IMG/VR virus record: IMGVR_UViG_2713896902_000003
Span: 1-31,452 of that record
Source of the DNA: a virus
Lineage: Duplodnaviria > Heunggongvirae > Uroviricota > Caudoviricetes
DNA: 31,452 bases
Reading direction: 5' to 3' (one strand)
Part shown: in pieces, positions 1 to 31,452 of the stretch
How the letters are laid out: every line of letters begins with the position of its first letter
Numbering within the stretch: the first letter of the stretch is position 1
Made by a program: the position numbers and the translations under genes
The notes under the pieces: model-generated
The model's input: the letters and a program-made list of their open reading frames with translations, nothing else
What the model was told of the DNA's origin: nothing
Database searches by the model: none

Positions 1-1131
1 TCAAACGACCAGTTTTTTCCACTCCTTACCGCGTGCGTCGTTGTAAATATCGGTCATTTTTTGATTTGAATGGCCCAGCAAAATTTTGGTATCAATTCCC
101 TGTTCTCTGAACAATCGCTCTGATAAAGATCTCTGCTCATGGAAAGAGGGTGGGGTACCATTGGCACACCAGTTGTAATCTACAGAATCCCGGGCCTTTT
201 TAAATGCAACAGTTAATGTTGCTGGTTTAACCATTCCGCCGCGCTTAGCTGTCCCTTTCGCGTGATGGTGGTGCAATAACCACGGACTAAGAATGCAATC
301 GCGACAGGATGACACCACATCATCCAGGGTAAGATTTAATTTATCGCAACGCAGAGCCAGAGGGATGGCAATCCGGGCTCCCGTTTTTTGCTGTTCAACA
401 TGAAGATAGCTATCCCGGATATCCGAAAACTGCATTTTGCAAATATCCGAAAGACGTTGCCCTGTCATCAGCGCAAGCAACATGCCACGCTGTAAAAAGT
501 AACCATCTTTTTCCGCTGCGTTATAAATCATCATCCACTCATCAAAGGTCAGTCGTTGCCTTGATACCCGTACCTGCGGTTTTTTTGCCGACTCTGCCGG
601 GTTAAAGCCTGACGGGACATCGCCCGTTTGCTGAGCTTCCCTGAAAACATCGATCAATACCTTCCTGAAAATTTGTCCCATTCTGTTATGCCCTCTTGCC
701 TTGTATTCTTCCAGCACCGATACAATATCTTTTACGGTTATGGCATCTAATTGCCTGGCTCCAAAACGTTCATCAAATACCCTGAGAGGGGCCGCTTTCT
801 GTTTCAGCGTGTTGAGTTTGATCTCTCCGTTTTCATATCTTTCCTGTTGAATTTTTCTGTAACTATTCAGAAAAATGGAAACGGTTGATGAACCGCCGGT
901 ATCACTAATAATTTTTTCCTGCAGACTGAACATTTGTTCCATTTGTTGTCTGGCAAGACGGCTGTTCGCTTCTGCTGCAATGGTTTCCGCCAGTTTCTGG
1001 TCAATACTACCGAGTCCGTGATTTTTGCCTGTGATGGGATGCCTGTACCGCCAGTAAATTTTGTTATTTCTTTTGTCAAAATACGGAGATAATCCCGGAA
1101 CATCAGTTTTATATTTTCGAGGGCGAGCCAT
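1..1131 (-). CDS. int: Tyrosine-type site-specific integrase (phage integrase), 376 aa
   Basis: Complete reverse-strand ORF from the track; C-terminal region has the His/Arg/Tyr-containing pattern typical of tyrosine recombinases (HHHAKGTAKRGG, LLGHSNQKMTDIYNDARG); located at the prophage end directly downstream of an excisionase-like gene. Confidence 0.9.
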   Translation of the reverse strand: MARPRKYKTDVPGLSPYFDKRNNKIYWRYRHPITGKNHGLGSIDQKLAETIAAEANSRLARQQMEQMFSLQEKIISDTGGSSTVSIFLNSYRKIQQERYENGEIKLNTLKQKAAPLRVFDERFGARQLDAITVKDIVSVLEEYKARGHNRMGQIFRKVLIDVFREAQQTGDVPSGFNPAESAKKPQVRVSRQRLTFDEWMMIYNAAEKDGYFLQRGMLLALMTGQRLSDICKMQFSDIRDSYLHVEQQKTGARIAIPLALRCDKLNLTLDDVVSSCRDCILSPWLLHHHHAKGTAKRGGMVKPATLTVAFKKARDSVDYNWCANGTPPSFHEQRSLSERLFREQGIDTKILLGHSNQKMTDIYNDARGKEWKKLVV

Positions 1132-1357
1132 CTTCCAGTATCCTCTTTAAAGCCGGGTGATCTGTGGCGATCACTTCAGGCTTGCCTACCATTCCGACAA
1201 AGCGAGCCCGTGGATCCACTCGCCAGTGTCTTCCAACTTTTTTGGGGAGAGGAAATATCATTCCGGCTTTAGCATATTTACTTAATGTACCTGGAGTAGG
1301 GACCGGTTCACTGAATTCCTCTTTTGCCCACTCAGTGAGCAGAATAAGTCTTGCCAT
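1109..1357 (-). CDS. xis: Excisionase (Xis-like), 82 aa
   Basis: Small basic ORF overlapping the integrase start by 23 nt; N-terminal LTEWA motif and IFPLP...GRHWR segment resemble lambda Xis-type winged-helix excisionases (resemblance by memory). Confidence 0.7.
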   Translation of the reverse strand: MARLILLTEWAKEEFSEPVPTPGTLSKYAKAGMIFPLPKKVGRHWRVDPRARFVGMVGKPEVIATDHPALKRILEDGSPSKI

Positions 1358-1421
1358 GAGCGTCGTTCGCTAATCATGGTCGCCGCCACTATAGTTGGTG
1401 GGTGACGACCGGGGTTGAACA

Positions 1422-3755
1422 TTAAAAATCAGCCGGATTCGGGATCAGTTTTTGCCAGATTGCTGAAACTTGTTTTGCTTGGTGACGGGCGTCATCCAGT
1501 GCATTGTGGGGCACACCTTCGAATGGAATAGCCATTCTGACATCAAAGCCAATGGAATTTCCCAGTTCAACAATTGTGCGTACATCGCGATCGTTGCAGT
1601 AACGCCACGGGCAGGGGAGTCCCTGTCGTTCATATGAACGGCGTAAAATCACGTTGTCGAAATTGGCTCCATTTCCCCAGACCTGAACAAAAAATTCGCA
1701 GGAGTTTTCCGCAATAAATTCCCGCAATTGCAGCAGAGCATCATCTAACGGGATTTCATCGGTCAGAATGGCAGATTGCGCTTCGCGTGATTGTTTCAGC
1801 CACCACTTTATTGTTTGTCTGTCGATGATTCCGCCAGCAGTTTCCAGATCGATAGCTTTACTGAATTCAGGCCCCATATCTCCGGTCTGCGGATCGAAAA
1901 ATATTGCGCCTATTGAGATAATCGTGGCGTCGGGATTTTTTCCCATTGTTTCCAGGTCGATCATCAGGTGGCGCTGCATTTTGCTGGTGGATGTATTAAT
2001 TTGATGGTCGTTCACCTTAATTATGGAATTTGCCGTTTCGCCAGTTTTATGAGCGCTATCGTGGTGCTGAGCGCTGCCAGCGTTCTCCTTGTGCAGATGT
2101 TCAGCGCCTTCCATTTCCTCCGGATCTTTTTCCTGAGATTCATCCAGATTTTCTTCATCGAATGTTTCCTGGTATGTTGCGTTGCCCATCACTGGGCCAC
2201 AATCAGGGCAGTTGCCGCCGCCAGTCTGACCGCAGGCGGTGCAGGTTTTTTCTGATTCCTGTCGTGTCTCTGACTCGTTTTGTCGCGCATTTTGACTGTT
2301 TTGTTCAGCTTTTTGCTGGCTCTGGTAAACTGAATCGCAAGTCTGGATCCCATCAACCCATTTCGGATCATTCGGGTCGCTAATCCCTTCAACAAATTCT
2401 CCGCGACAGGCAGCCAGCACTTTGTCTGCATCGACAGAATTTTTGGGCGGAATGTTTTTCCGTGCTTCATGGAGTTCTGCCCGTAGTTCCTGATATTTCG
2501 CATCAACAGAATTTACCTGTGGCTGAGCATCCATCGACTGCGTGTCCTGATGATGTTCAGTTGTATCCGGTTCCGCTGTTTCAGGCGTTGCCTGTTTATC
2601 TTCCAGGATATCTTTTTCCGGTGTATGTCGTGCAGCAGCAAGAGTTTCCTTGCTGGGGTTCTCGTGATCAGTCTCCGTTAAGTGGGCGTTGATATACTCC
2701 TGAAGGCGTCCCGGGTAGAGATAAAGTTCAGGGTGAGCACTTCGGATAAGTGCAAAATTCGCGGCGCGGGAATAATCCAGAATACCCGGGGTTGCGCGAA
2801 GTGCTGCGGACCATTCTTTGAACGGACTTTCTTTCTTCCGGACGACTTCTTTTGCGCGACGATAAACGCTGCCCGGGATTTCATAAATATTAAAATCAAT
2901 CGGAAGTGTGGCCGCTGCAATCTCCACATCCAGTGTATCGAGGGTGTGTACTAAATTCGGATTGCGATCGGTTTTGTTCCCACCGCCAGCATTAGCACCG
3001 GAAGCCGTGCGGGTGATGCGTGAAACACGATTTCCTTTCATCCACTCTTTTGTCAGCAGACCACGATCGGTGTAGTCGGCGCCCAGGTATGCTTCGAAAA
3101 AAGCAGTTATCAGTCCCAGATCTGAATTACCAGGATTAGGGAAAACTTTGTCAGTGTCACGAACCAGTTTGTGGAGATCGCGAATCTCCAGCGGTTTGAG
3201 TTGCGCTGCTTTATTTGAGATGGCCAGCGCTGTAACTGCGGGGAGTTTTTCATCCTGTGTGTTATGTAATGCGCGCAGTTCTTCCCGTGAAACGTGCGTT
3301 ATCGGTTTTTCGCTGCTGTGCTGTGCCAGCCAGCGAACAGGCAGAATCTGACCTGAAATCGGGAGTAGCATATTCTCCTCAATCTCAGTCATATCTTCGC
3401 CGTTGACGTTGGTATTGTCAGTGCTGGCTGGTTTATCCTGAACAGAGGGGGAAGGGGCGATAAATACCATTGTGATGCCATCTTCCCCGCCTTTTTCATA
3501 GCGGTTGCAGAATTCAGTATCAAACACGCCTTCTGGCGGAAGGTCGTCAACAACGGGCAAATTGACGCGGACGGGTTTTTTAAAGTCGTCCTCATCATAA
3601 TTGTTATCATCCATTGCGGTAATACAGCGGGAGACAGCAACAGATAATTTTTTTGCTGTAGTCCAGAAAAAACCGCCTTTGATGCCGAGACGTTTTCTGA
3701 CTTTGTCATTTTTTGCTTCGCAATATAGTGCAAATTCTTCTTTATCAGTGCTCAT
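1422..3755 (-). CDS. Putative exonuclease, 777 aa; C-terminal DnaQ-like (DEDD) 3'-5' exonuclease domain, N-terminal two-thirds uncharacterized
   Basis: Long ORF; C-terminal ~190 aa carry exonuclease motifs (MIDLETMG Exo I-like D-x-E, later HNALDDA with His/Asp); a four-Cys cluster [16 protein letters not shown] lies upstream of the nuclease domain. Sits where lambda exo or Rac recE lies; related prophage proteins are often annotated exodeoxyribonuclease VIII. Confidence 0.6.
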
Positions 3756-3832
3756 TGATAAACCTCATAACCATTTTCAGGGTGAACAAATCCCTGCCAT
3801 TGCTGGCATATAAAAATAAAACCGGATATTAA

Positions 3833-4036
3833 TTACGGCGCTGTTTTAAGTCCTGCCGGGACTTCGTTATTATCCATGCGAATAACTTTATCGACCGGAT
3901 AGCAGTTGCCGGGAATTTTTTGCTCTGCTGCGGCAGCCATGCATTCTTTCATTGAGCCGTAAATGTCAATAACCAGGTCAACAGGTTCGCCGGTATTAAG
4001 AAAAACTGTCAGAACGAGTGCAAATGCTGCATTCAT
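3833..4036 (-). CDS. Small hypothetical protein, 67 aa, hydrophobic N-terminus (possibly DUF1482-like)
   Basis: ORF from track; start overlaps the stop of the upstream gene by 4 nt (translational coupling); hydrophobic N-terminal stretch AFALVLTVFL. Family name is a guess. Confidence 0.5.
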   Translation of the reverse strand: MNAAFALVLTVFLNTGEPVDLVIDIYGSMKECMAAAAEQKIPGNCYPVDKVIRMDNNEVPAGLKTAP

Positions 4037-4221
4037 TGCCAGTATCCTTTTTGCATCAGACGTAAACGGGCCATCATTGAGGCAATGCGTATCTCATTTA
4101 ATGATTCAGGCCTGTGCTTTATCTGGTTAATGGCATCCTCAATAAAAGTTTTATCACCAGTGATAACGCCAATTTCAAAACGAGTTTCAGGCGTAGTGGA
4201 ATTGAGTAATAACATTTCCAT
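4033..4221 (-). CDS. Kil-like host cell-division inhibitor candidate, 62 aa
   Basis: Small ORF in the leftward early operon at the position of kil/kilR; segment FEIGVITGDKTFIEDAINQIK resembles the lambda Kil motif as I recall it. Low confidence, memory-based. Confidence 0.35.
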   Translation of the reverse strand: MEMLLLNSTTPETRFEIGVITGDKTFIEDAINQIKHRPESLNEIRIASMMARLRLMQKGYWQ

Positions 4222-4237
4222 TATCGCGTCCTCAACA

Positions 4238-4380
4238 GTGAATTTTGTGATGTGGTGCCTTCAGGTGACGTTAACCAGTTAACAATTAACGCCGGATACA
4301 GAGAATCCACCCGTAACACTGTTTTTAGCTTTAACTGTTCCGCGTGTGCTGAGCCGCATTCACCGCATCACAAAATTCAC
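4238..4380. repeat. 20-bp inverted repeat pair (GTGAATTTTGTGATGTGGTG at 4238-4257; CACCGCATCACAAAATTCAC at 4361-4380) flanking a 103-bp spacer
   Basis: Read directly: the arms are reverse complements with one mismatch; located immediately upstream (in the transcription direction) of the kil-like start codon. Confidence 0.7.
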
Positions 4381-4788
4381 TTTAAAAAGGGCGGACATCA
4401 GCCGGACTTCAAGAAAAAACTGATGCCGCCAAAGGCTCCGTCGTTAACACCCGACATGGATATGTTGTGGCGGGGTTGTCACTTAAGCGTATGGTCAGCC
4501 TGACAACCCGGTGTCCTCAACGGGGAAGGAGTAGCCCCGCCATACTTACCGCCGCGCCATTTCGCGGATTACCACAACCGGAAGCGCACGGTCGACGAAA
4601 ATTTAACGACAGACCATTTATGAACTAACAGCCTCGTCGTGCGCTTTCGCGTTATGCCCTGACTTTTCAGGGAAAATTAACCAGTGGTAAACTGGTGCTG
4701 CCGGATGCTCACCCGTGTCCGGCGCATGCCCTCCACCTCCCCCGTGGAGAAATCCTTAATTACCAACCTTAGCTTCGTTGGTTAGCTA

Positions 4789-5007
4789 TTAACGCGGGTA
4801 TGTAATCATTCTGGCGATACTTAATGCCACTGCTTTTTCCAGATTGGTAATATCTTTTTCCAGAGCAGACAGATTTTCGGCCTGCTTAGCCCTGGCTTCA
4901 TTGGCCCATTTTAGGTCTTGCGCTGCCTTAATTTTCTGGCACATCCACTCATAAAGTTCATCATCGGTATAGTCTGGCGCGATGATGACGGGTTCTGGTT
5001 TTTGCAT
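4789..5007 (-). CDS. Hypothetical protein, 72 aa; first gene of the leftward early (PL-like) operon
   Basis: ORF from track, about 190 nt downstream of the OL-like operators; no arginine-rich N-like motif, so not called an N antiterminator. Confidence 0.5.
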   Translation of the reverse strand: MQKPEPVIIAPDYTDDELYEWMCQKIKAAQDLKWANEARAKQAENLSALEKDITNLEKAVALSIARMITYPR

Positions 5008-5194
5008 ACTGATTCCTCGCAGTGCTGTTTCCCCTTAACGCCGGGGTGGCGGAACAAAAACCTGCTGCATAGTTAAAGTTGAACCCCGCCGTCATGTTCA
5101 TATGCCTCGGGCTGGCTACTTAACCCCTGACCACTGCTTGGTAACTCGAAGTATTGCCCGGCGTTCTGTGGGGCGGGGTGGGTTGGTATGAAAT

Positions 5195-5245
5195 AAAGAA
5201 TACCCACGGGTATCTAAAAAGTAAATACCCATGGGTAACTTTTTG
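5195..5245 (-). promoter_or_regulatory. OL-like operator pair (TACCCACGGGTA 5201-5212; TACCCATGGGTA 5226-5237) overlapping a candidate leftward PL promoter
   Basis: Two 12-bp palindromes of form TACCC-N2-GGGTA, 25 bp centre to centre, just downstream of the repressor gene 3' end; on the reverse strand TTACCC and TAGATA hexamers with a 16-nt spacer overlap them. Confidence 0.55.
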
Positions 5246-5278
5246 GGTGTCTTAACTGGTGACTGGTTGTTTGGTGAG

Positions 5279-5698
5279 TTATGATGCGTTTTGTGTTTTC
5301 TTTTTACGGATTTCTTCGTAGATCATATTGTAATACTGTTTTTTCTCTTCAAGAGTTTTTAGTAAGTTATCCGCTTCACTTTCTGGCAGTTCGTCTAAGA
5401 GATCTAAAAAAATACGTTGTCGTGGCGTTAGAACCCTTGTTTCATAATTGGAGGCTGCGTTCGTTGATGATGAAACGATACCATCCATCCATCCTCGGGG
5501 TAACCCAAAGGACTCTTCGATAATCTCCACCATATCATCAGCGATCCGTTTTTTTCCTTTTTTCCCCTCTGGATACAACATTCTTGATACATAAGAAGGC
5601 TCGCGACCGATCTTTCTGGCCACGTTAACCGCTTTACCATCGCATTTCTCATCACGAATTTTGATGAGTTGCTGTCGTCTAAATTCATATTTGTCCAT
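5279..5698 (-). CDS. Prophage repressor, DicA/RacR-like (HTH, no LexA-type peptidase domain), 139 aa
   Basis: Divergent from a Cro-like gene with operator palindromes on both sides; N-terminal HTH-like segment (AVNVARKIGREPSYVSRML); C-terminal LTPRQRIFLDLLDELPESEADNLL resembles the DicA C-terminus as recalled; too short for an S24 autopeptidase domain. Confidence 0.65.
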   Translation of the reverse strand: MDKYEFRRQQLIKIRDEKCDGKAVNVARKIGREPSYVSRMLYPEGKKGKKRIADDMVEIIEESFGLPRGWMDGIVSSSTNAASNYETRVLTPRQRIFLDLLDELPESEADNLLKTLEEKKQYYNMIYEEIRKKKTQNAS

Positions 5699-5733
5699 AG
5701 GTAAATAATAGATGCGATTACCGCAAGGTAAAC

Positions 5734-5774
5734 AACCCGTGGGTATTGACTTTTGTTTACCTATGGGTATTCTT
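5734..5774. promoter_or_regulatory. OR-like operator pair (AACCCGTGGGTAT 5734-5746; TACCTATGGGTA 5758-5769) with candidate rightward PR promoter (TTGACT 5746-5751, TATTCT 5768-5773)
   Basis: Same TACCC/GGGTA half-sites as the OL pair, in the 101-bp gap between repressor and cro-like genes; -35 and -10 hexamers with 16-nt spacing overlap the operators about 27 nt upstream of the cro-like ATG. Confidence 0.55.
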
Positions 5775-5799
5775 TTGCCGTGTTTACTAAGGAGTAGCT

Positions 5800-6081
5800 A
5801 TGGAAGAATTAAGAATGTTTCTCAATTCTCTTTCGTCAGATGAACAGCGTATGTTTGCATGTGAGTGTAGTACTAGCATCGGTTATCTAAGAAAGGCATT
5901 GAGTAAAGGTCAAGTGTTAGGGGCATCGTTATGTGTCCTTATTGAGCGAGCCAGTAATGGTGAAGTTACACGTCAGCAACTAAGGCCTTTTGATTGGATG
6001 AATATTTGGCCCGAGCTGGAAGACACCAAAACGTTAACACAACCACTTTCTAGGAGCTTGATTCATGAAAATCAAGCATGA
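5800..6081 (+). CDS. Cro/YdaS-like HTH transcriptional regulator, 93 aa
   Basis: Small ORF divergent from the repressor; RBS GGAG upstream; HTH-like segment FACECSTSIGYLRKALSKGQ; followed by a YdaT-like gene as in Rac-type prophages. Confidence 0.6.
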   Translation: MEELRMFLNSLSSDEQRMFACECSTSIGYLRKALSKGQVLGASLCVLIERASNGEVTRQQLRPFDWMNIWPELEDTKTLTQPLSRSLIHENQA

Positions 6082-6490
6082 GCACATCCGCATGGCGATG
6101 AATGCCTGGGCGCGTCCTGATGGCGAAAAAGTTCCGGCAGCTGGAATAACCCGGGCTTATTTTGAGTTGGGTATGACGTTTCCTGAACTGTATGACGACA
6201 GCCATCCGGAAGCCCTGGCTCGCAATACCCAGAAAATTTTCCGCTGGGTAGAGAAAGACACCCCTGATGCTGTTGAAAAAATTCAGGCGCTGTTACCAGC
6301 GATCGAAAAGGCAATGCCACCTCTGCTGGTGGCCCGAATGCGCAGCCACAGTTCAGCCTGGTTTCGGGAGCTGGTAGAGACGCGGGAACGACTGGTGAGA
6401 GACGCTGATGATTTTGTCGCAGTGGCGATCGCAGGTTTCAACCAGATGAATCGTGGTGGCCCGGCAGGAAATGCCGTGGCGGTACATTGA
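6065..6490 (+). CDS. YdaT-like protein, 141 aa
   Basis: Overlaps the upstream cro-like gene; N-terminus MKIKHEHI matches my recollection of E. coli Rac YdaT; the YdaS-YdaT pairing is consistent. Confidence 0.55.
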   Translation: MKIKHEHIRMAMNAWARPDGEKVPAAGITRAYFELGMTFPELYDDSHPEALARNTQKIFRWVEKDTPDAVEKIQALLPAIEKAMPPLLVARMRSHSSAWFRELVETRERLVRDADDFVAVAIAGFNQMNRGGPAGNAVAVH

Positions 6491-6561
6491 CTGACAATAT
6501 TCATACCGGATCGCTTCCGGCAACTCGTGAGTAAAAAGATTCGGTATCAGAAGAGGTGAGT

Positions 6562-7653
6562 ATGGCTAACGCCTGGCTCAGATTATGGCATGACATGCCA
6601 AATGACCCTAAGTGGCGAACAATTTCAAGGGTGTCAGGACAGCCAATCGCAACGGTGATGGCGGTGTATATCCACCTTCTGGTTAGCGCGTCACGAAATG
6701 TCACGACATGTCACGGTGTGTCACTACGTGGTCACATTGATGTCACGACGGAAGATTTAGCAAGTGCACTTGATGTAACGGAAGAGGTAATTGATTCAAT
6801 TTTGCAGGCAATGCAGGGGCGGGTGCTTGATGGAGATTTAATCACTGGATGGGAAAAACGCCAAGTACTGAAAGAGGACAACGGCAATATTTCGCAAACC
6901 GCAAAATCTCCGGCAGAGCGCAAGAGGGCGCAGAGAGAGAGGGAAAGAAAGCGGGAACAAAATGGCGATTGTCACGGAGCGTCACGAAATGTCACGCACA
7001 TGTCACGACGAGTCACGACAGATAAAGATACAGATAAAGATACAGATCAAGAAGATCAAAACACTATGGTCCATGGCGTAAAAAACGCCACGAACCAGGC
7101 AGGGGATGTTCAGACCGTCAATCCTGGTCAGCCAGCAGGCACGACACCGGAAGCCGATTCAGCGTATGCGCTGAAAGCCGATTCGGGCGCTGTGCAGCAT
7201 GCGATGACCGCAAGGCCGGAACAATCACACCAACTGCAGCAACCTGAAGCCGATTCCGCCATTCAGCGGGAAGCCGATCGGGTAGTCCCGGAAAACACCG
7301 GGCAGCCTGTGGGACGAGTGGATTATCCGGATGTGTTCGAACAGGTCTGGCTGGAATACCCGTTGCGTGCCGGGGCAAACCCGAAGAAATCCGCTTTCAG
7401 TGCCTGGAAGGCCAGATTACGCGAGGGGGTGCCACCAGAGGTCATGCTGGATGGAGTGAGGCGTTACGCAAGATACCTGGCGGCTACCGGGAAAACAGGA
7501 ACGGAGTTTGTTCAGCGAGCGACGACGTTTTTCGGCCCTGACCGGAATTTTGAAAACCCCTGGTTGCTCCCGGTAAGCGGCACGAACAACCAGCGTTGTG
7601 TGAATCATATTTCTGAACCGGACACTGAAATCCCGCCGGGATTCAGGGGGTGA
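6562..7653 (+). CDS. Replication initiation protein candidate (YdaU/DUF1376-like N-terminus), about 363 aa, with origin-like iterons inside the gene
   Basis: Track ORF 6556..7653; ATG at 6562 preferred (RBS AGAGGTGAG upstream). N-terminal WLRLWHDMPNDPKW motif is typical of DUF1376 replication-associated phage proteins as recalled; lies where lambda O lies; contains iteron clusters. Confidence 0.6.
   Translation: MANAWLRLWHDMPNDPKWRTISRVSGQPIATVMAVYIHLLVSASRNVTTCHGVSLRGHIDVTTEDLASALDVTEEVIDSILQAMQGRVLDGDLITGWEKRQVLKEDNGNISQTAKSPAERKRAQRERERKREQNGDCHGASRNVTHMSRRVTTDKDTDKDTDQEDQNTMVHGVKNATNQAGDVQTVNPGQPAGTTPEADSAYALKADSGAVQHAMTARPEQSHQLQQPEADSAIQREADRVVPENTGQPVGRVDYPDVFEQVWLEYPLRAGANPKKSAFSAWKARLREGVPPEVMLDGVRRYARYLAATGKTGTEFVQRATTFFGPDRNFENPWLLPVSGTNNQRCVNHISEPDTEIPPGFRG
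6690..6750 (+). repeat. Iteron cluster 1: six GTCAC(G/T)-containing direct repeats at 10-11 bp spacing
   Basis: Read directly: gtcacgaaatgtcacgacatgtcacggtgtgtcactacgtggtcacattgatgtcacgacg, inside the replication gene. Confidence 0.7.
6971..7044 (+). repeat. Iteron cluster 2 (five GTCACG repeats at 10-bp spacing, 6971-7017) followed by AT-rich tandem repeat gataaagataca x2 (7021-7044)
   Basis: Read directly: gtcacggagcgtcacgaaatgtcacgcacatgtcacgacgagtcacgaca then gataaagatacagataaagataca; the arrangement resembles lambda ori (iterons plus AT-rich region inside gene O). Confidence 0.65.
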
Positions 7654-7674
7654 GAATTGCTTCTGTGGAGTCTG

Positions 7675-7788
7675 ATGGAGGATTTATGGCGAGAATTTTT
7701 ATGTCAGAGGTTCGCAGAGGAACTGAAGAATCGTATTGTTGAGCTTGTGCGTAAAAATGAGTGTATACCAATTTTTCAATTGGTATGA
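7675..7788 (+). CDS. Possible small ORF, 37 aa (MEDLWREFLCQRFAEELKNRIVELVRKNECIPIFQLV)
   Basis: Below the track's 60-aa cutoff; ATG 7675 is 4 nt after GGAG and 22 nt after the replication-gene stop; translation reads like an amphipathic helix. Speculative. Confidence 0.2.
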   Translation: MEDLWREFLCQRFAEELKNRIVELVRKNECIPIFQLV

Positions 7789-7914
7789 CGCAACATGCAG
7801 CAGGCGTATAAAGTTATGCAAAGAGAGAACAGACGGTGCAGTTAATTATCAGGAGTTGTGTAATTGTAGCAAAAAGTAAAAGATATTGTGGATTCTGGAA
7901 ATGAGGGAGGGGCG

Positions 7915-8115
7915 ATGTGCGAAATTGTGGTGTTAATTAAAATAGCGTTAACGATTGGTTGTATTGCTGCTGTTGTCTTTGGATTGATTGCATGTGTCAC
8001 TAGAAAAAATCCTTTATGTTTCATTAATTCATTGTCTGTAATGAAGTTTTTGGTGGCACTAATAGCCTACATATGGTTTCTTTGTTTTCTTTTACCACCA
8101 TGGGAGTGTTCATGA
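7915..8115 (+). CDS. Small membrane protein, 66 aa, two predicted transmembrane helices
   Basis: Track ORF 7888..8115; ATG at 7915 preferred because of the strong RBS GAGGGAGGGG 3 nt upstream; two hydrophobic stretches (IVVLIKIALTIGCIAAVVFGLIA and FLVALIAYIWFLCFLL); in an AT-rich moron. Confidence 0.5.
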   Translation: MCEIVVLIKIALTIGCIAAVVFGLIACVTRKNPLCFINSLSVMKFLVALIAYIWFLCFLLPPWECS

Positions 8116-8198
8116 TAAGGGGCATTAGTTATCAGATATTGCATAAGGGACTGTTGCTGAAGAGCTTGTGAGCTTTCCTTAATATTGCCGGTATTTTG

Positions 8199-8204
8199 TA
8201 TAAT
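8199..8204 (+). promoter_or_regulatory. Candidate -10 element (TATAAT preceded by TG) for the 164-aa moron gene
   Basis: tttgTATAATaatg read directly, about 38 nt upstream of ATG 8242; no convincing -35 identified. Confidence 0.35.
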
Positions 8205-8241
8205 AATGAAATGGGTCTGTGGGGTGGAAGGATGAAAGTTA

Positions 8242-8736
8242 ATGAGCGCTTTTACCAAAGAGCAACTAATCGAGTACGCAAGGGCTTACATTGAGCATGA
8301 TACATTGTTGAAAACGAGGTTTGGTAAAAGTTACAAGACGTCTGCATATATAGAATTGGTTCGTATTGCGTTGATTTCGCTTGAAACAGGGACGCCTTAT
8401 ATGAATCAATTTACCAGAAAAACATTTACGCTGGATGCGCAACCAGATGCTGATAGAGAGTCTGATGCACATGAACCTTCTTATGCATTTCAATTGCCAT
8501 CAGTAGCTCCGGAGATGGCTGAAGATGCTATTAAATGTATTCGCAGCATCGCTCCCCACCTTAATGAAGGTACTCCCTCTTCGACATCTGACAGGCAGGT
8601 CCACGAGCTAGCTATATGGGTTAAGCGTCTAGCCTATTCCTTAAAAGGTGTCAATAAATCAAGCAAGTTACCAGATAAGGCGATGGACTATCTGGAGGTT
8701 AACGGGATGATAAATAAGGAGAATATCTTGCGGTGA
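8242..8736 (+). CDS. Hypothetical protein, 164 aa (moron cargo, function unknown)
   Basis: Clean ORF in a visibly AT-rich segment between the replication and DUF968 genes; own promoter-like -10; no recognizable motif. Confidence 0.6.
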   Translation: MSAFTKEQLIEYARAYIEHDTLLKTRFGKSYKTSAYIELVRIALISLETGTPYMNQFTRKTFTLDAQPDADRESDAHEPSYAFQLPSVAPEMAEDAIKCIRSIAPHLNEGTPSSTSDRQVHELAIWVKRLAYSLKGVNKSSKLPDKAMDYLEVNGMINKENILR

Positions 8737-9315
8737 GTAAAATTTATGCAATTGAGTAATCGTGTTTTTCTGAGTACTCATGTCGGGGTTTACTGTCAAG
8801 AATAAAAACAATTTGCAGGCAAAAGAAACTTGAGTAAAATTGATACAGGATGCCTGAGGTTGTCAGCCCGGGCATAAACGTCAAGAGGCAGACAGAGAAA
8901 AACTTCGTTGTATTTGCGACCAGTCAATCGAAGTTTGCTCATGCCAGACATATTTACTCTGAGCTCCTTCCATACTGAACGGCAGGGAAAGTGCAGATTA
9001 TGAAGTGTAAACAGTGTTAATACTCTGAGTGTCATTTGTATCGCGGTCACTGTGACAGAATCAGGGAAATCTCTGTCAAGCACGAACCAGAATCGGTCCG
9101 TCGGGAATTGCTTCATGGTTTGCGAATCTGAGTGAGGAGTAAGAAAAGTCGGTGGGGGTATGCTTCTCCACCTCTTTTTTTCTGGTGCATCTGGCATCCT
9201 CTGGGCATCCACACTTAATTTTCTTAAGTAGATTTTGTATTTTCTACGCATTTTGGTTTACAATTTGCGCGCCAACCTGAACAATTGGTACCTGCTGCGT
9301 CAATAGAGAAAATAA

Positions 9316-9594
9316 ATGACGCACAATACTAAACCTCGCAATTCTGATAATATCGCCGTCTTTGCCAACAGGCACGGGCGGCATTCACATGCATTCAAAT
9401 CTGACTGGTTCCAGCATGACCCATGCACTGAGGAACAGGCCGAATGGCTGATTCAGAATTACCGCAGACGTGGGTACGAGTTTCAGAAAGACCTCAGTCT
9501 TGATTTCCGACACTGGATAATTTCCGTCAGGCTTCCTTATTCCGAACGCCCACCGCGTCCGTCCCGCACATTCCAGCAACGGATCTGGAGGTAA
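9316..9594 (+). CDS. Hypothetical protein, 92 aa
   Basis: ORF from track; stop TAA is 1 nt before the GTG start of the downstream DUF968-like gene, which has its RBS GGAGG inside this ORF (translational coupling). Confidence 0.5.
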   Translation: MTHNTKPRNSDNIAVFANRHGRHSHAFKSDWFQHDPCTEEQAEWLIQNYRRRGYEFQKDLSLDFRHWIISVRLPYSERPPRPSRTFQQRIWR

Positions 9595-9595
9595 C

Positions 9596-10654
9596 GTGCG
9601 GGTATTACTTAGACCTGTTCTGGTACCGGAACTTGGGCTGGTGGTCCTTAAGCCAGGCCGTGAATCCATGCAGGTATTTCATAATGCCCGGGTGCTGGTG
9701 GAGCCGGAACCGAAAAGCATGCGCGGCCTGCCGTCCGGAGTCGTCCCCGCTGTTCGTCAGCCGCTGGTGGAAGATAAATCATTATTGCCATTTTTCAGCG
9801 ATGAGCGGGTTATTCGTGCTGCTGGTGGCGCTGGCGCATTGTCTGACTGGCTCCTGCGTCATGTTAAATCCTGCCAGTGGCCTCATGGTGATTACCATCA
9901 CAGCGAAACCGTCATACATCGTTATGGTACCGGCGCCATGGTGTTGTGCTGGCACTGCGACAACCAGCTGCGTGACCAGACCTCCGAATCACTTGAGCAA
10001 CTTGCTCGTCAAAATCTGGCAGCCTGGATGATTGACGTCATCCGCCACGCAATAAGCGGTACACAGGAACGGGAATTATCGCTGGCTGAATTATCCTGGT
10101 GGGCAGTCCGCAATCAGGTGGCGGACGCACTACCTGAGGCGGTATCGCGTCGTTCGCTGGGATTACCGGTGGAAAAAATCCGTTCAGTATACCGCGAAAG
10201 CGACATCATACCGGGAGAGCAGACAGCCACCAGCATACTGAAGCTGCGCACAAAAAATCTTGCGCGGTTGCCTCACGCCCACCAGCAACAAAAACCACCA
10301 CAGGAAAAGACGGTAGTAAGCATCGCCGTTGATCCGGAGTCTCCGGCTCAGTATCTCCAGCGCCAGAAACCACAACGGGAAGAGATGCCCGTATACACGC
10401 GCTGGGTAAAAACACAGAAATGCATGACGTGTGGCAATCAGGCAGATGATCCGCATCACATCATTGGTCATGGACTGGGAGGGATGGGAACAAAGGCTGA
10501 CGATTTGTTTGTTATTCCGCTGTGCCGTAGATGCCATAACGAACTGCACGCCGGGGTAAAAGATTTTGAAGAAAAACACGGCAGCCAGCTGTTGTTGCTG
10601 ATTCGTTTTTTAATGCACGCGAGAAATTCGGGTGTTCTGAAGTGGAAAGCATGA
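9596..10654 (+). CDS. DUF968-like prophage protein with C-terminal HNH-like zinc-binding nuclease motif, 352 aa
   Basis: Size and position (between replication and rusA/Q) match the DUF968/YdfU-type proteins of lambdoid prophages; C-terminus has CMTCGNQADDPHHIIGHGLGG...CRRCHNELH, i.e. paired Cys motifs with conserved His typical of the HNH fold. Confidence 0.65.
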   Translation: MRVLLRPVLVPELGLVVLKPGRESMQVFHNARVLVEPEPKSMRGLPSGVVPAVRQPLVEDKSLLPFFSDERVIRAAGGAGALSDWLLRHVKSCQWPHGDYHHSETVIHRYGTGAMVLCWHCDNQLRDQTSESLEQLARQNLAAWMIDVIRHAISGTQERELSLAELSWWAVRNQVADALPEAVSRRSLGLPVEKIRSVYRESDIIPGEQTATSILKLRTKNLARLPHAHQQQKPPQEKTVVSIAVDPESPAQYLQRQKPQREEMPVYTRWVKTQKCMTCGNQADDPHHIIGHGLGGMGTKADDLFVIPLCRRCHNELHAGVKDFEEKHGSQLLLLIRFLMHARNSGVLKWKA

Positions 10655-11032
10655 ATGACTGAACGCATAGAATTTGTTTTGCCTTATCCGCCTACGGTGA
10701 ACACCTACTGGCGCCGCCGTGGTGGCACATATTTTGTATCAAAATCCGGAGAACGTTATCGCCGTGATGTGGCGCTGATTGTTCGTCAGCAACGGCTGAA
10801 ATTAAACCTGTCCGGAAGGCTGGCAATCAGGATTATTGCAGAGCCACCGGATAAGCGCCGCCGCGACCTGGACAATATCCTGAAGGCACCACTGGATGCA
10901 CTGACACATGCAGGACTGCTTATCGACGATGAGCAGTTTGACGAAATCAATATAGTGCGCGGTCAGCTCGTTCCTGGTGGTCGGCTGGGTGTGAAGATTT
11001 ACGAAATTACAGGTGATAACGATGGCGCGTGA
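10655..11032 (+). CDS. rusA: Crossover junction endodeoxyribonuclease RusA (Holliday junction resolvase), 125 aa
   Basis: Matches RusA by recall: N-terminal [16 protein letters not shown] and the catalytic-region motif [27 protein letters not shown]; usual position just upstream of Q. Confidence 0.9.
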
Positions 11033-11408
11033 TATTCAGCAGGTTATGGAGCGGTGGGGGGCATGGGCTGCAAACAATCATGAAGATGTGTCCTGGGCAT
11101 CAATCGCTGCTGGTTTTAAAGGATTAATTCCGTCGAAAGTGAAATCACGCCCTCAGTGTTCTGATGATGATGCAATGATAATTTGTGGCTGTATGGCCCG
11201 GTTGAACAAGAAAAATCAGGATTTGCACGATTTGTTGGTGGATTATTACATAGGTGGAATGACTTTTATGGGGCTGGCACGAAAGCATGGGTGTTCGGAT
11301 ACCTGTATTGGCAAGCGCCTGCAGAAAGCTGAAGGGGTTATTGATGGCATGTTGATGATGCTTGATATCCGACTGGAGATGGACAGATACGTAGAACGAA
11401 TCATGTAG
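11022..11408 (+). CDS. Late-gene antitermination protein Q-like, about 128 aa
   Basis: Track ORF 11013..11408; ATG at 11022 preferred. Located immediately upstream of a promoter plus intrinsic terminator (PR'/tR' arrangement) and downstream of rusA; Cys/His-containing middle region ([12 protein letters not shown]...HGCSDTC). Confidence 0.7.
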
Positions 11409-11412
11409 GAGC

Positions 11413-11442
11413 TTGACCAGACACATTGTCCGGGGCTATATT
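11413..11442 (+). promoter_or_regulatory. Candidate late promoter PR' (TTGACC 11413-11418; TATATT 11437-11442)
   Basis: Near-consensus -35 and -10 hexamers with an 18-nt spacer, 5 nt after the Q stop codon and about 60 nt upstream of an intrinsic terminator. Confidence 0.5.
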
Positions 11443-11504
11443 CCTCACGCGCCAGCAAAATCTGGCGTCGGGATTAGGAACCCCGGATAGAGACCGCGAC
11501 AGAC

Positions 11505-11526
11505 ACACGCCGCGAGCGTGTTTTTT
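11505..11526 (+). terminator. Intrinsic terminator tR' candidate (ACACGC-CGCGA-GCGTGT plus T6)
   Basis: 6-bp GC-rich stem, 5-nt loop, followed by TTTTTTATT; read directly. Confidence 0.6.
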
Positions 11527-11689
11527 ATTGTCGTATGCACGCGCACATCTGAATTATGGTGGGGCGTATGGGGGAGCTGAAAAGCTCGCCGGTTGGTTTC
11601 CCGGTAGTTCCTAACCCTGTACGTCTCACCACCCGATGATTAGGAACCTGACGGTGGTGATGGTTTAGAAACCACCAGAGGGCGTCATT

Positions 11690-12277
11690 ATGACAACTCA
11701 AATTTCTGTTGAAACTCTCTCCCCGATCACCCATAACCAGATTCCTGTTATTACCACCGAACTTTTGGCGCAGTTGTACGGTGCTGAAGTTAAGAACATT
11801 CAAAATAACTACGCCAGAAATGCTGAGCGCTTTATTGAAGGAAAGCATTTTTTCAAAGTGGCTGGCGATGCCCTGAAAAATTTGCGGGTAGCTTTAAACT
11901 ACTCACAAAATTTGCAACCATCTTTAAGAGGGTTACAAATTTCCCCGAAAGCCCGCTCGCTCATACTCTGGACAGAACGCGGCGCAGCCCGCCACGCAAA
12001 AATGCTCGAAACCGATCAGGCGTGGGAAGTATTCGAAAAACTGGAAGACTGTTATTTCAGCCAGAAACAGCCACTAGCAACACAAAACTCACCCACCGAA
12101 AATGATGGATGCGCATTACTGATCCACTTCGATAAACACGGTCAGGTCGACTTTACGGAAAAAGTACCCGCCGATGCGATGGTATGCACTCTGGAACGGT
12201 TCAAATTTTATCTGGAACAACGCGGCTGGATCGTTGCCCGTAAAGAGCAACTGGTGGAACGATTGATGAGGCTTTAA
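11690..12277 (+). CDS. ORF6N-like (phage antirepressor N-terminal DNA-binding domain) protein, 195 aa
   Basis: First ORF downstream of PR'/tR'; RBS AGAGGG; N-terminal region (IPVITTELLAQLYGAEVKNIQNNYARNAERFIEGKHFF...ILWTERGAARHAKML) resembles ORF6N/Bro-N type domains as recalled. Confidence 0.5.
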   Translation: MTTQISVETLSPITHNQIPVITTELLAQLYGAEVKNIQNNYARNAERFIEGKHFFKVAGDALKNLRVALNYSQNLQPSLRGLQISPKARSLILWTERGAARHAKMLETDQAWEVFEKLEDCYFSQKQPLATQNSPTENDGCALLIHFDKHGQVDFTEKVPADAMVCTLERFKFYLEQRGWIVARKEQLVERLMRL

Positions 12278-12355
12278 AAATTTTCCCCGAACGCTTTACG
12301 ATCGTAAAAAGTTGAATATCCTGTTAAGAGTGGTTACTACGCCACACAGCTTAAA

Positions 12356-12377
12356 CCCGCCGATGAGCGGGTTTTTT
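12356..12377 (+). terminator. Intrinsic terminator after the ORF6N-like gene (CCCGC-CGATGA-GCGGG plus T6)
   Basis: Read directly, about 80 nt after the stop codon. Confidence 0.6.
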
Positions 12378-12683
12378 ATGCCCGAAAAGTGGCACAGGAC
12401 GTTAAACGCGCTGGTGGTTGCGAATACTGGTCTTCAGCTTGCTGGCTTTTTTGGCCAGGAGTTATTGGTGTTACATGTCTGACAGTTGTCTGTAACTGGT
12501 TCCGGGATTTTTACACCTGTACAGCGGAAGGGACATGAACCTTTGTTGCTGGCAGGGTTAAGCTAACCAAATCTGAAAGTGGTGTGACTGTCATTGCCGG
12601 AGAGAGATTCATGAGTCTACGCTAATCAATGCGGAGTAATTTTTCTTCGTAACGAGTATCCGACTGTTGTTTTGTCTTTATTG

Positions 12684-12708
12684 CCAGCCCATAAGGGTTG
12701 GTTTTTTT
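12684..12708 (+). terminator. Intrinsic terminator candidate (CCAGCCC-ATAA-GGGTTGG plus T7)
   Basis: 7-bp stem with one G-U pair, then TTTTTTT; read directly. Confidence 0.45.
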
Positions 12709-13084
12709 ACAGAAAATTGCCTGTAAGACAGGTGGTTCAGTAATAGCTTGGATATTGGGATATATAAAAATTGTTATATGTATCCGGGATGTTGTGCGTG
12801 CATGTGGAATACAACCGTTACTGCCTTGTTATTATTTTGAAAACTGGTCGCTGTGTATTCTTGTTCTTTCCGGATAATGTGATGTAGATCTATTACATTA
12901 CCAGGCAGCGTATTTTAACCTTTCAGAGATTCTGAGGTGTTCCCCAGTGCGGGGGTGACGGATGTGGTTGTTTAGCGGGAAGTCACAGTATGCTGTTTTG
13001 GGACTGACAGCAATATACTTCGGGAGGCACCCGACGCTTCGGATCATATCAATAATAATTATATCTTCTTTTGACCATCCTTTT

Positions 13085-13108
13085 ACCGCCTGACAAGGCG
13101 GTTTTTTG
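13085..13108 (+). terminator. Intrinsic terminator candidate (ACCGCC-TGACAA-GGCGGT plus T6), nested in a longer inverted repeat CGCCTGACAA/TTGTCAGGCG (13087-13134)
   Basis: Read directly; the outer 10-bp repeat is also followed by TTTTT (13135-13139). Confidence 0.5.
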
Positions 13109-13226
13109 TTTCTGTAAACAGCATTTGTCAGGCGTTTTTCGATATATCAAAGTATCGCTATGTAGTTTAAATGCAGAGCTGAAGAGTATTGCTGGTGCTG
13201 GCATCAAGATGAGGAAAGTTTTAGTG

Positions 13227-13253
13227 AAAAAAAACGGCTCATAAAGAGCCGTT
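13227..13253 (-). terminator. Reverse-strand intrinsic terminator module 1a (stem AACGGCTC/GAGCCGTT, U-tract from plus-strand A8)
   Basis: Plus strand reads A8-hairpin-TTAAAAA; on the minus strand the hairpin is followed by T8. Confidence 0.5.
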
Positions 13254-13377
13254 AAAAATGTGATAGTTATGCATCTATAGAGTAATTCAGTATTTTCCTG
13301 TTTTTATTGTGCAATTCCTTGATGTGGATCATGTTTGTTGTAATGACCTCAAGAGTTGAACAAACTTTATTTAGTCT

Positions 13378-13404
13378 AAAAAAAATACCCTCCAGCGGAG
13401 GGTA
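13378..13404 (-). terminator. Reverse-strand intrinsic terminator module 2a (stem TACCCTCC/GGAGGGTA, loop AGC)
   Basis: 8-bp GC-rich stem with A8 immediately 5' on the plus strand, i.e. T8 3' of the hairpin on the minus strand. Confidence 0.55.
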
Positions 13405-13526
13405 TAAAATGTGTTAACTAAGCATTCATTATGTTGTAAGTGTCATATGTGATTTTCATTTTATGAGTTTTGACGTGACTTTTTGTGATGTGATTCTTAT
13501 TTTTGAATAATAAAGTTACGTAAAGA

Positions 13527-13557
13527 AATAAAAAAGCGACCCATTTGAAGAGTCGCT
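13527..13557 (-). terminator. Reverse-strand intrinsic terminator module 3a (stem AGCGAC/GTCGCT)
   Basis: Hairpin preceded on the plus strand by AATAAAAAA (U-tract on minus strand). Confidence 0.45.
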
Positions 13558-13671
13558 TGTGAATAAAGGCGGTATGTGAGTAGTAACGTACGGAGTGAAT
13601 TTTACTGCACCAGATGTGTGGTAGATATTGATTCTGGTCAATTCATCTGTAATGAGTGGTTGTTTAACGGC

Positions 13672-13698
13672 AAAAAAATAGCTCCCCGGAAGAGGAGC
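13672..13698 (-). terminator. Reverse-strand intrinsic terminator module 4a (stem GCTCC/GGAGC)
   Basis: Hairpin preceded on the plus strand by AAAAAAATA. Confidence 0.4.
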
Positions 13699-14189
13699 CC
13701 GTGAAAATTCATGGTGAGAAGAACAAGTCTTTACAAAAGACTCCGACAGACAAAGAACCATAAATATGATATGGGGGGGATAGTGGTTCTGTGGTGATTT
13801 ATATCAAAATTTTGATGTTTTCTTGAATGCTTGATGGCTAATTATAATAGTACATATTAAATGTTTATTATTATTTTCATATTGGAATAAGTAGCATCCT
13901 TGATATATCGCCCTGTAACTAGGCGAATGCCGGAAGCAGAACCGGCTCACCAAATACATACGGGCGTCATCACCACCAGCTAACAGCACAACCATAAATG
14001 AAAGTCATAGTTATTGGGGGATCCAGACCTTTCGGTTAACTGGTTTTTCTACAGAAAATTACCAGTCTGGCTGGTGGTTCCGGGAACCGCATCAATTATG
14101 GGGTTTGAATGTAGCGGAAAGTATATTATTGATGTTGCCGGGACTGACAGCAAGGTGAATGAAAAATGGACGTTGGAAAGCTTCTGTGC

Positions 14190-14217
14190 AAAAAAACGGC
14201 ACTGAGAAAGTGCCGTT
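14190..14217 (-). terminator. Reverse-strand intrinsic terminator module 1b (stem AACGGCACT/AGTGCCGTT)
   Basis: Counterpart of 1a with compensatory stem changes; A7 on the plus-strand 5' side. Confidence 0.5.
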
Positions 14218-14338
14218 AAAAAGTAACATGTATGATATATAAGGTCTTGTTAGTATTTTCTGTATTGCGATTCGTTTTCTTTGATTTCAGTCAACATTGA
14301 TGCGCAGTAATTAGTAATGGATTGAAATTTATGCAGAC

Positions 14339-14365
14339 AAAAAAAGTACCCTCCTGACGAGGGTA
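14339..14365 (-). terminator. Reverse-strand intrinsic terminator module 2b (stem GTACCCTC/GAGGGTAC, loop CTGAC)
   Basis: Counterpart of 2a; stem register shifted and loop changed but pairing kept. Confidence 0.55.
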
Positions 14366-14507
14366 CAGGTACGAAAACATGTGAAGAAGTATTTATTGCT
14401 AGTGTTATGTAGAGCTCTGAATCCTACGCGTTCTGATCTTACAAATTTCATATTTTTTTTATGTGATGCAGTTCCTGTTTTTATTTTTTTGTCGGTGATG
14501 GTCTGAT

Positions 14508-14534
14508 AAAAAGCGACCTTTTTACAGGTCGCTT
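14508..14534 (-). terminator. Reverse-strand intrinsic terminator module 3b (stem AAGCGACC/GGTCGCTT)
   Basis: Counterpart of 3a with compensatory change (gaccc...gagtc versus gacct...aggtc). Confidence 0.45.
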
Positions 14535-14647
14535 GTGAACGAAGGAAGTATATGAGTAGTAGTGTACGTACTCTATTTTACTGCTCCAGATGTGTGATGG
14601 ATGTTGATGCAGGTCAACTTTCTGTAATAAATAGTTTTTTAACAAAT

Positions 14648-14673
14648 AAAAAATGGCTCCCGAAAGAGGAGCC
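14648..14673 (-). terminator. Reverse-strand intrinsic terminator module 4b (stem GGCTCC/GGAGCC)
   Basis: Counterpart of 4a; A-rich tract on the plus-strand 5' side. Confidence 0.4.
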
Positions 14674-14942
14674 AATAATGGAAAAGCCTGGAATCTCATA
14701 TATGTAATTGTATACATCTGTATTTTATTTATCGTGTAATAGTTTGTAGTGATTTATATCAATGTTTTGATAGTATTTCTGAATGTCTGGATGCTAATTA
14801 TAATAATGCATATCGCAGGCTTATTATTATTTACGCATTAAAATAAATAGCATCCTTGATATATCATTCTGACTCTGTTGTCTGGTAGTGAGGAATTAAA
14901 ACGGGGAGGAATATACAGATATTCCTGCCTGATATTGTCAAT

Positions 14943-14964
14943 GGGCCGCTGGTGGCCCTTTTTT
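14943..14964 (+). terminator. Intrinsic terminator 18 nt upstream of the holin RBS (GGGCC-GCTGGT-GGCCC plus T6)
   Basis: Read directly: atgggccgctggtggcccttttttatttacaggagaaaaagtATG. Confidence 0.6.
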
Positions 14965-14982
14965 ATTTACAGGAGAAAAAGT

Positions 14983-15375
14983 ATGTCTGAACCCTTATCC
15001 GGTTCCGGCACGGCTGCGGCGCTGGGGGGAGCGACGGTCTTCGGGCTGTTTACCGGGACGGATTTCGGGATTGTGTTTGGTGCATTTGCGGGGGCATTGT
15101 TTGTGGCAACGGTGCCACAGGCACTTTCAGCCTGGCGTGTGGCGGCGCATTTTCTGGTGTCGTTTATCGTCGGCGTACTGGGAGCGCGCGTGCTGTCAGC
15201 ATGGGTTATATCAAAAACAGGGTATGACGCCACGTCTGTGGATGCGCTGTGTGCAGTACTGGTATCAGTGGTGTCGGTGAAGATTCTCTCGTTCATCCAC
15301 CAGCAGGATATTGCATCGCTGGTGTCCGGCCTGTTTTCCCGCCTGCGGGGCGGAGGAGGCGGTAATGTTAAATAA
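14983..15375 (+). CDS. Putative holin, 130 aa, multiple transmembrane segments
   Basis: Track ORF 14878..15375; ATG 14983 preferred (RBS AGGAG, 9-nt spacer). Gly/Ala-rich hydrophobic segments and charged C-terminus; first gene of the lysis cassette upstream of the endolysin. Confidence 0.6.
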   Translation: MSEPLSGSGTAAALGGATVFGLFTGTDFGIVFGAFAGALFVATVPQALSAWRVAAHFLVSFIVGVLGARVLSAWVISKTGYDATSVDALCAVLVSVVSVKILSFIHQQDIASLVSGLFSRLRGGGGGNVK

Positions 15376-15643
15376 CCTTCCCGGATTGCTGAATGTGGCG
15401 TTATGCACGGTTATCGTGCTGACGCTCTTTTTTTATCGTCGTCGTGATTCCAGACATAAACCGCTGATGTCATGGCTGGCCTGGCTGCTGATGCTGCTGT
15501 ATGCCTTTGCGCCACTCAGTTATCTGTGTGGCCGCCCGTTAGCAGCGAACTGGCTGGCAGTGGGGCTTAATCTGCTGTTCTGCGTGCTGGTGATACGTGC
15601 CCGCGGGAATGTTTCGAAAATCCTTGTATTACGAAGGCGCTGA
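15365..15643 (+). CDS. Second lysis-cassette membrane protein (holin or antiholin-like), about 92 aa
   Basis: Track ORF 15311..15643; ATG 15365 preferred (RBS GGAGG upstream, overlaps the holin stop); two hydrophobic helices and an Arg-rich C-terminus. Confidence 0.5.
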   Translation: MLNNLPGLLNVALCTVIVLTLFFYRRRDSRHKPLMSWLAWLLMLLYAFAPLSYLCGRPLAANWLAVGLNLLFCVLVIRARGNVSKILVLRRR

Positions 15644-15644
15644 T

Positions 15645-16190
15645 ATGAAGTCGAAAGATGAAATTTTTGACGAAATTCTGGGCAAGGAAGGCGGTTACGT
15701 CAGTCACCCGGATGATAAGGGGGGCCCGACAAAATGGGGTATTACGGAAAAAGTCGCCCGCGCTCACGGATATCAGGGCGATATGCGTGACCTGACACGC
15801 GAACAGGCACTGGAAATCCTTGAGGCGGATTACTGGTTCGGACCACGCTTTGACCAGGTGGCAACGCTGTCGCCGGATATTGCCGCAGAGCTGTGCGATA
15901 CGGGCGTCAACATGGGGCCAGCCGTGGCGTCAAAAATGCTTCAGCGCTGGCTGAATGTGTTTAATCTGCGCGGCAGGCTGTACCCGGATATGGACGCAGA
16001 CGGGCGCATCGGACCTCGTACCATCAGTGCATTGCGCGTATTCCTGAATAATCGCGGTCAGGATGGCGAACGGGTAATGCTGACAGCCCTGAACTGTACG
16101 CAGGGTGACCGCTATCTGGAGCTGGCAGAGAAGCGTGAAGCCAACGAGTCGTTTGTCTACGGCTGGATGAAAGAGCGCGTGGTGGTTTAA
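15645..16190 (+). CDS. Endolysin, GH108-type N-terminal lysozyme domain with C-terminal peptidoglycan-binding domain, about 181 aa
   Basis: Track ORF 15597..16190; ATG 15645 preferred (follows the upstream stop by 1 nt). Contains the GKEGGYVSHPDDKGGPTKWGIT signature (EGGY catalytic motif of GH108) as recalled. Confidence 0.8.
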   Translation: MKSKDEIFDEILGKEGGYVSHPDDKGGPTKWGITEKVARAHGYQGDMRDLTREQALEILEADYWFGPRFDQVATLSPDIAAELCDTGVNMGPAVASKMLQRWLNVFNLRGRLYPDMDADGRIGPRTISALRVFLNNRGQDGERVMLTALNCTQGDRYLELAEKREANESFVYGWMKERVVV

Positions 16191-16350
16191 AAACTAATAC
16201 TGAAGTGCTGAACACCCTCAACTCATGCAGGCTCTTTTCTGGAGTTACGATGAGCGAAAGTAAGGGGTATGGCATCAGATAGCAAAAACCCCGGCTGCGG
16301 TAACAGTCCGGGGATTCCTGTCTCTGGCCCTGGGTAAGGCAAAGGAGAGT

Positions 16351-16533
16351 ATGAGGAAGTATAAACTAATTCTGTTGAGGTTGACTATGAAAAACGGCCT
16401 TGAATTGAAAGCGCCTGTAACTGATGACATCAGCAGAGCGGTGGCTTTTGCCATTAAGTGGGTGGCGGTTGGTATCGCTGTATCTCCGATGCTGTATGGG
16501 CTGGCAAAACTGGTCATTGCGGTGAAATCGTAA
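16351..16533 (+). CDS. Small membrane protein, 60 aa (48 aa if ATG 16387)
   Basis: ORF with RBS AGGAG upstream; C-terminal hydrophobic helix VAVGIAVSPMLYGLAKLVIAV; function unknown. Confidence 0.4.
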   Translation: MRKYKLILLRLTMKNGLELKAPVTDDISRAVAFAIKWVAVGIAVSPMLYGLAKLVIAVKS

Positions 16534-16550
16534 GTGGGGCGGGGGTAAAT

Positions 16551-16685
16551 ATGTCAGACAGCATCGTAAAACTGGTGAGGATTCTCAGTGTGGTTGTTGG
16601 CCTTTCATTTTCAGCAATGTTGGTTGCCATTTTCATTGCTACAGCCTGGCGAGTCTTGAGCTTATCCGGATTGATTGGTGGTTAG
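16551..16685 (+). CDS. Small membrane protein, 44 aa
   Basis: Track ORF 16458..16685; ATG 16551 preferred (RBS GGGGG, 5-nt spacer, 18 nt after upstream stop); one transmembrane helix. Confidence 0.4.
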   Translation: MSDSIVKLVRILSVVVGLSFSAMLVAIFIATAWRVLSLSGLIGG

Positions 16686-16690
16686 CCGGG

Positions 16691-16909
16691 ATGAAGCGGA
16701 AGCACTGGACACACAGAATGCCTCGGGCGGCAGCGAAAAGGGCACTGGTGGCGATACTGGTGCCTTTTTTATTGGTGGGATGCGTCAGCCTGGATAAAGC
16801 GCGCCAGCTTTTCGATACAGCTTCTCAGGTCTGTGAAATTGTCGACGGTGTTCGGCAGTGTCTGCAGAACAGAATGCCTGTAAGAGCAGAATATTTTGCT
16901 GAAAAATGA
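16691..16909 (+). CDS. Putative lipoprotein (possible o-spanin-like), 72 aa (63 aa if ATG 16718)
   Basis: Signal peptide with lipobox LLVG-C; mature part has three more Cys; last small gene of the lysis cassette. Not Pro-rich, so the spanin assignment is weak. Confidence 0.4.
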   Translation: MKRKHWTHRMPRAAAKRALVAILVPFLLVGCVSLDKARQLFDTASQVCEIVDGVRQCLQNRMPVRAEYFAEK

Positions 16910-17043
16910 AGGATGCGCAGCGTCCGGAAAGCATGAAATTCTGTGTTTGTGGCTGCTCAATAAAATAAATTCTTTCTGTCGCCGCGAATACTCAAATGTT
17001 GATCAGTGCCCGGTGCGGCGACGGGCTTCGATATCAGGAGACG

Positions 17044-17184
17044 ATGATGGAAAAAACAGAAAACAAACCGATAGTAATTGGTGCTGATGCTGCTCCGTTT
17101 AAGTTTGAGTTGCCGTTGCCTGGTGGTTCAACAATCGGTCGATCCGATGATGTGCTGGTGGCTTTCCGGCCGTTGATTAAGTAG
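17044..17184 (+). CDS. Small hypothetical protein, 46 aa
   Basis: Track ORF 16996..17184; ATG 17044 preferred (RBS AGGAG, 3-nt spacer); no motif recognized. Confidence 0.3.
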   Translation: MMEKTENKPIVIGADAAPFKFELPLPGGSTIGRSDDVLVAFRPLIK

Positions 17185-17200
17185 TGTGTAGGAGGCGCAG

Positions 17201-17920
17201 GTGGCTGACAGAATTGAGCTAAAGATGGATTTTTCTTCTCAGGATATTCAACGACAACTCCGGCGCCTTGAAGAACGCGAATTGCCGTTCGCAATGGCGC
17301 TTACGGCAACCAGAACGGCAAAGGCTTCTCAGGCTGCGATTAAGGATGAAATTAATCGGGTATTTGACAGGCCCACGCCGTGGATTCAGAACTCTACTTA
17401 CGTTTTAGCCGCAAAGAAGAGTGCTCCTACAGCCATTGTGTATGCTCGTGAATGGGGGGGAACGCCAGCCCCCGTAACGTTGACTCCGCAAATCGAGGGC
17501 GGCCAACGACAGTACAAACGTTCAGAAGGGGCGCTAAGGTCTGGTGGATATTTGCCTGACGGCTGGCAGCTTGCTCCTGGTCCCGGCGCAAAGCTGGACA
17601 AATACGGGAATATTTCGCGGGGGCAACTACAGCAGGTCTTATCTGGCCTGAGAGTTCAGCGAGATGCGCATCAAAATCGCCGTCAGGGAAAGCCTACGGA
17701 GTTTTTTGTTGTTCGACCTGGTACAAGTAACCCGCTTCAACCAGGCGTCTGGCAGCGCGTTGGGCGGCGTCCTGCGTTGATCCTTACGTTTATCCAGCAA
17801 CCTAACTATTCGCAGCGTCTTGACTGGTATGGCGTGGCGCTGCGTGCTGGTGAGGATGCGTTTGCTGATGAGGTCACAAAGGCTATTGATGACATCCTTT
17901 CTAAGACGTTCTCTCGTTAA
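17201..17920 (+). CDS. Hypothetical protein, 239 aa
   Basis: GC-rich ORF with RBS GGAGG between the lysis cassette and an AT-rich non-coding region upstream of the packaging genes; no motif recognized. Confidence 0.6.
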   Translation: MADRIELKMDFSSQDIQRQLRRLEERELPFAMALTATRTAKASQAAIKDEINRVFDRPTPWIQNSTYVLAAKKSAPTAIVYAREWGGTPAPVTLTPQIEGGQRQYKRSEGALRSGGYLPDGWQLAPGPGAKLDKYGNISRGQLQQVLSGLRVQRDAHQNRRQGKPTEFFVVRPGTSNPLQPGVWQRVGRRPALILTFIQQPNYSQRLDWYGVALRAGEDAFADEVTKAIDDILSKTFSR

Positions 17921-18477
17921 TCATCGTGTGGTTGATGGTGTTGTTATGCAGGGTGTATTCACTGTGTTCTGTAGCGTCGCTCGCTGGCTGTCTGTGGGGG
18001 AGCACGAGCATCGTTTCATCGTCCGGCAGAATTGGGTCCTTCTGGCCAAAAGCGTTGGATGCGGGTCATTCGAACCCCGATGTTCGGCTAGCTAAACGTG
18101 AAAAAAGTTAGGTTAAAAGTTGCGGTAAAAGAAATTTACTCATCTTATTGAAAAATATCGGGAAAACGTGATTTTTTGCTGTATTTGTGCTGGTAAAAAG
18201 AAAGTAGAAAATTTTCTTTTAGATCATCAAGATACGCGCAGATCTTTAACCAATGTGAGGTTGTTCTGGTAAAAATCGTTATAAATCATGTAAATACATC
18301 CAATCTTTTAACCAAAACACCATCGCAAGATCCTTTTTACTTATAAAAACTTAATAAAATCAGATAATTATGCTGGTTTGTGTGATTTTTTATGAGTAAA
18401 AAGATCGTCATTTTTCTCTTTTAGTATCAATAAGTTAAACAGTTTTCTTTAACCTGTTGTGTTATGGCGGTTAAAAA

Positions 18478-19068
18478 ATGGCTCTAAAAATCGAATATTT
18501 ACCAGTCGGTAAGCTGCTCAGATACGCCAAAAATTCACGGACTCATTCAGATGAGCAAGTTGATCAGTTGGTGAACAGTATCCGTGAGTTCGGTTTCACT
18601 AATCCTGTGCTGATCGATGAAAAGAATGAACTGATTGCGGGGCATGGGCGGCTTGCAGCAGCCGAAATACTGGAAATGGATAAAGTTCCGGCGATTCGGT
18701 TGAGTAACCTTTCTGAAAAACAGAAGAAGGCTTACAGGATTGCAGATAACAAGCTGGCCTTAAATGCTGGCTGGGATATGCAGCTTCTGGCCGAAGAAGT
18801 CAAAGAGTTAATGGATGACGATTTCGATATTGATCTGCTTGGGTTTAATGATGCGGAGCTTGACGAAATGTTAAGCGATGAACAGCCGCAGGAAGAAGAC
18901 GATAATTCTTCTCCTGTTGTTCAAATTAAGTACCTGGCTATTGATAAAGAACGTATTCCCGCGACGGATATGGAAATTGCATTGTTGCTGGATGTTTATC
19001 GTCAGTACCACGACGCGCATGAAACGCATGAGGGATTTGTTCAGTATCTTGCTAATGGTTGCAAGTAA
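18478..19068 (+). CDS. ParB-like nuclease domain protein, 196 aa
   Basis: N-terminal ParB/sulfiredoxin-type motif (ELIAGHGRLAAAE); acidic C-terminus; common immediately upstream of terminase genes. Confidence 0.7.
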   Translation: MALKIEYLPVGKLLRYAKNSRTHSDEQVDQLVNSIREFGFTNPVLIDEKNELIAGHGRLAAAEILEMDKVPAIRLSNLSEKQKKAYRIADNKLALNAGWDMQLLAEEVKELMDDDFDIDLLGFNDAELDEMLSDEQPQEEDDNSSPVVQIKYLAIDKERIPATDMEIALLLDVYRQYHDAHETHEGFVQYLANGCK

Positions 19069-19628
19069 TGGCCATCGTCAGTAAGTCAGAGTTTGCTCGC
19101 CGGAAAGGTATTTCTCCGGCAATGGTTACGAAGCTCTGTCGTTCCGGTCGCATTCCAGTGCTGAAAAGCGGCAAGCTGGATTTTGATAAAGCCAGTGCGG
19201 CTTATGCAGCGAGCCGACAGGTTGGTCGTGAGGTATCTGCTGAAAATGGAAAAAGAGGGCATGGGATATCTTCGGAACAACCAGAGTTACCTGCTGATGA
19301 TGCCGGATTAGCTGGTGGTACTTCCGGTGTTGCGGTGCAATTCAACAAGGCTAAGACCGCAGAAAAAATTTATCAGGCAAAGCTGAAACGCCTTGAATTT
19401 GAAGAAAAGGAAGGCTCTCTCATCGCTAAAGATGCGGTCAGGGATGATGCATTTCTGGCAGCTAATGAATTGCGTAGCCGCTTATTTAGTATTGCTCCAA
19501 GAGCAGCTCCCCGTTGTGAAGGCAAAACAGCCAGGGAGATCGAACGCATTATTGAAGACGAGATTAACTTTGCGCTTCAGGCGCTCCAGGAATCCAGATT
19601 TATTAAGCAGGAAGAGCAGGAAAAATAA
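19068..19628 (+). CDS. Terminase small subunit (Nu1-like), about 186 aa
   Basis: Track ORF 19059..19628; ATG 19068 overlaps the ParB-like stop. N-terminal HTH (SKSEFARRKGISPAMVTKL), directly upstream of the large terminase gene. Confidence 0.7.
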   Translation: MAIVSKSEFARRKGISPAMVTKLCRSGRIPVLKSGKLDFDKASAAYAASRQVGREVSAENGKRGHGISSEQPELPADDAGLAGGTSGVAVQFNKAKTAEKIYQAKLKRLEFEEKEGSLIAKDAVRDDAFLAANELRSRLFSIAPRAAPRCEGKTAREIERIIEDEINFALQALQESRFIKQEEQEK

Positions 19629-19633
19629 ACCTC

Positions 19634-21490
19634 ATGGGCGAAACAGTCTGGAGCACCGCTTTTTTCCGTGCGCTTCGCCCTAAATCACGGCTAACTGTTT
19701 CCGAATGGGCTGATAAGTATCGCCATGTAGCGCCGGGAACGTCTCCAGAGCCGGGGCCGTGGCGTACAAGCCGGGTGCCATATTTGCGTGAGCCAATGGA
19801 TGTTATTGGTGACGCTGATACAGAAACAGTAGTGATGCAATGTAGCTCGCAAATTGGTAAATCTGAATTACAGCTAAATGTTATGGGCTACTTTGCAGAT
19901 CAGGAGCCATCTCCTCAGTTGATGATTTATCCAACGGTAGAGGCGGCTGAGGCTTTTTCAAAGGAACGTATTGATCCGACGTTCAAATATTCCCCTGGTT
20001 TGAAACACAAGCTGCATGAAGGGAAAGAGGGGCGCGGCGCAGCCAAAAAGTCCAGCACGACTATACGTATGAAGCATTACGCTGGTGGATATATAGCACT
20101 TGTTGGTGCTAATTCCCCAGCAGGTCTTGCATCCAGGCCAATTCGAATACTGTTAGCTGATGAGATTGATCGTTACGGTGTAACGCAGGAGGGCGACCCA
20201 CTAAAACTAGGTATTCAGCGTACTACCAACTTTCATAATCGTAAGAAAGTTTTTGTTTCTACTCCTGTTTTGGAGGAAACGAGCAAAATCCACAAGTGGT
20301 TTAAGCTCTCAGATCAGCGTTACTACCATGTTCCTTGCCCATGTTGTGGGGCCATGCAGGTGATGAAATGGTCGCAGGTCAGATGGGATAAGAGTGATTC
20401 AGGTGAGGCGTTACCGGAAACGGCCAGATATGAGTGCTGTGAGTGCGGCGGGATTATGCGCGGATCTGGTAAACCAGACGTTGATTGGTTGGCGAAGGGG
20501 ATATGGATAGCTGAATATCCTGGAGTTAAAGGTATTGTTGGTTTTCATATTAACAGTCTTTACTCCCCGTGGGTTGCATTGTCAGAGCTGGTTGAAGAAT
20601 TTACGGAAGCAACCAGAAACCGTGATAAAAATGGATTAATGGAGTTTATTAACCTTAAGCTGGGTGAGCCATGGAAAGAGGATGCTAAGGACGATATCGA
20701 TCCTGAATACTTGTTGCAACGCAGAATAAGGTTTGAAGAGTTTTTACCAGATGATGTTTTATTGTTAAGTGCTGGTGTTGATGTACAGGACACATATTTA
20801 GTTTGTGAATTGGTCGGTTGGGGAAAAGGTAAGGAATCATGGGGGATAGAATATAAAATATTTCCGGGCGATCCCGCACAAGATGTTGTCTGGAAACAAC
20901 TTGATGAATACCTACTCCGTAGCTGGTCATTCCGTGACGGTCGAAAATTACAGATTTCTTCCGTTTGTATTGACTCTGGTGGGCATTTTACAACAGAGGT
21001 ATATCGATTTACTAAGCCGCGGGAATCAAGGCGAATATACTCTATCAGAGGTCGTGGTGGGGTAGGTTTACCATTTATAGGAAAGCCAGGTAATAATAAC
21101 CGTGTGGGTGCTATGTTGTTTAATTTGGGGGTTGATGATGGTAAAGGGACCATCATGGCACGAATTAAGATACATGATCCTGGTCCTGGTTATATGCATT
21201 TTCCATTAGATTCTGACAGAGGATATGATACCGAATACTTTAAAGGGCTATTATCTGAGAAAAAAATATTTGAATATAAAAATGGTCAGACAAAAGAAAA
21301 GTGGGTGAAAGTCTACGAGCGTAACGAGCCTCTTGATTGCCGTAACTATGCAACTGCTGCGATGGAAATTCTGAACCCTAATTTTAACTGGCTTGCCGAA
21401 CAGGAAATGCGAGGTAATGTGTATGTGCAGAACTCGTCAGGTATACGTAGAAGACGCCGTAGAGTTATAAGTAAAGGCGTAACCATATAG
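19634..21490 (+). CDS. Terminase large subunit (lambda gpA-like), 618 aa
   Basis: Size, position and N-terminal region (WADKYRHVAPGTSPEPGPWRTSRVPYLREPMD; Walker A-like SSQIGKSE) consistent with the gpA family. Confidence 0.85.
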   Translation: MGETVWSTAFFRALRPKSRLTVSEWADKYRHVAPGTSPEPGPWRTSRVPYLREPMDVIGDADTETVVMQCSSQIGKSELQLNVMGYFADQEPSPQLMIYPTVEAAEAFSKERIDPTFKYSPGLKHKLHEGKEGRGAAKKSSTTIRMKHYAGGYIALVGANSPAGLASRPIRILLADEIDRYGVTQEGDPLKLGIQRTTNFHNRKKVFVSTPVLEETSKIHKWFKLSDQRYYHVPCPCCGAMQVMKWSQVRWDKSDSGEALPETARYECCECGGIMRGSGKPDVDWLAKGIWIAEYPGVKGIVGFHINSLYSPWVALSELVEEFTEATRNRDKNGLMEFINLKLGEPWKEDAKDDIDPEYLLQRRIRFEEFLPDDVLLLSAGVDVQDTYLVCELVGWGKGKESWGIEYKIFPGDPAQDVVWKQLDEYLLRSWSFRDGRKLQISSVCIDSGGHFTTEVYRFTKPRESRRIYSIRGRGGVGLPFIGKPGNNNRVGAMLFNLGVDDGKGTIMARIKIHDPGPGYMHFPLDSDRGYDTEYFKGLLSEKKIFEYKNGQTKEKWVKVYERNEPLDCRNYATAAMEILNPNFNWLAEQEMRGNVYVQNSSGIRRRRRRVISKGVTI

Positions 21491-21501
21491 AGGAAATATA
21501 A

Positions 21502-21741
21502 ATGAACAATGAAGCATTTTCTCTGACTGAAGCCAGAGAGATGTTATCTGTCTGGCGGGAAGCATATCGCGCTATTGCTATTGGCGGTCAGTCATATAAA
21601 TTTGGCACGCGGCAGTTAACTCGTGCGGATTTGTCAGAAGTCAGAAAAGAGATGGATTACTGGCGTAATGAAGTAGAAAGATTATCAGCAGGTATACGCC
21701 GAGGCCCACGAATTAAACGAGTGGTGATAAGAGATTTATGA
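21502..21741 (+). CDS. Head-tail joining protein, gpW-like, 79 aa
   Basis: Small ORF between terminase and portal, as in lambda; RBS AGAGGA. Confidence 0.55.
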   Translation: MNNEAFSLTEAREMLSVWREAYRAIAIGGQSYKFGTRQLTRADLSEVRKEMDYWRNEVERLSAGIRRGPRIKRVVIRDL

Positions 21742-23312
21742 ATATTCTTGATCGAGTTATTGCGCCGTTTTCACCTCAGAGGGCATTAAATCGAGCTTTG
21801 GCAAGAAAACGGTTAGAAACACTTGAAAGTATTAATAACCTTGGATATTCACGTCATGGTGCAAGCACTCATAAAAAATCATTAAGGGGTTGGTTTAGTA
21901 AAGCTGGTTCTCCTGATGATGATATTGTTAAAAATATAGATAAATTGCGTGAGCGTTCTCGTGATCTCTTCATGGGAAACCCGCTATCGGTTGGCGCAAT
22001 AAAAACTATCAGGACAAACGTTGTTGGCTCCGGTTTAAAACTAAATGCGAACATTGATGCCGATTTTTTGGGGATGACGCAGGAAGAAGCGCGAGCATGG
22101 GAAAAACATGTTGAGCGTGAGTTTAGATTATGGGCTGATTCTCCAGATTGTGATGCATCAAGAATGTGTACTTTTGGACAATTGCAATCATTGGTCCAGA
22201 TATCTGCGTTAACATCTGGCGATATATTTGCTGCGCTACCAGTTATTAAGCGAAAGGGTGTTATCTATGATTTATGCGTCTATTTAATTGAAGGTGATCG
22301 TGTTTGTAATCCAGAGGATCGTTTTATACCAAATCTTTACGGTGGCGTAGAGGTTGGTGAATTTAGCGAGCCTGTGGCGTACTGGGTTGCAAAACATCAC
22401 CCAGCTGGGACTTCTGGTTTTGTAACCCGCAAGTGGGAACGTATTCCCGCATATGGGAGTAAAACAGGAAGAAGAAATATTCTGCATGTCATGCAGGATT
22501 TTGAAAGGCCTGGGCAACGTCGTGGCGTTCCTGTCCTTGCTCCTGTAATTGAAGCATTGAAGCAGTTAGGACGATACACCGATGCTGAATTGGTTGCTGC
22601 GGTTGTGTCAGGGATGTTTACAGTTTTTATTAAAACAGACGCGCCTGATGGACCAGTAGGCGGATCGGGTATCCCTCAGTACGAGCAGATCGATAATCAT
22701 GATGATAACACCCAGGAAATGGGGAATGGCTCCATAGTAAGTTTGGGCGAAGGTGAGTCGATAGATACAGCAAATCCCGGGCGACCAAATACGGCATTTG
22801 ATGGTTTTGTTGTCGCCATATGCCGTCAAATTGGGGCGGCTTTAGAACTCCCTTACGAACTCTTGGTAAAACATTTTACAGCAAGTTATAGCGCGAGTAG
22901 GGCCGCATTACTTGAGGCCTGGAAAATGTTCCGTATGCGACGTGACTGGATGGTTCAGTCATTCTGTCAACCGATCTATGAGGAATGGTTGGCCGAAGCT
23001 GTTGCCAAAGGTCGTGTTATTGCTCCTGGTTTTTTTTATGGTCCTGAATATCGCGCGGCATGGAGTGGCGCCCAATGGTATGGGCCATCACAAGGCCAAT
23101 TAGACCCTCTTAAAGAGGTTAAAGCTGCAAAAATGCGTGTTGAAGAAACATTCTCTACCCGTGAAAAAGAAGCGGCTGAAATGTCAGGTCTTAACTGGGA
23201 AGAAACCGCACAAATTTGTGGCAGGGAGGAGAGAGCTCGCCGTGAATTGGGGCTGATTACGCCTCCTGTTTCTGAGGTAAATGAACAAAATATGGAGACA
23301 GATGATGCCTGA
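21738..23312 (+). CDS. Portal protein (lambda gpB-like), 524 aa
   Basis: Size and position after terminase and gpW, before the prohead protease. Confidence 0.8.
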   Translation: MNILDRVIAPFSPQRALNRALARKRLETLESINNLGYSRHGASTHKKSLRGWFSKAGSPDDDIVKNIDKLRERSRDLFMGNPLSVGAIKTIRTNVVGSGLKLNANIDADFLGMTQEEARAWEKHVEREFRLWADSPDCDASRMCTFGQLQSLVQISALTSGDIFAALPVIKRKGVIYDLCVYLIEGDRVCNPEDRFIPNLYGGVEVGEFSEPVAYWVAKHHPAGTSGFVTRKWERIPAYGSKTGRRNILHVMQDFERPGQRRGVPVLAPVIEALKQLGRYTDAELVAAVVSGMFTVFIKTDAPDGPVGGSGIPQYEQIDNHDDNTQEMGNGSIVSLGEGESIDTANPGRPNTAFDGFVVAICRQIGAALELPYELLVKHFTASYSASRAALLEAWKMFRMRRDWMVQSFCQPIYEEWLAEAVAKGRVIAPGFFYGPEYRAAWSGAQWYGPSQGQLDPLKEVKAAKMRVEETFSTREKEAAEMSGLNWEETAQICGREERARRELGLITPPVSEVNEQNMETDDA

Positions 23313-24369
23313 TTGGTGGGAAATAAAAAATAGCACGGGTGAAGATGACTCTCCGGCTGAACTTTTAATTTACGGATATATTGGTGAATTTGATGAGGTT
23401 TCTTCTTCTGATATAGTGAATAAGCTAAAGGATATTTCATCAAATACTATCAACGTAAAAATTAATAGTTATGGCGGTTCTGTTTTTACTGCTCAAGCTA
23501 TTCTTTCATCATTAAAGCGCCATAAGGCAAATATTACTGTTTATATTGACGGTATTGCTGCATCTGCTGCAACTATTATTGCAATGGCGGGTGATAAAAT
23601 TATTATCCCATCTAATGCTATGATGATGATCCATAATCCGTGGACATGGGCAATGGGGGATGCGGATGAATTGCGTGATATTGCTGAGATGATGGATAAA
23701 ATACGAAACAGTATTTTATCTGCATATAAGGAGAAAACAGGGCTTTCTGAAGATAAGTTAATTGAACTGATGGATCAGGAAACCTGGCTAAATGCAGAAG
23801 AAGCTGTTGAGCTTGGGTTTGCTGACGAGGTTGAAAAACCAATACGGCTATCTGCTTCCATAAAGGAAGGGATGCTTTCGCTCAATGGAATAACTTTTGA
23901 AGCATCAAGGTTTTCAAAATTACCTGATTCGCTCGCAAAGCTGCCGCAAAATAAAAATGAATTATCTACTGAATCAAATGAACAAAATGAGGATGATGTT
24001 GTGACTCTTGATGAATTAAAAAATAAACATCCAGAATTATACAATCAGGTTTTTAATGCTGGTAAAGATGAGGGCGTTAAATCAGAACGCGAGCGCATTG
24101 AAACAATTGAGAATAGCGTGATTCCAGGTCATGACGACCTGGTTAAGAATGCAAAATTCAAAACGGGAGTTTCTGCTGCTGAACTTGCTTTGGAAATTAT
24201 GAATGCAGAGCGAGCGCGTAACAAAAACTTTCTTAATCAACGGCAAGAAGACGCAAATGAGGTGAATGATTCAGTTGATGTTAATCAACCAGAAAACAAC
24301 GGCAACAAACAGGCTGAAGCAGTAAAAAATATTATTGGGTCAGTATTTAAAAACCGCGATAAAAATTAA
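23281..24369 (+). CDS. Prohead protease, ClpP/S49-like, with C-terminal scaffold-like region, 362 aa
   Basis: ClpP-like segment SYGGSVFTAQAI...IDGIAASAATIIAMAGDKIIIPSNAMMMIHNPW; charged, coiled-coil-like C-terminal half. Confidence 0.75.
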   Translation: MNKIWRQMMPDWWEIKNSTGEDDSPAELLIYGYIGEFDEVSSSDIVNKLKDISSNTINVKINSYGGSVFTAQAILSSLKRHKANITVYIDGIAASAATIIAMAGDKIIIPSNAMMMIHNPWTWAMGDADELRDIAEMMDKIRNSILSAYKEKTGLSEDKLIELMDQETWLNAEEAVELGFADEVEKPIRLSASIKEGMLSLNGITFEASRFSKLPDSLAKLPQNKNELSTESNEQNEDDVVTLDELKNKHPELYNQVFNAGKDEGVKSERERIETIENSVIPGHDDLVKNAKFKTGVSAAELALEIMNAERARNKNFLNQRQEDANEVNDSVDVNQPENNGNKQAEAVKNIIGSVFKNRDKN

Positions 24370-24378
24370 GGTGAGTTT

Positions 24379-24762
24379 ATGCGAGAGTCTTTTTCATTTG
24401 AACCAGATAATCTGATTATTTCTGGTGGTATGCCAGCAATTCCAACAAGTATTAAACTTGCCAGCGGTAAAGTAAAACGGGGTGAGTTACTTGCTTTTGT
24501 CAGTATTGATCAGACAACAAATGTTGTCACTGTGGCGCCAATAAACCTCTCTGGTGAAGGGGAGGCAAAAGAACCGTATTGTATCGCTCAACACAGTATT
24601 GATGCGACTGATTCAGCGCAAGTCGGGACAGCATGGTTGACCGGAATGTTCAATGCACATGCGGTTATCCTTCCTGAATCAGCAAAGGTTGCCGATGTAT
24701 ATTTAGCTTGCCGGAAGGTTGGGATATTCCTTAATACCGCACAACAAAATCCATCTGCATAA
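24379..24762 (+). CDS. Head decoration protein candidate (gpD-like), 127 aa
   Basis: Small ORF between protease and major capsid gene, the lambda D position. Confidence 0.5.
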   Translation: MRESFSFEPDNLIISGGMPAIPTSIKLASGKVKRGELLAFVSIDQTTNVVTVAPINLSGEGEAKEPYCIAQHSIDATDSAQVGTAWLTGMFNAHAVILPESAKVADVYLACRKVGIFLNTAQQNPSA

Positions 24763-24781
24763 TATAAAGAGGTAATATTTT

Positions 24782-25819
24782 ATGGTTGATATTTTTGAAC
24801 GACGTACAATGCTTGAGCCTGTTATTCAGAATTTCAAGGCTCGTCGTTTTCTTCTCCGTACTTTTTTTCCTGGTATTCAGACCTTTAATTCAAAGAAAGT
24901 TGATCTGGATTTTGTTCGCGGTGGCCGTACTATGGCTCCATTTGTTGGTAAACGTTTTGGCTCTAAAACCGTTGAGCGACGCGGCTTTGTAACGAGAACG
25001 CTGGAGCCACCACTGATTGCGCCTGATTTGGTAACAACGGCAGAGCTTCTTTTAAACAGGCTTCCTGGGGAAACTATTTACAATGCGAAATCGCCCGCAG
25101 AACGAGCTGCCGAGCAATTAGGCAAGGATTTGCTTGAGCTTGATGAAATGGTTAACCGCCGTGAAGAATGGATGTGTGCACAGGTCTTGTTTACGGGGCA
25201 GGTTGATATTGTTGGTGAAGGAGTGGATGACACAGTTTATTTTTGGCCTGAAGAGGAAGGAGATAAACCATATCTTGAACTGACAGGTGATGATTTATGG
25301 AGTGCAGCAAAATCAGATCCGTTGGTCAATGTTCGCAACTGGAAACGTCGTGTATCACTAACTTCAGGTTTTACTCCTCGTGTTGCCGTAATGGGGGCAA
25401 AAGTTGTTGATGCATTCGTTAAAAATGAAGCTGTAAGTAAATATCTTGATAATCGCCGAAAAGAGTTTGGGTATATTAAGCCAGAGGACTTAGAAGAAGG
25501 CGTAACTCATTATGGTAATGTTGAGGGACTCGATTTTTATGGTTACGACGAGCTTATTCTCAGTGATAAAACAGGAAAGCCAGAACCATTAGTACCGGAA
25601 GATAAGATTCTCCTTGGCTCTCCGGGGCGGGGAACGATGCTGTATGGTGCTGTAGAGCTTGTAGATGACGCCGAAAAGACCCTAACGATTGTTGAGTCAC
25701 CACGAGTTCCAGACACCTGGGTAACTCGTAAGCCGGCTGGCCGTTATGTTGCCATGAAGTCATCTCCACTGCCTAATCCTGGTGTGGCTGATGCCTATCT
25801 GGTGGCTAAGGTGGTTTAA
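24782..25819 (+). CDS. Major capsid protein (lambda gpE-like), 345 aa
   Basis: Length and position; N-terminal FLLRTFF motif parallels FLRLFF of lambda gpE as recalled. Confidence 0.8.
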   Translation: MVDIFERRTMLEPVIQNFKARRFLLRTFFPGIQTFNSKKVDLDFVRGGRTMAPFVGKRFGSKTVERRGFVTRTLEPPLIAPDLVTTAELLLNRLPGETIYNAKSPAERAAEQLGKDLLELDEMVNRREEWMCAQVLFTGQVDIVGEGVDDTVYFWPEEEGDKPYLELTGDDLWSAAKSDPLVNVRNWKRRVSLTSGFTPRVAVMGAKVVDAFVKNEAVSKYLDNRRKEFGYIKPEDLEEGVTHYGNVEGLDFYGYDELILSDKTGKPEPLVPEDKILLGSPGRGTMLYGAVELVDDAEKTLTIVESPRVPDTWVTRKPAGRYVAMKSSPLPNPGVADAYLVAKVV

Positions 25820-26212
25820 ATGGCCAGACTGATTAAAAATATTGATACGATAAGCCACGGCTCGCTAAAAGCGGGCCGTTTGCTTAATGGGCTAATGGAT
25901 AACTCCAGGATTGCCGAACTGATTGCGTCAGGACATGCTATTGCCACCGAAGAGGATGGTGATTTGGCATCGGCTGGGGGCTATGATGCTGCTAAGTTAG
26001 CTTTTGAGCATGGATACGCATCTGCTGTTAATGATGCTGTGGACGCGGGGTTGATTACGCGAACGGAGGCGGGTAGCTGTGTATTCGAGGTTGAGTTTGA
26101 GGATGATGGCGGCAATGAGGAAACAGTTGCTGATGATTCATCTGAATCTGTAGCTACTTCTGATGCCAGTAATGCGAAAAAATCAACGCAAAAAAAAGGT
26201 AATAAGAAGTAA
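25820..26212 (+). CDS. Hypothetical head-associated protein with acidic C-terminus, 130 aa
   Basis: ORF from track directly after the capsid gene. Confidence 0.5.
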   Translation: MARLIKNIDTISHGSLKAGRLLNGLMDNSRIAELIASGHAIATEEDGDLASAGGYDAAKLAFEHGYASAVNDAVDAGLITRTEAGSCVFEVEFEDDGGNEETVADDSSESVATSDASNAKKSTQKKGNKK

Positions 26213-26556
26213 TGAACTCCTTCAAAGAGGTTATAGCGCAAGATATTTCTGCAATATTCCTCAATGAAAAAGAGTTTGCCGATACATATAACATAGACGG
26301 CAAGGATATCCTTGCCGTTATTGATACAGACCTTATTCATGAGCGGAATAAACGTTCATATGCTGAGTTTGCAGAGGGAATAAATCAGGGGCAAATAATA
26401 TTATTTGTTTCAAGAAAAGATTTTCCTGTTCTCCCTGTCAAAGACCAGTCAATGAAAATCAACGGTAAAAATTATATTGTTGATGAAGTGTCAGATAATG
26501 TTGGTGTATTGGAAATAACTCTTACTATTAATACTAACAGAGGAATGCCAATTTGA
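26212..26556 (+). CDS. Head-tail connector/adaptor protein candidate, 114 aa
   Basis: Position between head and tail modules; overlapping start and stop with neighbours. Confidence 0.45.
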   Translation: MNSFKEVIAQDISAIFLNEKEFADTYNIDGKDILAVIDTDLIHERNKRSYAEFAEGINQGQIILFVSRKDFPVLPVKDQSMKINGKNYIVDEVSDNVGVLEITLTINTNRGMPI

Positions 26557-27038
26557 TTAATCTTTTGATAGATGCAATAAAAAATCGGTTGGAACATGAG
26601 GTTTTCCATGATTTATTAGTGCAGGGACCTCCTTATGATGAAACAGATAGTGATATTAAATTGCTTGTTCCAACAATATTTAAAGGGTACTTGCCTCCTA
26701 AATCACAACCATCTCCAGATAAACCGCATGAATTTCCTCATGTGATTATCAGGCCAACGGAAGGAGGAACGCAGCCTGAAACGGATGAAGTTAAGGTTAA
26801 GTTTCTTCTAGGTGGTTTTTGTGAAGACCATACTGGGTATGAATGGGTAATGGCTCTTCTTGAAAGGATGATGTTTAATTTTCAGGAGAAGCCTTTACTT
26901 GAAGAGAAATTTCTCTTTCAGGGTGATATCAGGTGGCGAATGTTTGATGATCAACCATATCCATATTGGATAACGGAAGCAACTGGAACGTGGCTGGTAT
27001 TAAAACCTCAGAATATTCAGTCTCAGGAGTTTATATAA
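26553..27038 (+). CDS. Tail completion or tail terminator protein candidate, 161 aa
   Basis: Position directly upstream of the sheath gene, as Mu gpK. Confidence 0.4.
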   Translation: MINLLIDAIKNRLEHEVFHDLLVQGPPYDETDSDIKLLVPTIFKGYLPPKSQPSPDKPHEFPHVIIRPTEGGTQPETDEVKVKFLLGGFCEDHTGYEWVMALLERMMFNFQEKPLLEEKFLFQGDIRWRMFDDQPYPYWITEATGTWLVLKPQNIQSQEFI

Positions 27039-27329
27039 ATGGCTAATAAGAAAATTAGTAAAGAAGATACAGACAAGAAGGAAAATGTTGATCAAACATT
27101 TGTGTATATAGGCCCAACAATCCCTCAAATCTCACTTTTGAAGCATAAACTATTTAAGAATGGTTTATCTCCAGAGTGTGAAAAATTAATTTCATGTATT
27201 CCTGGTGCAAAGTGTTTGTTTGTTGCAACCAGTGATTTTGCAGATGCAGAAAAAAGACTTTCTGATAAAACCAGCGTTGAGTATGTAATGTACTCTCGAG
27301 TTTCTTCTTCTGTTATGGAGATTAAATAA
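27039..27329 (+). CDS. Hypothetical protein, 96 aa
   Basis: ORF from track; stop overlaps the sheath start. Confidence 0.45.
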   Translation: MANKKISKEDTDKKENVDQTFVYIGPTIPQISLLKHKLFKNGLSPECEKLISCIPGAKCLFVATSDFADAEKRLSDKTSVEYVMYSRVSSSVMEIK

Positions 27330-28792
27330 TGGGATATCGCCACGGTATTTATATATCTGAGCTGGCTACATCTATAACTCCTCCAGTGCAAGTTAGTGCC
27401 GGGTTGATTGTTGCATTTGGTACGGCTCCTGTTAATCAGTTAGAAGACCCAGCATCAGCAGTAAATAAGCCTGTCATTGCGTATACCTACGCAGAGGCTG
27501 TATCTAAAATAGGATATAGCACAAATTTCGAGAAATATACTTTAAGTGAAGTAATTAAAGTAGCATTTGGAATATATGGTGTTGCACCAGTTGTATTTAT
27601 CAATGTGCTTGATCCGACAAAACATAAGAAAGACGTTAATGATGAGGTCGTGAAACTTTCTGGCGGGAAAGGCACCCTCTCTAATGACGGCGTCTTATAT
27701 AAATCTGTTGTTGTGAAAAAAGCAGATGGCGATTCGCCAGGGTTAACGGTTGATACAGATTATGTGCTGGCGCTAGATGATAATGGCTATACGGTCATTA
27801 CCGCTATTAGCGGAGGAAAAATTACTGAAAAAGACGCCACTCTTAAGGTTAGTTATACGCATCTTGATCCCGGGGCTGTAACTAAAAACGATATTATTGG
27901 TGGTGTGGATTCCAACACTAAAGCGAATACGGGGCTTGAGTTACTGTCGGATGTTTATCCCCGCTTCAAACTAGTTCCAGGACAAGTGATTGCTCCTGGA
28001 TTTAGTTCTGATAGTGAAGTTGGTCAGCTAATGGCGGCTAAAGCTGCGCTGATTAGTGAATTGTTCAAAGCAGAAGCTATCACCGATGCGCCGACTGATA
28101 AATCTACTATCAGTGATTATTCTGCTGTTCCTGAATGGAAGCAGAACAATAATCATATGGCAGCTAACCAGACAGTGTGCTGGCCGATGGTAAAACTTGG
28201 CGATAATATTTACCATCACTCAACCCATTTAGCGGCAGCAACATGTTTGCTGGATAGTCAGAATGGAGATATCCCATCACGTTCGCCGTCAAATATAAAA
28301 CTACAGATGGACGGCGCTGTACGTAAAGATGGCAGTGAAGTATGGATTAATATTAGCCAGGCAAACTACTTGAATGGACAGGGGATCGTAACAAGCCTTA
28401 ATTTTGATGGCTGGAAATCATGGGGAAACCGTAATGCTATTTATCCAACATCTACGGATCCCAAAGACACATTTCGTGTTTGCCGACGTATGTTTAACTG
28501 GGTGGGTAATACGTTAATTCTTTCGCATTGGTCAAAAATAGACAATCCTGCAAATCGTCGATTAATTGAATCTATTGTTACAAGCGCGAATATTTGGTTT
28601 AACGGCCTCACAGGTAATCAGGATATTGCAGGTGGTGTTGTTACCTTTGATCAGTCTGAAAACACGATTACGTCATTGATGGACGGGATTGTTAAATTCC
28701 ATGTGAAAATGACACCATTCTCACCTGCCAGAGATATAGAGTTCGTCATGGAATATAATCCTGATTATCTGCTGAACTTGTTTTCTGAATAA
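27329..28792 (+). CDS. Contractile tail sheath protein, 487 aa
   Basis: N-terminus (YRHGIYISE...NKPVIAYTYAEAVSKIG) parallels the P2 FI/Mu L sheath N-terminus as recalled; followed by tube, chaperone and tape-measure genes. Confidence 0.8.
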   Translation: MGYRHGIYISELATSITPPVQVSAGLIVAFGTAPVNQLEDPASAVNKPVIAYTYAEAVSKIGYSTNFEKYTLSEVIKVAFGIYGVAPVVFINVLDPTKHKKDVNDEVVKLSGGKGTLSNDGVLYKSVVVKKADGDSPGLTVDTDYVLALDDNGYTVITAISGGKITEKDATLKVSYTHLDPGAVTKNDIIGGVDSNTKANTGLELLSDVYPRFKLVPGQVIAPGFSSDSEVGQLMAAKAALISELFKAEAITDAPTDKSTISDYSAVPEWKQNNNHMAANQTVCWPMVKLGDNIYHHSTHLAAATCLLDSQNGDIPSRSPSNIKLQMDGAVRKDGSEVWINISQANYLNGQGIVTSLNFDGWKSWGNRNAIYPTSTDPKDTFRVCRRMFNWVGNTLILSHWSKIDNPANRRLIESIVTSANIWFNGLTGNQDIAGGVVTFDQSENTITSLMDGIVKFHVKMTPFSPARDIEFVMEYNPDYLLNLFSE

Positions 28793-28808
28793 ATAATAGG
28801 AGGTTGCT

Positions 28809-29330
28809 TTGAGCAATCAAATTCCTGAGAGACTTATTAACTTTACAGTATACGGTGAGGGAAACCGTATTATCGGTGTTGCTGACGCAAAGCTGCCATC
28901 AATTGAGATGATGACAGAAACAGTCAGTGGTGCAGGTATTGCTGGAGAGCTTGAGAGCGGAACGCTGGGGCATTTCAAACCAATGACTGTCTCTCTTAAA
29001 TGGCGAACCCTGACCCCTGCTGGTACAAAATTATTTCTATCCTCATCGCATCAGGTAGATTTTCGTGGTAGCCAACAGGTTTATGATGCCGGAACAGGAA
29101 AATATAAAACGGTTCCTGTTCGGGCTTCAATGAAGCTAAACCCTAAAAAACTGGATTTAGGCTCGCTACAGGTAGCAAAGGCTACTGATTCAGAGAATGA
29201 ATTTGAAGTTCTCTATATCAAATTATTTATTGATGGAAAAGAAGTCCTGGAACTTGATAAGTTGAACTTTATTTGTATCTTTGACGGTGAAGATATATTA
29301 AAAAGCGTTCGTGATGATTTAGGTTTATAA
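28809..29330 (+). CDS. Tail tube protein, 173 aa
   Basis: Size and position immediately after the sheath gene; RBS AGGAGG. Confidence 0.75.
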   Translation: MSNQIPERLINFTVYGEGNRIIGVADAKLPSIEMMTETVSGAGIAGELESGTLGHFKPMTVSLKWRTLTPAGTKLFLSSSHQVDFRGSQQVYDAGTGKYKTVPVRASMKLNPKKLDLGSLQVAKATDSENEFEVLYIKLFIDGKEVLELDKLNFICIFDGEDILKSVRDDLGL

Positions 29331-29339
29331 GGTGACGAA

Positions 29340-29621
29340 ATGGAAACTGTTAAATTAAGTAAAGAATATCGTTTTGAAGACTTTGAACCAGTAACTGAAC
29401 TTAACCTCGATTTAGACTGCTTAAAAGGCAGTGATATTTTAGAGGTATCGGACCTGCTGCAATCTCAGGGGCATGTTTCAGTTCAGACATCACTTGATCA
29501 TAAAGTCCATGTTGCTCTGGCTGCCCGTTGTATTGGCCGTCCGATAGAGTATCTGAATGGATTGCCAGCGAAAGACTTTGTTAAAGTTTGCCAAAAGGTA
29601 CAGAGTTTTTTGCTCTCGTAG
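29340..29621 (+). CDS. Tail assembly chaperone (P2 gpE / lambda gpG analogue), 93 aa
   Basis: Small acidic ORF between tube and tape-measure genes, ending just after a TTTTTTG slippery heptamer. Confidence 0.75.
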   Translation: METVKLSKEYRFEDFEPVTELNLDLDCLKGSDILEVSDLLQSQGHVSVQTSLDHKVHVALAARCIGRPIEYLNGLPAKDFVKVCQKVQSFLLS

Positions 29622-29770
29622 GTTTTGATGAAAAAAAACCTATAGATAAGCAAATAATGAGGGCTGCGAGTTCTCTGTCTCAATCAGCTCAATCAACACC
29701 TGTATCCTACTGGCTGTCGCTTCGGTTGAGGCGAATCGTCGCATGGATTGACGTGTTTAATGAGGATTAA
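29340..29770 (+). CDS. Frameshift-extended tail assembly chaperone (E+E' or GT-like), -1 slip at 29606-29612
   Basis: Heptamer T-TTT-TTG is in X-XXY-YYZ register in the zero frame; a -1 shift continues into the overlapping frame of track ORF 29588..29770, which ends 6 nt before the tape-measure start. Confidence 0.65.
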
Positions 29771-29775
29771 TACTA

Positions 29776-31452
29776 ATGGCCAGCAATAAAAACTTTAAGC
29801 TGGCTTTTGAAATTGGCGGCAAAGTTGCCGCCTCTCTCCCCAAAAGTTTTACTACAGCTAATCAGGCTGTTGCTAAATTAAATGCTGAACTGGCTGGATT
29901 AACGAAAGAACATGGGGAAATTCAAAAGCTACAATCTGTAAAAGTAAAGGTTGGACAGACCGCCCTGGAATATCATAAAGCTGCCGCTCGCGTTGAAGAG
30001 TTACAGAGGCAAATAAAAAACACGGCCAATCCAGCCAGAGCGATGCTTCGTGACTTTGAGAAGGCAAAAACACATTCATCGAATTTACGTGCATCACTAC
30101 GTTCCCAGCGTGAAGAACTGGCCGCTTTAAAGTCTGCTTATCAGGGCGCTGATACATCTGCCAGAGCGTTGGCCTCAAGAGAGAAAGAGCTTAAAGCCAG
30201 CATTGATCGTAATCGTGAGGCTCAGGCCCGTAGCGTTGAGCAGGTTAACCGCTACAGAACGGCTTTGGCTTTAGCCAGAGCAAATGTTCAGCAAGTGAAA
30301 AAGCAGCAGGAGGAACTTAACCGGGCATTAGAAAAACAACGTATTGATAAAATTAACAGCTATAAAAAAGCGCTGGCTGAAGCACGGAAAAATGTTCTTG
30401 CAGTAAAACGGGCTCAGGAGGAGTTAAACCGCGCGCTGGAAAGGCAACGCGAATTAAAACGAGAGCGTCTTGGTGAGGCGAAGAGCCAACTTGTAAGGAC
30501 CGGGTTACAAACTGGTGCTGTTGCGGCTGGTGCATTTGCGGCTGCTAATAATGCGGCAAATTTCAATCGTGAAAACAAGAGGATTGGTTTTACGGCAGAC
30601 ATGAAGCCGGAAGAGGTTCAGGCGATGGGACGAGCAATGCTTGTTACCGGGACGGCTACCAACCAGTTTGCATCTGATATTCAGGCCGCTCAGGGTTTTC
30701 TCGTTGCTGCCGGGCAGGATTATAAAGAGGCTCAGGCGAATCTGCTGACTATTGGGCGAACGGCTACAGCTACTGGCTCTGATATCCTCGATGTCTCGAA
30801 GGCATCATTTACATTAAGTGACTCATTGAAGATTGATCCATCTCAAATGAAGTCTGCAATGGGAATTCTGGTTCAGGCAGGGAAAGAGGGGAACTTTGAA
30901 TTTAAAGATATGGCCAAAAATCTTCCTGTGCTTGGTGCTCAGTTCCGGGCATTAAAAATGGGAGGTAAAGAAGCCGCCGCGACGATGGGGGCAGCTTTGC
31001 AGATAGCTCGCAAAGGTGCTGCAAATTCGGATGAGGCTGCTAATAATATGAACAACTTTTTGGCGAAAATACTTTCCCCTGAAACACTAAAAAAAGCAAA
31101 GAAAAATTTTGGTGTAGATTTATATAAAATTGTCACAACAGCGCAGAAAAAAGGGAAGAATCCATTCGAAGCGGCCATGCATTCTGTCATGAAAATGACC
31201 AGGAGCGGAGATCAGAAGTTACTTGGTGAACTATTTGGCGATATGCAGGTTCAGAGCTTTGTTCGTCCGATGATTCAGAACTGGCAGGAATACCAGAGAA
31301 TCAAAGCAACATCTCTTGGAGCTGGAAGTGCCGTTATTGACCGCGATTTTGCCAGCATAACAAAAGACAATGCGGAGCGATTGAAACAATTACGTATTCA
31401 GGCCAGCAATGCATCATTAAGTTTTGGTCAGGCCTTTGAAGTGGCACACTGA
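29776..31452 (+). CDS. Tail tape measure protein, 558 aa (ORF ends at the window edge; may be only the first part of a longer or split gene)
   Basis: Position after the frameshifted chaperone; long Ala/Lys/Gln/Arg-rich helical sequence with repeated segments (QEELNRALEKQR..., QEELNRALERQR...). Confidence 0.75.
   Translation: MASNKNFKLAFEIGGKVAASLPKSFTTANQAVAKLNAELAGLTKEHGEIQKLQSVKVKVGQTALEYHKAAARVEELQRQIKNTANPARAMLRDFEKAKTHSSNLRASLRSQREELAALKSAYQGADTSARALASREKELKASIDRNREAQARSVEQVNRYRTALALARANVQQVKKQQEELNRALEKQRIDKINSYKKALAEARKNVLAVKRAQEELNRALERQRELKRERLGEAKSQLVRTGLQTGAVAAGAFAAANNAANFNRENKRIGFTADMKPEEVQAMGRAMLVTGTATNQFASDIQAAQGFLVAAGQDYKEAQANLLTIGRTATATGSDILDVSKASFTLSDSLKIDPSQMKSAMGILVQAGKEGNFEFKDMAKNLPVLGAQFRALKMGGKEAAATMGAALQIARKGAANSDEAANNMNNFLAKILSPETLKKAKKNFGVDLYKIVTTAQKKGKNPFEAAMHSVMKMTRSGDQKLLGELFGDMQVQSFVRPMIQNWQEYQRIKATSLGAGSAVIDRDFASITKDNAERLKQLRIQASNASLSFGQAFEVAH

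Follow-up and report, generated by a model that had tools for sequence, protein, structure and literature searches.

The closest described relatives of this locus are found among the lambdoid phages, whose recombination modules include DnaQ-like nucleases (Genome Res 2025; PMC12315714). That article sets apart a class B that has a nuclease only, no SAP, and many Chi sites, with phage Tritos as its prototype, and it gives Chi counts from 21/6 to 7/2 for Tritos-class phages. Growth aided by host RecBCD is demonstrated in it for phage LLS alone. A DnaQ-like nuclease that stands beside int as the only recombination gene, with no SAP, is already described there. The second point of comparison is RecE of the Rac prophage, which carries a C-terminal PD-(D/E)XK 5'-3' nuclease (about 564/606-866; PF12684-type) and is followed by recT, ralR, and rcbA. 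The N-terminal domain of RecE boosts linear-linear recombination (PMC11611040). A third is the dicB operon of Qin, which is under DicA repression (PMC10448788).

We analysed a stretch of 31,452 nucleotides (the window) in which one gene of a lambdoid Escherichia albertii prophage has a mosaic early protein as its product. The open reading frame is intact (777 aa, ATG start, GAGG 7 nt upstream), and its product is 100% identical to a deposited "exonuclease [Escherichia albertii]" (P0001). The gene closes an early-left (dicB-type) operon, ahead of xis and int, and has the following surroundings:

1..1131, minus strand: lambda-type tyrosine integrase
1109..1357, minus strand: excisionase, directly downstream of the exonuclease gene, with no recT between them
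1422..3755, minus strand: the whole gene, 777 aa, RecE N-terminal region plus DEDDh exonuclease
3833-4036, minus strand: DUF1482/YdfD-like gene of the same operon, upstream of the exonuclease gene
4033-4221, minus strand: DicB, same operon, forming with the DUF1482/YdfD-like gene the pair directly upstream of the exonuclease gene
4389..4437, minus strand: DicF-like sRNA in the ydfC-dicB spacer, with a score below the Rfam gathering value
5237..5201: strong terminator-like hairpin after the repressor-like regulator
5279..5698, minus strand: repressor-like regulator, first of the leftward genes

The gaps along the series xis, exonuclease, DUF1482-DicB, ydfC-like gene, and repressor are 65, 78, 568, and 272 bp. 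Immediately ahead of the exonuclease gene we saw no promoter of the sigma-70 type, which is weak evidence. The K-12 Qin pseudogene ydfE occupies the same position after dicB-ydfD, and we considered the gene as its intact form; BLASTP similarity between the two is nil, and this identification was rejected.

The preliminary description had taken the C-terminus for a DEDD 3'-5' exonuclease rather than a PD-(D/E)XK nuclease, and the HMM search that we ran on it agrees. The domain lies as follows:

1455..1970, minus strand: DEDDh 3'-5' exonuclease domain (PF16473), aa 596-767

The Pfam profile PF16473 (Rv2179c-like) matches this segment over positions 2-177/177 (E=2.1e-66; 223.4 bits for a cutoff of 27), and all five catalytic residues are in place: D600 and E602 (LMIDLETMG), D700 (NGANFD), and H750 and D755 (HNALDDA). 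Pfam gives no match to a RecE-type PD-(D/E)XK domain, and the BLASTP alignment with RecE ends at residue 591. Across about 300 fusion proteins, the three acidic positions are conserved (D in 302/303, E in 301/303, D in 295/303), and the catalytic H and D are kept in every non-truncated homologue of this kind. The domain is a DEDDh (DnaQ-like) domain that is catalytically intact as judged by its residues, and its homologues predict a 3'-5' polarity. The best solved structure in a profile search of the PDB is T4 DexA (8kel, E=5.9e-16). Only two DexA entries (8kel/8ken) pass E 0.01 in this search and no structure of an Rv2179c-like exoribonuclease does, so the relationship with Rv2179c of Mycobacterium tuberculosis, the namesake of PF16473 and a member of the same Pfam family, is more distant. 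Rv2179c is a stand-alone bacterial exoribonuclease; our literature search on Rv2179c in prophages found nothing.

The N-terminal region, about 550 aa that had been regarded as uncharacterized, is instead a homologue of the N-terminus of RecE at 59% identity, Cys4 cluster included. Its parts are these:

2019..3584, minus strand: RecE-homologous region, aa 58-579, 59% identity to Rac RecE aa 50-591 (BLASTP)
3456..3755, minus strand: D1, predicted alpha/beta domain, aa 1-100, pLDDT about 70-85
3021..3368, minus strand: D2, predicted helical domain, aa 130-245, basic (pI 9.1) and highly conserved with RecE
2946..3017, minus strand: Gly-rich loop, aa 247-270, of low confidence in the model
2670..2945, minus strand: D3, predicted helical domain, aa 271-362
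1971..2669, minus strand: acidic region, aa 363-595, of low model confidence, containing conserved islands and the Cys4 cluster
2199..2243, minus strand: Cys4 cluster C505/C508/C516/C519 (CxxC-x7-CxxC), a putative zinc ribbon

Two profiles agree with this assignment. PF06630 (Pfam) matches aa 57-189 (E=6e-26), and the NCBIfam model for ExoVIII (NF007259) matches aa 1-579 over model positions 1-602/877 with 860.5 bits, a score below its equivalog cutoff of 1269. The first approximately 57 residues are unlike Rac RecE and are common to E. coli O157-type proteins. The Gly-rich loop is the top conserved stretch of the RecE-N family. The four cysteines stand as first described; the cluster also occurs in Rac RecE and in 187/302 DEDDh-type relatives, and is therefore optional. 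For the structure, AF2 performed poorly on aa 1-590 (21 sequences; mean pLDDT 40) and gave a usable model for aa 1-400 (41 sequences; mean pLDDT 68, pTM 0.35). This medium-confidence model of the N-terminus has three folded domains, and the acidic region that follows them is probably largely disordered. Foldseek searches of the N-terminal model against PDB and BFVD returned no fold match below E 0.6. These predictions speak neither for nor against the anti-defence or DNA-binding activity first suggested for the N-terminus.

The two halves meet over a short segment, in which the following features are found:

1968..2018, minus strand: fusion bridge of 17 aa, aa 580-596
1983..1990, plus strand: Chi site GCTGGTGG inside the fusion bridge, on the strand opposite to the gene

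Similarity to RecE stops after ETGET-A, and similarity to the stand-alone DEDDh protein gp26 of phage mEp460 starts at LMIDLETMG. That protein (about 190 aa) is approximately 60% identical to aa 591-772 of the window protein and is likewise encoded last before xis; exonucleases of its type are devoid of a RecE-type N-terminus, unlike the window protein. Judged by sequence, the window gene looks like a gene of the mEp460 gp26 type joined in frame to the 5' part of recE through the 17-aa bridge. The Chi site lies 10 codons upstream of exonuclease motif I, at an identical position in 10/10 Escherichia DEDDh-type genes, and is absent from the RecE-type genes of Rac and P0116. The comparison of the proteins P0116 and P0087 delimits the exchange: they are near-identical over the first approximately 570 aa, after which P0116 continues with the RecE nuclease and P0087 with the DEDDh domain. 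A recT gene follows P0116, as it does Rac RecE and the RecE-like protein of Gifsy-1. The PD-(D/E)XK 5'-3' nuclease of RecE has been replaced by a DEDDh domain, and the unit of the swap includes recT.

The lack of an annealing partner between xis and kil (no Bet, RecT, or Erf-like protein), as first noted, holds for the whole window. Tblastn searches with Rac RecT, Gifsy-1 RecT, lambda Bet, Exo, and Gam, and the RecE C-terminus gave a best E=0.03 (E>1 for the RecE C-terminus), and Pfam and PHROGs scans identified no SSAP family in the other open reading frames. Of the anti-RecBCD proteins Gam, GamL, MuGam, and Abc2, lambda Gam alone served as a query, and by sequence only; it has no homologue in the 31-kb window, which is only part of the prophage, and the Pfam and PHROGs scans show no anti-RecBCD family. 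A standard RecE with a degraded recT nearby had been named as the alternative, and these searches find no trace of recT or of the RecE C-terminus. The same holds for related prophages, for which a check had been proposed: in 18 DEDDh-type loci (Escherichia, Citrobacter, Enterobacter, Leclercia, and phages Tritos and 640R1; the set includes duplicate contigs of one prophage) the order is exonuclease-xis-int without recT, with no xis called in one of them (L023).

The gene is not an unusual one: besides the identical E. albertii protein, the PF06630+PF16473 architecture is precomputed for hundreds of database clusters. At least 1222 of the 5426 complete E. coli genomes have it, and it also occurs in Citrobacter, Enterobacter, and Leclercia and in the isolated or induced phages Tritos and vB_EcoS-640R1. 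A scan of genome contigs yielded 7 loci, all from Escherichia, Shigella, or mislabelled MAGs. A faint YdfE_C match is present only in some Enterobacter relatives of the exonuclease.

The window is rich in Chi sites, 16 being observed for an expectation of 0.79 +/- 0.87, a number that 0/100 shuffles reach. They are placed as follows:

1983..20088, plus strand: twelve Chi sites, with four further ones on the minus strand

The majority fall in the interval from the replication genes to the terminase genes, the equivalent of the right arm on the phage map. Because 16 sites are observed where 0.79 are expected, the phage probably relies on host RecBCD.

We favour a reading, to which we give a little better than an even chance, in which the RecE-N/DEDDh mosaic is an accessory trimmer of 3' ends in a phage reliant on RecBCD and Chi. 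The protein would be made upon induction from the repressor-controlled early-left (dicB-type) operon and would remove nucleotides at DNA 3' ends. A two-component recombinase function of the RecET or Red type would be impossible for it, because this requires 5'-3' resection and an annealing protein. The phage, with no Gam homologue and many correctly oriented Chi sites, would probably use host RecBCD-Chi-RecA recombination to feed concatemer formation, the strategy proposed for Chi-rich lambdoid classes. The exonuclease would then act in an accessory capacity at 3' ends, and the RecE-type N-terminus may provide tethering or targeting that is independent of the nuclease. This "tether" role is speculative, since the model is of medium confidence and has no fold match. 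According to the 2025 article, 3'-5' ssDNA exonucleases generally antagonise recombination (PMC12315714), so a positive role in the RecBCD/Chi pathway is not obvious. We infer the polarity, the preference for DNA or RNA, and the in vivo role of the protein from homology.

A further extension of this reading is doubtful. The RecE N-terminal region might be a targeting scaffold indifferent to the nuclease, to which cassettes of PD-(D/E)XK plus recT, of DEDDh, or none are attached; the DEDDh version might be a dedicated partner of host RecBCD-Chi that trims 3' tails or flaps at Chi-processed ends; and the Chi site of the bridge might work as a hotspot and at the same time be a footprint left by cassette exchange under Chi stimulation.

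Among the other explanations, anti-phage defence by the prophage fares best and is still unlikely. Here, the DEDDh domain would degrade the nucleic acid of superinfecting phages, with the RecE-like N-terminus as an auxiliary or sensor. The closest solved relative is T4 DexA, and EcD ("HREX"), a homologue of DexA in E. coli with specificity for 5hmC DNA, protects against T4 (PMC12153337). ISG20-like "TONDO" DEDDh exonucleases, which have auxiliary domains of unknown function and are in some cases prophage-borne, act against RNA phages (PMC13344964). DicB, here encoded in the adjoining pair, is reported to protect against phage infection when expressed (PMC6832061). The place next to int is a usual site of moron or defence cargo. 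However, the PADLOC models gave no match. In a provisional alignment with DexA at about 29% identity, the proposed 5hmC-recognition residues W152 and D169 are lost (C720 and S734 in the window protein; Y, W, or C and A, S, or T, respectively, in homologues) and the tetramer-forming D90 is retained (D672), which is the reverse of the published defence signature. The place of the gene as distal cistron in an early-left operon under repressor control, together with the lack of a promoter-like site directly upstream, speaks against its constant expression in the lysogen. The gene also occupies the slot of recE, replacing the RecE nuclease domain and recT, and not that of an added cargo.

Homology to DexA would also fit nucleotide scavenging during lytic growth, in which host DNA or oligonucleotides would be degraded from their 3' ends for phage replication; we regard this as quite improbable. 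The accepted roles of DexA include host DNA scavenging (PMC12153337). The position in an early operon is compatible with such a role, but the operon shows no gene for an endonuclease partner and the conserved RecE-type N-terminus of 580 aa would be left unexplained. Moreover, no temperate lambdoid phage is known to degrade the host chromosome.

There is equally little probability that the protein is an RNA exonuclease trimming the 3' ends of phage or host transcripts or of sRNAs such as the co-transcribed DicF. PF16473 is named after an exoribonuclease, which counts against the DNA-exonuclease reading, and PGAP calls many homologues "3'-5' exoribonuclease". Against this, the PDB profile search yields only T4 DexA, a DNA exonuclease (E=5.9e-16), and the domain substitutes for a DNA nuclease in a DNA-recombination protein. 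Finally, a decayed RecET module, i.e., a non-functional relic of a standard RecE without its nuclease domain and recT, would agree with the RecE-like N-terminus and with the often defective state of Rac-type prophages but is extremely improbable, given that tblastn finds no remnant of recT or the RecE C-terminus in any frame of the window, the open reading frame is unbroken, conservation of the DEDDh catalytic residues extends over about 300 homologues from several genera, and the architecture is present in the isolated or induced phages Tritos and vB_EcoS-640R1.

The result has consequences for annotation. RecE-N/DEDDh proteins are not recombination nucleases of the RecE type, nor are they demonstrably RNases, which corrects the common labels "exodeoxyribonuclease VIII" (phage records) and "3'-5' exoribonuclease" (PGAP). 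The comparisons can be put as a rule: a RecE N-terminus with PD-(D/E)XK goes with recT, and one with DEDDh goes with no recT and a Chi-rich phage. This ties a prophage protein that over a fifth of the complete E. coli genomes carry to the recently proposed RecBCD/Chi-dependent lambdoid lifestyle. The protein is common in prophages of gut bacteria and is of a kind described in 2025 (PMC12315714).

The protein can be placed among known systems by what it shares with each. With Rac RecE it shares the early-left operon slot, the Gly-rich loop, the acidic linker, and the Cys4 cluster; it differs by a DEDDh domain in place of the PD-(D/E)XK nuclease and by the absence of recT, ralR, and rcbA downstream. 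With T4 DexA and EcD it shares the DEDDh fold family and all catalytic residues, but these are stand-alone proteins of approximately 190-230 aa, whereas the window domain shares one polypeptide with 590 aa of RecE-type sequence. The "exonuclease VIII" of phage Tritos (TRITO_27) is 57% identical over aa 270-776 of the window protein. The gene order is alike in both (DicF-dicB-ydfD-exonuclease-xis-int), and both combine a homologous early-left nuclease with no SAP, no anti-RecBCD function found (by the lambda Gam query in the window), and many Chi sites, 12 on the plus and 4 on the minus strand in the 31 kb of the window and 9 on the top and 2 on the bottom strand in Tritos. The two differ in the first approximately 270 residues, which are more diverged, and in their hosts, E. 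coli for Tritos and E. albertii for the prophage of the window.

The open reading frame at 1422..3755 (minus strand) is genuine: it encodes 777 aa from an ATG start with GAGG 7 nt upstream, and the net charge of its product is -42. Residues 596-767 form an Rv2179c-like DEDD exonuclease domain (Pfam, E=2.1e-66, 223 bits against a cutoff of 27). The DEDDh set is complete (D600 and E602, D700, H750 and D755), which bears out the reading of the DLETMG and HNALDDA motifs as those of a DEDD-type exonuclease, and these catalytic residues are retained by virtually every member of a set of about 300 fusion proteins. The nearest solved structure is T4 DexA (E=2.4e-6 with the single sequence, E=5.9e-16 with a profile); beyond its two entries, no chain passes E 0.01 in a PDB search with this domain. 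The PGAP names of homologues of the domain (1455-1970, minus strand) vary between 'exonuclease', '3'-5' exoribonuclease', and 'exodeoxyribonuclease VIII'. Because the nearest solved relative is a DNA exonuclease, the RNase and ExoVIII labels may both be misleading.

The preliminary description read a real feature correctly, with one correction: the N-terminal two-thirds, taken to be unassigned, are those of RecE. Pfam places PF06630 (Exonuc_VIII) at residues 57-189 (E=6e-26), and BLASTP aligns residues 58-579 with residues 50-591 of Rac RecE (the exodeoxyribonuclease VIII of the Rac prophage, taken from an annotated K-12-like genome) at 59% identity, with no similarity beyond RecE residue 591. 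The NCBIfam ExoVIII equivalog model aligns over its positions 1-602 of 877 with residues 1-579 and, as the protein lacks the final third of the model, scores below its cutoff. The Cys4 cluster, already noted, is present (C505/C508/C516/C519) and belongs to the region shared with Rac RecE, where its counterpart is CNACGQTGGDNCPDCG; the motif occurs in only 187/302 fusion proteins. An AlphaFold2 model of the N-terminus, built on a 41-sequence alignment (mean pLDDT 68), gives the following regions:

aa 1-100, alpha/beta domain
aa 101-128, disordered linker
aa 130-245, helical domain
aa 247-270 (window 2946-3017, minus strand), highly conserved Gly-rich loop, poorly modelled, as unstructured
aa 271-362, second helical domain

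Residues 363-595 are acidic and of low model confidence. Across the RecE N-terminal family as a whole, conservation is highest in the Gly-rich loop, where R249, T250, A256, G258, D263, and R264 are invariant in the 41 sequences; the loop may serve in binding or catalysis.

The fusion joint is the site of a cassette exchange. Two related database proteins, P0116 (897 aa) and P0087 (820 aa), are near-identical over their first ~570 aa and split after '...ETGE(V/T)AD' into a RecE nuclease and a DEDDh domain, respectively. The DNA-level similarity to recE stops at this joint and is followed by a 17-aa bridge; from 'LMIDLETMG' on, the similarity is to stand-alone phage DEDDh genes such as mEp460 gp26 (190 aa), likewise the last gene ahead of xis. 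The downstream genes differ with the nuclease: recT comes after P0116, the RecE of Rac, and the RecE-like protein of Gifsy-1, whereas in 18/18 inspected DEDDh-type loci (including duplicate contigs of one prophage, and one locus, L023, with no xis called) the exonuclease leads straight into xis-int; the integrases and attachment sites of these loci are of several kinds.

On the minus strand of the window, the gene order is as follows:

5279-5698, minus, repressor
4789-5007, minus, ydfC-like gene
4389-4437, minus, DicF-like sRNA (31.9 bits, under the Rfam gathering score of 48)
4033-4221, minus, dicB
3833-4036, minus, DUF1482/ydfD-like gene
1422-3755, minus, exonuclease
1109-1357, minus, xis
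1-1131, minus, int

The reported lack of an annealing protein between xis and kil holds. The non-coding gaps between the early-left genes leave no room for one, and tblastn of the whole 31 kb with Rac RecT, Gifsy-1 RecT, lambda Bet/Exo/Gam, the RecE C-terminus, RalR, or RcbA gave no match better than E=0.03. The other window ORFs, scanned with Pfam and PHROGs, are assigned to replication, RusA, Q, lysis, terminase, and tail functions, with no single-strand annealing protein (SSAP) among them. The spacer between ydfC and dicB shares 92% identity with that of K-12 Qin, apart from a diverged block at the dicF position; the sRNA could be a form of DicF whose targeting sequence differs. A terminator-like hairpin with a 16-bp stem (5201-5237, minus strand) lies right after the repressor, ahead of the ydfC-dicB-exonuclease genes, which may therefore require their own promoter or antitermination. 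Elsewhere, the Q antiterminator gene is closely followed by an isrK and C4 antisense RNA with an a1/b1 target element (11436-11636, plus strand), after which comes an ORF6N-domain gene (11690-12277); this region is a P1/P7-type antirepressor-control cassette inside a lambdoid prophage.

Chi (GCTGGTGG) occurs 16 times in the window against 0.79 +/- 0.87 expected (~20-fold), a count reached by 0/100 shuffles. The sites span 1983-20088, with 12 on the plus strand, that of the rightward late genes, and 4 on the minus strand, and most plus sites fall in the stretch that leads from the replication region to the terminase genes (19.06-21.5 kb), an orientation and right-arm location that are the active ones in a published survey (PMC12315714). 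Such an excess characterises the RecBCD-dependent, Chi-rich lambdoid class. One site (1983-1990, plus strand) falls within the bridge, at codons 589-591, 10 codons upstream of motif I. It is found at the same place in 10/10 Escherichia DEDDh-type genes, Tritos included, in a bridge that is otherwise variable; Chi is absent from the RecE-type genes of Rac and P0116. Shared ancestry, selection, or the footprint of a Chi-stimulated exchange are possible explanations. Six further sites lie inside a DUF968/HNH-like gene (9596-10654), four on the plus strand at 9637-9828 and two on the minus strand at 10227 and 10279; the Tritos DUF968 gene has a matching cluster (38518-38709, plus; 39108 and 39160, minus).

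A deposited 'exonuclease [Escherichia albertii]' matches the protein at 100% identity, and by this match the window is assigned to E. albertii. Megablast found a match over at least 80% of the gene in 1222/5426 complete E. coli genomes, where PGAP names the product 'exonuclease' or '3'-5' exonuclease', and precomputed architectures place PF06630+PF16473 also in Citrobacter, Enterobacter, Leclercia, Atlantibacter, and Phytobacter. Searched with residues 1-590, a set of 1.84 billion representative proteins yielded 258 clusters at 50% identity. Among the 79 whose representatives are at least 450 aa long, the C-termini are RecE-type in 23, DEDDh in 15, and fused to RecT in 2. The other 39, among P0121-P0270, have no recognisable C-terminal nuclease domain and may be the 'RecE-2' proteins without nuclease of PMC12315714. 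In P0124 (703 aa, RecT at 528-678) and one other of these representatives, a RecT domain directly succeeds the RecE N-terminal region, the nuclease domain having apparently been deleted in frame.

In Qin, DicA represses dicBp (PMC10448788); in the window, the exonuclease would be produced once the early-left operon is derepressed. Its activity would be that of a 3'-5' exonuclease whose substrate is probably DNA, and it would form no RecET-type recombinase, the phage presumably recombining through host RecBCD-Chi-RecA. 3' exonucleases usually lower recombination (PMC12315714). The rival readings of the domain are the scavenging of host DNA, as by DexA, and RNA as the substrate, named in one PGAP label and at odds with the kinship to a DNA exonuclease. 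A role in defence has precedents in the E. coli DexA homologue EcD (PMC12153337) and ISG20-like TONDOs (PMC13344964), and is countered by the absence of a PADLOC match, the operon position of the gene, and, in an alignment at 29% identity, the non-conservation of proposed 5hmC-recognition residues (DexA W152 to C720 and D169 to S734, with D90 retained as D672).

A module with a nuclease only has a published counterpart. In a survey of 325 lambdoid phages (Genome Res 2025), the annealing protein is absent from only 9/246 modules, and a class of 4 phages with Tritos as prototype has a nuclease, no annealing protein, no anti-RecBCD function, and Chi counts from 21/6 to 7/2 (PMC12315714). Phages without recombination machinery of their own are there rich in Chi, and LLS, a phage of this kind, shows better growth when RecBCD is present (PMC12315714). 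From its Chi excess, orientation, and location, our prophage fits this nuclease-only, Chi-rich class. The function of its exonuclease can be examined in cultivable phages. The protein is not novel: its precise sequence, its architecture, and the class of its module have each been recorded before. Tritos encodes a homologue of 823 aa (57% identity over residues 270-776), has 9 and 2 Chi sites where the window has 12 and 4, and shares its gene order, DicF-dicB-ydfD-exonuclease-xis-int.

Follow-up and report, generated by a model that had tools for sequence, protein, structure and literature searches.

An ORF-free gap in the early-left operon of this prophage is very probably the ydfC-dicB region of a dicBF-type operon, and it would carry no ORF because it works as minus-strand RNA. 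That RNA would comprise an RNase III hairpin, a folded 5' domain, a small RNA, and a spacer related to the STnc100 family. Homology to the known region, operon position, terminator, and covariation in both folds are all features of the window itself, by which we mean the whole 31,452-nucleotide stretch of DNA analyzed. The kind of locus is already known, namely, a dicF/kilS-type small-RNA region with an RNase III-processed spacer; the allele itself is previously undescribed.

Genomic context of the gap

At its left end, the window carries the early-left operon of a Qin/Rac-like lambdoid prophage (Table 1). The gene order there (ydfC, the gap, dicB, the DUF1482 gene, the exonuclease gene, xis, and int) is that of the dicBF operon of K-12 Qin and is also found in an intact prophage of Escherichia coli 14EC001. 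A preliminary description, made from the letters of the window alone, had reported a 560-bp gap between a 72-aa first gene and a kil-like gene. We confirmed the gap, which spans 567 bp (4222 to 4788) between the start of a 62-aa ORF (4221) and the end of a 72-aa ORF (4789). Both flanking genes exist as described but have more specific identities: the kil-like gene encodes DicB (Pfam PF05358, 90.6 bits against a cut-off of 27; 55% identical to K-12 DicB), and the 72-aa first gene is a homologue of ydfC. These flanks identify the gap as the spacer between ydfC and dicB in a dicBF-type operon. The statement that no ORF of at least 60 aa lies there on the transcribed strand was upheld, the sole listed minus-strand ORF in the gap being a 32-aa ORF with a GTG start.

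Folding of the whole gap gave a z-score of -5.68. When aligned with K-12 Qin, the gap is a mosaic of segments that differ in identity (Table 1). The best full-length match to the allele among complete E. coli genomes was 87.4%, and an identical copy is present in the Logan assembly DRR017217.

Table 1. Positions of genes and RNA features at the left end of the window, ordered by coordinate
Feature	Position	Strand	Description or basis	Identity to K-12 Qin
Integrase	1-1131	-	Early-left operon	
Excisionase	1109-1357	-	Early-left operon	
Exonuclease, 777 aa	1422-3755	-	Exonuc_VIII and Rv2179c-like domains	
DUF1482 protein	3833-4036	-	Early-left operon	
dicB, 62 aa	4033-4221	-	ATG at 4221; Shine-Dalgarno GAGGA at 4229-4233	
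STnc100-like structured spacer RNA, 145 nt (inverted-repeat unit)	4237-4381	-	Covariation	94.5%
Helix P1	4361-4381 with 4237-4257	-	Inverted repeat of the preliminary description	
Plus-strand ORF, 83 aa	4252-4503	+		
P4 remnant	4256-4265	-		
Helix P3	4267-4293	-	GTTAAC run	
Candidate upstream ORF, 26 codons	4279-4359	-	MRLSTRGTVKAKNSVTGGFSVSGVNC, in the spacer RNA; open in 129/145 copies	
Variable cassette	~4297-4330	-		
Helix P2	4342-4357	-		
Rho-independent terminator	4384-4430	-	GGCGGCAUCAG...CUGAUGUCCGCC; C at 4389, then five U (4384-4388)	62% (4430-4390)
Small-RNA seed	4431-4463	-	AUAUCCAUGUCGGGUGUUAACGACGGAGCCUUU; unlike DicF and KilS	32%
Module A, multi-helix 5' domain of small-RNA precursor	4464-4578	-	Outer stem GUUGUGG/CCACAAC	94%
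Plus-strand ORF, 53 aa	4467-4628	+		
Long irregular hairpin	4578-4651	-	CGCGAAAGCGCACGACGA ... UCGUCGACCGUGCGCUUCCGG; inverted-repeat search, alifold	88%
5' leader of the spacer	4652-4788	-	Two small hairpins	83%
ydfC homologue, 72 aa	4789-5007	-	Upstream of gap; BLASTP, 93% identical to K-12 YdfC	
Repressor-like gene	5279-5698		Early-left end of window	

Leader, processing hairpin, and Module A

The leader contains two small hairpins, CTCCAC/GTGGAG at 4731-4736/4744-4749 and AACCAAC/GTTGGTT at 4761-4767/4777-4783. Both had been noted in the preliminary description, at coordinates that proved to be off by a few bases. The hairpins (4731-4749 and 4761-4783) are conserved, but compensatory changes were absent from them in 40 homologues. 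The conserved noncoding block starts at ~4765 regardless of which gene lies upstream, and a mosaic junction near this position was seen among contigs with identical DicB.

Downstream of the leader lies a long irregular hairpin (4651 to 4578), which alifold predicted on 84 homologues. It is near-invariant, 11 of its 12 core pairs being kept in at least 95% of the 84 sequences. In the alignment with K-12, the 190-nt precursor of DicF begins at ~4584, within the hairpin, which makes the hairpin homologous to the RNase III site where this 5' end arises in K-12. There, RNase III is required for the 190-nt form of DicF and RNase E for the 53-nt form (PMC10448788). Hairpins homologous to the K-12 DicF processing sites are present in the window, and cleavage itself is known from K-12.

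Module A (~115 nt) is present in 61 phage records, including the leader of the ban operon of phages P1 and P7, where GenBank labels the phage P1 copy a “dicF-like region”; a literature search on this P1 region found nothing specific. Two compensatory pairs were observed in Module A among six sequences. Behind it, the seed and terminator differ in each of phage cdtI, Salmonella phage F1055, and the P1/P7 ban leader. The combination of Module A, a variable seed, and a terminator suggests a phage small-RNA family whose members exchange seeds but retain a shared processing domain.

A distinct small-RNA allele

Based on its sequence, the small RNA is a distinct allele that joins a KilS-type terminator to a novel seed. 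Its 3' end is of the DicF type, with a GC-rich hairpin, recovered in the single-sequence fold, followed by a U-tract. A promoter/terminator scan missed this terminator because its loop is long; the single plus-strand promoter-like site returned by the same scan lies inside the variable cassette of the spacer and was dismissed as chance level. The Rfam DicF model (RF00039) matched the minus strand at 4437..4389 with 31.9 bits (E = 4.5e-5), over model positions 8 to 52 only and short of the gathering score of 48 bits; K-12 DicF, the control in this test, scored 76.7 bits. A 99-nt query (4382 to 4480) running from the tail of Module A through the seed and terminator was matched over at least 80% of its length in only 35 of 5,426 complete E. 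coli genomes. Public contigs that encode identical DicB pair this seed with either of two terminator loops, and across 145 loci, seed and terminator loop are shuffled in varied combinations.

The window small RNA resembles K-12 DicF in its position in the ydfC-dicB operon, in sharing the precursor leader (over Module A) and the downstream spacer RNA at the identities given in Table 1, and in a terminator stem that begins UUUGGCGG-N-AUCAG and is followed by a U-tract. Unlike DicF, it has an unrelated seed and a hairpin loop that lacks the CUCCG anti-Shine-Dalgarno motif. A second relative is KilS of the Rac prophage of K-12 (b4833), which was detected by RIL-seq and Northern blotting (PMC8175672). 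Here the terminator half of the window RNA and the 3' half of KilS, hairpin included, share 96% identity, and the same STnc100-like spacer comes next downstream, whereas the match is confined to the 3' 50 nt, and the 5' half and seed in the window are unrelated. KilS lies in the 5' untranslated region (UTR) of kilR, after sieB and without Module A, and is reported to have its own promoter (PMC8175672); the window small RNA precedes dicB. We thus found neither similarity over the whole 98-nt KilS RNA nor a location in a kilR 5' UTR.

Pairing with ftsZ was evaluated by windowed local duplex prediction with shuffle controls; whole-length duplexfold was dropped, as it produced long spurious duplexes with every RNA tested. 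Against the -35 to +20 region of ftsZ from K-12, which may not be the ftsZ of the host, the best local duplex of the window small RNA reached -15.6 kcal/mol, and 92% of shuffles did as well or better. K-12 DicF formed a local duplex of -22.9 kcal/mol that spans the Shine-Dalgarno sequence. Complementarity of the 3' portion to the ribosome-binding region of K-12 ftsZ, as expected of a DicF, was not found. Given the weak duplex and the loop without CUCCG, ftsZ repression is therefore not assumed; as far as duplex energies can predict, the variant probably does not repress ftsZ as DicF does.

An STnc100-related spacer RNA upstream of dicB

The preliminary description had pointed to a 20-bp inverted repeat in the gap, enclosing a GTTAAC/TTAAC run, and both are real. 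The arms extend over 21 nt, of which 20 are complementary (95%), and are separated by 103 nt. Shuffling the gap 100 times never produced an arm longer than 14 nt when one mismatch was allowed, and the analytic expectation of a 20/21 match is ~2e-6. The run forms a covarying hairpin (P3 in Table 1), and the 151-nt unit as a whole folds at -52.5 kcal/mol (z = -4.79). A structured RNA and a terminator region had been listed before as separate possibilities for the gap; both are correct, as the gap contains a small RNA with an intrinsic terminator as well as two covarying folded domains. The preliminary description recognized neither the dicF/kilS type of the locus nor, in the inverted repeat, the stem that is an RNase III target in K-12.

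We collected 145 copies of the spacer unit from IMG/VR and GTDB genomes and used the 66 distinct ones for covariation, with a model of five helices (P1, P2, a 3-bp junction helix, P3, and P4). Over the 66 copies, the 44 pairs of the model were formed in 97.8% of cells, and 10 pairs had changed in a compensatory manner, in 39 cells. Across 500 shuffles, none of the five measures used was reached, and slid controls of the model gave 33 to 42% of cells paired. Helix P1 pairs at 20 of its 21 positions in the window and in 97% of cells over the 66 copies, and it provides the ~20 bp (two helical turns) of double-stranded RNA that RNase III substrates call for. In P3, GGCGUUAA/UUAACGUC of Qin-type copies is replaced by GACUGUAA/UUGCAGUC in Rac-type copies; P4 reads CCUGG/CCAGG in most copies, CCGGG/CUCGG in P7, and CCGGG/CCCGG in Pseudescherichia. 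A covariance model built here from the spacer copies found one copy in the window, with 156.9 bits on the minus strand versus 40.3 on the plus strand. Based on these strand scores and the abundant G.U pairs, we place the fold on the dicB-sense RNA. Between its conserved flanks, the cassette is hypervariable, with many unrelated versions of 22 to 43 nt. The window allele is missing 7 nt of the 3' strand of P4, so that only a P4 remnant is left, and has one C.A mismatch in P1; this copy could be partly degenerate, although at least four public contigs carry the same allele.

Comparison with Rfam STnc100 (RF02076; gathering score, 47) connected the spacer to a described family. The K-12 Qin copy scored 34.1 bits (E ~1e-5) with the same architecture, and the copies of phage P7, phage P1, and Rac scored 43, 33.4, and 28 bits, respectively; the Pseudescherichia copy (L129), with 47.8 bits, reached the threshold. 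The window allele remained below the gathering score, with no match at an E value of ≤10, and a contig carrying the identical allele (L150) gave no match at an E value of ≤0.05. Because copies aligned with it match STnc100, the spacer unit is therefore a diverged STnc100 relative. Both RNAs fall below their Rfam gathering scores, so score-based annotation would leave the region blank; hence the apparent gap. Elsewhere in the Rfam output, a mir-2041 match at 5201-5237 corresponds in reality to operator-like palindromes, and a Phage_DGR match (E = 1.9) was attributed to chance.

STnc100 is prophage associated, with copies downstream of stx2 (PMC12370729), and has PasD1 and PasD2 as structural relatives (bioRxiv 10.64898/2026.05.13.724894). 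The spacer family shares with all three the inner part of P1 (GxxUGGUG/CACCAxxC), P2, a variable region, P3, and P4 (CCGGG-AGGCA-CCCGG). Of this helix architecture, P1, P2, and P3 are present in the window and covary family-wide, and P4 has lost its 3' strand. In contrast to STnc100, the window allele has an outer stem extended to 21 bp, lacks the P4 3' strand, and has no terminator of its own, the Shine-Dalgarno sequence and ATG of dicB coming next. It is the 5' leader of dicB in the early-left operon, whereas the STnc100 and PasD copies described in the cited papers belong to the late region, around Q, stx2, and a sialate esterase gene. A literature search for a described dicB or kilR leader structure found nothing specific.

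RNase III hairpins also occur in other phage early transcripts, such as the lambda N leader and the early intergenic sites of T7. Like these, the window spacer places a helix of ~20 bp between cistrons, just upstream of a ribosome-binding site, where cleavage would uncouple the RNAs; unlike these, its stem closes a conserved multi-helix domain and is not a simple hairpin.

Alternative explanations

A small inserted element had been proposed for the inverted-repeat unit. Terminal inverted repeats of 21 bp around ~100 bp would suit a MITE in size, and the unit is found in thousands of E. coli genomes, at up to 10 places per genome. However, the window holds a single copy, all examined copies sit between the small-RNA terminator (or its equivalent in P7 and P1) and the first downstream gene, and no target-site duplication is visible in the flanks (TTTTTAA and GTTGAGG). 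In phages P7 and P1, other sequences have taken the place of the outer arms, while the inner core persists and compensatory changes maintain pairing, and the G.U pattern is strand specific. With one window copy, a fixed operon position, no target-site duplication, and covarying ends around a more widely conserved core, we rejected this proposal, and we regard a MITE or other small insertion into the operon as barely credible. It is also quite improbable that the gap hides a protein-coding gene, whether the 26-codon upstream ORF or either plus-strand ORF. The upstream ORF stays open in most copies (Table 1) and begins with a conserved AUG immediately preceded by GGUGA, and some STnc100 copies of EHEC carry ribosome footprints (PMC5331693). 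Against this, cassette lengths differ by numbers that are not multiples of 3, and two of the three frames run into TAA in P3, so that, given the conserved AUG, such an ORF is expected by chance; a 2-nt insertion shifts its frame in two contigs (L149 and L152), and the Rfam STnc100 consensus lacks this AUG. We therefore lean against its being a real gene. As for the plus-strand ORFs, in E. coli 14EC001 a homologue of the 53-aa ORF carries an annotation from the NCBI pipeline (“hypothetical protein,” opposite strand), but neither matched a Pfam family, both are broken in homologues by indels of 7, 2, and 1 to 4 nt, and no gene is annotated there in the K-12 RefSeq record. A conserved gene hidden in the gap, which the preliminary description had named as one result that would overturn its reading, was looked for and not found.

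Two further explanations accept that the region acts as RNA and assign it another role. Module A and the upstream leader might form a cis-acting processive antiterminator like put of phage HK022, allowing read-through into dicB-exo-xis-int. An intrinsic terminator does lie inside the operon and must be read through for xis and int to be expressed, and in phage cdtI, Salmonella phage F1055, and P1/P7 (Pban), Module A lies a short way downstream of early promoters and in every case just ahead of a terminator. Yet HK022 is absent among the 61 phage records that match Module A, no similarity of Module A to HK022 putL or putR was found, and a multi-helix domain of ~115 nt differs from the two-stem, ~70-nt put (PMC9378689). 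The K-12 data, moreover, already explain Module A as part of a processed small-RNA precursor, and we judge antitermination very improbable, marginally more so than a hidden gene. Somewhat better placed, but still unlikely, is the idea that the STnc100-like domain, excised by RNase III, becomes a stable, Hfq-bound, trans-acting small RNA whose hypervariable cassette recognizes targets. The conserved scaffold with unrelated 22- to 43-nt cassettes at one position would fit such a role, and RNase III cutting in helix P1 would release the domain; expression is documented for STnc100 and the PasD RNAs, with Hfq binding and RIL-seq targets for PasD (bioRxiv 10.64898/2026.05.13.724894), and one STnc100 copy was seen on a Northern blot (PMC5331693). 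The domain in the window, however, has neither its own terminator nor a U-tail, variable hairpins are frequent as neutral insertions in structured RNAs, and the position of the domain, always directly before a ribosome-binding site, suits a role in cis.

Proposed processing of the dicBF-type transcript

Returning to the reading of the gap as a dicBF-type ydfC-dicB region, we propose that transcription would begin at a repressor-controlled promoter upstream of ydfC. The long hairpin would then be cut by RNase III, as its K-12 counterpart is, freeing a precursor of ~190 nt. Next, the transcript would cross the conserved folded 5' domain (Module A) and then the small RNA, with its seed and intrinsic terminator; a 5' end made by RNase E, known for K-12 DicF, may be expected here too. 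Transcripts that read through the terminator would gain the 145-nt multi-helix RNA closed by the 21-bp stem.

As summarized in one paper, DicF of K-12 has 3' ends at the terminator and also in a 72-nt form, which RNase III cuts from full-length dicBF mRNA and which ends 19 nt beyond the terminator (PMC5069750). By coordinate mapping, that position falls 12 nt into the 5' arm of helix P1. The K-12 cut thus lies inside P1, and the inverted repeat would therefore be an RNase III stem. A weak rnc-dependent signal has also been listed in the dicF-dicB spacer at 1649470 (0 wild-type versus 26 rnc-mutant reads), in a table rich in low counts (PMC5371410 Table S1).

An RNase III cut in P1, which in K-12 yields the 3'-extended 72-nt DicF, would detach the small RNA from the dicB-ydfD-exonuclease-xis-int message. 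It would also leave dicB with a short leader; the dicB Shine-Dalgarno sequence lies 4 nt past the end of the P1 stem. The RNase III and RNase E cuts are carried over from the K-12 experiments, and by analogy the window allele would be cut in the same way. Such cuts may in turn tune the output of DicB.

Implications for prophage small RNAs

As the gap is explained by a locus studied since 1990, it opens no new question. We advance more tentatively the possibility, doubtful as it is, that the spacer is more than an RNase III site and represents an early-operon branch of STnc100/PasD, a portable leader of unrelated accessory genes in which cleavage finishes the small RNA and either gates translation of a toxic gene or frees a second regulatory RNA. 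If this is true, the genes behind the portable leader include dicB, kilR, tciA/terB of P1/P7, and an Ash/Rha regulator.

As the allele shows, the DicF/KilS family is mosaic: the processing domain is near-invariant, and the seeds and terminator loops that follow it are exchanged. Prophages labeled “dicF” may therefore not all target ftsZ. For the STnc100 family, which is functionally unassigned, the link to the spacer gives a testable role in K-12, that of an RNase III-processed leader of toxic genes.

Conservation and gene context of the RNA domains

Relative to the K-12 Qin prophage, the noncoding RNA domains at 4237-4381 (the STnc100-like RNA) and 4464-4578 (Module A, the DicF precursor's structured 5' domain) are ∼94% identical, whereas the adjacent DicB protein (4033-4221) is only 55% identical. 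From these sequence comparisons, the RNA modules would be either more strongly constrained than dicB or swapped by recombination. Among the collected copies, unrelated first genes lie directly 3' of the STnc100-like domain (L001, L003, L005, L006, L034, L081, L126, and L129), encoding DicB alleles, KilR, TerB/TciA (phages P7 and P1), an Ash+Rha regulator, and three other small open reading frames (ORFs). The phage P1 copy, upstream of tciA, was detected only by our own covariance model (66.3 bits). In phage P7, a tRNA-Sec match falling slightly under the gathering score lies ∼95 nt upstream of the STnc100-like domain, in the spot that is occupied by the small-RNA terminator in lambdoid prophages. 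Inside the otherwise nearly invariant STnc100-like scaffold, we observed a hypervariable cassette with many unrelated versions, many of which have the motif UUAUGGGUG in common.

Coordinates of RNA features, predicted operators, and an antisense ORF
Feature	Location	Strand	Basis or note
Module A	window 4464-4578	-	
Module A	L005 2501-2654 (phage P1)		
Module A	L147 1501-1616 (phage cdtI)		
Module A	L148 1501-1619 (Salmonella phage F1055)		
CUCCACGGGGGAGG/CCUUCCCCGUUGAGG long-range pairing	window 4513-4530 + 4729-4756	-	predicted fold
ORF opposite Module A, annotated as a 54-aa "hypothetical protein"	L002 5400-5564 (E. coli 14EC001, RefSeq)		NCBI pipeline annotation
Hypervariable cassette, 22-43 nt	window 4297-4330 and equivalent position in L001-L145	-	
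tRNA-Sec model match	L006 2304-2388 (phage P7), before terB		46.6 bits; gathering score, 47
Palindrome TACCCAYGGGTA, two copies (AATACCCACGGGTATCT and AATACCCATGGGTAACT)	window 5199-5240		repressor-like gene/ydfC interval
c4-a1b1, isrK, and C4 antisense RNA	window 11436-11636	+	Rfam gathering-level matches

Other putative regulatory elements in the window

The palindromes in the interval that separates the repressor-like gene from ydfC probably serve as early-left promoter operators; an Rfam match to mir-2041 over them was rejected as a chance match. Elsewhere, matches to isrK (69.4 bits), C4 antisense RNA (67 bits), and c4-a1b1 (47.8 bits) mark a region within the lambdoid prophage that resembles an immI antisense-RNA control module of the P1/P7 type.

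Module A in phage genomes

The strand opposite Module A carries an ORF annotated as protein coding in E. coli 14EC001. Its counterpart in the window (4467-4628, plus strand) had no Pfam family match, homologues contain frame-breaking indels, and the annotated protein is probably a false gene call.

Beside a hairpin noted in the preliminary description, the CUCCACGGGGGAGG region can form an alternative long-range pairing with CCUUCCCCGUUGAGG in Module A (predicted energy, -29.9 kcal/mol), which is used in the minimum-energy fold of the whole gap.

Module A is a portable unit and was present in 61 phage records, with early promoters shortly upstream and, on its 3' side, its own seed and intrinsic terminator, which differ from phage to phage. 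This arrangement suggests that phage small RNAs with a common processing domain form a broader family.

Follow-up and report, generated by a model that had tools for sequence, protein, structure and literature searches.

A predicted lambdoid immunity switch with putative TACC-N4-GGTA operators and a modular prophage repressor

Which protein recognises the palindromes that flank a short repressor gene in this tailed-phage sequence, and what kind of switch do they build? The window, that is, the whole stretch of DNA analysed here (31,452 nucleotides; IMG/VR record IMGVR_UViG_2713896902_000003), had been credited in a preliminary description with four TACCC-N2-GGGTA palindromes, arranged as OL-like and OR-like pairs around a DicA/RacR-type repressor gene. 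In our analysis, the region is very probably the immunity switch of a lambdoid prophage, predicted from its sequence to have divergent PRM and PR promoters and a second operator set at PL. Most likely, the 139-aa repressor uses five 12-bp TACC-N4-GGTA palindromes as its operators, and the adjacent Cro putatively does so too, as in lambda.

Palindromes and promoters around the repressor gene

The elements of the region, in window coordinates, are the following.

5025–5197, minus strand: conserved untranslated leader of the predicted PL transcript; left boundary of the immunity-specific segment
5197–5225, minus strand: predicted PL promoter, −35 TTTACT (5225–5220), 17-nt spacer, −10 TATTCT (5202–5197); read from the sequence
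5201–5212: putative operator OL1, TACCCACGGGTA; overlaps the PL −10 at the end nearer the promoter; an equivalent site is kept in 30 of 44 loci
5226–5237: putative operator OL2, TACCCATGGGTA; abuts the PL −35
5201–5237, minus strand: OL hairpin, a 16-bp RNA stem formed from both OL sites and followed by UUCUUUAUUU; from a terminator scan
5279–5698, minus strand: repressor, 139 aa; from ORF, homology and AlphaFold (AF2) model
5705–5732, minus strand: predicted PRM promoter, −35 TTTACC (5732–5727), 16-nt spacer, −10 TATTAT (5710–5705); from a promoter scan
5719–5730: putative operator OR3, TACCGCAAGGTA; overlaps the PRM −35 and spacer
5734–5745: putative operator OR2, AACCCGTGGGTA; abuts the PR −35, with its centre at −41.5 from the predicted PRM start
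5746–5773, plus strand: predicted PR promoter, TTGACT-16-TATTCT; from a promoter scan
5758–5769: putative operator OR1, TACCTATGGGTA; lies over the PR spacer and the first −10 bases
5800–6081, plus strand: Cro-type regulator, 93 aa; 71% identical to the Cro of phage mEp043; PHROG 35 'transcriptional repressor'
6065–6490, right of cro: YdaT-type cII gene; from profile matches

The four palindromes described earlier are real: with at most one mismatch, TACCCNNGGGTA matched four times in the 31.4 kb, each time at an immunity-region site, against 0.37 matches expected by chance, and none of 100 shuffles gave at least four. Three of them lie where they had been placed, but the fourth occupies 5734–5745, one base to the left of 5735–5746, and only the left pair is a perfect TACCC-N2-GGGTA, the sites at 5734–5745 and 5758–5769 each carrying one mismatch. 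The arrangement in pairs about 24 bp apart on either side of the repressor gene held, with centre-to-centre distances of 25 bp for the left (OL) pair and 24 bp for the right (OR1/OR2) pair and the ORF at 5279–5698 between them. Allowing two mismatches uncovered a further site, OR3 (TACCGCAAGGTA), 15 bp from the site at 5734–5745. Because OR3 is present and overlaps the PRM −35, OR is tripartite; the proposal of two sites per operator rather than three was therefore wrong for OR, where OR3 is conserved, and holds for OL only. A third OL site was not detected 15 bp beyond OL2, where there is a lone GGGTG half-site.

The less strict core TACC-N4-GGTA has five exact matches in the window compared with 0.12 expected, four of these matches falling within the immunity region, and OR2 at 5734–5745 is one base short of it. 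Three of the sites lie within the 101-bp repressor–cro intergenic region, overlapping PRM and PR. A literature search for the operator strings in a phage context and for mEp043 operators found nothing relevant. The fifth exact core match, at 18500–18511, stands isolated in the structural gene region and is probably due to chance.

PRM and PR were called by the promoter scan, and PL, which has 8 of 12 consensus positions and is under the scanner's cut-off, was not; its predicted transcription start lies near 5190. PR and PL face outward, the outer site of each pair lying over the −10 and the inner site against the −35, and a repeat finder returned OL/PL as OR/PR copied in inverted orientation, with arms 25 nt long (80%) and 20 nt long (90%). 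The earlier view that OL-like and OR-like operator sets overlap promoters is thus supported by the scan for PR and PRM and by the inverted module for PL. The repressor ATG (5698) is located 7 nt past the PRM −10 without a Shine–Dalgarno sequence, and the repressor mRNA is therefore predicted to be leaderless, for which lambda cI and paaR2 provide precedents (PMC8630535).

The genes to the left of the repressor include a ydfC-like gene, dicB and a DUF1482 gene, and over 1.2 kb this stretch shares 83% identity with the ydfC-dicF-dicB-ydfD operon of Qin. Between PL and ydfC, the leader at 5025–5197 (~170 bp) is shared, with identity above 90%, by 3670 of the 5426 E. coli genomes, whatever their immunity type, is 90.7% identical to the Rac racR–ydaG intergenic region and also lies directly downstream of PL in phage Tritos; examined as a structured RNA, it folds no better than shuffled sequence (z = 0.42). 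The conserved block sets in at the −10 and start site predicted for PL, which is where a classical immunity boundary is expected, and this lends independent support to a promoter at the left pair. The immunity segment proper (5195–5800) occurs in 822 of 5426 complete E. coli genomes at 95–97% identity, and in those 822 genomes the repressor is annotated only as 'hypothetical protein'.

On the right, the Cro-type regulator scored 25.5 bits against the YdaS Pfam model, below the cut-off of 30. The published YdaT site is TTGATT-N6-AATCAA (PMC9986795), of which a perfect copy lies at 6058–6075, at the cro/ydaT junction. The likeness to Rac and Qin suggested earlier is borne out for the prophage context by the ydfC-dicF-dicB left operon, the Rac-type leader and the YdaT-type cII gene.

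Conservation of the layout across 44 loci

We compared the window with 41 genomic loci fetched by alignment of the repressor domain (Enterobacterales, Aeromonas, Neisseria, Burkholderiales, Xanthomonadales and others, from Beta- and Gammaproteobacteria) and with phages mEp043 and CharmingMan, and scanned all 44 loci for TACC-N4-GGTA, for which the background rate was 4.7e-4 per position. Three OR sites recurred at fixed offsets.

Offset −72/−73 from the repressor ATG: OR1, at most one mismatch in 40 of 44 loci
Offset −47/−48 from the repressor ATG: OR2, at most one mismatch in 29 of 44 loci
Offset −32/−33 from the repressor ATG: OR3, at most one mismatch in 36 of 44 loci

The outer half-site of OR2 is degenerate almost always across the family, the window included. 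Aligned on the ATG, the family pattern reads tTTACCnnnnGGTAa, 9–10 nt, TCAA/TACCnnnnGGtt, aTT/TACCnnnnGGTA, 8 nt, tAnAAT, 6–7 nt, ATG, and because they are kept in it, the PR −35, the PRM −35, the PRM −10 and the leaderless spacing belong to the family as a whole. In 30 loci, the repressor operon is followed downstream by a PL pair 25–26 bp apart, of the form TACCnnnnGGTA/TTGACn ... TACCnnnnGGTA/TAnnnT, so that the PL design across the family is GGTA/TTGACn ... GGTA/TAnnnT. Next to the repressor gene, and divergent from it, 35 of the 43 comparison loci encode a Cro homologue; YdaT shows no linkage to the repressor/operator/Cro cassette in these loci.

Alongside the invariant TACC/GGTA core, the recognition helix EPSYVSRMLY of the repressor is near-invariant, and the sites are absent from the two loci with a different recognition helix (L042 and L046). 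In an E. coli copy of the region that is 96.7% identical, the sites differ solely in the two middle bases of OL1 and of OR2. Site conservation, Cro linkage, the recognition helix and this E. coli variant together make the operator assignment strong and mark 5719–5730 as a genuine OR3. Residue 31 was considered as the protein feature that decides between C and T at position 5 of the half-site; the association was suggestive and not clean, and we did not retain it. The layout at fixed offsets recurs in about 40 independent loci, and the comparison defines an mEp043-type module consisting of the MDKYE...EPSYVSRMLY domain, a divergent Cro, sites at −72/−47/−32 and a PL pair, every element of which is present in the window. 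Since the TACC-N4-GGTA core is common to the whole family, the motif does not on its own set the immunity specificity of this prophage, contrary to the earlier proposal.

Instead of being an operator, the left pair (5201–5237) might primarily be a Rho-independent terminator that ends the repressor transcript, a reading that we regard as very unlikely. On the minus strand, the terminator scan reported a 16-pair stem with a 5-nt loop and the T-rich tail TTCTTTATTT, 41 nt past the repressor stop codon, with a fold energy of −27.3 kcal/mol (z = −6.0), and halting PRM read-through into the toxic dicF/dicB operon would be biologically sensible. However, the hairpin alone is weak evidence for a terminator because any two similar palindromes form one, the T-rich tail coincides with the PL −10 and start region, and the region is an inverted copy of OR/PR. 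In addition, the same pair with the same −35/−10 overlap is found in 30 loci, often 0.7–2.5 kb downstream of the repressor with other genes between and usually no T tail. As it is not a family feature, we treat the OL hairpin as a possible local bonus and not as the primary function of these sites: it is a candidate terminator of repressor transcripts that could possibly halt read-through into dicF/dicB, and this is plausible as an additional local role, though not as a full account of the pair. An Rfam scan of the region gave one sub-threshold miRNA match to the OL hairpin, which was judged spurious.

Equally improbable in our assessment is that the Cro/YdaS-like protein, or a different regulator, for example YdaT, is what mainly recognises the palindromes while the 139-aa protein binds elsewhere. 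Cro accompanies the sites in 35 of the 43 comparison loci, so that the comparative data alone cannot tell Cro from the repressor domain. Yet the PL pair lies far from cro and always downstream of the repressor gene, every site-bearing locus was retrieved with the repressor DNA-binding domain as the query, and the sites are missing where the repressor recognition helix differs; moreover, CI and Cro use the same operators in characterised switches. YdaT, for its part, has a different published site (PMC9986795), the perfect copy of which lies apart at 6058–6075. We thus favour the repressor as the protein for which the palindromes serve as operators, with Cro, by analogy with lambda, as their putative second user. 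A chance cluster of palindromes without regulatory role, for which only the short motif length speaks, is effectively refuted by the shuffles, none of which reached the observed count, and by the recurrence of the sites at matching positions in Beta- and Gammaproteobacteria.

Repressor architecture and candidate antirepressor

The 139-aa repressor comprises a helix-turn-helix DNA-binding domain (residues 1–72), a disordered linker (residues 73–88) and a DicA-like helical hairpin (residues 89–138). PHROG 5736 ('transcriptional regulator') matches it end to end, and a Pfam search with the protein gave no match. The DNA-binding domain itself has no Pfam model. In a database search, a few relatives (~137 aa) were alike over the full length, whereas most were 221–242-aa phage repressors of the S24/LexA family that are 75–85% identical over residues 1–75 only, the alignment breaking in the linker directly after LPRGWMDGI. 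Residues 1–72 form a cI-type helix-turn-helix that, among the relatives, is mostly found on self-cleaving S24 repressors. The 221–242-aa relatives with this DNA-binding domain do carry the S24 peptidase domain (PF00717), but Pfam found none in the window's repressor, which stops at residue 139, in agreement with the earlier remark that a LexA-type cleavage domain is lacking.

The relationship to DicA is confined to the C-terminal part. The DicA model NCBIfam NF007257 scored 24.3 bits against a cut-off of 101 and matched residues 83–137 only (E = 2e-5), BLASTP aligned the repressor to DicA at 33% identity over 46 aa (E = 1e-7), and hhalign placed the C-terminal domain with DicA at 97% probability (E = 1e-10); the homologous part spans residues 89–134. 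RacR of E. coli K-12 gave no alignment with the repressor better than E = 2.3. The earlier classification as a DicA/RacR-type repressor, for which alignment had been suggested as a check, therefore stands for the C-terminal ~50 residues, which are DicA-like, but neither for the DNA-binding domain nor for RacR. The protein belongs to the short (about 135–150 aa), non-cleavable class and has a DicA-type C-terminal domain; it falls outside the S24 class, whole-length DicA and RacR. Because residues 1–72 match the mEp043 cI and the C-terminus matches DicA, the repressor is, judged by these homologies, a modular chimera of an mEp043-type DNA-binding domain and a DicA-type tail.

The AF2 model (mean pLDDT 82.5) contains a four-helix helix-turn-helix domain, a disordered linker (64–91) and a helical hairpin. 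The best structural match by Foldseek was Rep of Salmonella phage SPC32H, from the Rep-Ant complex (PDB 5D50), followed by C-proteins and HigA-type XRE domains. SPC32H Rep is itself controlled by an antirepressor. The Z-alpha hits of a PDB sequence search were weak (E ~0.07); since both the AF2 model and Foldseek indicate an XRE-type helix-turn-helix, we judged them spurious.

Lacking an S24 domain, the repressor cannot cleave itself, and induction of the prophage cannot run through RecA-stimulated cleavage. Short non-cleavable Gifsy repressors are inactivated by antirepressors (PMC3121763), and the window contains a candidate antirepressor with associated elements.

11013–11408: antQ, upstream of the IsrK/C4-type RNAs
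11436–11636, plus strand: IsrK/C4-type antisense RNA elements, above the Rfam gathering scores; upstream of the candidate antirepressor
11690–12277, plus strand: candidate antirepressor, an ORF6N-domain protein of 195 aa; Pfam ORF6N; PHROG 2379 'anti-repressor', E = 1e-91

The order antQ, IsrK/C4 RNAs and ORF6N gene in the window is that of the Gifsy-1 antQ-isrK-anrP layout (PMC4825925), and the link of the ORF6N protein to antirepression draws on its family annotation and this gene layout. This candidate gene at 11690–12277, putatively under IsrK/C4 control, makes antirepressor induction of the prophage plausible, as had been suggested earlier, and by analogy an antirepressor would be the likely route by which the repressor is inactivated. 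Rem is the antirepressor of DicA (PMC10448788); no Rem homologue was found at the syntenic ORF (9316–9594), and tblastn across the window gave nothing better than E = 0.23. One-mismatch matches to the LexA box numbered 13 against 8.9 expected, which is not significant, and the window has no perfect box.

Proposed switch and comparison with known systems

On the model that we propose, drawn by analogy from lambda and CP-933P (PMC8630535), repressor dimers would bind through the N-terminal helix-turn-helix domain, with the DicA-like C-terminal domain probably mediating oligomerisation, and would fill OR1 with OR2 and OL1 with OL2 together, cooperatively, over 24–25 bp. With each −10 covered by the outer site and each −35 abutted by the inner one, PR and PL would be switched off, which would silence cro, ydaT and the replication genes on one side and the ydfC-dicF-dicB operon on the other. 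Repressor at OR2, centred −41.5 from the leaderless start, may at the same time stimulate PRM, as lambda CI does. Repressor in excess, or Cro, if bound at OR3 (centre at −26.5, over the PRM −35), would lower expression of the repressor gene, a role of OR3 that is uncertain. Lambda-like cooperativity between OR2 and OR3 is unlikely because the two sites are 15 bp apart and lie on roughly opposite helix faces.

The operator core and spacing are almost fixed across Beta- and Gammaproteobacteria. We tentatively suggest, with somewhat less than even confidence, that the repressor domain, its operators and Cro form one ancient cassette, the sensor half of which (S24, DicA-like or other short tails) has been swapped repeatedly. 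If so, phages sharing the cassette may cross-repress, or may discriminate only by the inner four bases, and a single recombination in the linker could rewire a switch between SOS cleavage and antirepressor induction. Such a DNA-binding module paired with different induction modules offers a ready test bed. A switch present in 822 of 5426 E. coli genomes would control the dicF/dicB cell-division-inhibitor operon, and knowing its putative operators, promoters and chimeric repressor should allow its annotation to be corrected and homoimmune prophages to be predicted. The general picture of lambdoid switches is unchanged: the architecture is a textbook one, built on a repressor/operator/Cro set that is widespread yet uncharacterised. 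Of some note are how broadly distributed and how rigid the cassette is, how common it is in E. coli and how cleanly the repressor domains are swapped.

In lambda, as here, divergent PRM and PR share three operators and a second operator set lies at PL, the spacing within pairs is 24–25 bp with the −10 under the outer site and the −35 at the inner one, and the repressor mRNA is leaderless, as is predicted for this prophage. Lambda OR2 is located near −42 of PRM, and OR2 here, at −41.5 of the predicted PRM start, is placed likewise. The two systems differ in operator length (17 bp in lambda; a 12-bp TACC-N4-GGTA here), in the OR2–OR3 distance (23 bp in lambda versus 15 bp here) and in OL, which has three sites in lambda and two detectable ones here; unlike in lambda, the repressor here has no S24 self-cleavage domain and a YdaT-type protein replaces cII.

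The Qin repressor DicA and the Gifsy-type repressors GfoR, GfhR and GtgR resemble the repressor studied here in length (about 135–139 aa) and in having no cleavage domain (PMC3121763, PMC10448788). DicA is in addition homologous over the C-terminal ~50 residues, and the operon that PL would control is 83% identical to that of Qin, but the DNA-binding domain of DicA differs from that of the 139-aa repressor. The CI of phage Tritos (OV696610) also has 139 aa, with a C-terminal domain that is 72% identical, and Tritos carries the same conserved PL leader and ydfC-dicF-dicB operon; by contrast, its CI has an unrelated DNA-binding domain and GTACT-type repeat operators. Because Tritos CI joins the same tail to a different DNA-binding domain, the repressor halves assort independently.

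Among isolated phages, the nearest match is the lambdoid phage mEp043 (PV340537, JQ182734), the cI of which is 66% identical over repressor residues 1–86 and 76% over residues 1–72, with Cro at 71%. As here, its OR sites lie at −72, −47 and −32 and its OL pair is 25 bp apart; unlike here, its cI is a 228-aa protein that includes an S24 peptidase domain, most of its half-sites read TACCT/AGGTA instead of TACCC/GGGTA, and it has lambda-type N and cII genes. The mEp043 module, with operators that are uncharacterised, is the closest relative in sequence. PaaR2/YdaS/YdaT of prophage CP-933P in E. coli O157:H7 form a lambda-like bistable switch (PMC8630535, PMC9986795), which shares with the present region a YdaT-type cII, a leaderless repressor gene and PL elements that copy PR, and differs from it in having an unrelated repressor and GTTTAGTAA-type operators made of 18-bp repeats. 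CP-933P is thus the closest characterised analogue with a YdaT-type cII.

Operator variants among the relatives

In the two Advenella loci, L042 and L046, whose repressors are only distantly homologous and differ in the recognition helix, the TACC-N4-GGTA operator motif is absent upstream of the repressor ATG, and TACC-N12-GGTA-like palindromes, such as cataccgcctcttgatgcggtatg, occur there instead, suggesting that the half-site is unchanged while the dimer geometry is different. The Klebsiella loci L009 and L012-L014, which encode 233-aa forms with a self-cleaving S24 peptidase tail, retain operators OR1 and OR3; OR2 is not recognisable in them, and a conserved tttgctatatttt occupies its place. 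On the OL side, several relatives carry a wider palindrome, TTACCTG-N10-CAGGTAA, ~20 bp upstream of OL2 (L002, phage mEp043, positions 3553-3576; also L015, L017, L021 and L023), which is not present in the window and could be either an OL3 at a different spacing or a terminator.

A predicted YdaT site at the cro/ydaT junction

At the end of cro, a perfect TTGATTCATGAAAATCAA at window positions 6058-6075 overlaps the ydaT start codon. The published YdaT operator is TTGATT-N6-AATCAA (PMC9986795), to which this site is an exact match and the only one in the window, and the O157:H7 prophage CP-933P carries its YdaT operator at the equivalent position.

Leader, putative DicF and exonuclease-domain protein on the minus strand

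Three features were located on the minus strand of the window:

5025-5197, minus strand: untranslated leader of 170 nt, between the leftward promoter PL and ydfC
4389-4437, minus strand: sub-threshold DicF sRNA match (31.9 bits, E = 4.6e-5; gathering score 48)
1422-3755, minus strand: 777-aa protein with an N-terminal Exonuclease VIII (RecE-like) region and a C-terminal Rv2179c-like 3'-5' exonuclease domain

Of 5426 E. coli genomes, 3670 have this leader at >90% conservation, beside unrelated immunity regions, and Rac (racR-ydaG) and phage Tritos carry it too. In fold prediction it does not outperform shuffled sequence (z = 0.42). The DicF match falls between ydfC and dicB, where synteny with Qin places DicF.

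The IsrK/C4 and candidate anti-repressor block

In the plus-strand block at 11436-12277, which includes the ORF6N gene, IsrK, the C4 antisense RNA and the C4 targets a1 and b1 all exceed their Rfam gathering thresholds. These RNA elements directly follow the Q antiterminator gene and precede an ORF6N anti-repressor gene, the same arrangement as in antQ-isrK-anrP of Gifsy-1 and in immI of P1.

Follow-up and report, generated by a model that had tools for sequence, protein, structure and literature searches.

A predicted prophage replication origin within the gene of its own initiator, with phased GTCACG iterons and an adjoining A-rich tract

In some phages the replication origin lies inside the gene of its own initiator, as with lambda O and SPP1 G38P. 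The SPP1 oriL is located within gene 38, and in the lambda ori a palindrome flanks the AT-rich region. Iteron plasmids with winged-helix Rep proteins (P1, F, pPS10, pSK41 RepA) carry iterons of 17–22 bp, outside the rep reading frame. The lambda ori occupies the part of gene O coding for the linker that connects the DNA-binding domain to the recruitment domain, and has a repeat array followed by an AT-rich tract, with four iterons in lambda and six in Stx phages (PMC7466680). The replisome organizer G38P of SPP1 binds its own origin and starts theta replication (PMC5615212). We describe here a predicted further member of this group. Literature searches on GTCACG iterons, prophage replisome-organizer iterons and oriJ/ydaU brought up no account of this origin; we likewise found no experimental studies of the initiator family, and no published binding, unwinding or origin-activity data for any member.

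The stretch of DNA analysed, termed the window in what follows, is the 31,452-nt virus record IMGVR_UViG_2713896902_000003. Its initiator gene (6562–7653, plus strand) is intact, with an ATG at 6562 and GAGGTG upstream, encodes 363 amino acids, and belongs to a lambdoid prophage with the order repressor, cro, cII-like gene, initiator. Its product matches phrog_3729 (replication initiation protein) end to end (E 4e-250) and is, at the level of annotation, a phage replication initiator; the description of the repeats as iterons embedded in a putative replication gene, made earlier from the letters alone, thus holds. The protein has a winged-helix N-terminal domain (aa 1–105), a basic helix and disordered linker, a C-terminal helical domain (aa 258–323) and a DnaT-like tail. 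In the predicted model the N-terminal domain is a winged helix structurally similar to those of DnaD-NTD and plasmid RepA. NCBI labels the E. coli homologues ‘phage replisome organizer’, and PHROGs so labelled match the window protein weakly. At E ≤ 0.01 no Pfam family matched it, the lambda O family (Phage_rep_O) included; TIGR01714 scored 18.1 bits (E 0.0024), below its cut-off of 49.8, and PF09681 was matched by only one of 66 homologues (E 3e-4). Sequence kinship to the PF09681/TIGR01714 replisome organizers is remote at best.

The tail, the last 22 residues (NNQRCVNHISEPDTEIPPGFRG, coded at 7585–7650, plus strand), is a candidate contact to the host helicase-loading machinery. A phmmer search of the PDB returned the DnaT entries 2ru8, 6aep and 9zbt, aligned from query residue 340, 342 or 343 to 363 with whole-sequence E-values of 0.017–0.054, and the NCBIfam DnaT model matched at its positions 156–179 of 179 (E 0.0013). 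Homology is limited to these last 21–24 residues and the DnaT domains were not matched; E. coli DnaT has only the tail in common with the window protein. The PF17948 DnaT domain, found in two of 66 homologues, is absent from it. The DnaT C-terminal domain forms filaments on single-stranded DNA at the helicase-loading site (PMC13377028). The same tail ends both Rac YdaU and the O protein of PhiR5_2. Among the ORFs screened over 4.7 kb downstream no helicase or loader gene was found. The viable phages Evi and Tritos carry the initiator gene, Tritos without an adjoining loader gene.

Within this gene lie two arrays of GTCAC units, all on the plus strand. Array 1 (6690–6747) has six copies, GTCAC(G/T/A), starting at 6690, 6700, 6710, 6720, 6731 and 6742 (spacings 10, 10, 10, 11 and 11 bp); array 2 (6971–7017) has five copies of GTCACG starting at 6971, 6981, 6991, 7002 and 7012 (spacings 10, 10, 11 and 10 bp). 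Nine of the eleven copies are GTCACG, the others GTCACT (6720) and GTCACA (6731). The repeat counts of the sequence-only reading are confirmed: eleven repeats at helical-turn spacing, in clusters of six and five about 280 bp apart (the array starts are separated by 281 bp). The minus strand of the gene has no GTCAC, and the rest of the window has only 28 copies on both strands together, which gives an expectation of ∼0.16 per 355 nt of one strand and a Poisson probability of ∼4e-17 for at least 11 copies in 355 nt. The window-wide total of 39 shows no enrichment; the signal is the clustering, and the window has no other GTCACG cluster. Tandem Repeats Finder detected both arrays, along with ACAGATAAAGAT ×2.9 at 7018–7052. 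No DnaA box lies within or beside the arrays or the A-rich tract that follows them, and promoter and terminator scans within the gene gave matches at consensus level only.

Array 1 codes for aa 43–62, a predicted β-hairpin between helices 29–45 and 63–70 of the N-terminal domain. Array 2 codes for aa 137–152, the end of the basic helix, and together with the tract falls in the linker-coding part of the gene. The encoded peptides are those noted before, SRNVT at aa 44–48 and 141–145 and CHGVS at aa 50–54, with CHGAS at aa 137–141. GTCAC copies are translated in all three reading frames; the period of 10–11 bp is not a multiple of three, so that successive copies are read in different frames. 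Relative to the common E. coli allele, a 21-bp in-frame insertion at 6706–6726 (plus strand; ACATGTCACGGTGTGTCACTA, coding TCHGVSL) adds two iterons to array 1. Among 80 aligned close relatives, which are near-identical E. coli copies and informative for copy-number polymorphism only, 74 have 4+5 copies and the rest 4+4, 3+5 or 4+6, where the window has 6+5; Escherichia albertii L090 has the same length variant as the window. The changes are of whole repeats and invariably in frame. A role as packaging site or in phase variation was dropped, the arrays lying within the replication gene and varying only in frame by whole units; RNA structure was dropped as well, since direct repeats cannot pair.

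Directly adjoining array 2 is an A-rich, purine-skewed tract (7018–7062, plus strand), ACAGATAAAGAT ×2.9 followed by CAAGAAGATCAAAAC, which we consider a candidate DNA-unwinding element. The tandem repeat had been noted before as gataaagataca ×2 at 7021–7044; this is the same repeat in another register, and ‘AT-rich’, as it was then called, is better put as A-rich and purine-skewed (26 A, 7 G, 6 T and 6 C at 7018–7062), with a local dip in GC and an AT skew of +0.5. No other 40-mer of the gene is as unstable as 7022–7061 (−43.4 kcal/mol; mean −56.9, sd 3.7), which lies 3.6 sd below the mean. The tract contains two GATC sites (7045, 7054) and codes for TDKDTDKDTDQEDQN, predicted to be disordered. 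Just 3′ of it is an imperfect palindrome (7067–7097), TGGTCCATGGCGT-AAAAA-ACGCCACGAACCA, complementary at 11 of 13 positions and placed as is the flanking palindrome of lambda ori; it is kept in PhiR5_2 (2511–2541 of locus L003) with one compensatory change. Family-wide, a test for palindromes after the tract gave a modest signal, with a median background percentile of 0.31 and stems of at least 7 in 19 of 73 loci.

The comparison set comprised 72 homologous loci from gamma-, beta- and alpha-proteobacteria plus a few other metagenome-assembled genomes (MAGs), with phages of E. coli, Pseudomonas, Aeromonas and Ralstonia and prophages of beta- and alpha-proteobacteria among the sources. The initiator is the only constant gene across them, upstream and downstream neighbours differing. 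The arrays are confined to it: the ∼4.7 kb flanking the gene contains 0–8 copies of the 6-mer of the locus, both strands counted. Homologues that lack the repeats and are nonetheless functional, named at the outset as the observation that would tell against iterons, were mostly not what we found: in 55 of the 72 loci each array contains two or more copies of the most frequent 6-mer of the gene (fixed-position windows). The sequence of the repeat is lineage-specific (GTCACG, GTAACG, CGAACG(C) or GTGACG, and GCAACG in Ralstonia phage Firinga), and the two arrays of a locus have changed together; repeat types track the phylogeny of the N-terminal domain, and shared ancestry therefore explains part of this concordance. 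At the protein level, the array-1 segment and the linker have a peptide of at least four residues in common in 56 of 141 diverse representatives, where control segments gave 3 and 0. A mutual-information analysis of residues and iteron type singled out mostly residues that the iterons themselves encode, and says nothing about recognition. At ∼65% nucleotide identity, Pseudomonas phage phita81A and Aeromonas phage pAEv1818 have GTCACG arrays in the same two places, of 4+4 and 4+3 copies, followed by AGATAAAGATA; the N-terminal domain is ∼69% identical among E. coli, Pseudomonas and Aeromonas phages, and the C-terminal domains of N-domain homologues vary widely.

Array 1 is found in the same place in most homologues, with 3–6 copies, and is missing from several lineages, whereas array 2 with its tract is near-universal, the tract after array 2 being retained in the great majority of homologues. 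The arrays are for this reason probably not equivalent. In a small clade (L138, L140, L143 and L147, all four from a single MAG) and in the cyanophage Mwe-JY25 of Microcystis, the domain is present without repeats or tract. The tract was tested family-wide at a fixed position 3′ of the last iteron, a codon-usage test on tracts picked by regular expression being circular and not used. The 36 nt at that position have a median AT content of 0.67 and a median purine content of 0.75, the median GC of the loci being 0.57; in 39 of 65 loci they are among the top 5% of the locus. The tract AGATAAAGATACAGATAAAGA is also present in hosts of 61–69% GC, and in Rac ydaU, and in hosts of 60–69% GC the tract remains rich in A and in purines.

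The analogy to lambda ori drawn in the sequence-only reading is sound for architecture. In both, repeats, a tract that melts easily and a palindrome follow one another in the linker-coding part of the initiator gene, the number of iterons varies among relatives, and the initiator gene comes after repressor, cro and a cII-like gene. The window protein is, however, not a detectable homologue of lambda O by Pfam. The lambda iterons are ∼19 bp with internal symmetry, while those here are direct units with 6–8 bp cores every 10–11 bp; there are two arrays ∼280 bp apart, one within the coding sequence of the DNA-binding domain; and no P-like or DnaC-like loader gene comes next downstream. The likeness to SPP1 G38P and the lactococcal replisome organizers (PF09681/TIGR01714) lies in the label, the weak PHROG matches and the DnaD-NTD-like predicted fold, sequence similarity being below threshold. 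SPP1 encodes a loader and a helicase (G39P, G40P), and this prophage apparently neither. Iteron plasmids differ in that the units here, of 10–11 bp, lie within a reading frame, and that of an integrating phage. Comparison with Rac-type prophages, which had been proposed, sets the gene apart from the ydaU type of K-12 Rac: the N-terminal domain of YdaU is DUF1376 by its record annotation, unlike that of the window protein on inspection, and ydaU has no GTCAC. Shared are the DnaT-like tail (VNTVSLPDSAIPPGFRG in YdaU) and the A-rich tract; the ydaU linker carries AATAAAGATACAGATAAAGATCT, preceded by repeats of its own that resemble TGTTCAAAC.

We consider it likely that the arrays and the tract are a prophage replication origin inside the gene of its own initiator. 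The locus has the properties of a lambda/SPP1 kind of origin: phased and clustered repeats, an adjacent tract that melts easily, and a location in the initiator gene. Comparison of homologues indicates, in addition, that the repeats are under selection at the DNA level and co-evolve with the initiator lineage. The iteron cores, at 6–8 bp, are short beside the roughly 19-bp iterons of lambda, which counts against the origin. Array 2 is probably the core initiator-binding array of the predicted origin and array 1 probably an accessory one, its role being uncertain because several lineages lack it.

Such an origin might work as follows. On induction, the early rightward transcript would supply the 363-aa initiator, whose winged-helix domain would bind the GTCACG iterons. 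With a phasing of 10–11 bp all sites face the same side of the helix, which would allow bound protomers to oligomerise along each array, and initiator complexes may bridge the two arrays across the 281 bp between their starts. The complex on array 2 would strain and open the A-rich tract (7018–7062), array 2 and tract together making up the core origin. The C-terminal helical domain and the DnaT-like tail would then recruit host DnaB/DnaC; we propose this since the screen of downstream ORFs turned up neither a helicase nor a loader gene. Array 1 may enhance or loop the complex or, like the auxiliary iteron arrays of plasmids, may serve in copy control.

Several other explanations of the repeats have to be weighed. 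That they are a by-product of selection on repeated peptides (SRNVT, CHG.S, DKDT) might be expected of a highly conserved N-terminal domain (∼69% identity) and of a linker of the common DK/DT-rich kind, but when synonymous codons are permuted, with protein and codon usage kept, the window has on average 2.9 and at most 6 GTCACG, where 9 are observed, and 35 of 72 loci exceed all of 500 such permutations. The hexamers are moreover invariant where spacers and encoded residues differ; a segment of a folded domain and a linker switch peptide together across lineages, which has no rationale at the protein level; and the tract retains A/T-ending codons in hosts of 60–69% GC. We find this explanation hardly credible. 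It is also improbable, to a lesser degree, that initiator binding to the arrays serves only autoregulation, titration or handcuffing (copy control or incompatibility), with initiation elsewhere in the prophage. In iteron plasmids such as P1 a second array has a control role, and array 1 does lack an adjoining A-rich tract and is dispensable in some lineages. Against this, array 2 is coupled in the great majority of loci to a tract of low stability, the hallmark of an unwinding site; the window offers no further GTCACG cluster; and the counterparts in lambda and SPP1 are origins (PMC7466680; PMC5615212).

The arrays could instead be sites for another factor: a phage regulator (cII/YdaT-like or Cro-like), a partition protein binding phased 11-bp repeats as at R1 parC, or a host protein. 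The window and L088 both have a YdaT-like gene immediately upstream, and ParR/parC-type centromeres similarly consist of short direct repeats, phased and in two clusters. The neighbouring genes vary, however, among loci in which the arrays are conserved, and there are no partition genes among the neighbours screened or annotated. A conserved host factor is argued against by repeats that differ between prophages of related hosts (GTCACG against GTAACG in enterobacteria, GTCACG against CGAACG in Pseudomonas), and DnaA itself by the absence of its box in or next to arrays and tract; we judge binding by another factor very unlikely. We give just as little credence to the idea that the main role of the (AGATAA/AGATAC)n tract is as a microhomology junction, at which N- and C-terminal modules are shuffled by recombination, rather than as an unwinding element. 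The tract does lie at the break in homology with PhiR5_2 (the match begins at query 559, ∼7058 of the window), is common to the unrelated Rac ydaU, and precedes C-terminal domains that are diverse among N-domain homologues; a junction nevertheless leaves unexplained why the tract abuts the last iteron, why stability is lowest there, and the strand asymmetry. Junction and unwinding roles of the tract are compatible.

A broader and more speculative proposal, which we hold only tentatively and think rather unlikely as a whole, builds on the predicted origin and makes it modular and portable. A specificity module would comprise the winged-helix domain and its own iterons, one array within the coding sequence of the domain. 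A generic cassette for opening and loading would comprise the C-terminal domain with the DnaT-like tail, together with the (AGATAA/AGATAC)n tract and the palindrome or C-run downstream of it. Unrelated initiator families such as Rac YdaU would share this cassette, and either the C-terminal part or the loading machinery of the host would read it in single-stranded form. New origin specificities or incompatibility types would then arise by recombination at the tract, with array 1 serving in looping or copy control. A stronger form, in which the hairpin that reads the array-1 iterons is itself encoded by them, is disfavoured, loci L129 and L124 pairing one hairpin type with another iteron type.

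The initiator gene occurs in ∼45% of complete E. coli genomes, and clustering at 50% identity leaves more than 4000 representatives in the family of its N-terminal domain; among deposited phage genomes the gene is carried by only 24, none of them a classical model phage. For these very common prophages of E. coli, Shigella, Pseudomonas and other proteobacteria we provide a candidate ori (6971–7062 in the window) and an accessory array (6690–6747), together with a rule by which origins of the family may be annotated: NNNACG(C) units every 10–11 bp, then (AGATAA)n. The candidate origin also makes ydaU a likely site for oriJ of Rac. The natural variants GTCACG, GTAACG, CGAACGC and GCAACG could be used to study the evolution of initiator–iteron recognition and replication incompatibility among prophages, and the DnaT-like tail suggests how phages without a loader may use the helicase-loading machinery of the host.

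Between 6690 and 7016 the + strand carries 11 copies of the pentamer GTCAC, in two clusters: six copies at 6690, 6700, 6710, 6720, 6731 and 6742 (array 1, 6690–6747) and five at 6971, 6981, 6991, 7002 and 7012 (array 2, 6971–7017), spaced 10 or 11 bp apart in both arrays, with nine of the 11 reading GTCACG. Elsewhere in the 31.4-kb window GTCAC is found 28 times, both strands counted, so that ∼0.16 copies would be expected in the repeat region (Poisson P ∼4e-17); the six-plus-five clusters of the sequence-only reading are thus borne out. That reading also placed an AT-rich tandem repeat after the second cluster. The repeat is there (ACAGATAAAGAT × 2.9 at 7018–7052, Tandem Repeats Finder), but ‘AT-rich’ holds only in part, the tract at 7018–7062 being rich in A in particular and skewed towards purines, with 26 A, 7 G, 6 T and 6 C. 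The further claim, that the repeats lie inside the coding sequence of a replication initiator, is supported by an intact ORF (6562–7653, 363 aa) whose product aligns over its whole length with PHROG 3729, ‘replication initiation protein’ (E 4e-250).

The surrounding gene set identifies the window as a lambdoid prophage with an early-right operon of the usual type: a repressor (5279–5698, − strand), a Cro/YdaS-like gene (5800–6081) and a cII/YdaT-like gene (6065–6490) lie upstream of the initiator, with a RecE-like exonuclease and an integrase farther left, and HNH, RusA and Q genes to the right. No helicase or loader gene was found 3′ of the initiator, where 7654–8241 is AT-rich and holds small ORFs only. 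GC content there is 31–43%, and one of the small ORFs (7888–8115) encodes a hydrophobic 75-aa product. Homology to other E. coli copies stops at ∼7651–7662, which therefore marks a mosaic junction. Of 5426 complete E. coli genomes, 2467 carry the initiator gene at 90–96% identity, annotated there as ‘phage replisome organizer’; it is also found in the viable phages Evi and Tritos, the latter likewise without an adjoining loader gene. E. coli genomes have up to five places matching the initiator, and database entries for the protein are often ‘partial’, ending in or just past the linker (seen in homologues P0001–P0050); both observations would fit assemblies that break at a prophage module present in several copies.

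AlphaFold2 predicts for the initiator a confident N-terminal domain (aa 1–105), a long basic helix (117–148), a disordered stretch (159–270) and a C-terminal four-helix domain (258–323). In this model array 1 codes for a beta-hairpin between two helices of the N-terminal domain (aa 43–62), array 2 for the end of the basic helix (aa 137–152) and the A-rich tract for TDKDTDKDTDQEDQN, predicted to be disordered. The final 22 residues are similar to the C-terminal tail of E. coli DnaT. No Pfam model for the protein was found, and the replisome-organizer models PF09681 and TIGR01714 gave sub-threshold matches only.

The layout extends well beyond E. coli. Iteron copy number varies by complete repeats: of 80 close relatives in E. 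coli, 74 have 4+5 copies (array 1 + array 2), and the window reaches 6+5 through an in-frame 21-bp (10+11) insertion at 6706–6726. At ∼65% nucleotide identity, Pseudomonas phage phita81A (4+4) and Aeromonas phage pAEv1818 (4+3) still have a GTCACG array in each of the two positions, with AGATAAAGATA directly 3′ of the second array in both. Distant homologues, collected from metagenomes and a one-genome-per-species scan (68 loci from the scan), keep the two arrays with a different repeat: many loci from beta- and alpha-proteobacteria and acidobacteria have CGAACGC(A), Pantoea and Enterobacter are among those with GTAACG(C), and GTGACG, GGAACG and AACGCC occur in one lineage each. Ralstonia phage Firinga, whose protein is 36% identical, has GCAACG in 5+4 copies. 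Within each lineage one repeat unit is common to both arrays. The family comprises 4177 cluster representatives at E ≤ 1e-3; among deposited phage genomes the N-terminal domain was found in no classical phage. In P0047, P0073, P0094 and P0112 an HNH endonuclease domain replaces the linker and C-terminal domain, fused to an N-terminal domain with an SRNVTRGH segment, and locus L086 has a separate HNH gene (2696–3001) immediately upstream of the initiator. Serratia and Pantoea homologues (L136, L151) carry an extra ∼100-aa segment (YVYYVATTDGDVVRVGISRNPWAR...) after the N-terminal domain, ∼nt 320–640 from the ATG at 2501, which bears palindromic ACTACG/CGTAGT repeats, and their DK/TD-rich tract is shifted downstream; the segment may be an inserted mobile domain.

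Of all 40-mers in the gene, one inside the tract has the lowest stability (7022–7061, −43.4 kcal/mol versus a mean of −56.9, sd 3.7). Across 65 loci the 36 nt 3′ of the last iteron, chosen purely by position, have a median AT of 0.67 and a median purine content of 0.75, against a median GC of 0.57 for the loci as a whole; for AT content they are among the top 5% of 36-mers of their own locus in 39 cases, 25 of which reach the top 1%, and AGATAAAGATACAGATAAAGA is still present in hosts of 61–69% GC. Right 3′ of the tract is an imperfect palindrome with 13-bp arms (7067–7097), preserved in phage PhiR5_2 (2511–2541 of its locus) with one compensatory change; many relatives (e.g. L001, L128, L133, L106) have CCCCCC-N3-4-GGGGGG or similar short GC-rich palindromes after the tract, though the family-wide statistic is modest. 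No DnaA box was found near the arrays or tract. Two of the gene's three GATC (Dam) sites, 7045 and 7054, fall inside the tract, so that Dam methylation or SeqA may influence the putative unwinding element.

Several lineages have array 2 and the tract without array 1: L124 (seven copies), L129, L142, L144, L153 and L159 (Manatee Spring phage). Ventosimonas and Entomomonas loci retain only two degenerate units followed by a long (AGATAA)n run, matching the minimal unwinding-competent fragment of lambda, two iterons plus the AT-rich region (PMC7466680). On these grounds array 2 with the tract would form the core of the putative origin, and array 1 would be accessory. Neither arrays nor tract occur in L138, L140, L143 and L147, all from one beta-proteobacterial MAG, or in L158 (Microcystis phage Mwe-JY25); in these homologues the linker is rich in Pro, Ala and Val, and the presence of four copies within one MAG points to a diverged or domesticated subfamily.

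In the ydaU gene of K-12 Rac (2620–3477 of NC_000913.3 1418500–1424500) GTCAC is absent and the N-terminal domain, DUF1376, is unrelated. The YdaU linker has repeats of its own, TGTTCAAAC at 3012 and 3045 plus variants, then AATAAAGATACAGATAAAGATCT and two C7 runs (3133, 3145), and its product ends in the DnaT-like tail PPGFRG, as does the window initiator; the gene is a likely site of Rac oriJ. PhiR5_2 O has only its C-terminal half in common with the window initiator, behind a different N-terminal domain, and at the equivalent position (2441–2500) has two GCCCCTT copies 11 bp apart, then a (CAGGAA)n purine tract, which looks like the same origin layout joined to a third N-terminal domain type. 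Judged from these two arrangements, the tract and C-terminal part would behave as a cassette common to different origin-recognition modules.

The arrays and tract within the initiator gene are very probably the prophage replication origin, and a lambda-like origin, with the layout of lambda ori as reference (PMC7466680), is the best-supported reading. The initiator's winged-helix domain would bind the phased iterons, the complex on array 2 would open the adjoining A-rich tract, and the C-terminal domain and DnaT-like tail may recruit host DnaB/DnaC. At the site of helicase loading, the C-terminal domain of DnaT forms filaments on ssDNA (PMC13377028); recruitment is the weakest step, since that work does not establish a role for the extreme tail of DnaT. 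SPP1 G38P and oriL offer a replisome-organizer precedent (PMC5615212).

Could the repeats be a by-product of repeats in the peptide? The joint change of the two arrays is visible in the protein too: peptides of at least four residues (SRNVT, NATER, NASER and TQCNA among them) are common to the array-1 segment and the linker in 56 of 141 mutually diverse representatives, versus 3 and 0 for equal-length control segments. Nothing in the protein itself would make a folded hairpin and a linker co-vary; a shared DNA-binding specificity explains the joint change. The gene's commonest 6-mer is present at least twice in each array in 55 of 72 loci, and 0–8 times in their ∼4.7 kb flanks, both strands counted. 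Permuting synonymous codons within the window gene gave a mean of 2.9 and a maximum of 6 GTCACG copies versus 9 observed, and all 500 permutations were exceeded in 35 of the 72 loci, in a test that is conservative because the repeats' own codons are reused. Together with the reading-frame argument, the permutations and the concerted change of the arrays lead us to reject the peptide explanation. Array 1 may serve purely in control or titration, a role that does not fit array 2 with its coupled tract. Binding by a factor other than the initiator is unlikely, as the initiator is the sole constant gene across loci and prophages of related hosts differ in repeat type. A tract serving as recombination junction would be compatible with the origin role rather than competing with it.

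Literature searches found no published description of this origin or its iterons. The principle itself is well known: initiator genes that contain their own origin, built from iterons and an AT-rich tract. What sets this putative origin apart is its short iteron units spaced one helical turn, a pair of co-evolving arrays, one of which lies in the stretch coding for the DNA-binding domain, an (AGATAA)n tract found widely among relatives, and a DnaT-like tail in a module that lacks a loader.

Follow-up and report, generated by a model that had tools for sequence, protein, structure and literature searches.

Composition and prophage context of the segment

The DNA analysed here, referred to as the window, comprises 31,452 nucleotides (positions 1 to 31,452 of the IMG/VR virus record IMGVR_UViG_2713896902_000003). 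It shows 100% identity with Escherichia albertii contig BBVM01000006.1, where it corresponds to a Rac/Qin-like prophage adjoining ompW. The segment under study, positions 7654-9315, follows the replisome-organizer gene and carries a short ORF, a gene for a 66-aa membrane protein, a gene for a 164-aa protein and the remains of a hok/sok locus, all on the + strand. The original prediction had described it as an AT-rich moron with ORFs of 37, 66 and 164 aa, a -10-like hexamer at 8197-8204 and a hairpin followed by a T-run, and a check of the sequence and its ORFs found every one of these features in place. The composition was also borne out: 7654-9315 is AT-rich overall, with a GC content of 0.40 over 7654-8736, 0.343 in the 66-aa gene and 0.42 in 8737-9315, compared with 0.53 in the flanks, that is, in the replisome-organizer gene on the left and in the 92-aa and DUF968 genes on the right.

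Homology with E. coli prophages stops at 7654 on the left side and resumes at 9181 on the right side, from where on the identity amounts to 88-89%. E. coli genomes and phages gave no match to 7654-9315 in Megablast, and a search of plasmids for distant matches found nothing. Flanking repeats marking an insertion were sought, and short two-copy matches alone turned up. At gathering thresholds, Rfam gave nothing in 7654-9315; the sole matches of the window, isrK and C4, are located elsewhere.

The gene order of the E. coli relatives is replisome organizer, DUF977, variable genes, hok, a 90-92-aa gene, DUF968, RusA and Q. In its fuller form, a gene of the "MTELTKEQLIE... / ...KLPDKAMDYLKRNGLISVEDVLR" family lies between the variable small genes and hok/sok. 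The window agrees with this order. In E. coli, the contents of the slot are DUF977, then variable genes (QueH, or genes for a Zn-ribbon and a DUF7167 protein), then hokD, and the view that the segment represents variable accessory DNA in the early region of a prophage holds. Promoter-like sites in 7400-9600 occur at chance level (6 found vs. 4.0 +/- 2.2 in shuffled sequences). The first terminator-like site on the + strand was found at 9151, with none between 7654 and 9150.

A short ORF at the left edge

Directly at the end of the left homology arm, a short ORF (7657-7788) encodes 43 aa from a TTG at 7657, or 37 aa from an ATG at 7675. Residues 20-43 of the longer version showed a weak match to Pfam DUF977 (PF06163; profile positions 10-33 of 134, 14.1 bits, E=0.049, cutoff 22.1). 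BLASTP against E. coli DUF977 revealed 7/12 identities ("EELKNRIVELVR" vs. "EKIKRQVVELVR") at the same N-terminal position, and DUF977 is the next gene past the end of the left arm in E. coli prophages. The ORF is probably what remains of the 5' end of a divergent DUF977/LygF-type gene, an assignment that we regard as tentative because the similarity is weak (E=0.049; 7/12), position is the other argument, and phages gave no tblastn match to the 43-aa ORF.

A rare two-helix membrane protein

The 66-aa ORF (7915-8115) is a real but rare gene for a two-helix membrane protein. A good Shine-Dalgarno sequence, GAGGGAGGGG, ends 4 nt upstream of its ATG, and the protein displays hydrophobic segments at about residues 4-28 and 43-60 with a basic loop (TRKNP...MK) between them. 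A word-index search returned the protein itself alone, while HMMER, run exhaustively against 1.84 billion representatives, uncovered one relative, P0122, a 64-aa protein with 39% identity and no gaps over residues 1-59 (E=5.5e-5). Five further relatives with 42-46% identity were detected in IMG/VR contigs (L009-L013), and the family as known has seven members including the protein of the window. A scan of genome contigs for the family gave 46 pattern matches, of which none was confirmed. All six relatives align without gaps and are alike in length, start and the two hydrophobic helices. The dN/dS ratio against them is about 0.17-0.2, at saturated dS.

At L008, the one locus around which gene calls were examined, the gene of the relative lies between DnaB and NinB/RusA, overlapping both neighbours by 4 bp, and so in the same replication-to-nin region of the phage genome as its counterpart in the window. 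Its neighbours (dATP/dGTP pyrophosphohydrolase, DinI, NinB) are different from those in the window, however, and the loci of the relatives have no DNA similarity to it. The phages of the relatives reveal a GC content of about 0.52-0.54, in contrast to 0.34 for the 66-aa gene of the window. No relative of the 164-aa protein, no hok and no DUF968 were found in the flanks at the six loci.

In Pfam, the 66-aa and 164-aa proteins gave sub-threshold noise alone (CHAD, T2SSM_b), and NCBIfam and PADLOC gave no match, in line with the original statement that neither can be assigned to a known family. The sole PHROG match of the 66-aa protein is phrog_1521 (function unknown; E about 0.004-0.02). It is conceivable that this protein alone is the cargo of the segment, as a superinfection-exclusion (Sie) factor, a host-membrane modulator or a toxin such as lambdoid phages have among their accessory genes, with the 164-aa gene and the hok remnant as unrelated neighbours. 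Protein-level conservation under purifying selection would suit such a role, and so would the occurrence of relatives in several phage contigs whose flanking DNA is unrelated and the predicted two-helix hairpin with its basic loop. The dissimilarity to characterised families in the databases searched and the small size of the family argue in the other direction, and on balance we consider this reading possible, though unlikely.

The 164-aa protein belongs to a large mosaic family

The 164-aa gene (8242-8736) encodes a protein consisting of three parts. An N-terminal module (MSAFTKEQLIEYAR...LISLE) is followed by a middle that is unique, and the C-terminal module (about residues 115-164) is conserved. 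It matches phrog_660 in two stretches (E=5.8e-21) and phrog_924 over residues 115-164 (E=8.1e-13), both families of unknown function. A profile search revealed at least 2,770 related clusters of prophage proteins of Escherichia, Shigella and Salmonella, while exact copies of the protein occur in E. albertii only. Members of the phrog_660/phrog_924 family include P0003 and P0004 of E. coli, gp45 of phage N15, Sb32 of Salmonella ST64B and some DUF551 proteins. With these the 164-aa protein has in common the N-terminal module M-x-x-[LF]-TKEQLIE...AL-x-SLE, the C-terminal module QV-x-EL-x-x-WVKRL...KLP-x-KAMDYL...I...E-x-x-LR and a gene position directly upstream of hok. It is set apart by its middle (residues 60-115) and by an identity of just 31-37% to full-length relatives. 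The start codon agrees with the N-terminus of the family. Shuffled modules are visible in the alignments, and 18 of the 20 invariant columns in an alignment of nine sequences fall in the C-terminal module.

The DNA of this module (8596-8736) is the sole part of 7654-8800 that has matches in E. coli DNA. Of 5,426 E. coli genomes, 489 contain a blastn match to the patch (71-79% identity). The matches fall at the 3' ends of genes that are annotated as hypothetical or DUF551 domain-containing, and the patch is 78% identical to the P0003 gene at L014 and L017. The genes of the closest relatives, P0003 and P0004, are directly followed by a HOK_GEF gene in all eight loci shown, and in phage vB_EcoS-673R7 a homolog directly follows the DUF977-type gene LygF. 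The 164-aa gene is a mosaic, divergent allele of the pre-hok gene of Rac/Qin-type prophages; its description as an inserted moron did not stand, as it occupies the place of the gene normally found just upstream of hok.

The original prediction also gave this gene a -10-like sequence of its own. The hexamer is present (TGTATAAT, 8197-8204, with a perfect TATAAT at 8199-8204), but it is a match to the consensus only, with no good -35 at 16-18 nt, and the number of such sites is within chance. Judged from its sequence, it could drive lysogenic, moron-like expression of the 164-aa gene.

Structure prediction with AF2 from 56 sequences reached a pLDDT of 62.5, with helices at residues 6-49 and 116-163 and low confidence for most of 59-113; the model from 8 sequences was unusable (pLDDT 44.9). 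Foldseek of the 164-aa model against BFVD and PDB found no match at E<1, and an HMM search of all PDB chain sequences gave unrelated weak matches, the best being a helicase loader (E=0.39). Model and fold searches led to no functional assignment for the protein. A solved structure of the Ea22 type was considered as a relative and rejected, since no Ea22 entry was among the PDB profile matches.

Still, the 164-aa protein resembles lambda Ea22 and the Ead_Ea22 family (PF13935), which are likewise small, mostly helical lambdoid early accessory proteins with exchangeable modules. In ST64B Sb32, a PF13935 domain even occurs together with the C-terminal module of the 164-aa protein, though the domain (residues 2-159) lies outside this shared module. 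In the 164-aa protein itself, Pfam found no match to PF13935 even at E<=1, and its gene is located on the nin side, whereas the lambda Ea22 gene belongs to the exo-xis region. Lambda Ea22 favours lysogeny (PMC7093339, PMC10834534).

The two intact genes as a putative defence pair

The 66-aa and 164-aa proteins had been proposed to work together in superinfection exclusion or abortive infection, and a two-component system of this type would be carried as an AT-rich moron and expressed in the lysogen. The low GC content, the small two-helix membrane protein with its good Shine-Dalgarno sequence, the perfect -10 hexamer that precedes the 164-aa gene and the variable cargo that E. coli relatives hold at the same position are all consistent with this idea. 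Yet the two families were never seen together in the loci examined, i.e., six loci with relatives of the 66-aa protein and eight with relatives of the 164-aa protein, or nine with phage vB_EcoS-673R7. A 164-aa relative was present at none of the six (0/6). Among the loci with 164-aa relatives, at least six of the eight from E. coli, and at least seven of nine when the phage is included, have no plausible gene for a small membrane protein between DUF977 and hok; L014 and L016 contain a 64/69-aa ORF farther upstream, 5' of the replisome organizer.

Other results point the same way. By its position, the 164-aa gene is an allele of the pre-hok gene, promoter-like sites occur at chance frequency, and the 4-bp overlaps of the 66-aa relative with both neighbours at L008 fit membership in an operon. 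PADLOC-DB v2, searched at E<=1, contained no family for the 164-aa, 66-aa, 43-aa or 92-aa proteins or for a 151-aa ORF on the reverse strand. The proposed pairing is not supported by these data, and we consider a two-component system very unlikely.

A degenerate hok/sok locus

The 580 bp downstream of the 164-aa gene had been described as non-coding. This is correct in so far as 8737-9315 contains no intact ORF, but the stretch aligns lengthwise with the E. coli hokD/sok locus, and the whole hok locus of the window can be aligned with that of E. coli from end to end. A promoter-like site (TTTGCA, 17-nt spacer, TAAAAT; 8812-8840) aligns just upstream of the 5' end of E. coli hokD mRNA. The following mRNA leader with the mok/sok region (8848-9002) ends at the hok ATG (9000-9002) and matches Rfam sok (RF01794) over its full length (1-157) with 36.1 bits (E=4.8e-6), which is below the gathering score of 59. 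It can be aligned with the hokD leaders of E. coli if two internal deletions (7 and 12 nt) are allowed for, and blastn displayed 74-77% identity over 8802-8901.

The hok pseudogene itself (9000-9142) reveals eight indels in a global alignment with the 156-nt hokD CDS, with about 72% identity over the aligned ungapped columns. Frame 1, starting from the ATG at 9000, encodes MKCKQC and then stops at codon 7. A remnant of the transmembrane part, LSVICIAVTVT, is found in frame 2 (LIVICLTVIVT in HokD), and a C-terminal remnant, NLCQARTRIGPSGIASWFANLSEE followed by a stop codon, in frame 3 (DLCEVRIRTGQTEVAVFTAYEPEE and a stop in HokD), both without a start codon. An intact Hok ORF of about 50 aa, with a transmembrane helix at the N-terminus and a conserved Cys-containing domain at the C-terminus, is absent. 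The sequence of 9000-9142 is identical across three independent assemblies.

Further downstream, a G+C-rich hairpin with a T-run (9151-9181) corresponds to the weak hairpin plus T7 of the original prediction. The hairpin at 9151-9172 has 8 pairs, 5 of them G-C, and is followed by TCTTTTTTTC; the homologous E. coli hairpin is without a T-run, while the window carries an 8-nt T insertion. The 3' region of the hok mRNA (9180-9244, with the fbi core at 9198-9210) was recognised by duplex prediction and alignment and includes the degraded counterpart of the terminator, in which the E. coli stem CCGCTTCGGCGG reads TTTCTTAAGTAG. For the tac-fbi RNA duplex between 8848-8873 and 9180-9210, an energy of -35.8 kcal/mol is predicted, compared with -30.0 in E. 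coli hokD. It includes one compensatory change from G:C to A:T (GGGTGC/GCACCC in E. coli, GGATGC/GCATCC in the window).

In E. coli Qin/Rac-type prophages, hokD (relF)/sok follows a gene from the C-module family and immediately precedes a 90-92-aa gene and DUF968, as in the window. This arrangement, with hokD/HOK_GEF between the two, was found at L004, L005, L014-L017, L019 and L021, and at L018 the 92-aa gene is followed by a Q-type gene in place of DUF968. Promoter, leader, start codon, Hok remnants and tac-fbi pairing are alignable between the two loci. The window differs in its destroyed ORF, the deletions in the leader, a new T-run terminator before fbi and the degradation of the original stem. 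Prophages have been found to be enriched in hok loci (bioRxiv 10.1101/2025.08.07.668861).

On the basis of its sequence, 8812-9244 is a degenerate hokD/sok locus whose toxin ORF is a pseudogene, and it should no longer be able to kill, given a toxin frame that is interrupted by several indels and a premature stop. A locus that is still active, as a divergent toxin-antitoxin system or a regulatory RNA, would account for the fact that a promoter-like site, a leader and tac-fbi pairing with one compensatory change have been kept. It is hard to reconcile with a stop after codon 6, with transmembrane and C-terminal remnants in two other frames lacking start codons, with both deletions in the sok/mok leader, with a T insertion that makes a terminator upstream of fbi and with a sok score far under the Rfam gathering score, and we consider it extremely unlikely. 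Inactivation of chromosomal hok loci is reportedly well documented in E. coli K-12 by the work of Pedersen and Gerdes from 1999.

The hok/sok remnant had been missed in the original prediction; it is the sole element of the segment that belongs to a known class related to killing or defence. On the reverse strand, a 151-aa ORF (8796-9251) displays a weak match to phrog_7511 (function unknown). It runs antisense to the hok remnant and was judged to be spurious as a gene.

Probable mosaic origin of the segment

Positions 7654-9315 probably represent a recombination-shuffled early-right accessory stretch of an E. albertii Rac/Qin-type lambdoid prophage, and not an inserted two-gene module. Compared with the canonical order, DUF977 appears to have been cut to a probable stump of 37-43 aa, and there is one variable gene, for the rare 66-aa membrane protein, followed by a mosaic allele of the usual pre-hok gene. 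The two intact genes are probably transcribed as part of the early-right operon, as suggested by the terminator-free + strand from 7654 to 9150. Homologous recombination may have used conserved patches, namely the C-terminal module and the hok leader, as joints in building the mosaic.

With regard to the proteins, the helical C-terminal module of the 164-aa protein probably binds a common partner, with the variable middle providing specificity, and the 66-aa protein may act singly in the inner membrane. It seems doubtful to us, as a joint proposition, that the 66-aa protein and its six relatives form an undescribed family of small phage membrane proteins with a specific activity, for instance superinfection exclusion by a single gene, the inhibition of some host membrane protein or a part in defence, and that, separately, the tight linkage between genes of the C-module family and hok is functional and not a matter of co-inheritance.

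For annotation, the consequence is that a seemingly empty stretch of 580 bp in an E. albertii prophage is a dead hok/sok locus, and that the supposed moron is an ordinary mosaic accessory segment of Rac/Qin-type prophages and no new two-gene defence system. The segment also illustrates how such regions are rebuilt, with homology kept in short patches (the C-terminal module and the hok leader) and the DNA between them replaced. Two modest leads emerge, a rare family of small membrane proteins without annotation and a very large uncharacterised family of prophage proteins consistently adjoining hok; neither touches a long-standing open question. At its right edge, the segment ends in a promoter-like site (TTTACA, 17-nt spacer, AACAAT) and the 5' UTR of the 92-aa gene (9257-9315), a conserved gene at 9316-9594 that matches phrog_1212 with E=3e-37.

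Genomic context of segment 7654-9315

The window matches contig BBVM01000006.1 of Escherichia albertii GCA_001514725.1 at 100% identity, is also present in two more read-set assemblies, and represents a Rac/Qin-like lambdoid prophage whose integration site adjoins ompW. Its gene order runs from integrase, Exc and exonuclease VIII over DicB to the repressor, a Cro-like gene and YdaT, followed by the replisome organizer (6556-7653, phrog_3729), the segment, a 92-aa gene (phrog_1212), DUF968/HNH, RusA and Q. Typical Rac/Qin features are the DicB (PF05358) and DUF1482 genes at about 3830-4220 (-) and, after the repressor, the Cro-like/YdaS-type and YdaT_toxin-family genes at 5800-6490 (+).

All features listed in the original prediction were found at their coordinates, and the segment is indeed AT-rich, with a GC content of 0.40 in 7654-8736 and 0.42 in 8737-9315, and as low as 0.343 in the 66-aa gene, versus 0.53 in the flanking genes on both the left (replisome organizer) and the right (92-aa and DUF968 genes). 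The flanks matched 4,613 of 5,426 complete E. coli genomes in megablast searches, and in none of them did a match span the middle of the segment; homology with E. coli relatives ends at 7654 and restarts at 9181. As these relatives carry DUF977, variable genes (QueH in one; a Zn-ribbon protein, DUF7167 and others in another) and then hokD in the same interval, the segment falls within a hypervariable slot already known from Rac/Qin-like prophages. We consider it likely a product of modular recombination inside the canonical DUF977-to-hok interval, whose hok/sok element has been inactivated since.

At the DUF977 position sits the predicted short ORF, 37 aa from ATG 7675 to 7788, or 43 aa if read from TTG 7657. 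Its similarity to Pfam DUF977 is weak and N-terminal (E=0.049, profile positions 10-33, motif EELKNRIVELVR aligned with DUF977 EKIKRQVVELVR), and it terminates within the predicted HTH. Weak as this similarity is, the simplest reading of the ORF would be a divergent DUF977 allele reduced to a stump.

A decayed hok/sok locus

The roughly 580 bp originally taken for non-coding DNA do contain a hairpin with a T-run, but they are not empty: they are a decayed hok/sok locus. A three-way alignment with two E. coli prophages shows 8780-9320 to be collinear with their hokD regions, beginning at the hok promoter and reaching up to where the 92-aa gene starts. Positions 8848-9002 match the Rfam sok model RF01794 over its full length (36.1 bits, E=4.8e-6, under the gathering score of 59), and this match stops exactly on the ATG at 9000-9002. 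A promoter-like TTTGCA-17-TAAAAT at 8812-8840 occupies the position of the hokD promoter. Pairing of 8848-8873 with 9180-9210, predicted at -35.8 kcal/mol (-30.0 kcal/mol for the E. coli locus), matches the tac-fbi interaction, the long-range contact of 5' and 3' elements characteristic of hok mRNAs; one of its base pairs is altered on both sides versus E. coli, from G:C to A:T.

Judged from its sequence, the hok toxin gene is dead. Eight indels are required to align 9000-9145 with the 156-nt hokD CDS; frame 1 reads MKCKQC and then a stop, the transmembrane remnant LSVICIAVTVT lies in frame 2, and the C-terminal remnant NLCQARTRIGPSGIASWFANLSEE* lies in frame 3 (HokD equivalent, DLCEVRIRTGQTEVAVFTAYEPEE*). 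Decay is also seen in the leader, with deletions of 7 nt and 12 nt versus E. coli, and in the original terminator stem, which is degraded. An 8-nt T insertion has turned a conserved hairpin (9151-9172, T-run directly 3') into the "hairpin plus T7" of the original prediction, so that a terminator now precedes fbi. Three independent assemblies agree on the sequence, making an assembly error unlikely. Given a promoter-like site and the predicted pairing on one side and a broken reading frame on the other, we regard a still active hok locus as highly improbable. E. coli K-12 is well known for decayed hok copies on its chromosome. According to the homology arm and promoter scan, the final 60-70 bp ahead of 9316 are conserved and comprise the promoter-like site and 5' UTR of the 92-aa gene. 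Prophages are enriched in hok loci (bioRxiv 10.1101/2025.08.07.668861).

Three minor features accompany the locus. A 17-nt direct repeat (+), which may have arisen as a recombination joint or by duplication of a promoter fragment, has one copy (8734-8750, TGAGTAAAATTTATGCA) overlapping the 164-aa stop codon and the other (8831-8847, TGAGTAAAATTGATACA) forming the -10/+1 region of the hok promoter. A 151-aa ORF antisense to the hok remnant (8796-9251, (-); weak match to phrog_7511, function unassigned, E=2.5e-4) is probably spurious, like other ORFs called on the strand opposite hok loci. Positions 9181-9312 (+), the hok 3' UTR plus the region upstream of the 92-aa gene, match DNA of E. coli phages (Evi, vB_EcoS-640R1 and others; 75-82% identity) labelled "mobile element protein", probably wrongly.

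The 164-aa protein

The 164-aa ORF (8242-8736) matches phrog_660 (E=5.8e-21) and phrog_924 (E=8e-13), both without assigned function, and had no match in Pfam, NCBIfam or PADLOC. The exact protein was found in E. albertii only, and a profile built from the eight first matches retrieved at least 2,770 clusters of hypothetical prophage proteins of 100-320 aa from Escherichia, Shigella and Salmonella. Alignments reveal a three-part mosaic of an N-terminal module (MTELTKEQLIEE...ALASLEAEP), an interchangeable middle and a strongly conserved C-terminal module (QVxELTMWVKRL...KLPDKAMDYLKRNGLISVEDVLR), which also terminates proteins otherwise bearing PF13935 (Ead_Ea22; e.g. ST64B Sb32) or DUF551. Membership of the 164-aa protein itself in Ead/Ea22 was rejected, as a PF13935 match is absent. 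At the DNA level, only the C-terminal module (8596-8736) matches E. coli, in 489 genomes at 71-79% identity; the rest of the gene had no E. coli matches. The predicted structure (pLDDT 62.5) comprises a helical hairpin (6-49) and helices at 116-163, most of residues 59-113 being of low confidence; fold and PDB sequence searches found no neighbour.

In all eight E. coli prophage loci shown, the closest relatives (4001-4483 or 4001-4564 in locus coordinates) have a HOK_GEF gene as their immediate downstream neighbour. One of these loci (L020) differs in its replication and nin modules and keeps the hok adjacency, which suggests that hok and the C-module gene move together as one linked cassette. 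In phage vB_EcoS-673R7, a homolog directly follows the DUF977-type gene LygF. From these positions, the 164-aa gene is the local allele, now diverged, of a gene that is standard at this position, and not an inserted moron as had been proposed. Its own -10-like site is present (TGTATAAT, 8197-8204, with a perfect TATAAT at 8199-8204), but a convincing -35 is absent, and the region holds 6 promoter-like sites versus 4.0 +/- 2.2 in shuffles, so that this promoter is a consensus match only.

The 66-aa membrane protein

The 66-aa ORF (7915-8115) has the predicted RBS, GAGGGAGGGG ending 4 nt upstream of the ATG, and hydropathy agrees with a two-helix membrane protein, predicting two transmembrane segments joined by a basic loop. 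A word-index search gave the self-match only; exhaustive HMMER searching of 1.84 billion representatives gave one relative (64 aa, 39% identity, gapless from residue 1, E=5.5e-5), and an IMG/VR pattern scan five more (42-46% identity). A dN/dS of about 0.17-0.2 against the relatives, with dS saturated, identifies the ORF as a real gene. At one locus (L008), the relative lies between DnaB and NinB/RusA with a 4-bp overlap with each neighbour, which fits early-operon membership; L009 has a similar ORF layout. No function emerged from Pfam, PHROG, NCBIfam or PADLOC.

A membrane protein beside a soluble partner had been read as paired superinfection-exclusion or abortive-infection cargo. The six loci with 66-aa relatives contain no relative of the 164-aa protein, Hok or DUF968; since the two families never co-occur in the loci examined, this pairing is unsupported and we hold it to be improbable, and the PADLOC run proposed earlier matched neither protein. 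A stand-alone role of the small membrane protein, compatible with the recombination reading, is a tentative possibility. Under that preferred reading, recombination would have built the segment, hok/sok would have been inactivated afterwards, and the 66-aa and 164-aa genes would be unrelated neighbours, both probably transcribed with the early-right operon, as no + strand terminator-like site occurs before 9151. All components are of known kinds: the accessory region is a prophage mosaic, the hok/sok copy is a pseudogene, and the 164-aa protein belongs to a huge family of uncharacterised prophage proteins. Only two items are mildly new, namely the small membrane protein family, which is rare, and the consistent position of C-module genes next to hok.

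For the gene that follows in the IMG/VR relatives, the longest ORF runs upstream in another frame over the entire 64-aa ORF (in L009, 4973-5674 versus 5001-5195), so gene callers may miss the small gene in such phages; in L008, the downstream gene is called dATP/dGTP pyrophosphohydrolase.

Elsewhere in the window, 11436-11636 (+), just 3' of the Q-like gene, gave Rfam gathering-level matches to isrK (69 bits) and C4 antisense RNA (67 bits), and also to the a1/b1 target of C4 (48 bits). With the ORF6N-domain gene that comes next (11690-12277), this layout is reminiscent of the regulatory RNA module of isrK/anti-Q type known from Gifsy-like and P1/P7-like elements.

Follow-up and report, generated by a model that had tools for sequence, protein, structure and literature searches.

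The window analysed here, 31,452 nucleotides comprising positions 1 to 31,452 of the IMG/VR record IMGVR_UViG_2713896902_000003, is a lambdoid prophage of the Qin/Rac-like Escherichia type, with an integrase, a RecE-like exonuclease, a repressor, Cro- and CII-like regulators, and a replication protein. Within its nin region lie four tightly packed genes, orf92, ydfU, rusA, and Q (Table 1), which together make up a cassette of the ordinary lambdoid nin-region type: the ydfU stop codon abuts the rusA start (TGAATG), and rusA in turn overlaps Q. At the position of the terminator-like element, whose hairpin spans 9151–9172 and which marks the upstream edge of the cassette, phage 689R5 carries a different GC hairpin, likewise with a T-run. 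A putative -10 element may be present at 9260–9265, where the hexamer TACAAT is conserved in the window, in the K-12 Qin prophage, and in phage 689R5.

Table 1. Features of the orf92-ydfU-rusA-Q cassette, in window coordinates
Feature	Positions	Strand	Basis
Terminator-like hairpin with T-run, upstream cassette edge	9151..9181	+	8-bp stem (5 GC pairs) then TCTTTTTTTC; consensus match only
Promoter-like site	9257..9285	+	TTTACA-17-AACAAT, 9/12 matches
orf92, PHROG 1212 small protein: core residues 27–92 plus 26-residue weakly constrained N-terminal extension	9316..9594	+	PHROG profile, dN/dS, AlphaFold2
Predicted RNA hairpin pairing the ydfU RBS and GTG with orf92 codons 83–87	9563..9602	+	Folding energy, pairing conservation
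Shine-Dalgarno GGAGG for ydfU	9587..9591	+	Sequence; within the last orf92 codons, 4 nt 5' of the GTG
ydfU, YdfU-family protein, 352 aa, GTG start	9596..10654	+	Pfam DUF968, PHROG 96, homology to K-12 YdfU
N-domain Cys/His motif of YdfU: C93, Q94 ... C118, W119, H120, C121, D122, N123	9872..9964	+	Predicted ββα element
C-terminal His-Me finger (HNH) domain of YdfU, residues ~265–345	10388..10630	+	
rusA, RusA Holliday-junction resolvase	10655..11032	+	Pfam RusA, E 6.3e-16
Q, Q-type antiterminator; overlaps the rusA 3' end and closes the cassette	11013..11408	+	Pfam Phage_antitermQ, E 2.3e-52; PHROG 79

The original prediction for this locus described a 92-aa ORF that stops one nucleotide before the GTG of a 352-aa protein whose ribosome binding site lies inside the upstream ORF, and the ORF list and the raw sequence confirm this arrangement in every particular. 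The first ORF runs for 92 codons from an ATG at 9316 to a TAA at 9592–9594, the second for 352 codons from a GTG at 9596 to a TGA at 10652–10654, with C9595 as the single spacer base. The GTG at 9596 is the real start of ydfU: it is the very codon from which the amino-acid sequence is conserved in PdcB of phage P1 and in gp48 of Vibrio phage H20, and the frame offers no further ATG, GTG, or TTG upstream of it as far back as the preceding stop. Some gene callers report YdfU at 375 aa, having started it from an alternative ATG in the +1 frame.

The stop, spacer, start, and internal binding site that were read as the geometry of translational coupling are exact and unchanged across related loci. 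Among 80 related viral contigs with an orf92 relative, the TAA, 1-nt spacer, and GTG recur in all 76 orf92-ydfU pairs; three of the remaining four contigs end less than 300 nt past the orf92 stop and one has room yet no YdfU match, which leaves the Qin-type pairing present at 76 of 77 informative loci. The GGAGG is kept in 26 of 26 distinct junction sequences. This UAA-N-GUG junction, with its ribosome binding site inside orf92, is invariant and is not a chance arrangement.

A candidate RNA structure overlies the same junction. The 44-nt segment 9561–9604 is predicted to fold at -17.8 kcal/mol (z = -3.0, with 0 of 200 shuffles equalling it), through pairing of CCCGCAC with GUGCGGG, which holds the start codon, and of UUCCAG with CUGGAG, which overlaps the ribosome binding site; in a wider stretch of 111 nt, folding is unremarkable (z = -0.87). 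In 26 distinct sequences, pairing holds in 97% of cells and survives two one-sided changes, and the variable synonymous sites of the region concentrate in the loop. Because neither compensatory changes nor covariation appear among these 26 sequences, the hairpin over the binding site and start is best described as a conserved candidate, plausible but unproven. The synonymous diversity of orf92 is lower in its tail codons (pS 0.16) than in its core (pS 0.39), a difference that is consistent with some additional constraint at the RNA level.

Purifying selection shows the upstream ORF to be a real protein-coding gene, whose product is a member of PHROG 1212. Residues 27–92 align with the whole 66-position model (profile positions 1–66, E 3.2e-37), and an alignment with 34 relatives agrees; searches with orf92 of Pfam (E ≤ 0.1), NCBIfam, and PADLOC returned no match. 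Over 46 distinct alleles, dN/dS is 0.19 in the gene's own frame versus 2.05 and 0.95 in the other two, and by part it comes to 0.10 for the core and 0.04 for the tail, as against 0.69 for the 26-residue N-terminal extension. AlphaFold2 models residues 28–75 with pLDDT above 90 as a strand-helix-strand-strand (β-α-β-β) core, followed by a Pro/Arg-rich tail ending in a short helix. A fold search with this model gave no significant match, and none to known immunity proteins.

Close homologues of orf92 are confined to Escherichia and Shigella. The family as a whole extends much further: an exhaustive HMM search yields 73 clusters, most of ~66 aa and matching residues 28–92, and tblastn finds relatives with 30–47% identity in phages of Salmonella, Klebsiella, Cronobacter, Citrobacter, Yersinia, Edwardsiella, and Erwinia, as well as in N15, where the gene is 'orf QD1'. 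Several more familiar identities for the small protein were considered and set aside. It is not Rem (K-12 b1561), with which BLASTP gives no alignment and whose gene lies beside the K-12 homologue of orf92, the latter sitting in the gap between rem and ydfU. In DLP12 and λ, the upstream small genes are ninE and ninF, but an assignment of orf92 to NinE or NinF by position finds no Pfam hit whatever at E ≤ 0.1. Two proteins that might have passed for natural orf92-YdfU fusions, P0121 (411 aa) and P0122 (449 aa), are actually internal duplications of YdfU.

It could be argued that orf92 is not a functional protein at all but a mere leader ORF regulating ydfU, or even an annotation artefact, given that the curated MG1655 record carries no annotation for its K-12 counterpart (an uninterrupted reading frame of 92 codons in the 346 nt between rem and ydfU), and that the first 26 codons of orf92 evolve near-neutrally. 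Such an argument is hard to square with the strong constraint on core and tail, with the confident AlphaFold2 fold, or with the hydrophobic pattern that relatives at 30–50% identity keep across many genera and differing gene contexts, and we regard it as scarcely credible. PGAP does annotate homologues of the gene in other E. coli genomes.

The larger protein had been called DUF968-like, with a C-terminal Cys/His motif of the HNH type, and both descriptions hold. Its match to Pfam DUF968 (PF06147) reaches 213.2 bits against a cutoff of 27.8 (E 3.4e-63, residues 160–344), its match to PHROG 96 is full length (E 3.6e-164), and residues 267–328 match HNHc_6 above threshold (32.3 bits against 26.6, at profile positions 119–184 of 204). 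Full-length relatives occur in 175 phage genome records by tblastn, among them SfV orf45 (~48% identical), homologues in Klebsiella, Yersinia, and Vibrio phages, and PdcB of P1. An AlphaFold2 model built on 44 Escherichia, Yersinia, and Vibrio sequences has a mean pLDDT of 72 and is confident at residues 60–190 and 265–345.

In that model the C-terminus adopts the ββα-metal topology, and its HNH core is structurally similar to the catalytic core of the P1 nuclease Ref, which is the closest solved structure. The Cys/His residues of this region are C276, C279, H287, H288, C310, C313, H314, and H318; all four histidines are invariant in the 44 sequences, and the cysteine positions of the HNH zinc site vary in the PdcB and Vibrio homologues. 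The last ~85 residues of YdfU are thus predicted to form a zinc-stabilised ββα-metal (HNH) domain with its catalytic histidines intact. The likeness to Ref does not extend to profile searches: against the Ref family HMM (RecA_dep_nuc, PF16786) the window protein scores nothing at E ≤ 0.1, and a Klebsiella YdfU homologue comes nearest with a sub-threshold 17 bits against 26.9. A YdfU profile matched nothing among PDB sequences, and the single YdfU sequence produced only marginal matches there, to YbcO and McrA.

Conservation within YdfU peaks at a motif elsewhere, in the N-terminal domain. C93, Q94, C118, W119, H120, and D122 do not vary, and N123 hardly does, in the 44 sequences and in PdcB, and AlphaFold2 places the motif on a predicted ββα element (strands 105–110 and 113–118, helix 119–125; pLDDT 78–92). 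A PDB fold search with the N-terminal part of YdfU gave no match attributable to the motif-bearing domain, and NinB was absent from the hits. The element is not recognisable as a duplicate of the C-terminal HNH domain, as hhalign returns a non-significant probability of 0.13% for the pair; the resemblance stays at the level of the motif.

That DUF968 proteins carry an HNH domain has already been published. Jablonska and co-workers place DUF968 and DUF1364 (YdfU and YbcO) in group 7 of the His-Me finger nucleases, next to RusA and Q, and propose a role in recombination (PMC5714182; Jablonska et al., 2017), and HNH domains of the DUF968 type have been linked to Orf/NinB domains in Gram-positive phages (PMC4118853). 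The original prediction had also taken proteins of this kind to be functionally uncharacterized, and here the literature searched is in accord: it contains no functional paper on YdfU or DUF968, and no published assay or activity for YdfU, PdcB, YbcO, or any PHROG-1212 protein. Both orf92 and YdfU, then, belong to families that are catalogued and uncharacterised. The present analysis newly provides an identity for the small ORF and the context of its family, a structural affinity of the HNH core to Ref, the homology to PdcB, a conserved motif in the N-domain, and a candidate hairpin for the coupling.

Comparison with characterised or better-known systems places YdfU more closely. The K-12 Qin protein YdfU (b1560) is 81% identical over its full length, belongs to the same Pfam and PHROG families, lies before Q, and has a 92-codon ORF ahead of it, joined through the same junction; unlike the window, Qin has no rusA between ydfU and Q, and its YdfU has His at the position of the window's C313. 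P1 Ref (PDB 3PLW, RecA_dep_nuc), a RecA-dependent HNH nuclease (PMC4330346, PMC3973344, PMC4713147), is a protein of 186 aa with a disordered basic N-terminus where YdfU has a 260-residue N-terminal part. Gp16 of S. aureus phage ΦNM1 is an early phage protein, a RecA-dependent nickase in which a NinB-like domain is joined to an HNH domain of 'subclass 6' (PMC12817073). It and Orf20 of φETA carry HNHc_6, the profile matched by the HNH region of YdfU. The N-domain of YdfU, on the other hand, is not NinB-like, and no NinB gene is detectable in the window. The NinB-type mediator and HNH protein that are fused in Gp16 are separate neighbouring genes in the mEp237-type cassettes described below. YbcO of DLP12 (PDB 3G27; DUF1364/YbcO) and NinG/Rap of λ are single-domain proteins of 96 and ~205 aa, respectively, as compared to the 352 aa of YdfU.

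In P1, PdcB is homologous to YdfU along its whole length (25% identity, 90% coverage, PHROG 96), and its gene, too, follows a small ORF, the 66-aa pdcA. The pair differs from the present one in its location, after phd-doc and not in a nin region, and PdcB is without residues aligning to H314 and H318. PdcA was considered as a divergent PHROG-1212 member, but it has no similarity to orf92 or to mEp237 gp51 and belongs to PHROG 3345. For PdcB, the literature searched yielded only unrelated uses of the name.

The wider distribution of the small family bears on whether orf92 and YdfU belong together functionally. In 9 of the 12 lineages examined, the gene that follows a PHROG-1212 gene encodes a junction nuclease, and the nuclease family differs from one to the next: NinG, YbcO, YdfU, or RusA. 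In mEp237-type loci (n = 80), the order is NinB, the small gene, and then NinG (~57) or YbcO-RusA (~20), with starts that overlap or abut. Cronobacter phage phiES15 has YbcN, the PHROG-1212 gene, YbcO, and RusA; Klebsiella ST846phi9.1 has the small gene and a DUF968 gene with an ATGA overlap; Citrobacter Chris1 has the small gene followed by RusA and then YdfU. NinG comes next in Edwardsiella GF-2, RusA in Escherichia PHB10 (where NinB precedes the small gene), and a 151-aa NinG-like HNH protein in contigs L170-174. The exceptions are N15, with a DnaQ-like exonuclease bearing a Lar domain; Erwinia 59, with a Dcm methylase, NinG being further downstream; and PY54 and Enterobacter MII_001, in which the following proteins are of no assigned kind.

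Seen from the side of YdfU, the association is looser. The co-conservation of the two ORFs is strict inside the Escherichia Qin-type clade but does not extend across the YdfU family, since no PHROG-1212 gene lies within 2.5 kb of the YdfU homologues of SfV, P1, Vibrio H20, Yersinia, or V. vulnificus, five lineages without the small gene. Taken with the nuclease next door in 9 of 12 lineages, this means that the small family follows the junction-nuclease position and not YdfU specifically, that YdfU does not require orf92, and that a partnership between the two is not obligatory. Even so, the two outcomes that had been named as refuting the original prediction, an HMM search without an HNH fold and a 92-aa ORF not conserved with its partner, are not what was found.

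It may be, then, that orf92 and YdfU are independent neighbours, with orf92 serving some unrelated end, such as host takeover or another nin role, and the junction reflecting the compact layout of a co-transcribed operon. Adjacency is weak evidence of partnership because tight packing is general in nin regions, and genes throughout these regions as a rule start inside, or directly at the end of, the gene before, as at ydfU-rusA and rusA-Q here. The YdfU lineages that do without the small gene and the non-nuclease genes that follow it in Erwinia 59, Enterobacter MII_001, and PY54 point in the same direction. Net charge, moreover, varies among PHROG-1212 members, so that a shared DNA-binding role is not evident for the family. 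Against independence stand the recurrence of a junction nuclease as the next gene, though of differing family, the nearly unbroken pairing at Qin-type loci, and the nearly equal counts, ~20 records each, that the phage collection gives for orf92 and for YdfU of the Qin type. Weighing these, we consider independence unlikely, if still to be taken seriously.

A small upstream gene coupled to a nuclease gene also brings to mind colicin DNases with their immunity proteins, or type II toxin-antitoxin modules, by analogy with which orf92 would be the co-translated inhibitor of a toxic HNH nuclease. Qin genes near ydfU have indeed been described as toxic and Rho-silenced (PMC9160355), Gp16, a related HNH protein, has an inhibitory effect on the growth of its host (PMC12817073), and one orf92 homologue bears the automated RAST annotation 'toxin to Rem', a label for which the literature searched offers no basis. 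Against this, YdfU-family genes often occur without the small gene, so that co-occurrence is not obligate, and members of PHROG 1212 also stand ahead of nucleases unrelated to YdfU, among them RusA and the DnaQ exonuclease. Nor does orf92 itself look the part: Pfam and PADLOC reveal no DNA-binding antitoxin domain, and its fold has no match among known immunity proteins. An immunity or antitoxin role for orf92 is accordingly very improbable.

The reading that we favour, as rather probable though far from assured, is that the locus is a recombination and junction-processing cassette in which YdfU, translationally coupled to orf92, acts together with RusA as an HNH nickase on recombination intermediates during lytic growth. 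Ribosomes that have just completed orf92 would be those that mainly translate ydfU, and as they pass they would open a hairpin under which the ribosome binding site and GUG are otherwise hidden, such that orf92 and YdfU would be made together. YdfU would then act as a metal-dependent DNA nickase on recombination or replication intermediates, for example D-loops or branched DNA, perhaps in a RecA-dependent manner, as P1 Ref and ΦNM1 Gp16, the closest of its relatives to have been characterised, do, and would work beside RusA as the phage grows. In the least certain step, orf92 would serve the junction nuclease next to it as an accessory factor, instead of being an unrelated neighbour; for a functional orf92-nuclease partnership taken by itself, we would give somewhat less than an even chance.

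Several observations count against this recombination-intermediate nickase and temper our confidence in it. For the nuclease itself, these are the failure of YdfU to match the Ref HMM or, as a profile, any PDB sequence, together with the lack in PdcB of equivalents to H314 and H318; for the link to orf92, they are the YdfU lineages that lack the small gene, the occurrence of PHROG 1212 before genes other than junction nucleases, and a hairpin without covariation. A stronger version of the same idea would have PHROG-1212 proteins be dedicated accessory subunits, co-translated with whichever junction nuclease follows, with orf92 and YdfU together constituting a Ref-like, RecA/D-loop-dependent nuclease. 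We judge this version distinctly unlikely. Were it true, a Ref-like enzyme would be present in ~80% of E. coli genomes, and recombination, or killing by DNA-damaging antibiotics (as with Ref), could be affected.

These possibilities matter because of how common the locus is. YdfU (DUF968) ranks among the commonest uncharacterised prophage proteins of E. coli, and at least 80% of segment 9316–9640 is found in 4375 of 5426 complete E. coli genomes, with as many as 8 places in a single genome. Should YdfU prove to be a nuclease of recombination intermediates akin to Ref and Gp16, it would modify recombination and the response to DNA damage in lysogens on a wide scale. As for the silent prophage, the region upstream of ydfU in K-12 has been found to be among the strongest Rho-dependent terminators (PMC9160355). 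The unannotated orf92 homologue lies within this region, and such strong Rho termination suggests that it is poorly translated as long as the prophage is uninduced.

An intact 92-codon homologue of orf92, the small PHROG 1212 protein gene that precedes ydfU, lies within the rem-ydfU gap of E. coli K-12 MG1655 and is left unannotated in the curated record (NC_000913.3). The junction between this homologue and ydfU, GGAGGTAACGTG, is identical to that of the window. The K-12 region upstream of ydfU has been treated as among the strongest Rho-dependent terminators (PMC9160355).

A small gene also precedes the ydfU homologue of phage P1, where the 66-aa pdcA is followed by pdcB, the latter co-transcribed with phd-doc. 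PdcB is homologous to YdfU across its full length (PHROG 96) but, unlike YdfU, lacks residues aligning to H314 and H318 of the C-terminal His-Me finger (HNH) domain. Comparison of PdcA with the orf92 product found no sequence similarity.

Features flanking the orf92-ydfU-rusA-Q cassette, and counterpart regions in K-12 and P1
Feature	Location	Strand	Remark
164-aa ORF	window 8242-8736	+	just upstream of cassette
151-aa ORF	window 8796-9251	-	opposite strand
Terminator-like hairpin and T-run	window 9151-9181		~140 nt upstream of orf92
Conserved non-coding block, roughly 60 nt	window 9257-9315		3' of hairpin
isrK, C4 antisense RNA, a1/b1 target sites	window 11436-11636	+	Rfam matches
ORF6N/Ant-type anti-repressor gene	window 11690-12277	+	after isrK/C4 RNA segment
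AT-rich stretch, 2.6 kb	window about 12300-14880		between anti-repressor gene and next clear genes
orf92 homologue region, rem-ydfU gap	NC_000913.3 1644305-1644650	-	E. coli K-12 MG1655
pdcB region	NC_005856.1 2177-3448		phage P1

At the upstream edge of the cassette, the non-coding block is kept in K-12 Qin and in phage 689R5, including a TACAAT at window 9260-9265 that is a possible -10 element; the cassette may have its own promoter. Of the two ORFs upstream, the 164-aa one is assigned no family by Pfam and matches PHROGs 660 and 924 over its final 50 residues only, while the minus-strand 151-aa ORF, whose sole PHROG match is marginal, is probably not a gene.

Directly 3' of the Q antiterminator gene, Rfam matches isrK (69 bits), C4 antisense RNA (67 bits) and the a1/b1 target sites of the latter (48 bits), each above its gathering threshold. 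Together with the anti-repressor gene, this segment is an antisense-controlled anti-repressor module sited downstream of Q, resembling both P1/P7 immI and Gifsy-1 isrK. The AT-rich stretch beyond it has a GC content of 35–42%, as against 48–57% in both flanks, and contains no ORF of at least 90 aa and no tRNA.

Among public YdfU entries, two (P0132 and P0150, 375–376 aa) carry a false 23-residue N-terminal extension, read from a +1-frame ATG inside orf92. Two others (P0121 and P0122, 411 and 449 aa) contain internal tandem duplications of YdfU segments, and are probably artefacts of assembly or annotation.

Follow-up and report, generated by a model that had tools for sequence, protein, structure and literature searches.

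Why should five transcription terminators stand between the antiterminator gene of a lambdoid prophage and its first lysis gene? In the window analyzed here, a 31,452-nucleotide stretch of Caudoviricetes DNA, 3.55 kb separate a Q gene from a holin gene. An earlier note on this DNA had read the plus-strand hairpin/T-tract terminators in the gap (T1 to T5) as a series that late transcription crosses with the help of Q. We consider it rather probable that the gap is a mosaic of small self-terminated units inserted in the late leader of a lambdoid prophage. The observations behind this reading are sequence features, family matches, conservation and compensatory changes.

Terminators in the gap

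All five terminators are present (Table 1, hairpin energies computed with ViennaRNA), and we infer their efficiency as terminators. The list in the earlier note is sound but omits two weaker plus-strand candidates, at 12410-12452 and 14014-14050. Its description of the interval also passes over eight strong terminators on the minus strand (-12.2 to -14.4 kcal/mol) and an AT-rich stretch of two tandem units, 12470-14942, that contains no credible gene. A scan of both strands from 11413 to 14980 returned 15 terminator-like sites, against 2.5 +/- 1.7 expected from 50 dinucleotide-preserving shuffles. T2, which the scan missed because AAA/TTT lengthens its stem, and the hairpin of minus-strand unit b2 are additional to these. 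Promoter-like sites as a class were not enriched (4 vs 9.2 +/- 3.6 expected).

Table 1. Sequence features of the interval from the Q gene to the holin gene.
Feature	Position	Strand	Details
Q antiterminator gene, QuuD-like, Q21 family	11013-11408	+	Pfam PF06530, E 2.3e-52
Sigma-70 promoter-like site; isrK-module promoter and candidate PR'	11413-11442	+	TTGACC-18-TATATT, 10/12
c4-a1b1 element (decoy targets a1, b1 of C4 RNA)	11436-11489	+	Rfam RF03163, 47.8 bits vs gathering 46.7
IsrK-like sRNA ending at T1	11449-11526	+	Rfam RF01394, 69.4 bits vs 50
T1	hairpin 11505-11521, T tract to 11526	+	-7.4 kcal/mol, then 5 T's
C4-type antisense RNA, STnc1160-like	11552-11636	+	Rfam RF01695, 67 bits vs 45
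27-codon ORF overlapping C4 RNA	11556-11639	+	AUGs ~+108 and ~+120 from inferred start
b2 repeat TTAGGAACC	11640-11648	+	motif search; just before ant ribosome-binding site
a2 repeat GAAACC	11668-11673	+	motif search; just before ant ribosome-binding site
ORF6N-domain antirepressor-like gene (ant), AnrP/Ant analogue	11690-12277	+	Pfam PF10543, E 3.3e-20
T2 block, conserved 83 nt, ending in T2	12295-12377	+	
T2	hairpin 12353-12374, T's to 12377	+	-11.5 kcal/mol, 6 T's total
Weak terminator candidate	12410-12452	+	irregular hairpin, then 6 T's; -7.4 kcal/mol
T3	hairpin 12683-12702, T's to 12708	+	-13.0 kcal/mol, then 6-7 T's
Divergent STnc100-like sRNA candidate ending in T4	12901-13111	+	Rfam RF02076, 21.7 bits vs gathering 47, E 0.014
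T4	hairpin 13085-13102, T's to 13108	+	-12.1 kcal/mol, then 5 T's
Terminator d1	13226-13253	-	hairpin 13253-13233, T6 tail, -12.6 kcal/mol; converges on T4
Candidate sRNA c1	13377-13463	-	-10-like TAAAAT 13463-13458; hairpin 13405-13385, T7 tail
Candidate sRNA b1, ~65 nt	13526-13604	-	-10-like TAAAAT 13604-13599; hairpin 13558-13534
Candidate sRNA a1, ~87 nt	13672-13771	-	-10-like TATCAT 13771-13766; hairpin 13699-13680
AT-rich block, highly conserved, upstream of a1	13790-13909	-	contains TTGATATAAATCAC and TATAAT; invariant columns in alignments A1, A2
Lambda late-leader homologous segment	13925-14025	+	lambda 44866-44950, between tR' and S; 83.7% identity
Weak terminator candidate, decayed T3 copy	14014-14050	+	
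Terminator d2	14189-14217	-	-12.5 kcal/mol
Terminator c2	14339-14366	-	-13.5 kcal/mol
Candidate sRNA b2	14506-14580	-	-10-like TAAAAT 14580-14575; hairpin 14534-14511, -14.4 kcal/mol
Candidate sRNA a2	14647-14727	-	-10-like TAAAAT 14727-14722; hairpin 14674-14654, -12.6 kcal/mol
T5	hairpin 14943-14958, T tract to 14964	+	GGGCC-GCTGGT-GGCCC, -9.4 kcal/mol, then 6 T's
Holin, Phage_holin_8	14983-15375	+	Pfam PF16931, E 1.1e-22, profile positions 1-121; SD AGGAG 14971-14975

The isrK module and the promoter beside Q

The Q protein is 81% identical to QuuD of DLP12 and matches the Q21 structures 6P18 and 6JNX by phmmer (E 2.5e-7). Its gene stops 5 nt short of the site at 11413-11442, which scores highest of the promoter-like sites between positions 9 and 18 kb. 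The PR'/tR' pair proposed earlier, formed by this site and T1, coincides with an IsrK/c4-a1b1 element, and three Rfam families (isrK, C4 and c4-a1b1) exceed their gathering scores here. Of the C4 loops, GGUUUC (11595-11600) is complementary to the a2 repeat and GUUCCUAA (~11609-11617) to the b2 repeat; a second copy of TTAGGAACC at 11474, within IsrK, is the b1 site. The ORF6N gene has a Stx-phage homologue annotated as an antirepressor, and the isrK-ant operon, ~930 nt long (11449-12377), is closed by T2. As predicted from these matches, the module is a P1-immI/Gifsy-1-type switch (c4-a1b1, IsrK, C4 RNA, ORF6N antirepressor) of an already known kind.

The isrK-orf45-anrP locus of Gifsy-1 (Hershko-Shalev 2016), to which immI of P1/P7 (c4 RNA, a1/b1, a2/b2, icd, ant) is related, runs Q, isrK, small ORF, antirepressor, and its operon is ~910 nt long (PMC4825925). 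The window repeats this order, with the small ORF lying over a C4/STnc1160-like RNA and a terminator following the antirepressor; its operon is of similar length, and the AUGs of its small ORF are placed as in orf45 (PMC4825925). The small ORF differs from its counterpart in length (27 codons against 45), and with 50 nt between its end and ant, translational coupling is doubtful. After ant the window has the T2 block and no detected isrJ homologue, and the host is not Salmonella. Of 5426 complete E. coli genomes, 3729 carry the T2 block; it also follows the Q933 stop in Sp5, and in DLP12 it precedes essD by 120-200 nt.

Is the promoter of this module also the late promoter? The lambdoid late cassette (lambda, 21, 82, 933W) consists of Q, PR', a sigma-dependent pause and Q-binding element, tR' and the late genes. 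The window resembles it in having a Q of family PF06530, a strong sigma-70-like promoter within 5 nt, a -10-like CAAAAT at ~+8 to +13, a terminator 57-78 nt downstream, and then genes for lysis and morphogenesis that share the strand of Q. It departs from the cassette in several respects: the short terminated RNA is IsrK/c4-a1b1 and not a 6S-like RNA, ~3.5 kb of antirepressor operon and sRNA island precede the holin, Q-binding and pause elements were not recognized in the window, and the downstream half of the promoter is also found away from Q in Sp5. The Q-binding elements of lambda and Q21 are located in the spacer between -35 and -10. This spacer is found only in the Q-linked version of the module, which fits a chimeric PR'; the -10 and all downstream sequence are common to the Sp5 copy. 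From the 3' end of Q to +50 the sequence is 100% identical in E. coli relatives and the sister allele, and the order Q then promoter is conserved. That 11413-11442 is the Q-loaded PR' is plausible but unproven, because in the Stx2 phage Sp5 the same module (promoter, IsrK, C4, ant) sits away from Q, 2.5 kb upstream of Q933 in the nin region.

It is possible, if on balance doubtful, that this site serves only isrK and the antirepressor, and that Q loads at a late promoter after T2 or inside the island, which would leave only T3-T5, or T5 alone, in the late leader. Sp5 offers a precedent, its true PR'/tR' (StxS) following Q933 (PMC7547250). DLP12, whose Q is 81% identical, points the same way: no such module follows quuD there, and only the T2 block is shared with the window. 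The site at 11413-11442 accordingly stands here as a candidate PR'. The DLP12 lysis-operon regulatory region spans -121 to +650 (PMC7918800), placing the start far from quuD if the fragment ends near essD, an end which that source does not give. The lambda-like late-leader fragment at 13925-14025 would also suit a downstream start. However, no other plus-strand promoter match above 9/12 lies between T2 and the holin (none in 12378-12680), and the invariant Q-promoter junction, the Gifsy-1 gene order (PMC4825925) and the Q-linked spacer all favor the promoter beside Q.

The DLP12 qsr' region of E. coli K-12 (quuD, nmpC moron, essD) resembles the window in other ways, its T2 block being 88% identical and likewise placed in the leader ahead of the holin, and a moron lying between Q and holin, oriented against the late genes. 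That moron, however, is a porin gene, and DLP12 has no isrK/ant module and a different holin type.

The AT-rich island and its candidate small RNAs

Downstream of the isrK module the GC content falls to 30-43%, against 50-58% in the flanks. T3 marks the left edge of the first island unit. Repeat D3 pairs 12699-12738 with 14041-14080, and a second copy of the AT-rich block lies at 14745-14865, upstream of a2 (repeats D2, D5). The identical ORF6N protein occurs in eight assemblies; no gene is called in the gap to the holin in the five whose contig spans all of it, and in one more a lone product of 105 aa is called there. ORFs running over the island hairpins are not conserved.

The plus-strand element that ends in T4 has the hairpin CGGGAGGCACCCG in common with STnc100. 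An E. coli homologue scores 23.7 bits with the STnc100 model, and ~70% identical copies occur in >3000 E. coli genomes.

On the minus strand each tandem unit has four strong terminators (a, b, c, d). These four hairpin families are spaced ~150 nt apart, each with a TAnAAT -10-like box 40-66 nt upstream (conserved in 5/5 sequence variants for b1) and a preceding U-rich tract that fits an Hfq-binding module. In all four families, hairpins of -10.9 to -15.0 kcal/mol with a T tail are retained, through compensatory changes, in 6-7 homologues that are only ~70% identical. The d1 hairpin is kept in six homologues via compensatory changes, and the two d copies themselves differ by one (GGCAC/GUGCC in d2 vs GGCUC/GAGCC in d1). 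Because such changes keep the hairpins in diverged homologues, the minus-strand units are probably sRNA genes, whose transcription we infer. In E. coli PCP06235 the interval from a Q-like gene to the holin is arranged in the same way, and its d unit carries a 9/12 promoter, TTGACT-17-AATCAT, 58 nt before the hairpin.

At the moron site that follows PR', convergent sRNA genes form an established class (PMC4104026); in Sakai Sp5, plus-strand STnc100 converges on minus-strand AsxR after stx2B. The island resembles the moron-site sRNAs of EHEC and EPEC (AsxR, AgvB, STnc100/EcOnc27, Esr41, PasA-D) in lying after Q/PR' and before the lysis genes, in being AT-rich and ORF-free, and in a plus-strand STnc100-like element that converges on short minus-strand units. 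Each unit likewise combines a U-rich tract with a hairpin and a poly-U tail, and the units vary in copy number with diverged alleles. Membership in the known families differs: the STnc100 match is sub-threshold, AgvB, AsxR and Esr41 gave no Rfam match in the island at E up to 10, and the EPEC Pas loci had no similarity to the window by BLAST. The arrangement differs too, with four minus-strand units per cassette, brought to eight by tandem duplication, where EHEC and EPEC have a single convergent pair.

We think it unlikely that the eight hairpins are back-up terminators or insulators against antisense transcription into ant and Q, or decaying remnants of captured morons. Such a reading would suit the lack of Rfam family matches and also the lack of a canonical promoter: a scan of the island for minus-strand sigma-70 promoters of at least 9/12 found none, only the conserved -10-like boxes with poor -35 hexamers. 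It does not suit four distinct, regularly spaced families, each with its own U-rich tract and box, held by compensatory changes while the flanks diverged to ~70%, nor the promoter of the PCP06235 d unit, nor the established convergent sRNA genes in the same position in EHEC prophages (PMC4104026).

T5, the lysis module and probable read-through

Genes for another holin and for a GH108 endolysin come after the holin gene (Pfam matches PF05449, PF05838, PF09374). From the end of the T5 T tract it is 18 nt to the holin ATG and only 6 nt to the Shine-Dalgarno sequence, to which the earlier note had assigned the longer distance. These 18 nt are too short for anything promoter-like, and therefore every lysis-gene transcript must cross at least T5; a later start is impossible by sequence unless it lies within the holin gene.

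Homology to the window begins at the T5 hairpin in 5/5 phiP27-type holin loci read, at 14941-14943 in essentially all matches listed among 344 E. coli genomes, and likewise at T5 in phages phiP27, Stx2k and SerU-LTIIb. Judged by these alignments, T5 is the left boundary of a phiP27-type lysis module (Phage_holin_8, Phage_holin_3_7, endolysin), which shows 92-98% identity over the hairpin, the T tract, the SD and the start of the holin. The relatives differ upstream, where they have stx2e, LT-IIb, TerB/DUF3927 or tRNA morons and the window its sRNA island; immediately before T5 they often have an additional terminator, which the window lacks. At loci with other holins (Sp5, EPEC PP2, EPEC PP4, PCP06235) a terminator precedes the holin by 40-110 nt in 4/4, some E. 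coli relatives have two in tandem, and lambda itself has a weaker hairpin. Every lambdoid locus examined has T5 or an equivalent ahead of its holin, and the supposedly unusual arrangement at T5 is therefore the norm and not a special case.

It is very improbable that the five terminators are a dedicated serial attenuator, with lysis made exceptionally stringent and T5 as a special extra lock: they do separate the Q-adjoining promoter from the holin, with no room for a promoter after T5, but each ends an independent, separately conserved module (IsrK sRNA, isrK-ant operon, island units, holin-module edge), and pre-holin terminators, sometimes in tandem, are the rule among the lambdoid loci examined (Sp5, phiP27, EPEC PP2/PP4; weaker in lambda).

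The mosaic that we favor would comprise three units: the isrK module, with promoter, IsrK with a1/b1, a leaky T1, C4 RNA, a2/b2, antirepressor and T2; the AT-rich island, with T3 as left boundary, the STnc100-like sRNA (T4) and two tandem units of four minus-strand sRNA-like genes; and the conserved phiP27-type lysis module including T5. Each terminator would stop its own small transcript in the lysogen, and jointly they would shield the lethal lysis genes from read-in by moron and sRNA promoters. Antitermination by Q is the textbook route past terminators. The Q dependence of the late genes claimed earlier agrees with the architecture (Q gene, adjoining candidate PR', unavoidable T5), and Q-dependent read-through to the lysis genes is the likely mechanism. 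After induction, the QuuD/Q21-family Q would load onto RNA polymerase, the most likely place being the promoter adjoining its gene. As in the nozzle model of Q21 (bioRxiv 10.1101/651190), it would narrow the RNA exit channel and so prevent hairpin formation, and the polymerase would cross T1-T5 into the holin and morphogenesis genes.

The sRNA island came out of the analysis as a by-product of modest interest. Since the five terminators belong to separate small genetic modules, the layout is ordinary lambda-like prophage architecture.

Terminators and promoter between the Q gene and the holin

Inspection of the sequence, together with terminator scans, confirms five plus-strand hairpin/T-tract sites, designated T1 to T5, between the Q antiterminator gene and the holin, at the coordinates that the earlier note had claimed for them. 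Five to seven T residues stand behind every one of the hairpins. Across 11413-14980, 15 terminator-like sites were counted on both strands, against 2.5 +/- 1.7 expected from 50 dinucleotide-preserving shuffles. The scan understates the excess, since it misses T2 and one minus-strand site because their stems run on into stretches of A/T. Promoter-like sites in the same interval, judged against the same shuffles, are not enriched (4 vs 9.2 +/- 3.6). The Q protein is 81% identical to QuuD of the K-12 prophage DLP12 and is a distant relative of Q21, for which structures have been solved (structure match E 2.5e-7). A recognised Q-family gene, and intrinsic terminators between a candidate late promoter, PR', and the late genes, are two of the features expected of a lambdoid Q-dependent late cassette.

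Features of the interval from the Q gene to the holin. Energies are ViennaRNA values for the bare hairpin; a1-d1 and a2-d2 are minus-strand hairpins of families a to d in island units 1 and 2.
Feature	Coordinates	Strand	Remarks
Q antiterminator gene	11013-11408		PF06530, E 2.3e-52; directly upstream of isrK module
c4-a1b1	11436-11489		Rfam 47.8 bits, gathering score 46.7
isrK	11449-11526		Rfam 69.4 bits, gathering score 50
T1	hairpin 11505-11521	+	-7.4 kcal/mol
C4 antisense RNA	11552-11636		Rfam 67 bits, gathering score 45
27-codon ORF	11556-11639		AUGs at ~+108 and ~+120 from inferred start
ORF6N-domain gene (putative antirepressor, ant)	11690-12277		Pfam; Stx-phage homologues annotated antirepressor
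T2 block	12295-12377		83 nt; T2 at its end
T2	hairpin 12353-12374; terminator to 12377	+	-11.5 kcal/mol
T3	hairpin 12683-12702	+	-13.0 kcal/mol
T4	hairpin 13085-13102; end 13108	+	-12.1 kcal/mol
d1	hairpin 13253-13233	-	unit 1 terminator
c1	hairpin 13405-13385	-	unit 1 terminator
b1	hairpin 13558-13534	-	unit 1 terminator
a1	hairpin 13699-13680	-	unit 1 terminator
d2	hairpin 14217-14195	-	unit 2 terminator
c2	hairpin 14366-14346	-	unit 2 terminator
b2	hairpin 14534-14511	-	unit 2 terminator
a2	hairpin 14674-14654	-	unit 2 terminator
T5	hairpin 14943-14958	+	-9.4 kcal/mol

T5 had been described as a terminator 18 nt upstream of the holin ribosome-binding site, and as an unusually stringent lock. 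The 18 nt is the distance from its T tract to the ATG (14983); the Shine-Dalgarno sequence AGGAG (14971-14975) is only 6 nt away. That stringency is unsupported, and equivalent terminators stand before the holins of the Stx2 prophage Sakai Sp5, EPEC PP2 and PP4, and E. coli PCP06235. In these prophages, with other holin types, a hairpin and T run stand 40-110 nt before the start codon (of S, in Sp5), and lambda has a weaker hairpin/terminator ~100 nt ahead of S. Such a terminator is expected wherever morons with their own promoters precede lethal lysis genes. T5 is therefore not special.

In other prophages with this type of holin, homology to the window begins right where the T5 hairpin does, at 14941-14943. 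This is so for virtually all of the matches listed from 344 E. coli genomes (592 places), and also in phiP27 (after stx2e), phiSTEC1575-Stx2k, and SerU-LTIIb. T5 loop variants with an intact stem exist (e.g. GGGCC-GACAGT-GGCCC), and in several relatives another terminator directly precedes the T5 homologue. In three loci from E. coli and phiP27 (L001 5540-5610, L002 3740-3810, and L012 4430-4500), a longer terminator-like hairpin, ACACCACACAAAAGGCATCTGCGGGTGCCTTTGACGGGGTGTTTTTT, stands ahead of the T5 homologue and gives tandem pre-holin terminators; this hairpin is absent from the window. Just upstream of T5 the window has a promoter-like site (14838-14867, 9/12 matches) and a perfect 8-bp hairpin, AGGAATAT-ACAG-ATATTCCT, at 14907-14926. 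A plus-strand transcript of ~90 nt could also have its end at T5.

The block that ends in T2 is 84% identical to the sequence directly behind the Q933 stop codon in Sakai Sp5 and 88% identical to DLP12 sequence 120-200 nt ahead of essD, and in phiP27 it lies between L22 and L23. Among 5426 complete E. coli genomes, 3729 (~69%) carry it, at 6176 places in total, and the 12 records sampled from along the ranking have nothing annotated there. As a candidate for the true PR' the block was rejected. TTGAAT-17-TACTAC, the best pair of hexamers in it, is a poor match, and were transcription to begin there, the hairpin would fall at ~+10, a position that does not allow a promoter-proximal pause. For these two reasons we read it as a conserved terminator block.

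The best promoter-like site in 9-18 kb, TTGACC-18-TATATT at 11413-11442 (10/12 matches), begins 5 nt past the Q stop codon, and the promoter scan of the interval found no better plus-strand promoter further downstream. We consider it a reasonably good candidate for the Q-loaded late promoter. Its -10 hexamer and all sequence downstream are isrK-module sequence. The Sp5 copy of the isrK module, which has a TTGAC -35 of its own, is located in the nin region 2.5 kb ahead of Q933, and the real PR'/tR' (StxS) comes after Q (PMC7547250). DLP12 has no isrK module behind quuD. The Q-linked versions of the module show 100% identity between the Q 3' end and +50 and have a distinct -35-to--10 spacer. The Q-binding elements of lambda and phage 21 sit in just this spacer, which suggests that the promoter beside Q is chimeric, its upstream half apparently from the Q side and its downstream half from the isrK module. 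We know of no Q-binding element for a QuuD-type Q. A -10-like CAAAAT at 11456-11461 (about +8 to +13) is a candidate for the sigma-dependent pause element, and like the Q-linked spacer it is no more than suggestive. When 11409-11448 is aligned to Sakai Sp5 (L014 1290-1330), homology begins at the -10 hexamer and the -35-to--10 spacer differs.

An IsrK/C4/antirepressor module behind Q

Rfam covariance models were scored against their curated gathering scores, and three families pass in the left part of the interval: c4-a1b1, isrK, and the C4 antisense RNA. The extent of the isrK match makes T1, which the earlier note had proposed as a tR' candidate (the terminator behind PR'), the IsrK terminator. 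The nonamer TTAGGAACC occurs twice, inside IsrK at 11474 and just past C4 at 11640, while GAAACC occurs at 11668, slightly upstream of the ant ribosome-binding site. By motif search, the C4 loops GUUCCUAA and GGUUUC (11595) are complementary to TTAGGAACC and GAAACC, respectively. Repeated C4-complementary target sites of this kind characterize the IsrK or P1-type immI module, and the window shares with P1 immI the logic of its a1/b1 and a2/b2 target sites. Whole-molecule RNAduplex comparison of C4 with IsrK and with the ant UTR scored no better than shuffled controls and was not used; it is uninformative because it ignores intramolecular structure, and the short complementary motifs were relied on instead.

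The 27-codon ORF matches in the position of its AUGs the two AUGs of Gifsy-1 orf45 (PMC4825925). An upstream ORF of the orf45/icd kind is expected to be translationally coupled to ant, which is doubtful here because the ORF has its stop 50 nt before the ant ATG. The putative antirepressor gene lies downstream in the predicted operon, which T2 would close, as in an immI module. The unit closed by T2, counted from 11449 to 12377, is ~930 nt, and the Gifsy-1 isrK-orf45-anrP transcript is ~910 nt (PMC4825925). The gene order Q, isrK, small ORF, antirepressor matches Gifsy-1 exactly. There the read-through mRNA is translated once short IsrK has activated it, after which AnrP induces both the prophage and antQ (PMC4825925). 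For IsrJ there was no Rfam match at E up to 10.

The AT-rich island and its minus-strand units

From 12470 to 14942 the window carries an AT-rich island, 30-43% GC vs 50-58% in its flanks, built of two tandem units of ~960 nt each (repeat families D1-D7). In E. coli relatives the same conserved flanks (12469 and 14943) enclose other, unrelated cargo. Juhala et al. reportedly described the moron, in 2000, as a late-operon insertion with deviant base composition and its own terminator or terminators, and the island has all three properties. A protein-coding island was rejected, since its sole ORFs of more than 60 codons, minus-strand ORFs of 81 and 78 aa, cross two terminators, are mutually unrelated, and have no counterpart in the E. 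coli homologues. Of eight public assemblies with the identical ORF6N protein, the five with a contig spanning the 2.6-2.7 kb gap from its gene to the holin have no genes called there, and one further assembly has a single 105-aa call in the gap. The window matches contig BBVM01000006 of assembly GCA_001514725.1, possibly from Escherichia albertii, at 100% identity. No tRNA genes, common at this site, were found. The stretch 12470-12880 has no E. coli match, distant mode included, and exact-pattern scans with two conserved island motifs returned no matches to either among GTDB species-representative genomes and four contigs in IMG/VR. Hairpins at 12715-12805 (after T3) and 14055-14080 (after a decayed T3 copy) weakly match STnc490 (25 bits, E 0.008), the IS200 left-end RNA; they may be IS200-like end remnants that mark the left edge of each island unit.

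Eight strong minus-strand terminators (-12.2 to -14.4 kcal/mol, ViennaRNA), missed by the earlier note, lie in the two tandem units, at 13226-13771 and 14189-14727, each with the four families a to d at a spacing of ~150 nt. Their T tails are on the minus strand only. Behind them on the plus strand the sequence is A-rich, so a late transcript would not stop there. Seven assemblies (L015, L017-L022) carry a sister allele that shares with the window the holin start, T5, and an identical ORF6N protein. Up to ~13130 and from ~14655 on, the two hardly differ, but over units d1 to b2 in between, identity drops to 70-77% (window 13130-14655 vs L015 7440-8880), and the sister allele is without the conserved block upstream of a1 (13825-13923). 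This pattern is consistent with a cassette that has been exchanged, or that is evolving much faster than its surroundings, as under diversifying selection. Six E. coli genomes and four IMG/VR contigs have a single-unit cassette, ~71% identical. The four-terminator cassette has few homologues, and the stem comparison covers six or seven variants, across which all four hairpin families retain a T tail and a stable stem (-10.9 to -15.0 kcal/mol). In family c the stems read AUACCCUCC/GGAGGGUAU, GUACCCUC/GAGGGUAC, ACGCCCC/GGGGCGU, and GCCCUC/GAGGGC; the d stems read GGCUC/GAGCC and GGCAC/GUGCC. We interpret the kept stems as signals of selection.

A conserved U-rich tract lies ahead of every a-d hairpin, and the full Hfq-type 3' module of U-rich tract, GC hairpin, and poly-U tail is seen in all eight minus-strand units as well as at T3 and T4. 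In families a to c, a conserved -10-like TAnAAT box precedes the hairpin by 40-66 nt, and RNAs of ~65-90 nt are predicted from its position. The main weakness of reading these as sRNAs is that no good -35 hexamer lies beside the a-c boxes. The eight units probably constitute an array of sRNA genes, each for an RNA of 65-90 nt, in antisense orientation to the late transcript.

In EHEC lambdoid prophages, convergent sRNA genes at the moron site past PR' are a general feature (Tree et al., PMC4104026). The island has the same convergent position between Q/PR' and the lysis genes, with the plus-strand T4 element ending at 13108 and the minus-strand d1 at 13226. Sp5 has this layout at its moron site, where a bona fide STnc100 (+) and AsxR (-) convergent pair lies directly behind stx2B; PCP06235 has it between a Q-like gene and the holin; and the EPEC Pas sRNAs occupy the same interval as the island. 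By Rfam search, and by BLAST against the loci of three Pas sRNAs, none of the island's units could be placed in a described moron-site family (AsxR, AgvB, Esr41, Pas, STnc100). AgvB, AsxR, and Esr41 have no Rfam match at E up to 10, and BLAST at word size 9 found no similarity to the E2348/69 loci that hold PasA, PasC, and PasD. On sequence, the island is best read as a new, expanded instance of the known moron-site sRNA arrangement.

The plus-strand element at 12901-13111, which ends in T4, matches STnc100 over the full model at 21.7 bits (E 0.014), below the gathering score of 47, and the two have the hairpin CGGGAGGCACCCG in common. Its ~71%-identical E. coli counterpart (L004 2977-3166) independently scores 23.7 bits, also full-length and sub-threshold. 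About 180 nt of this counterpart occurs in >3000 E. coli genomes, typically between phage tRNA genes and the holin, with no annotation in the 25 E. coli records listed. A second plus-strand stretch, 13925-14025, is 84% identical to the lambda late leader at 44866-44950, between tR' and S, which fits a plus strand that is the old late-operon leader, with the units inserted later. Over ~62 nt this stretch also matches P7 and D6 at 87% identity, upstream of a terB moron there. It is a conserved piece of leader or linker that carries no annotation.

A wider proposal is that the units are eight regulatory sRNA genes in antisense orientation, a tandem array within the late leader that diversifies fast and would be coupled to the lysis-lysogeny switch. 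In the lysogen the sRNAs would act on targets of the host or the phage. Once the prophage is induced, the Q-modified late transcript would cross all units as a perfect complement to every sRNA, and could titrate or destroy the sRNAs (sponge/RNase III) and collide with their transcription. We regard this joint proposal as improbable.

Probable insulation and read-through, and significance

Lambdoid prophages normally have multiple terminators that shield the lethal lysis genes from moron transcription and that Q overrides. The terminators of the window would, in the lysogen, each end a small transcript of their own and together insulate the lysis cassette. After induction, Q would load at the promoter adjoining its own gene and, by the nozzle mechanism shown for Q21 (bioRxiv 10.1101/651190), would block hairpin formation and allow polymerase to pass T1-T5. 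Judged from architecture and family membership, this two-state model is the most likely one, and its weak point is the identity of PR'. Q-dependent read-through, as the earlier note had proposed, is thus likely, while the unusually stringent design it saw is unsupported.

Terminators between Q and the lysis genes, including one before the holin, are ordinary lambdoid architecture made of known kinds of parts, and the finding as first stated has little significance. Three components, the IsrK/C4/ant module behind a QuuD-type Q, the sRNA-like island, and the T2 block with its ubiquitous occurrence, each belong to a known class as a new member or variant. Useful by-products are that the terminator hairpins fall exactly on mosaic-module boundaries, and that about nine conserved sRNA-like units, unannotated and closely clustered, lie in the interval, including the widespread STnc100-like element, together with the 83-nt terminator block. 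An IsrK/C4/antirepressor switch directly behind a QuuD-type Q gene, outside Salmonella, is likewise noteworthy: if Q passes the IsrK terminator, antirepressor synthesis would be boosted, giving a testable positive-feedback loop.

Follow-up and report, generated by a model that had tools for sequence, protein, structure and literature searches.

Two tandem cassettes of predicted short, Hfq-type sRNA genes, probably controlled by FNR, at the moron site of a lambdoid prophage

The 31,452-nt stretch of phage DNA analysed here (the window) probably carries, at the moron site upstream of its lysis genes, two cassettes in tandem, each of four short sRNA genes of the Hfq type that are probably under FNR control; judging from the sequence, we assign this reading a probability of about 0.62. 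At this lambdoid site, flanked by the late-gene activator region on one side and the lysis genes on the other, the cassettes would be inserted backwards, and each would consist of four independent, very short minus-strand transcription units (a, b, c and d). A unit would comprise a 14-bp palindrome, a 21-23 nt spacer, a sigma-70 -10 hexamer (TAnAAT-like) and then the RNA, whose largely unstructured 5' part of ~30-60 nt would lead through a run rich in U into a GC-rich hairpin and a tail of 6-8 U. The predicted products, 59-91 nt long, would thus have the architecture of sRNAs that bind Hfq and end at a Rho-independent terminator. The palindromes of genes a, b and d are candidate FNR sites centred at about -41.5, and the RNAs of these genes would probably be produced under low oxygen. 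We infer transcription, FNR dependence and Hfq binding, and likewise that the RNAs act in trans, on mRNAs of the host or the phage. As the modules are real and an FNR-like site precedes most of them, what the prophage carries is probably an sRNA array, so far undescribed and possibly switched by anaerobiosis.

A terminator scan of the window recovered minus-strand intrinsic terminators at 8/8 of the positions where the original prediction had placed reverse-strand hairpin/U-tract modules, and the region proved as terminator-dense as described, with 17 terminator-like sites in 11500-15500 compared with 3.6 +/- 1.7 in shuffled sequences. The region is AT-rich (36% GC). The two repeated units that had been noted are genuine direct repeats of ~960 bp, but their overall identity is a mere 62.5%; the cassette is ~0.8 kb long, and its two tandem copies in the window hold four minus-strand genes each. 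On its right the region borders the holin gene, which starts at 14983; the left neighbour is not Q itself, since Q (11013-11408) is followed by IsrK, a C4 RNA and an ORF6N antirepressor-like gene (11690-12277). All eight units oppose PR'-driven late transcription, and the array lies directly upstream of the holin gene. From their sequence, the eight modules look like the 3' ends of eight very short predicted RNA genes, which together with their surroundings are laid out as follows:

12355-12372, plus strand: terminator after the ORF6N gene
12683-12702, plus strand: terminator
13085-13102, plus strand: terminator ending a weak STnc100/PasD-like stretch (12901-13111)
13227-13332, minus strand: unit 1 gene d, predicted RNA of ~59 nt (start ~13285, end 13227); box ATGATCCACATCAA at 13332-13319, -10 GAAAAT at 13297-13292, terminator stem at 13253-13233
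13378-13498, minus strand: unit 1 gene c, predicted RNA of ~74 nt (start ~13451, end 13378); degenerate half-box AAGAATCACATCAC at 13498-13485, -10 TAAAAT at 13463-13458, terminator stem at 13405-13385
13530-13641, minus strand: unit 1 gene b, predicted RNA of ~63 nt (start ~13592, end 13530); box TTGACCAGAATCAA at 13641-13628, 23-nt spacer, -10 TAAAAT at 13604-13599, terminator stem at 13558-13534
13672-13807, minus strand: unit 1 gene a, predicted RNA of ~88 nt (start ~13759); box TTGATATAAATCAC at 13807-13794, -10 TATCAT at 13771-13766, terminator stem at 13699-13680, U tail to 13672
13817-13909, no strand assigned: AT-rich conserved block upstream of unit 1 gene a
13917-14080, plus strand: inter-unit spacer, holding a lambda-like Q-S intergenic segment (13917-13998)
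14190-14294, minus strand: unit 2 gene d, predicted RNA of ~59 nt (start ~14248, end 14190); box TTGACTGAAATCAA at 14294-14281, -10 GAAAAT at 14260-14255, terminator stem at 14217-14195
14339-14476, minus strand: unit 2 gene c, predicted RNA of ~91 nt (start ~14429, end 14339); half-box AGGAACTGCATCAC at 14476-14463, -10 TAAGAT at 14441-14436, terminator stem at 14366-14346
14508-14617, minus strand: unit 2 gene b, predicted RNA of ~61 nt including ACUUCCUU (start ~14568, end 14508); box TTGACCTGCATCAA at 14617-14604, -10 TAAAAT at 14580-14575, terminator stem at 14532-14513
14648-14762, minus strand: unit 2 gene a, predicted RNA of ~68 nt (start ~14715, end 14648); box TTGATATAAATCAC at 14762-14749, -10 TAAAAT at 14727-14722, terminator stem at 14674-14654
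14773-14865, no strand assigned: the same AT-rich block upstream of unit 2 gene a
14943-14958, plus strand: terminator directly upstream of the holin gene

The plus-strand terminator at 13085-13102 faces terminator d of unit 1, and the arrangement there is therefore convergent. The AT-rich block of unit 1 contains the palindrome AATTATAATT, which reads as a perfect TATAAT on both strands, and also TGATATATCA. The inter-unit spacer, which carries a degenerate plus-strand terminator-like hairpin at ~14036-14050 and whose last 40 nt (14041-14080) recur at 12699-12738, is probably a recombination joint.

Six lineages of the cassette were compared (the two in the window, L044_a, L044_b, L038 and that of E. 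coli C8), the diverged ones having been obtained by looking up exact matches to the holin and ORF6N proteins that flank the cassette, and the comparative argument rests on these six only. They are 55-77% pairwise identical, and the four terminators, their order and their spacing are kept in all of them. Mean pairwise identity is 0.71-0.93 in the boxes, 0.58-0.87 in the -10 hexamers and 0.60-0.85 in the terminators, compared with 0.47-0.68 in the RNA bodies and 0.42-0.61 in the gaps between genes. Conservation is low in the bodies of RNAs a, c and d (0.47-0.54), and gene b, the best conserved of the cassette genes, keeps conserved motifs in its body. Gene c of unit 2 has a 15-nt insertion relative to the other lineages, and the AT-rich block is deleted in L044_a, which nevertheless retains gene a.

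In this comparison, every terminator is preceded, ~60-90 nt upstream, by a conserved promoter-like module of its own, formed by the 14-bp palindrome, a spacer and a -10-like TAnAAT hexamer. Box and hexamer are 20-23 nt apart in 24/24 units, the starts being predicted from sequence, and exactly 23 nt apart in gene b of 6/6 lineages. A hexamer with A2 and T6 is found on the terminator side of the box in 24/24 cases and on the opposite side in 1/24, and 22/24 on the terminator side score at least 4, the background for such hexamers (score of at least 4, A2 and T6) being 12%. This polarity favours the minus-strand array of small RNA genes that had been proposed at the outset, a proposal that finds partial support overall.

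Boxes a, b and d depart from the FNR consensus TTGAT-N4-ATCAA by 0-2 mismatches in 18/18 cases over the six lineages; two boxes are perfect consensus sites, and in nearly all lineages both halves of boxes b and d show the outer T...A bases that discriminate for FNR. Sites with at most one mismatch number 6 in 13130-14990, where 0.24 were expected (0/2000 dinucleotide shuffles), and only 3 in the remaining 29.6 kb. Box and predicted -10 are arranged as in class II (-41.5) promoters activated by FNR, among them E. coli fnrS with the same layout (box, 22 nt, CAATAT); at activated promoters the FNR site is centred at -41.5 +/- 4, and at fnrS at -42.5 (PMC3688515). Because the palindrome matches an FNR site at the predicted class II position, the RNAs of a, b and d are probably made at low oxygen. 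A point against this is that H-NS can mask FNR sites in AT-rich DNA such as this region (PMC3688515). Box a is a hybrid, TTGAT....ATCAC, with an FNR-type left half and a CRP-type right half, and the box of gene c fails the FNR match, with 3 mismatches and conservation confined to a CRP-like ATCAC. The lack of a proper left half-site in gene c and the weak -10 hexamers of gene d (GAAAAT, GAGTAT, AAAGAT) speak against the array reading.

All 24/24 hairpins are kept in the six lineages, with energies of -7.3 to -15.2 kcal/mol and tails of 5-8 U, and the predicted fold of the RNAs is an unstructured 5' part followed by the terminator hairpin. When folding energies were checked against shuffled controls, as the original prediction had asked, 6/8 predicted RNAs gave z values of -2.1 to -5.1 and the other two of about -1.4. 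The covariation that had been advanced as a sign of selection on structure is only weakly supported. Stem c alone exists in two distinct, fully paired versions (ACCCUC/GAGGGU and CGCCCC/GGGGCG) and is described qualitatively, MAFFT having given no structure-consistent register for it. Stems a, b and d in the MAFFT alignments are mostly conserved in sequence, with 92-96% of cells paired and 0-1 double-sided change. A stronger argument is that 24/24 hairpins were kept while their flanks decayed to 42-61% identity. Of the features of Hfq-binding, Rho-independent sRNAs (module of Ishikawa et al. 2012, as quoted in PMC4104026), the hairpin with its long U tail is present in 24/24 cases; the U-rich stretch before it takes the form of UUU(U), which most genes have 1-6 nt ahead of the stem and which is invariant in gene d. 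Bodies as little conserved as those of a, c and d would be unusual for RNAs in which selection maintains a trans-acting seed, and a screen of 38 translation-initiation regions of the phage found no pairing above shuffled controls.

The cassette is rare, being present in 6/5426 complete E. coli genomes and in one further host, which we take for a non-coli Escherichia-like species because the host genes next to the prophage share 86% identity with E. coli. IMG/VR held only four C8-type copies, and pattern scans there returned 25 unrelated terminators with a generic terminator pattern and none with the gene-b promoter pattern. Among phage GenBank records there was no cassette homologue, and among PLSDB plasmids the sole match was the lambda-like spacer; neither the GTDB species representatives (3 chance matches in unrelated phyla) nor the JGI metagenomes (at first 0, then 8 chance matches within coding regions of AT-rich organisms) yielded the cassette. 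With Rfam 15, whose covered families include AgvB, AsxR, Esr41, FnrS, STnc100, IsrK and DicF, cmscan at the gathering threshold found nothing in 13130-14990 or in the arrays of L044, L038 and L001, and at E<=5 only chance-level terminator-type matches in the window and these arrays. The copies in RefSeq E. coli genomes are without annotation. The earlier view that this is not a described element thus agrees with the absence of Rfam matches in any lineage and with the unannotated RefSeq copies, but the kind of element is known (PMC4104026).

That the region holds small protein-coding genes, decayed or overlooked, on one strand or the other could be suggested by two plus-strand ORFs (13576-13704 and 14552-14707) that share 22 N-terminal codons, the second with a good SD, and by minus-strand ORFs of 81 and 78 aa that span hairpins 4 and 3. 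However, the plus-strand ORF is intact nowhere but in this window, being interrupted by stops or lacking a start in the remaining four of the 6 lineages, and it shifts frame between the two window copies, in keeping with the earlier statement that no reading frame is conserved; its SD/ATG corresponds to the CU-rich part of RNA b, read as the reverse complement. The minus-strand frames are also broken across lineages, and the translation of the 81-aa ORF has no relative among 5.8 billion proteins. With frames broken in 4/6 lineages and no protein relative, we rejected coding on either strand, an explanation to which we attach hardly any probability. The same very low standing falls to a passive insulator devoid of RNA genes, proposed earlier as a second possibility, in which eight strong minus-strand terminators in series would shield the antirepressor, Q and the early genes from leftward transcription: one or two terminators would suffice for this, the intervals between them are not random filler, and it would leave unexplained why, in six lineages, every terminator has a conserved box and -10 of its own at a set distance.

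More serious, though still unlikely, is a cis-antisense or transcriptional-interference device whose units fire against the late operon and lower or delay the lysis genes at low oxygen. The predicted RNAs would be perfectly antisense to the late-transcript leader because they are convergent with it, and the RNA sequence would be irrelevant to a device acting through antisense to the ~3.5-kb late leader and/or through converging polymerases and bound FNR. Drifting bodies between conserved boxes, -10 hexamers and terminators are what cis-antisense predicts, as complementarity is automatic, and the convergence of all units with PR'-driven transcription directly upstream of the holin gene, like the lack of a trans target among the screened phage regions, fits this account. 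Against it, gene b has conserved motifs in its body, and all genes keep Hfq-type 3' modules (U-run, hairpin, long U tail) that interference does not need. In lambda, Q-modified polymerase from the strong PR' is expected to occlude weak converging promoters, not to be stopped by them, and we infer the same here. Moreover, related EHEC RNAs at the same site act in trans (PMC4104026). We find it improbable that the array is an oxygen-sensing lysis gate, in which up to eight FNR-activated promoters would oppose the late leader and hold holin and endolysin back anaerobically, antisense RNAs or polymerase traffic restraining lysis in the anaerobic gut until its release on oxygen; if true, the phage would couple lysis to the host oxygen sensor through non-coding transcription alone. 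A little less doubtful than this gate is that the sRNA genes are real but their palindromes are bound by CRP, another protein of the CRP/FNR family or a phage factor, or aid a constitutive promoter. The hybrid box a and the lone ATCAC of box c point that way, while the outer bases of boxes b and d, the two perfect consensus sites, the spacing shared with fnrS and other class II FNR promoters and the absence of a cluster of such sites from the phage immunity region argue for FNR.

If the array does consist of FNR-activated sRNA genes, FnrS would lose its place as the only well-characterised sRNA of enterobacteria that FNR activates, and the anaerobic post-transcriptional response would gain a branch that is transferred horizontally and diversifies rapidly. 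The array would also provide a compact natural system for the evolution of sRNA genes, with 4-8 minimal promoter-seed-terminator genes on a conserved chassis and free-running 5' regions, and could reveal whether convergent non-coding transcription modulates phage late genes. As far as could be found, an eight-gene array with an FNR-type class II promoter for each member has no earlier description.

The closest known systems in kind are the anti-sRNAs of EHEC prophages, whose short genes (RNAs of 51-60 nt) lie 3' of PR' at the moron site in convergent orientation (Tree et al. 2014, PMC4104026), and moron-site sRNAs of EHEC prophages are known to rewire host regulation. AgvB/AsxR (EcOnc01-03) occupy the same niche in lambdoid prophages, between the PR' that Q antiterminates and the lysis genes, and are likewise convergent and present in several related, non-identical copies (PMC4104026). 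The array matches them in location, orientation and a conserved 3' terminator with a variable 5' part, with predicted lengths of 59-91 nt instead of 51-60 nt. Unlike AgvB/AsxR, however, it shows no homology to them (no Rfam AgvB or AsxR match even at E<=5) and has four different genes per cassette, eight in a row, with an FNR-type box before most. The resemblance is one of kind, not homology, and membership of the class would be by architecture only.

FnrS, a core-genome FNR-activated Hfq sRNA of enterobacteria, has a class II FNR box, at the spacing from the -10 that is predicted for the array, and a Rho-independent terminator (PMC3688515), and its CU-rich stretch recurs identically in gene b of three lineages, as UACUUCCUU(U). 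The predicted array RNAs differ from FnrS in being half as long, prophage-borne and multi-copy, with no Rfam FnrS match. Mimicry of FnrS by gene b was considered and rejected: once multiple testing is allowed for, the shared 9-10-mer is not significant and lies in the range of chance, the 10-nt identity of the C8 lineage with the seed region occurring in 20/300 nulls. The Pas sRNAs/STnc100 are also intergenic in lambdoid prophages, near Q and holin, and the Pas genes, defined in EPEC E2348/69, were found in 1362 genomes (Zhu, Shabalina & Storz 2026, preprint, 10.64898/2026.05.13.724894). The weak STnc100-like stretch (12901-13111, plus strand) adjoins the array on its left. The cassette occurs in six strains among the 5426 complete E. 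coli genomes searched, and these six do not include E2348/69; going by occurrence, the array would be set apart from the Pas genes.

Finally, tandem sRNA loci with a promoter and a terminator for each copy are known from Listeria LhrC1-4, OmrA/OmrB and PrrF1/F2. The array shares with them the head-to-tail small genes, each with a regulator-dependent promoter (predicted in our case) and an intrinsic terminator; the copies in those loci are close paralogues with a shared seed, whereas the genes of the array share only their promoter/terminator architecture.

The array lies in a lambdoid prophage, in a gene-free stretch running from an ORF6N antirepressor-like gene to the holin, which is the 'moron' site downstream of PR'.

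Features around the array
11013-11408, Q antiterminator (PF06530)
downstream of Q, c4-a1b1 targets (Rfam)
11449-11526, IsrK, downstream of Q (Rfam, 69 bits)
11552-11636, C4 antisense RNA (Rfam, 67 bits)
11690-12277, ORF6N antirepressor-like gene
12355-12372, plus strand, terminator
12683-12702, plus strand, terminator
13085-13102, plus strand, terminator
near 14036-14050, plus strand, degenerate terminator
14943-14958, plus strand, terminator just upstream of the holin
from 14983, Phage_holin_8 gene, first of the lysis cassette
after this gene, a second holin, then a GH108 endolysin

A terminator scan returned all eight minus-strand hairpins with T-tracts where the original prediction had placed them, and counted 17 terminator-like sites across 11500-15500, where shuffled sequence gives 3.6 ± 1.7; on the plus strand, the region has four or five terminators. 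Positions 11436-12277 form a P1/Gifsy-1-like module directly 3' of Q (c4-a1b1 targets, IsrK, C4 RNA and the ORF6N gene), so that the long late leader opens with an IsrK/C4-controlled antirepressor cassette. This module recurs in the related prophages L038 and L044, where a hok/sok type I toxin-antitoxin locus lies a few kb upstream of Q (437-612 and 2753-2928, respectively; Rfam sok, 119 bits; Pfam HOK_GEF).

The four-gene cassette is rare. No copy was found in GenBank phages or JGI metagenomes, GTDB species representatives gave chance matches only, and 6 of 5426 complete E. coli genomes carry it, as a single unit; in strain C8 it is unannotated, with a Q-like gene on one side and a holin on the other. 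IMG/VR contributed four contigs with a cassette of the C8 type, and searching for exact copies of the holin and ORF6N proteins on either side led to about 15 more assemblies or read sets in which diverged forms of the gene-free region occur. Six lineages (both units of the window, two of L044, the single unit of L038, and C8), 55-77% identical in pairs, all have four minus-strand terminators, alike in order and spacing. We named the genes a to d along minus-strand transcription, corresponding to hairpins 4, 3, 2 and 1 of the original prediction.

Each of the 24 hairpins has a stable fold (-7.3 to -15.2 kcal/mol) and runs into a U-rich tail. Besides the terminators, the best-conserved columns of the six-lineage alignment form a module repeated upstream of each terminator, in which a spacer of 21-23 nt separates a 14-bp palindrome from a -10-like hexamer, itself about 35-65 nt ahead of the terminator stem.

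Palindrome and -10-like hexamers of each gene
gene a, TTGATATAAATCAC; TAAAAT or TATCAT
gene b, TTGAYNNNNATCAA; TAAAAT, TAGAAT or TATAAT
gene c, nnGAnNNNNATCAC; TAAAAT, TAGAAT or TAGGAT
gene d, TTGAYNNNNATCAA, as in gene b; GAAAAT or GAGAAT

A -10-like hexamer with A2 and T6 occurs on the terminator side of the palindrome in 24/24 units and on the opposite side in 1/24, suggesting that the palindromes belong to minus-strand promoters; the terminator-side hexamer scores at least 4 of 6 in 22/24 units, while 12% of random positions score at least 4 with A2 and T6. Each hairpin is thus predicted to end its own transcription unit of 59-91 nt. Mean pairwise identity is 0.71-0.93 for the boxes, 0.58-0.87 for the -10 hexamers, 0.60-0.85 for the terminators, 0.47-0.68 for the RNA bodies, 0.42-0.61 for the inter-gene gaps and 0.58 for the whole cassette. 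In L039 (unit a; also L042 and L043) the 5' arm of terminator b carries AAGCGCCCC in place of AAGCGACCC; the stem is weaker for it and no longer called by the scan, an example of one gene decaying while the rest of the array stays intact.

In sequence the palindrome is of the FNR type, and its distance from the -10-like hexamer is that expected of a class II site. The FNR consensus is TTGAT-N4-ATCAA, with the site centre at -41.5 ± 4 in activated promoters and at -42.5 in fnrS (PMC3688515), and the E. coli K-12 fnrS promoter (TTGAGCGAAGTCAA, 22 nt, CAATAT) shares the box-spacer-hexamer geometry of the array. With at most one mismatch, six consensus sites fall in 13130-14990 against 0.24 expected, a number matched in 0/2000 dinucleotide shuffles, and three in the remaining 29.6 kb of the window; no such cluster is seen in the prophage immunity region. 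Boxes a, b and d carry 0-2 mismatches in 18/18 cases across the six lineages, three being perfect, and box a is a constant hybrid of an FNR-type left half and a CRP-type right half (ATCAC). Box c keeps only ATCAC, which makes FNR control of gene c doubtful and CRP input possible.

Folding gives each predicted RNA an open 5' part followed by the terminator hairpin. The original prediction had proposed comparing folding energies with shuffled controls, and six of the eight RNAs fold better (z -2.1 to -5.1), the other two lying near -1.4. Most hairpins have a U-run just upstream, invariant in gene d; together with the tail of 6-8 U, this is in sequence the Hfq-binding module of enterobacterial sRNAs described by Ishikawa et al. 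2012, as cited in PMC4104026, and the RNAs would be expected to bind Hfq. Gene b, the best conserved of the four, has the body motifs CUAC..AUAUAC..CCU and in three lineages contains UACUUCCUU(U), identical to a CU-rich stretch of FnrS; since 7-31% of multi-tested shuffles equal this match, the shared stretch may serve as a lead only. No phage translation-initiation region pairs with the predicted RNAs better than shuffled controls.

The covariation argument for selection on paired stems is weak: aligned with MAFFT, stems a, b and d keep 92-96% pairing, but are mostly invariant, with 0-1 double-sided changes, not above shuffles. Stem c, described apart from these counts as it is not alignable in one register, has two alternative versions, each fully complementary. 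Retention of 24/24 hairpins amid diverged flanks is better evidence of selection than covariation.

The two units are direct repeats about 960 bp apart, but only 62.5% identical, and what separates them is a fragment of lambda-like Q-S intergenic DNA and a 40-nt repeat with a second copy at 12699-12738; rather than a recent duplication, the pair would therefore seem to be two old cassette lineages brought together by recombination. The fragment (13917-13998, about 80 nt) matches the lambda Q-S intergenic region of BL21(DE3) and K-12 strains at 84-87% identity, has a further match just after tRNA-Ser in P1-like plasmids of about 90 kb from E. coli and Salmonella, and looks like a recombination scar common to lambdoid late regions. 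Upstream of gene a, a conserved AT-rich block (13817-13909 and 14773-14865) contains the palindromes TGATATATCA and AATTATAATT (perfect TATAAT on both strands) and may act as an UP-like element or as a promoter, either divergent or plus-strand; lineage L044_a has precisely lost it between two CATTC repeats, retaining gene a, and in C8 a plus-strand 76-aa hypothetical CDS follows it.

The lysis and structural half (14983-31452, with tail sheath and ParB-like genes) is about 96% identical over 90% of its length to E. coli plasmid records of about 47 kb, probably phage-plasmids, whereas the early half reaches only about 89% with Rac-like E. coli prophages, so that the prophage is a mosaic with its joint near the array. 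The host genes beside the integrase (ompW-yciC-tonB-kch) reach only 86% identity with any E. coli genome, which points to a non-coli Escherichia-like host; assembly GCA_001514725.1 is 100% identical over the array region.

The best-supported reading (probability about 0.6) is an array of short sRNA genes, each independently promoted and terminated, which FNR would probably switch on when oxygen is low, inserted backwards as a 'moron', with PR'/Q on one side and the lysis genes on the other; all that goes beyond the sequence architecture (transcription, FNR dependence, Hfq binding and targets) is inferred. The main rival, which we consider rather unlikely, has the same units acting in cis: any RNA made here would by its position be antisense to the late leader, and RNA bodies are less conserved than promoters and terminators, so the array might modulate late or lysis expression by oxygen.

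A pure multi-terminator insulator, also put forward originally, is poorly supported; terminators are dense here, and each minus-strand one follows a promoter-like module. Decayed coding genes are likewise poorly supported: as predicted, no reading frame is conserved, the plus-strand ORF at 14552 being broken in 4/6 lineages, and an 81-aa minus-strand ORF has no protein relative. The small plus-strand ORFs 14552-14707 and 13576-13704 (MSSSVRTLFYCSRCV...) are intact in this window's two units only, and gene callers could mis-annotate them; the former has a strong SD (GAAGGAAG-5 nt-ATG) and is the reverse complement of the CU-rich/CAU segment of gene b.

Rfam gave no match of the array RNAs to AgvB, AsxR, Esr41, FnrS or any other family. 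On the plus strand, sub-threshold matches occur to STnc490 (12715-12805, 25 bits) and STnc100 (12901-13111, 21.7 bits against a gathering score of 47); the latter ends at the terminator 13085-13102, likewise adjoins the cassette in C8, and possibly represents a PR'-proximal sRNA of the PasD/STnc100 type that faces the array. The plus-strand terminator and leader before the holin (14943-14980, 38 nt) are 100% identical in Escherichia phage SerU-LTIIb, an Actinobacillus phage and many STEC prophages, where they overlap 'putative holin' annotations; PasA/PasC are reported at this position (10.64898/2026.05.13.724894). The Pas/STnc100 family shares the prophage neighbourhood, and its genes, defined in E2348/69, are reported in 1362 genomes (preprint 10.64898/2026.05.13.724894), whereas the cassette occurs in only six complete E. 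coli genomes of the searched collection, which may or may not include E2348/69, and E2348/69 is not one of the six; the contrast is one of genome distribution. Tree et al. described convergent, unusually short (51-60 nt) Hfq-bound sRNAs at this same site in EHEC lambdoid prophages, of which AgvB and AsxR have conserved 3' and variable 5' parts (PMC4104026); the predicted array RNAs have niche and build in common with these sRNAs, but lack an Rfam match to AgvB or AsxR. Short convergent prophage sRNAs at this site were thus already known from EHEC, and what is added is a cassette of four predicted genes, present twice to give eight within 1.8 kb, and the predicted FNR-type class II box before most of them.
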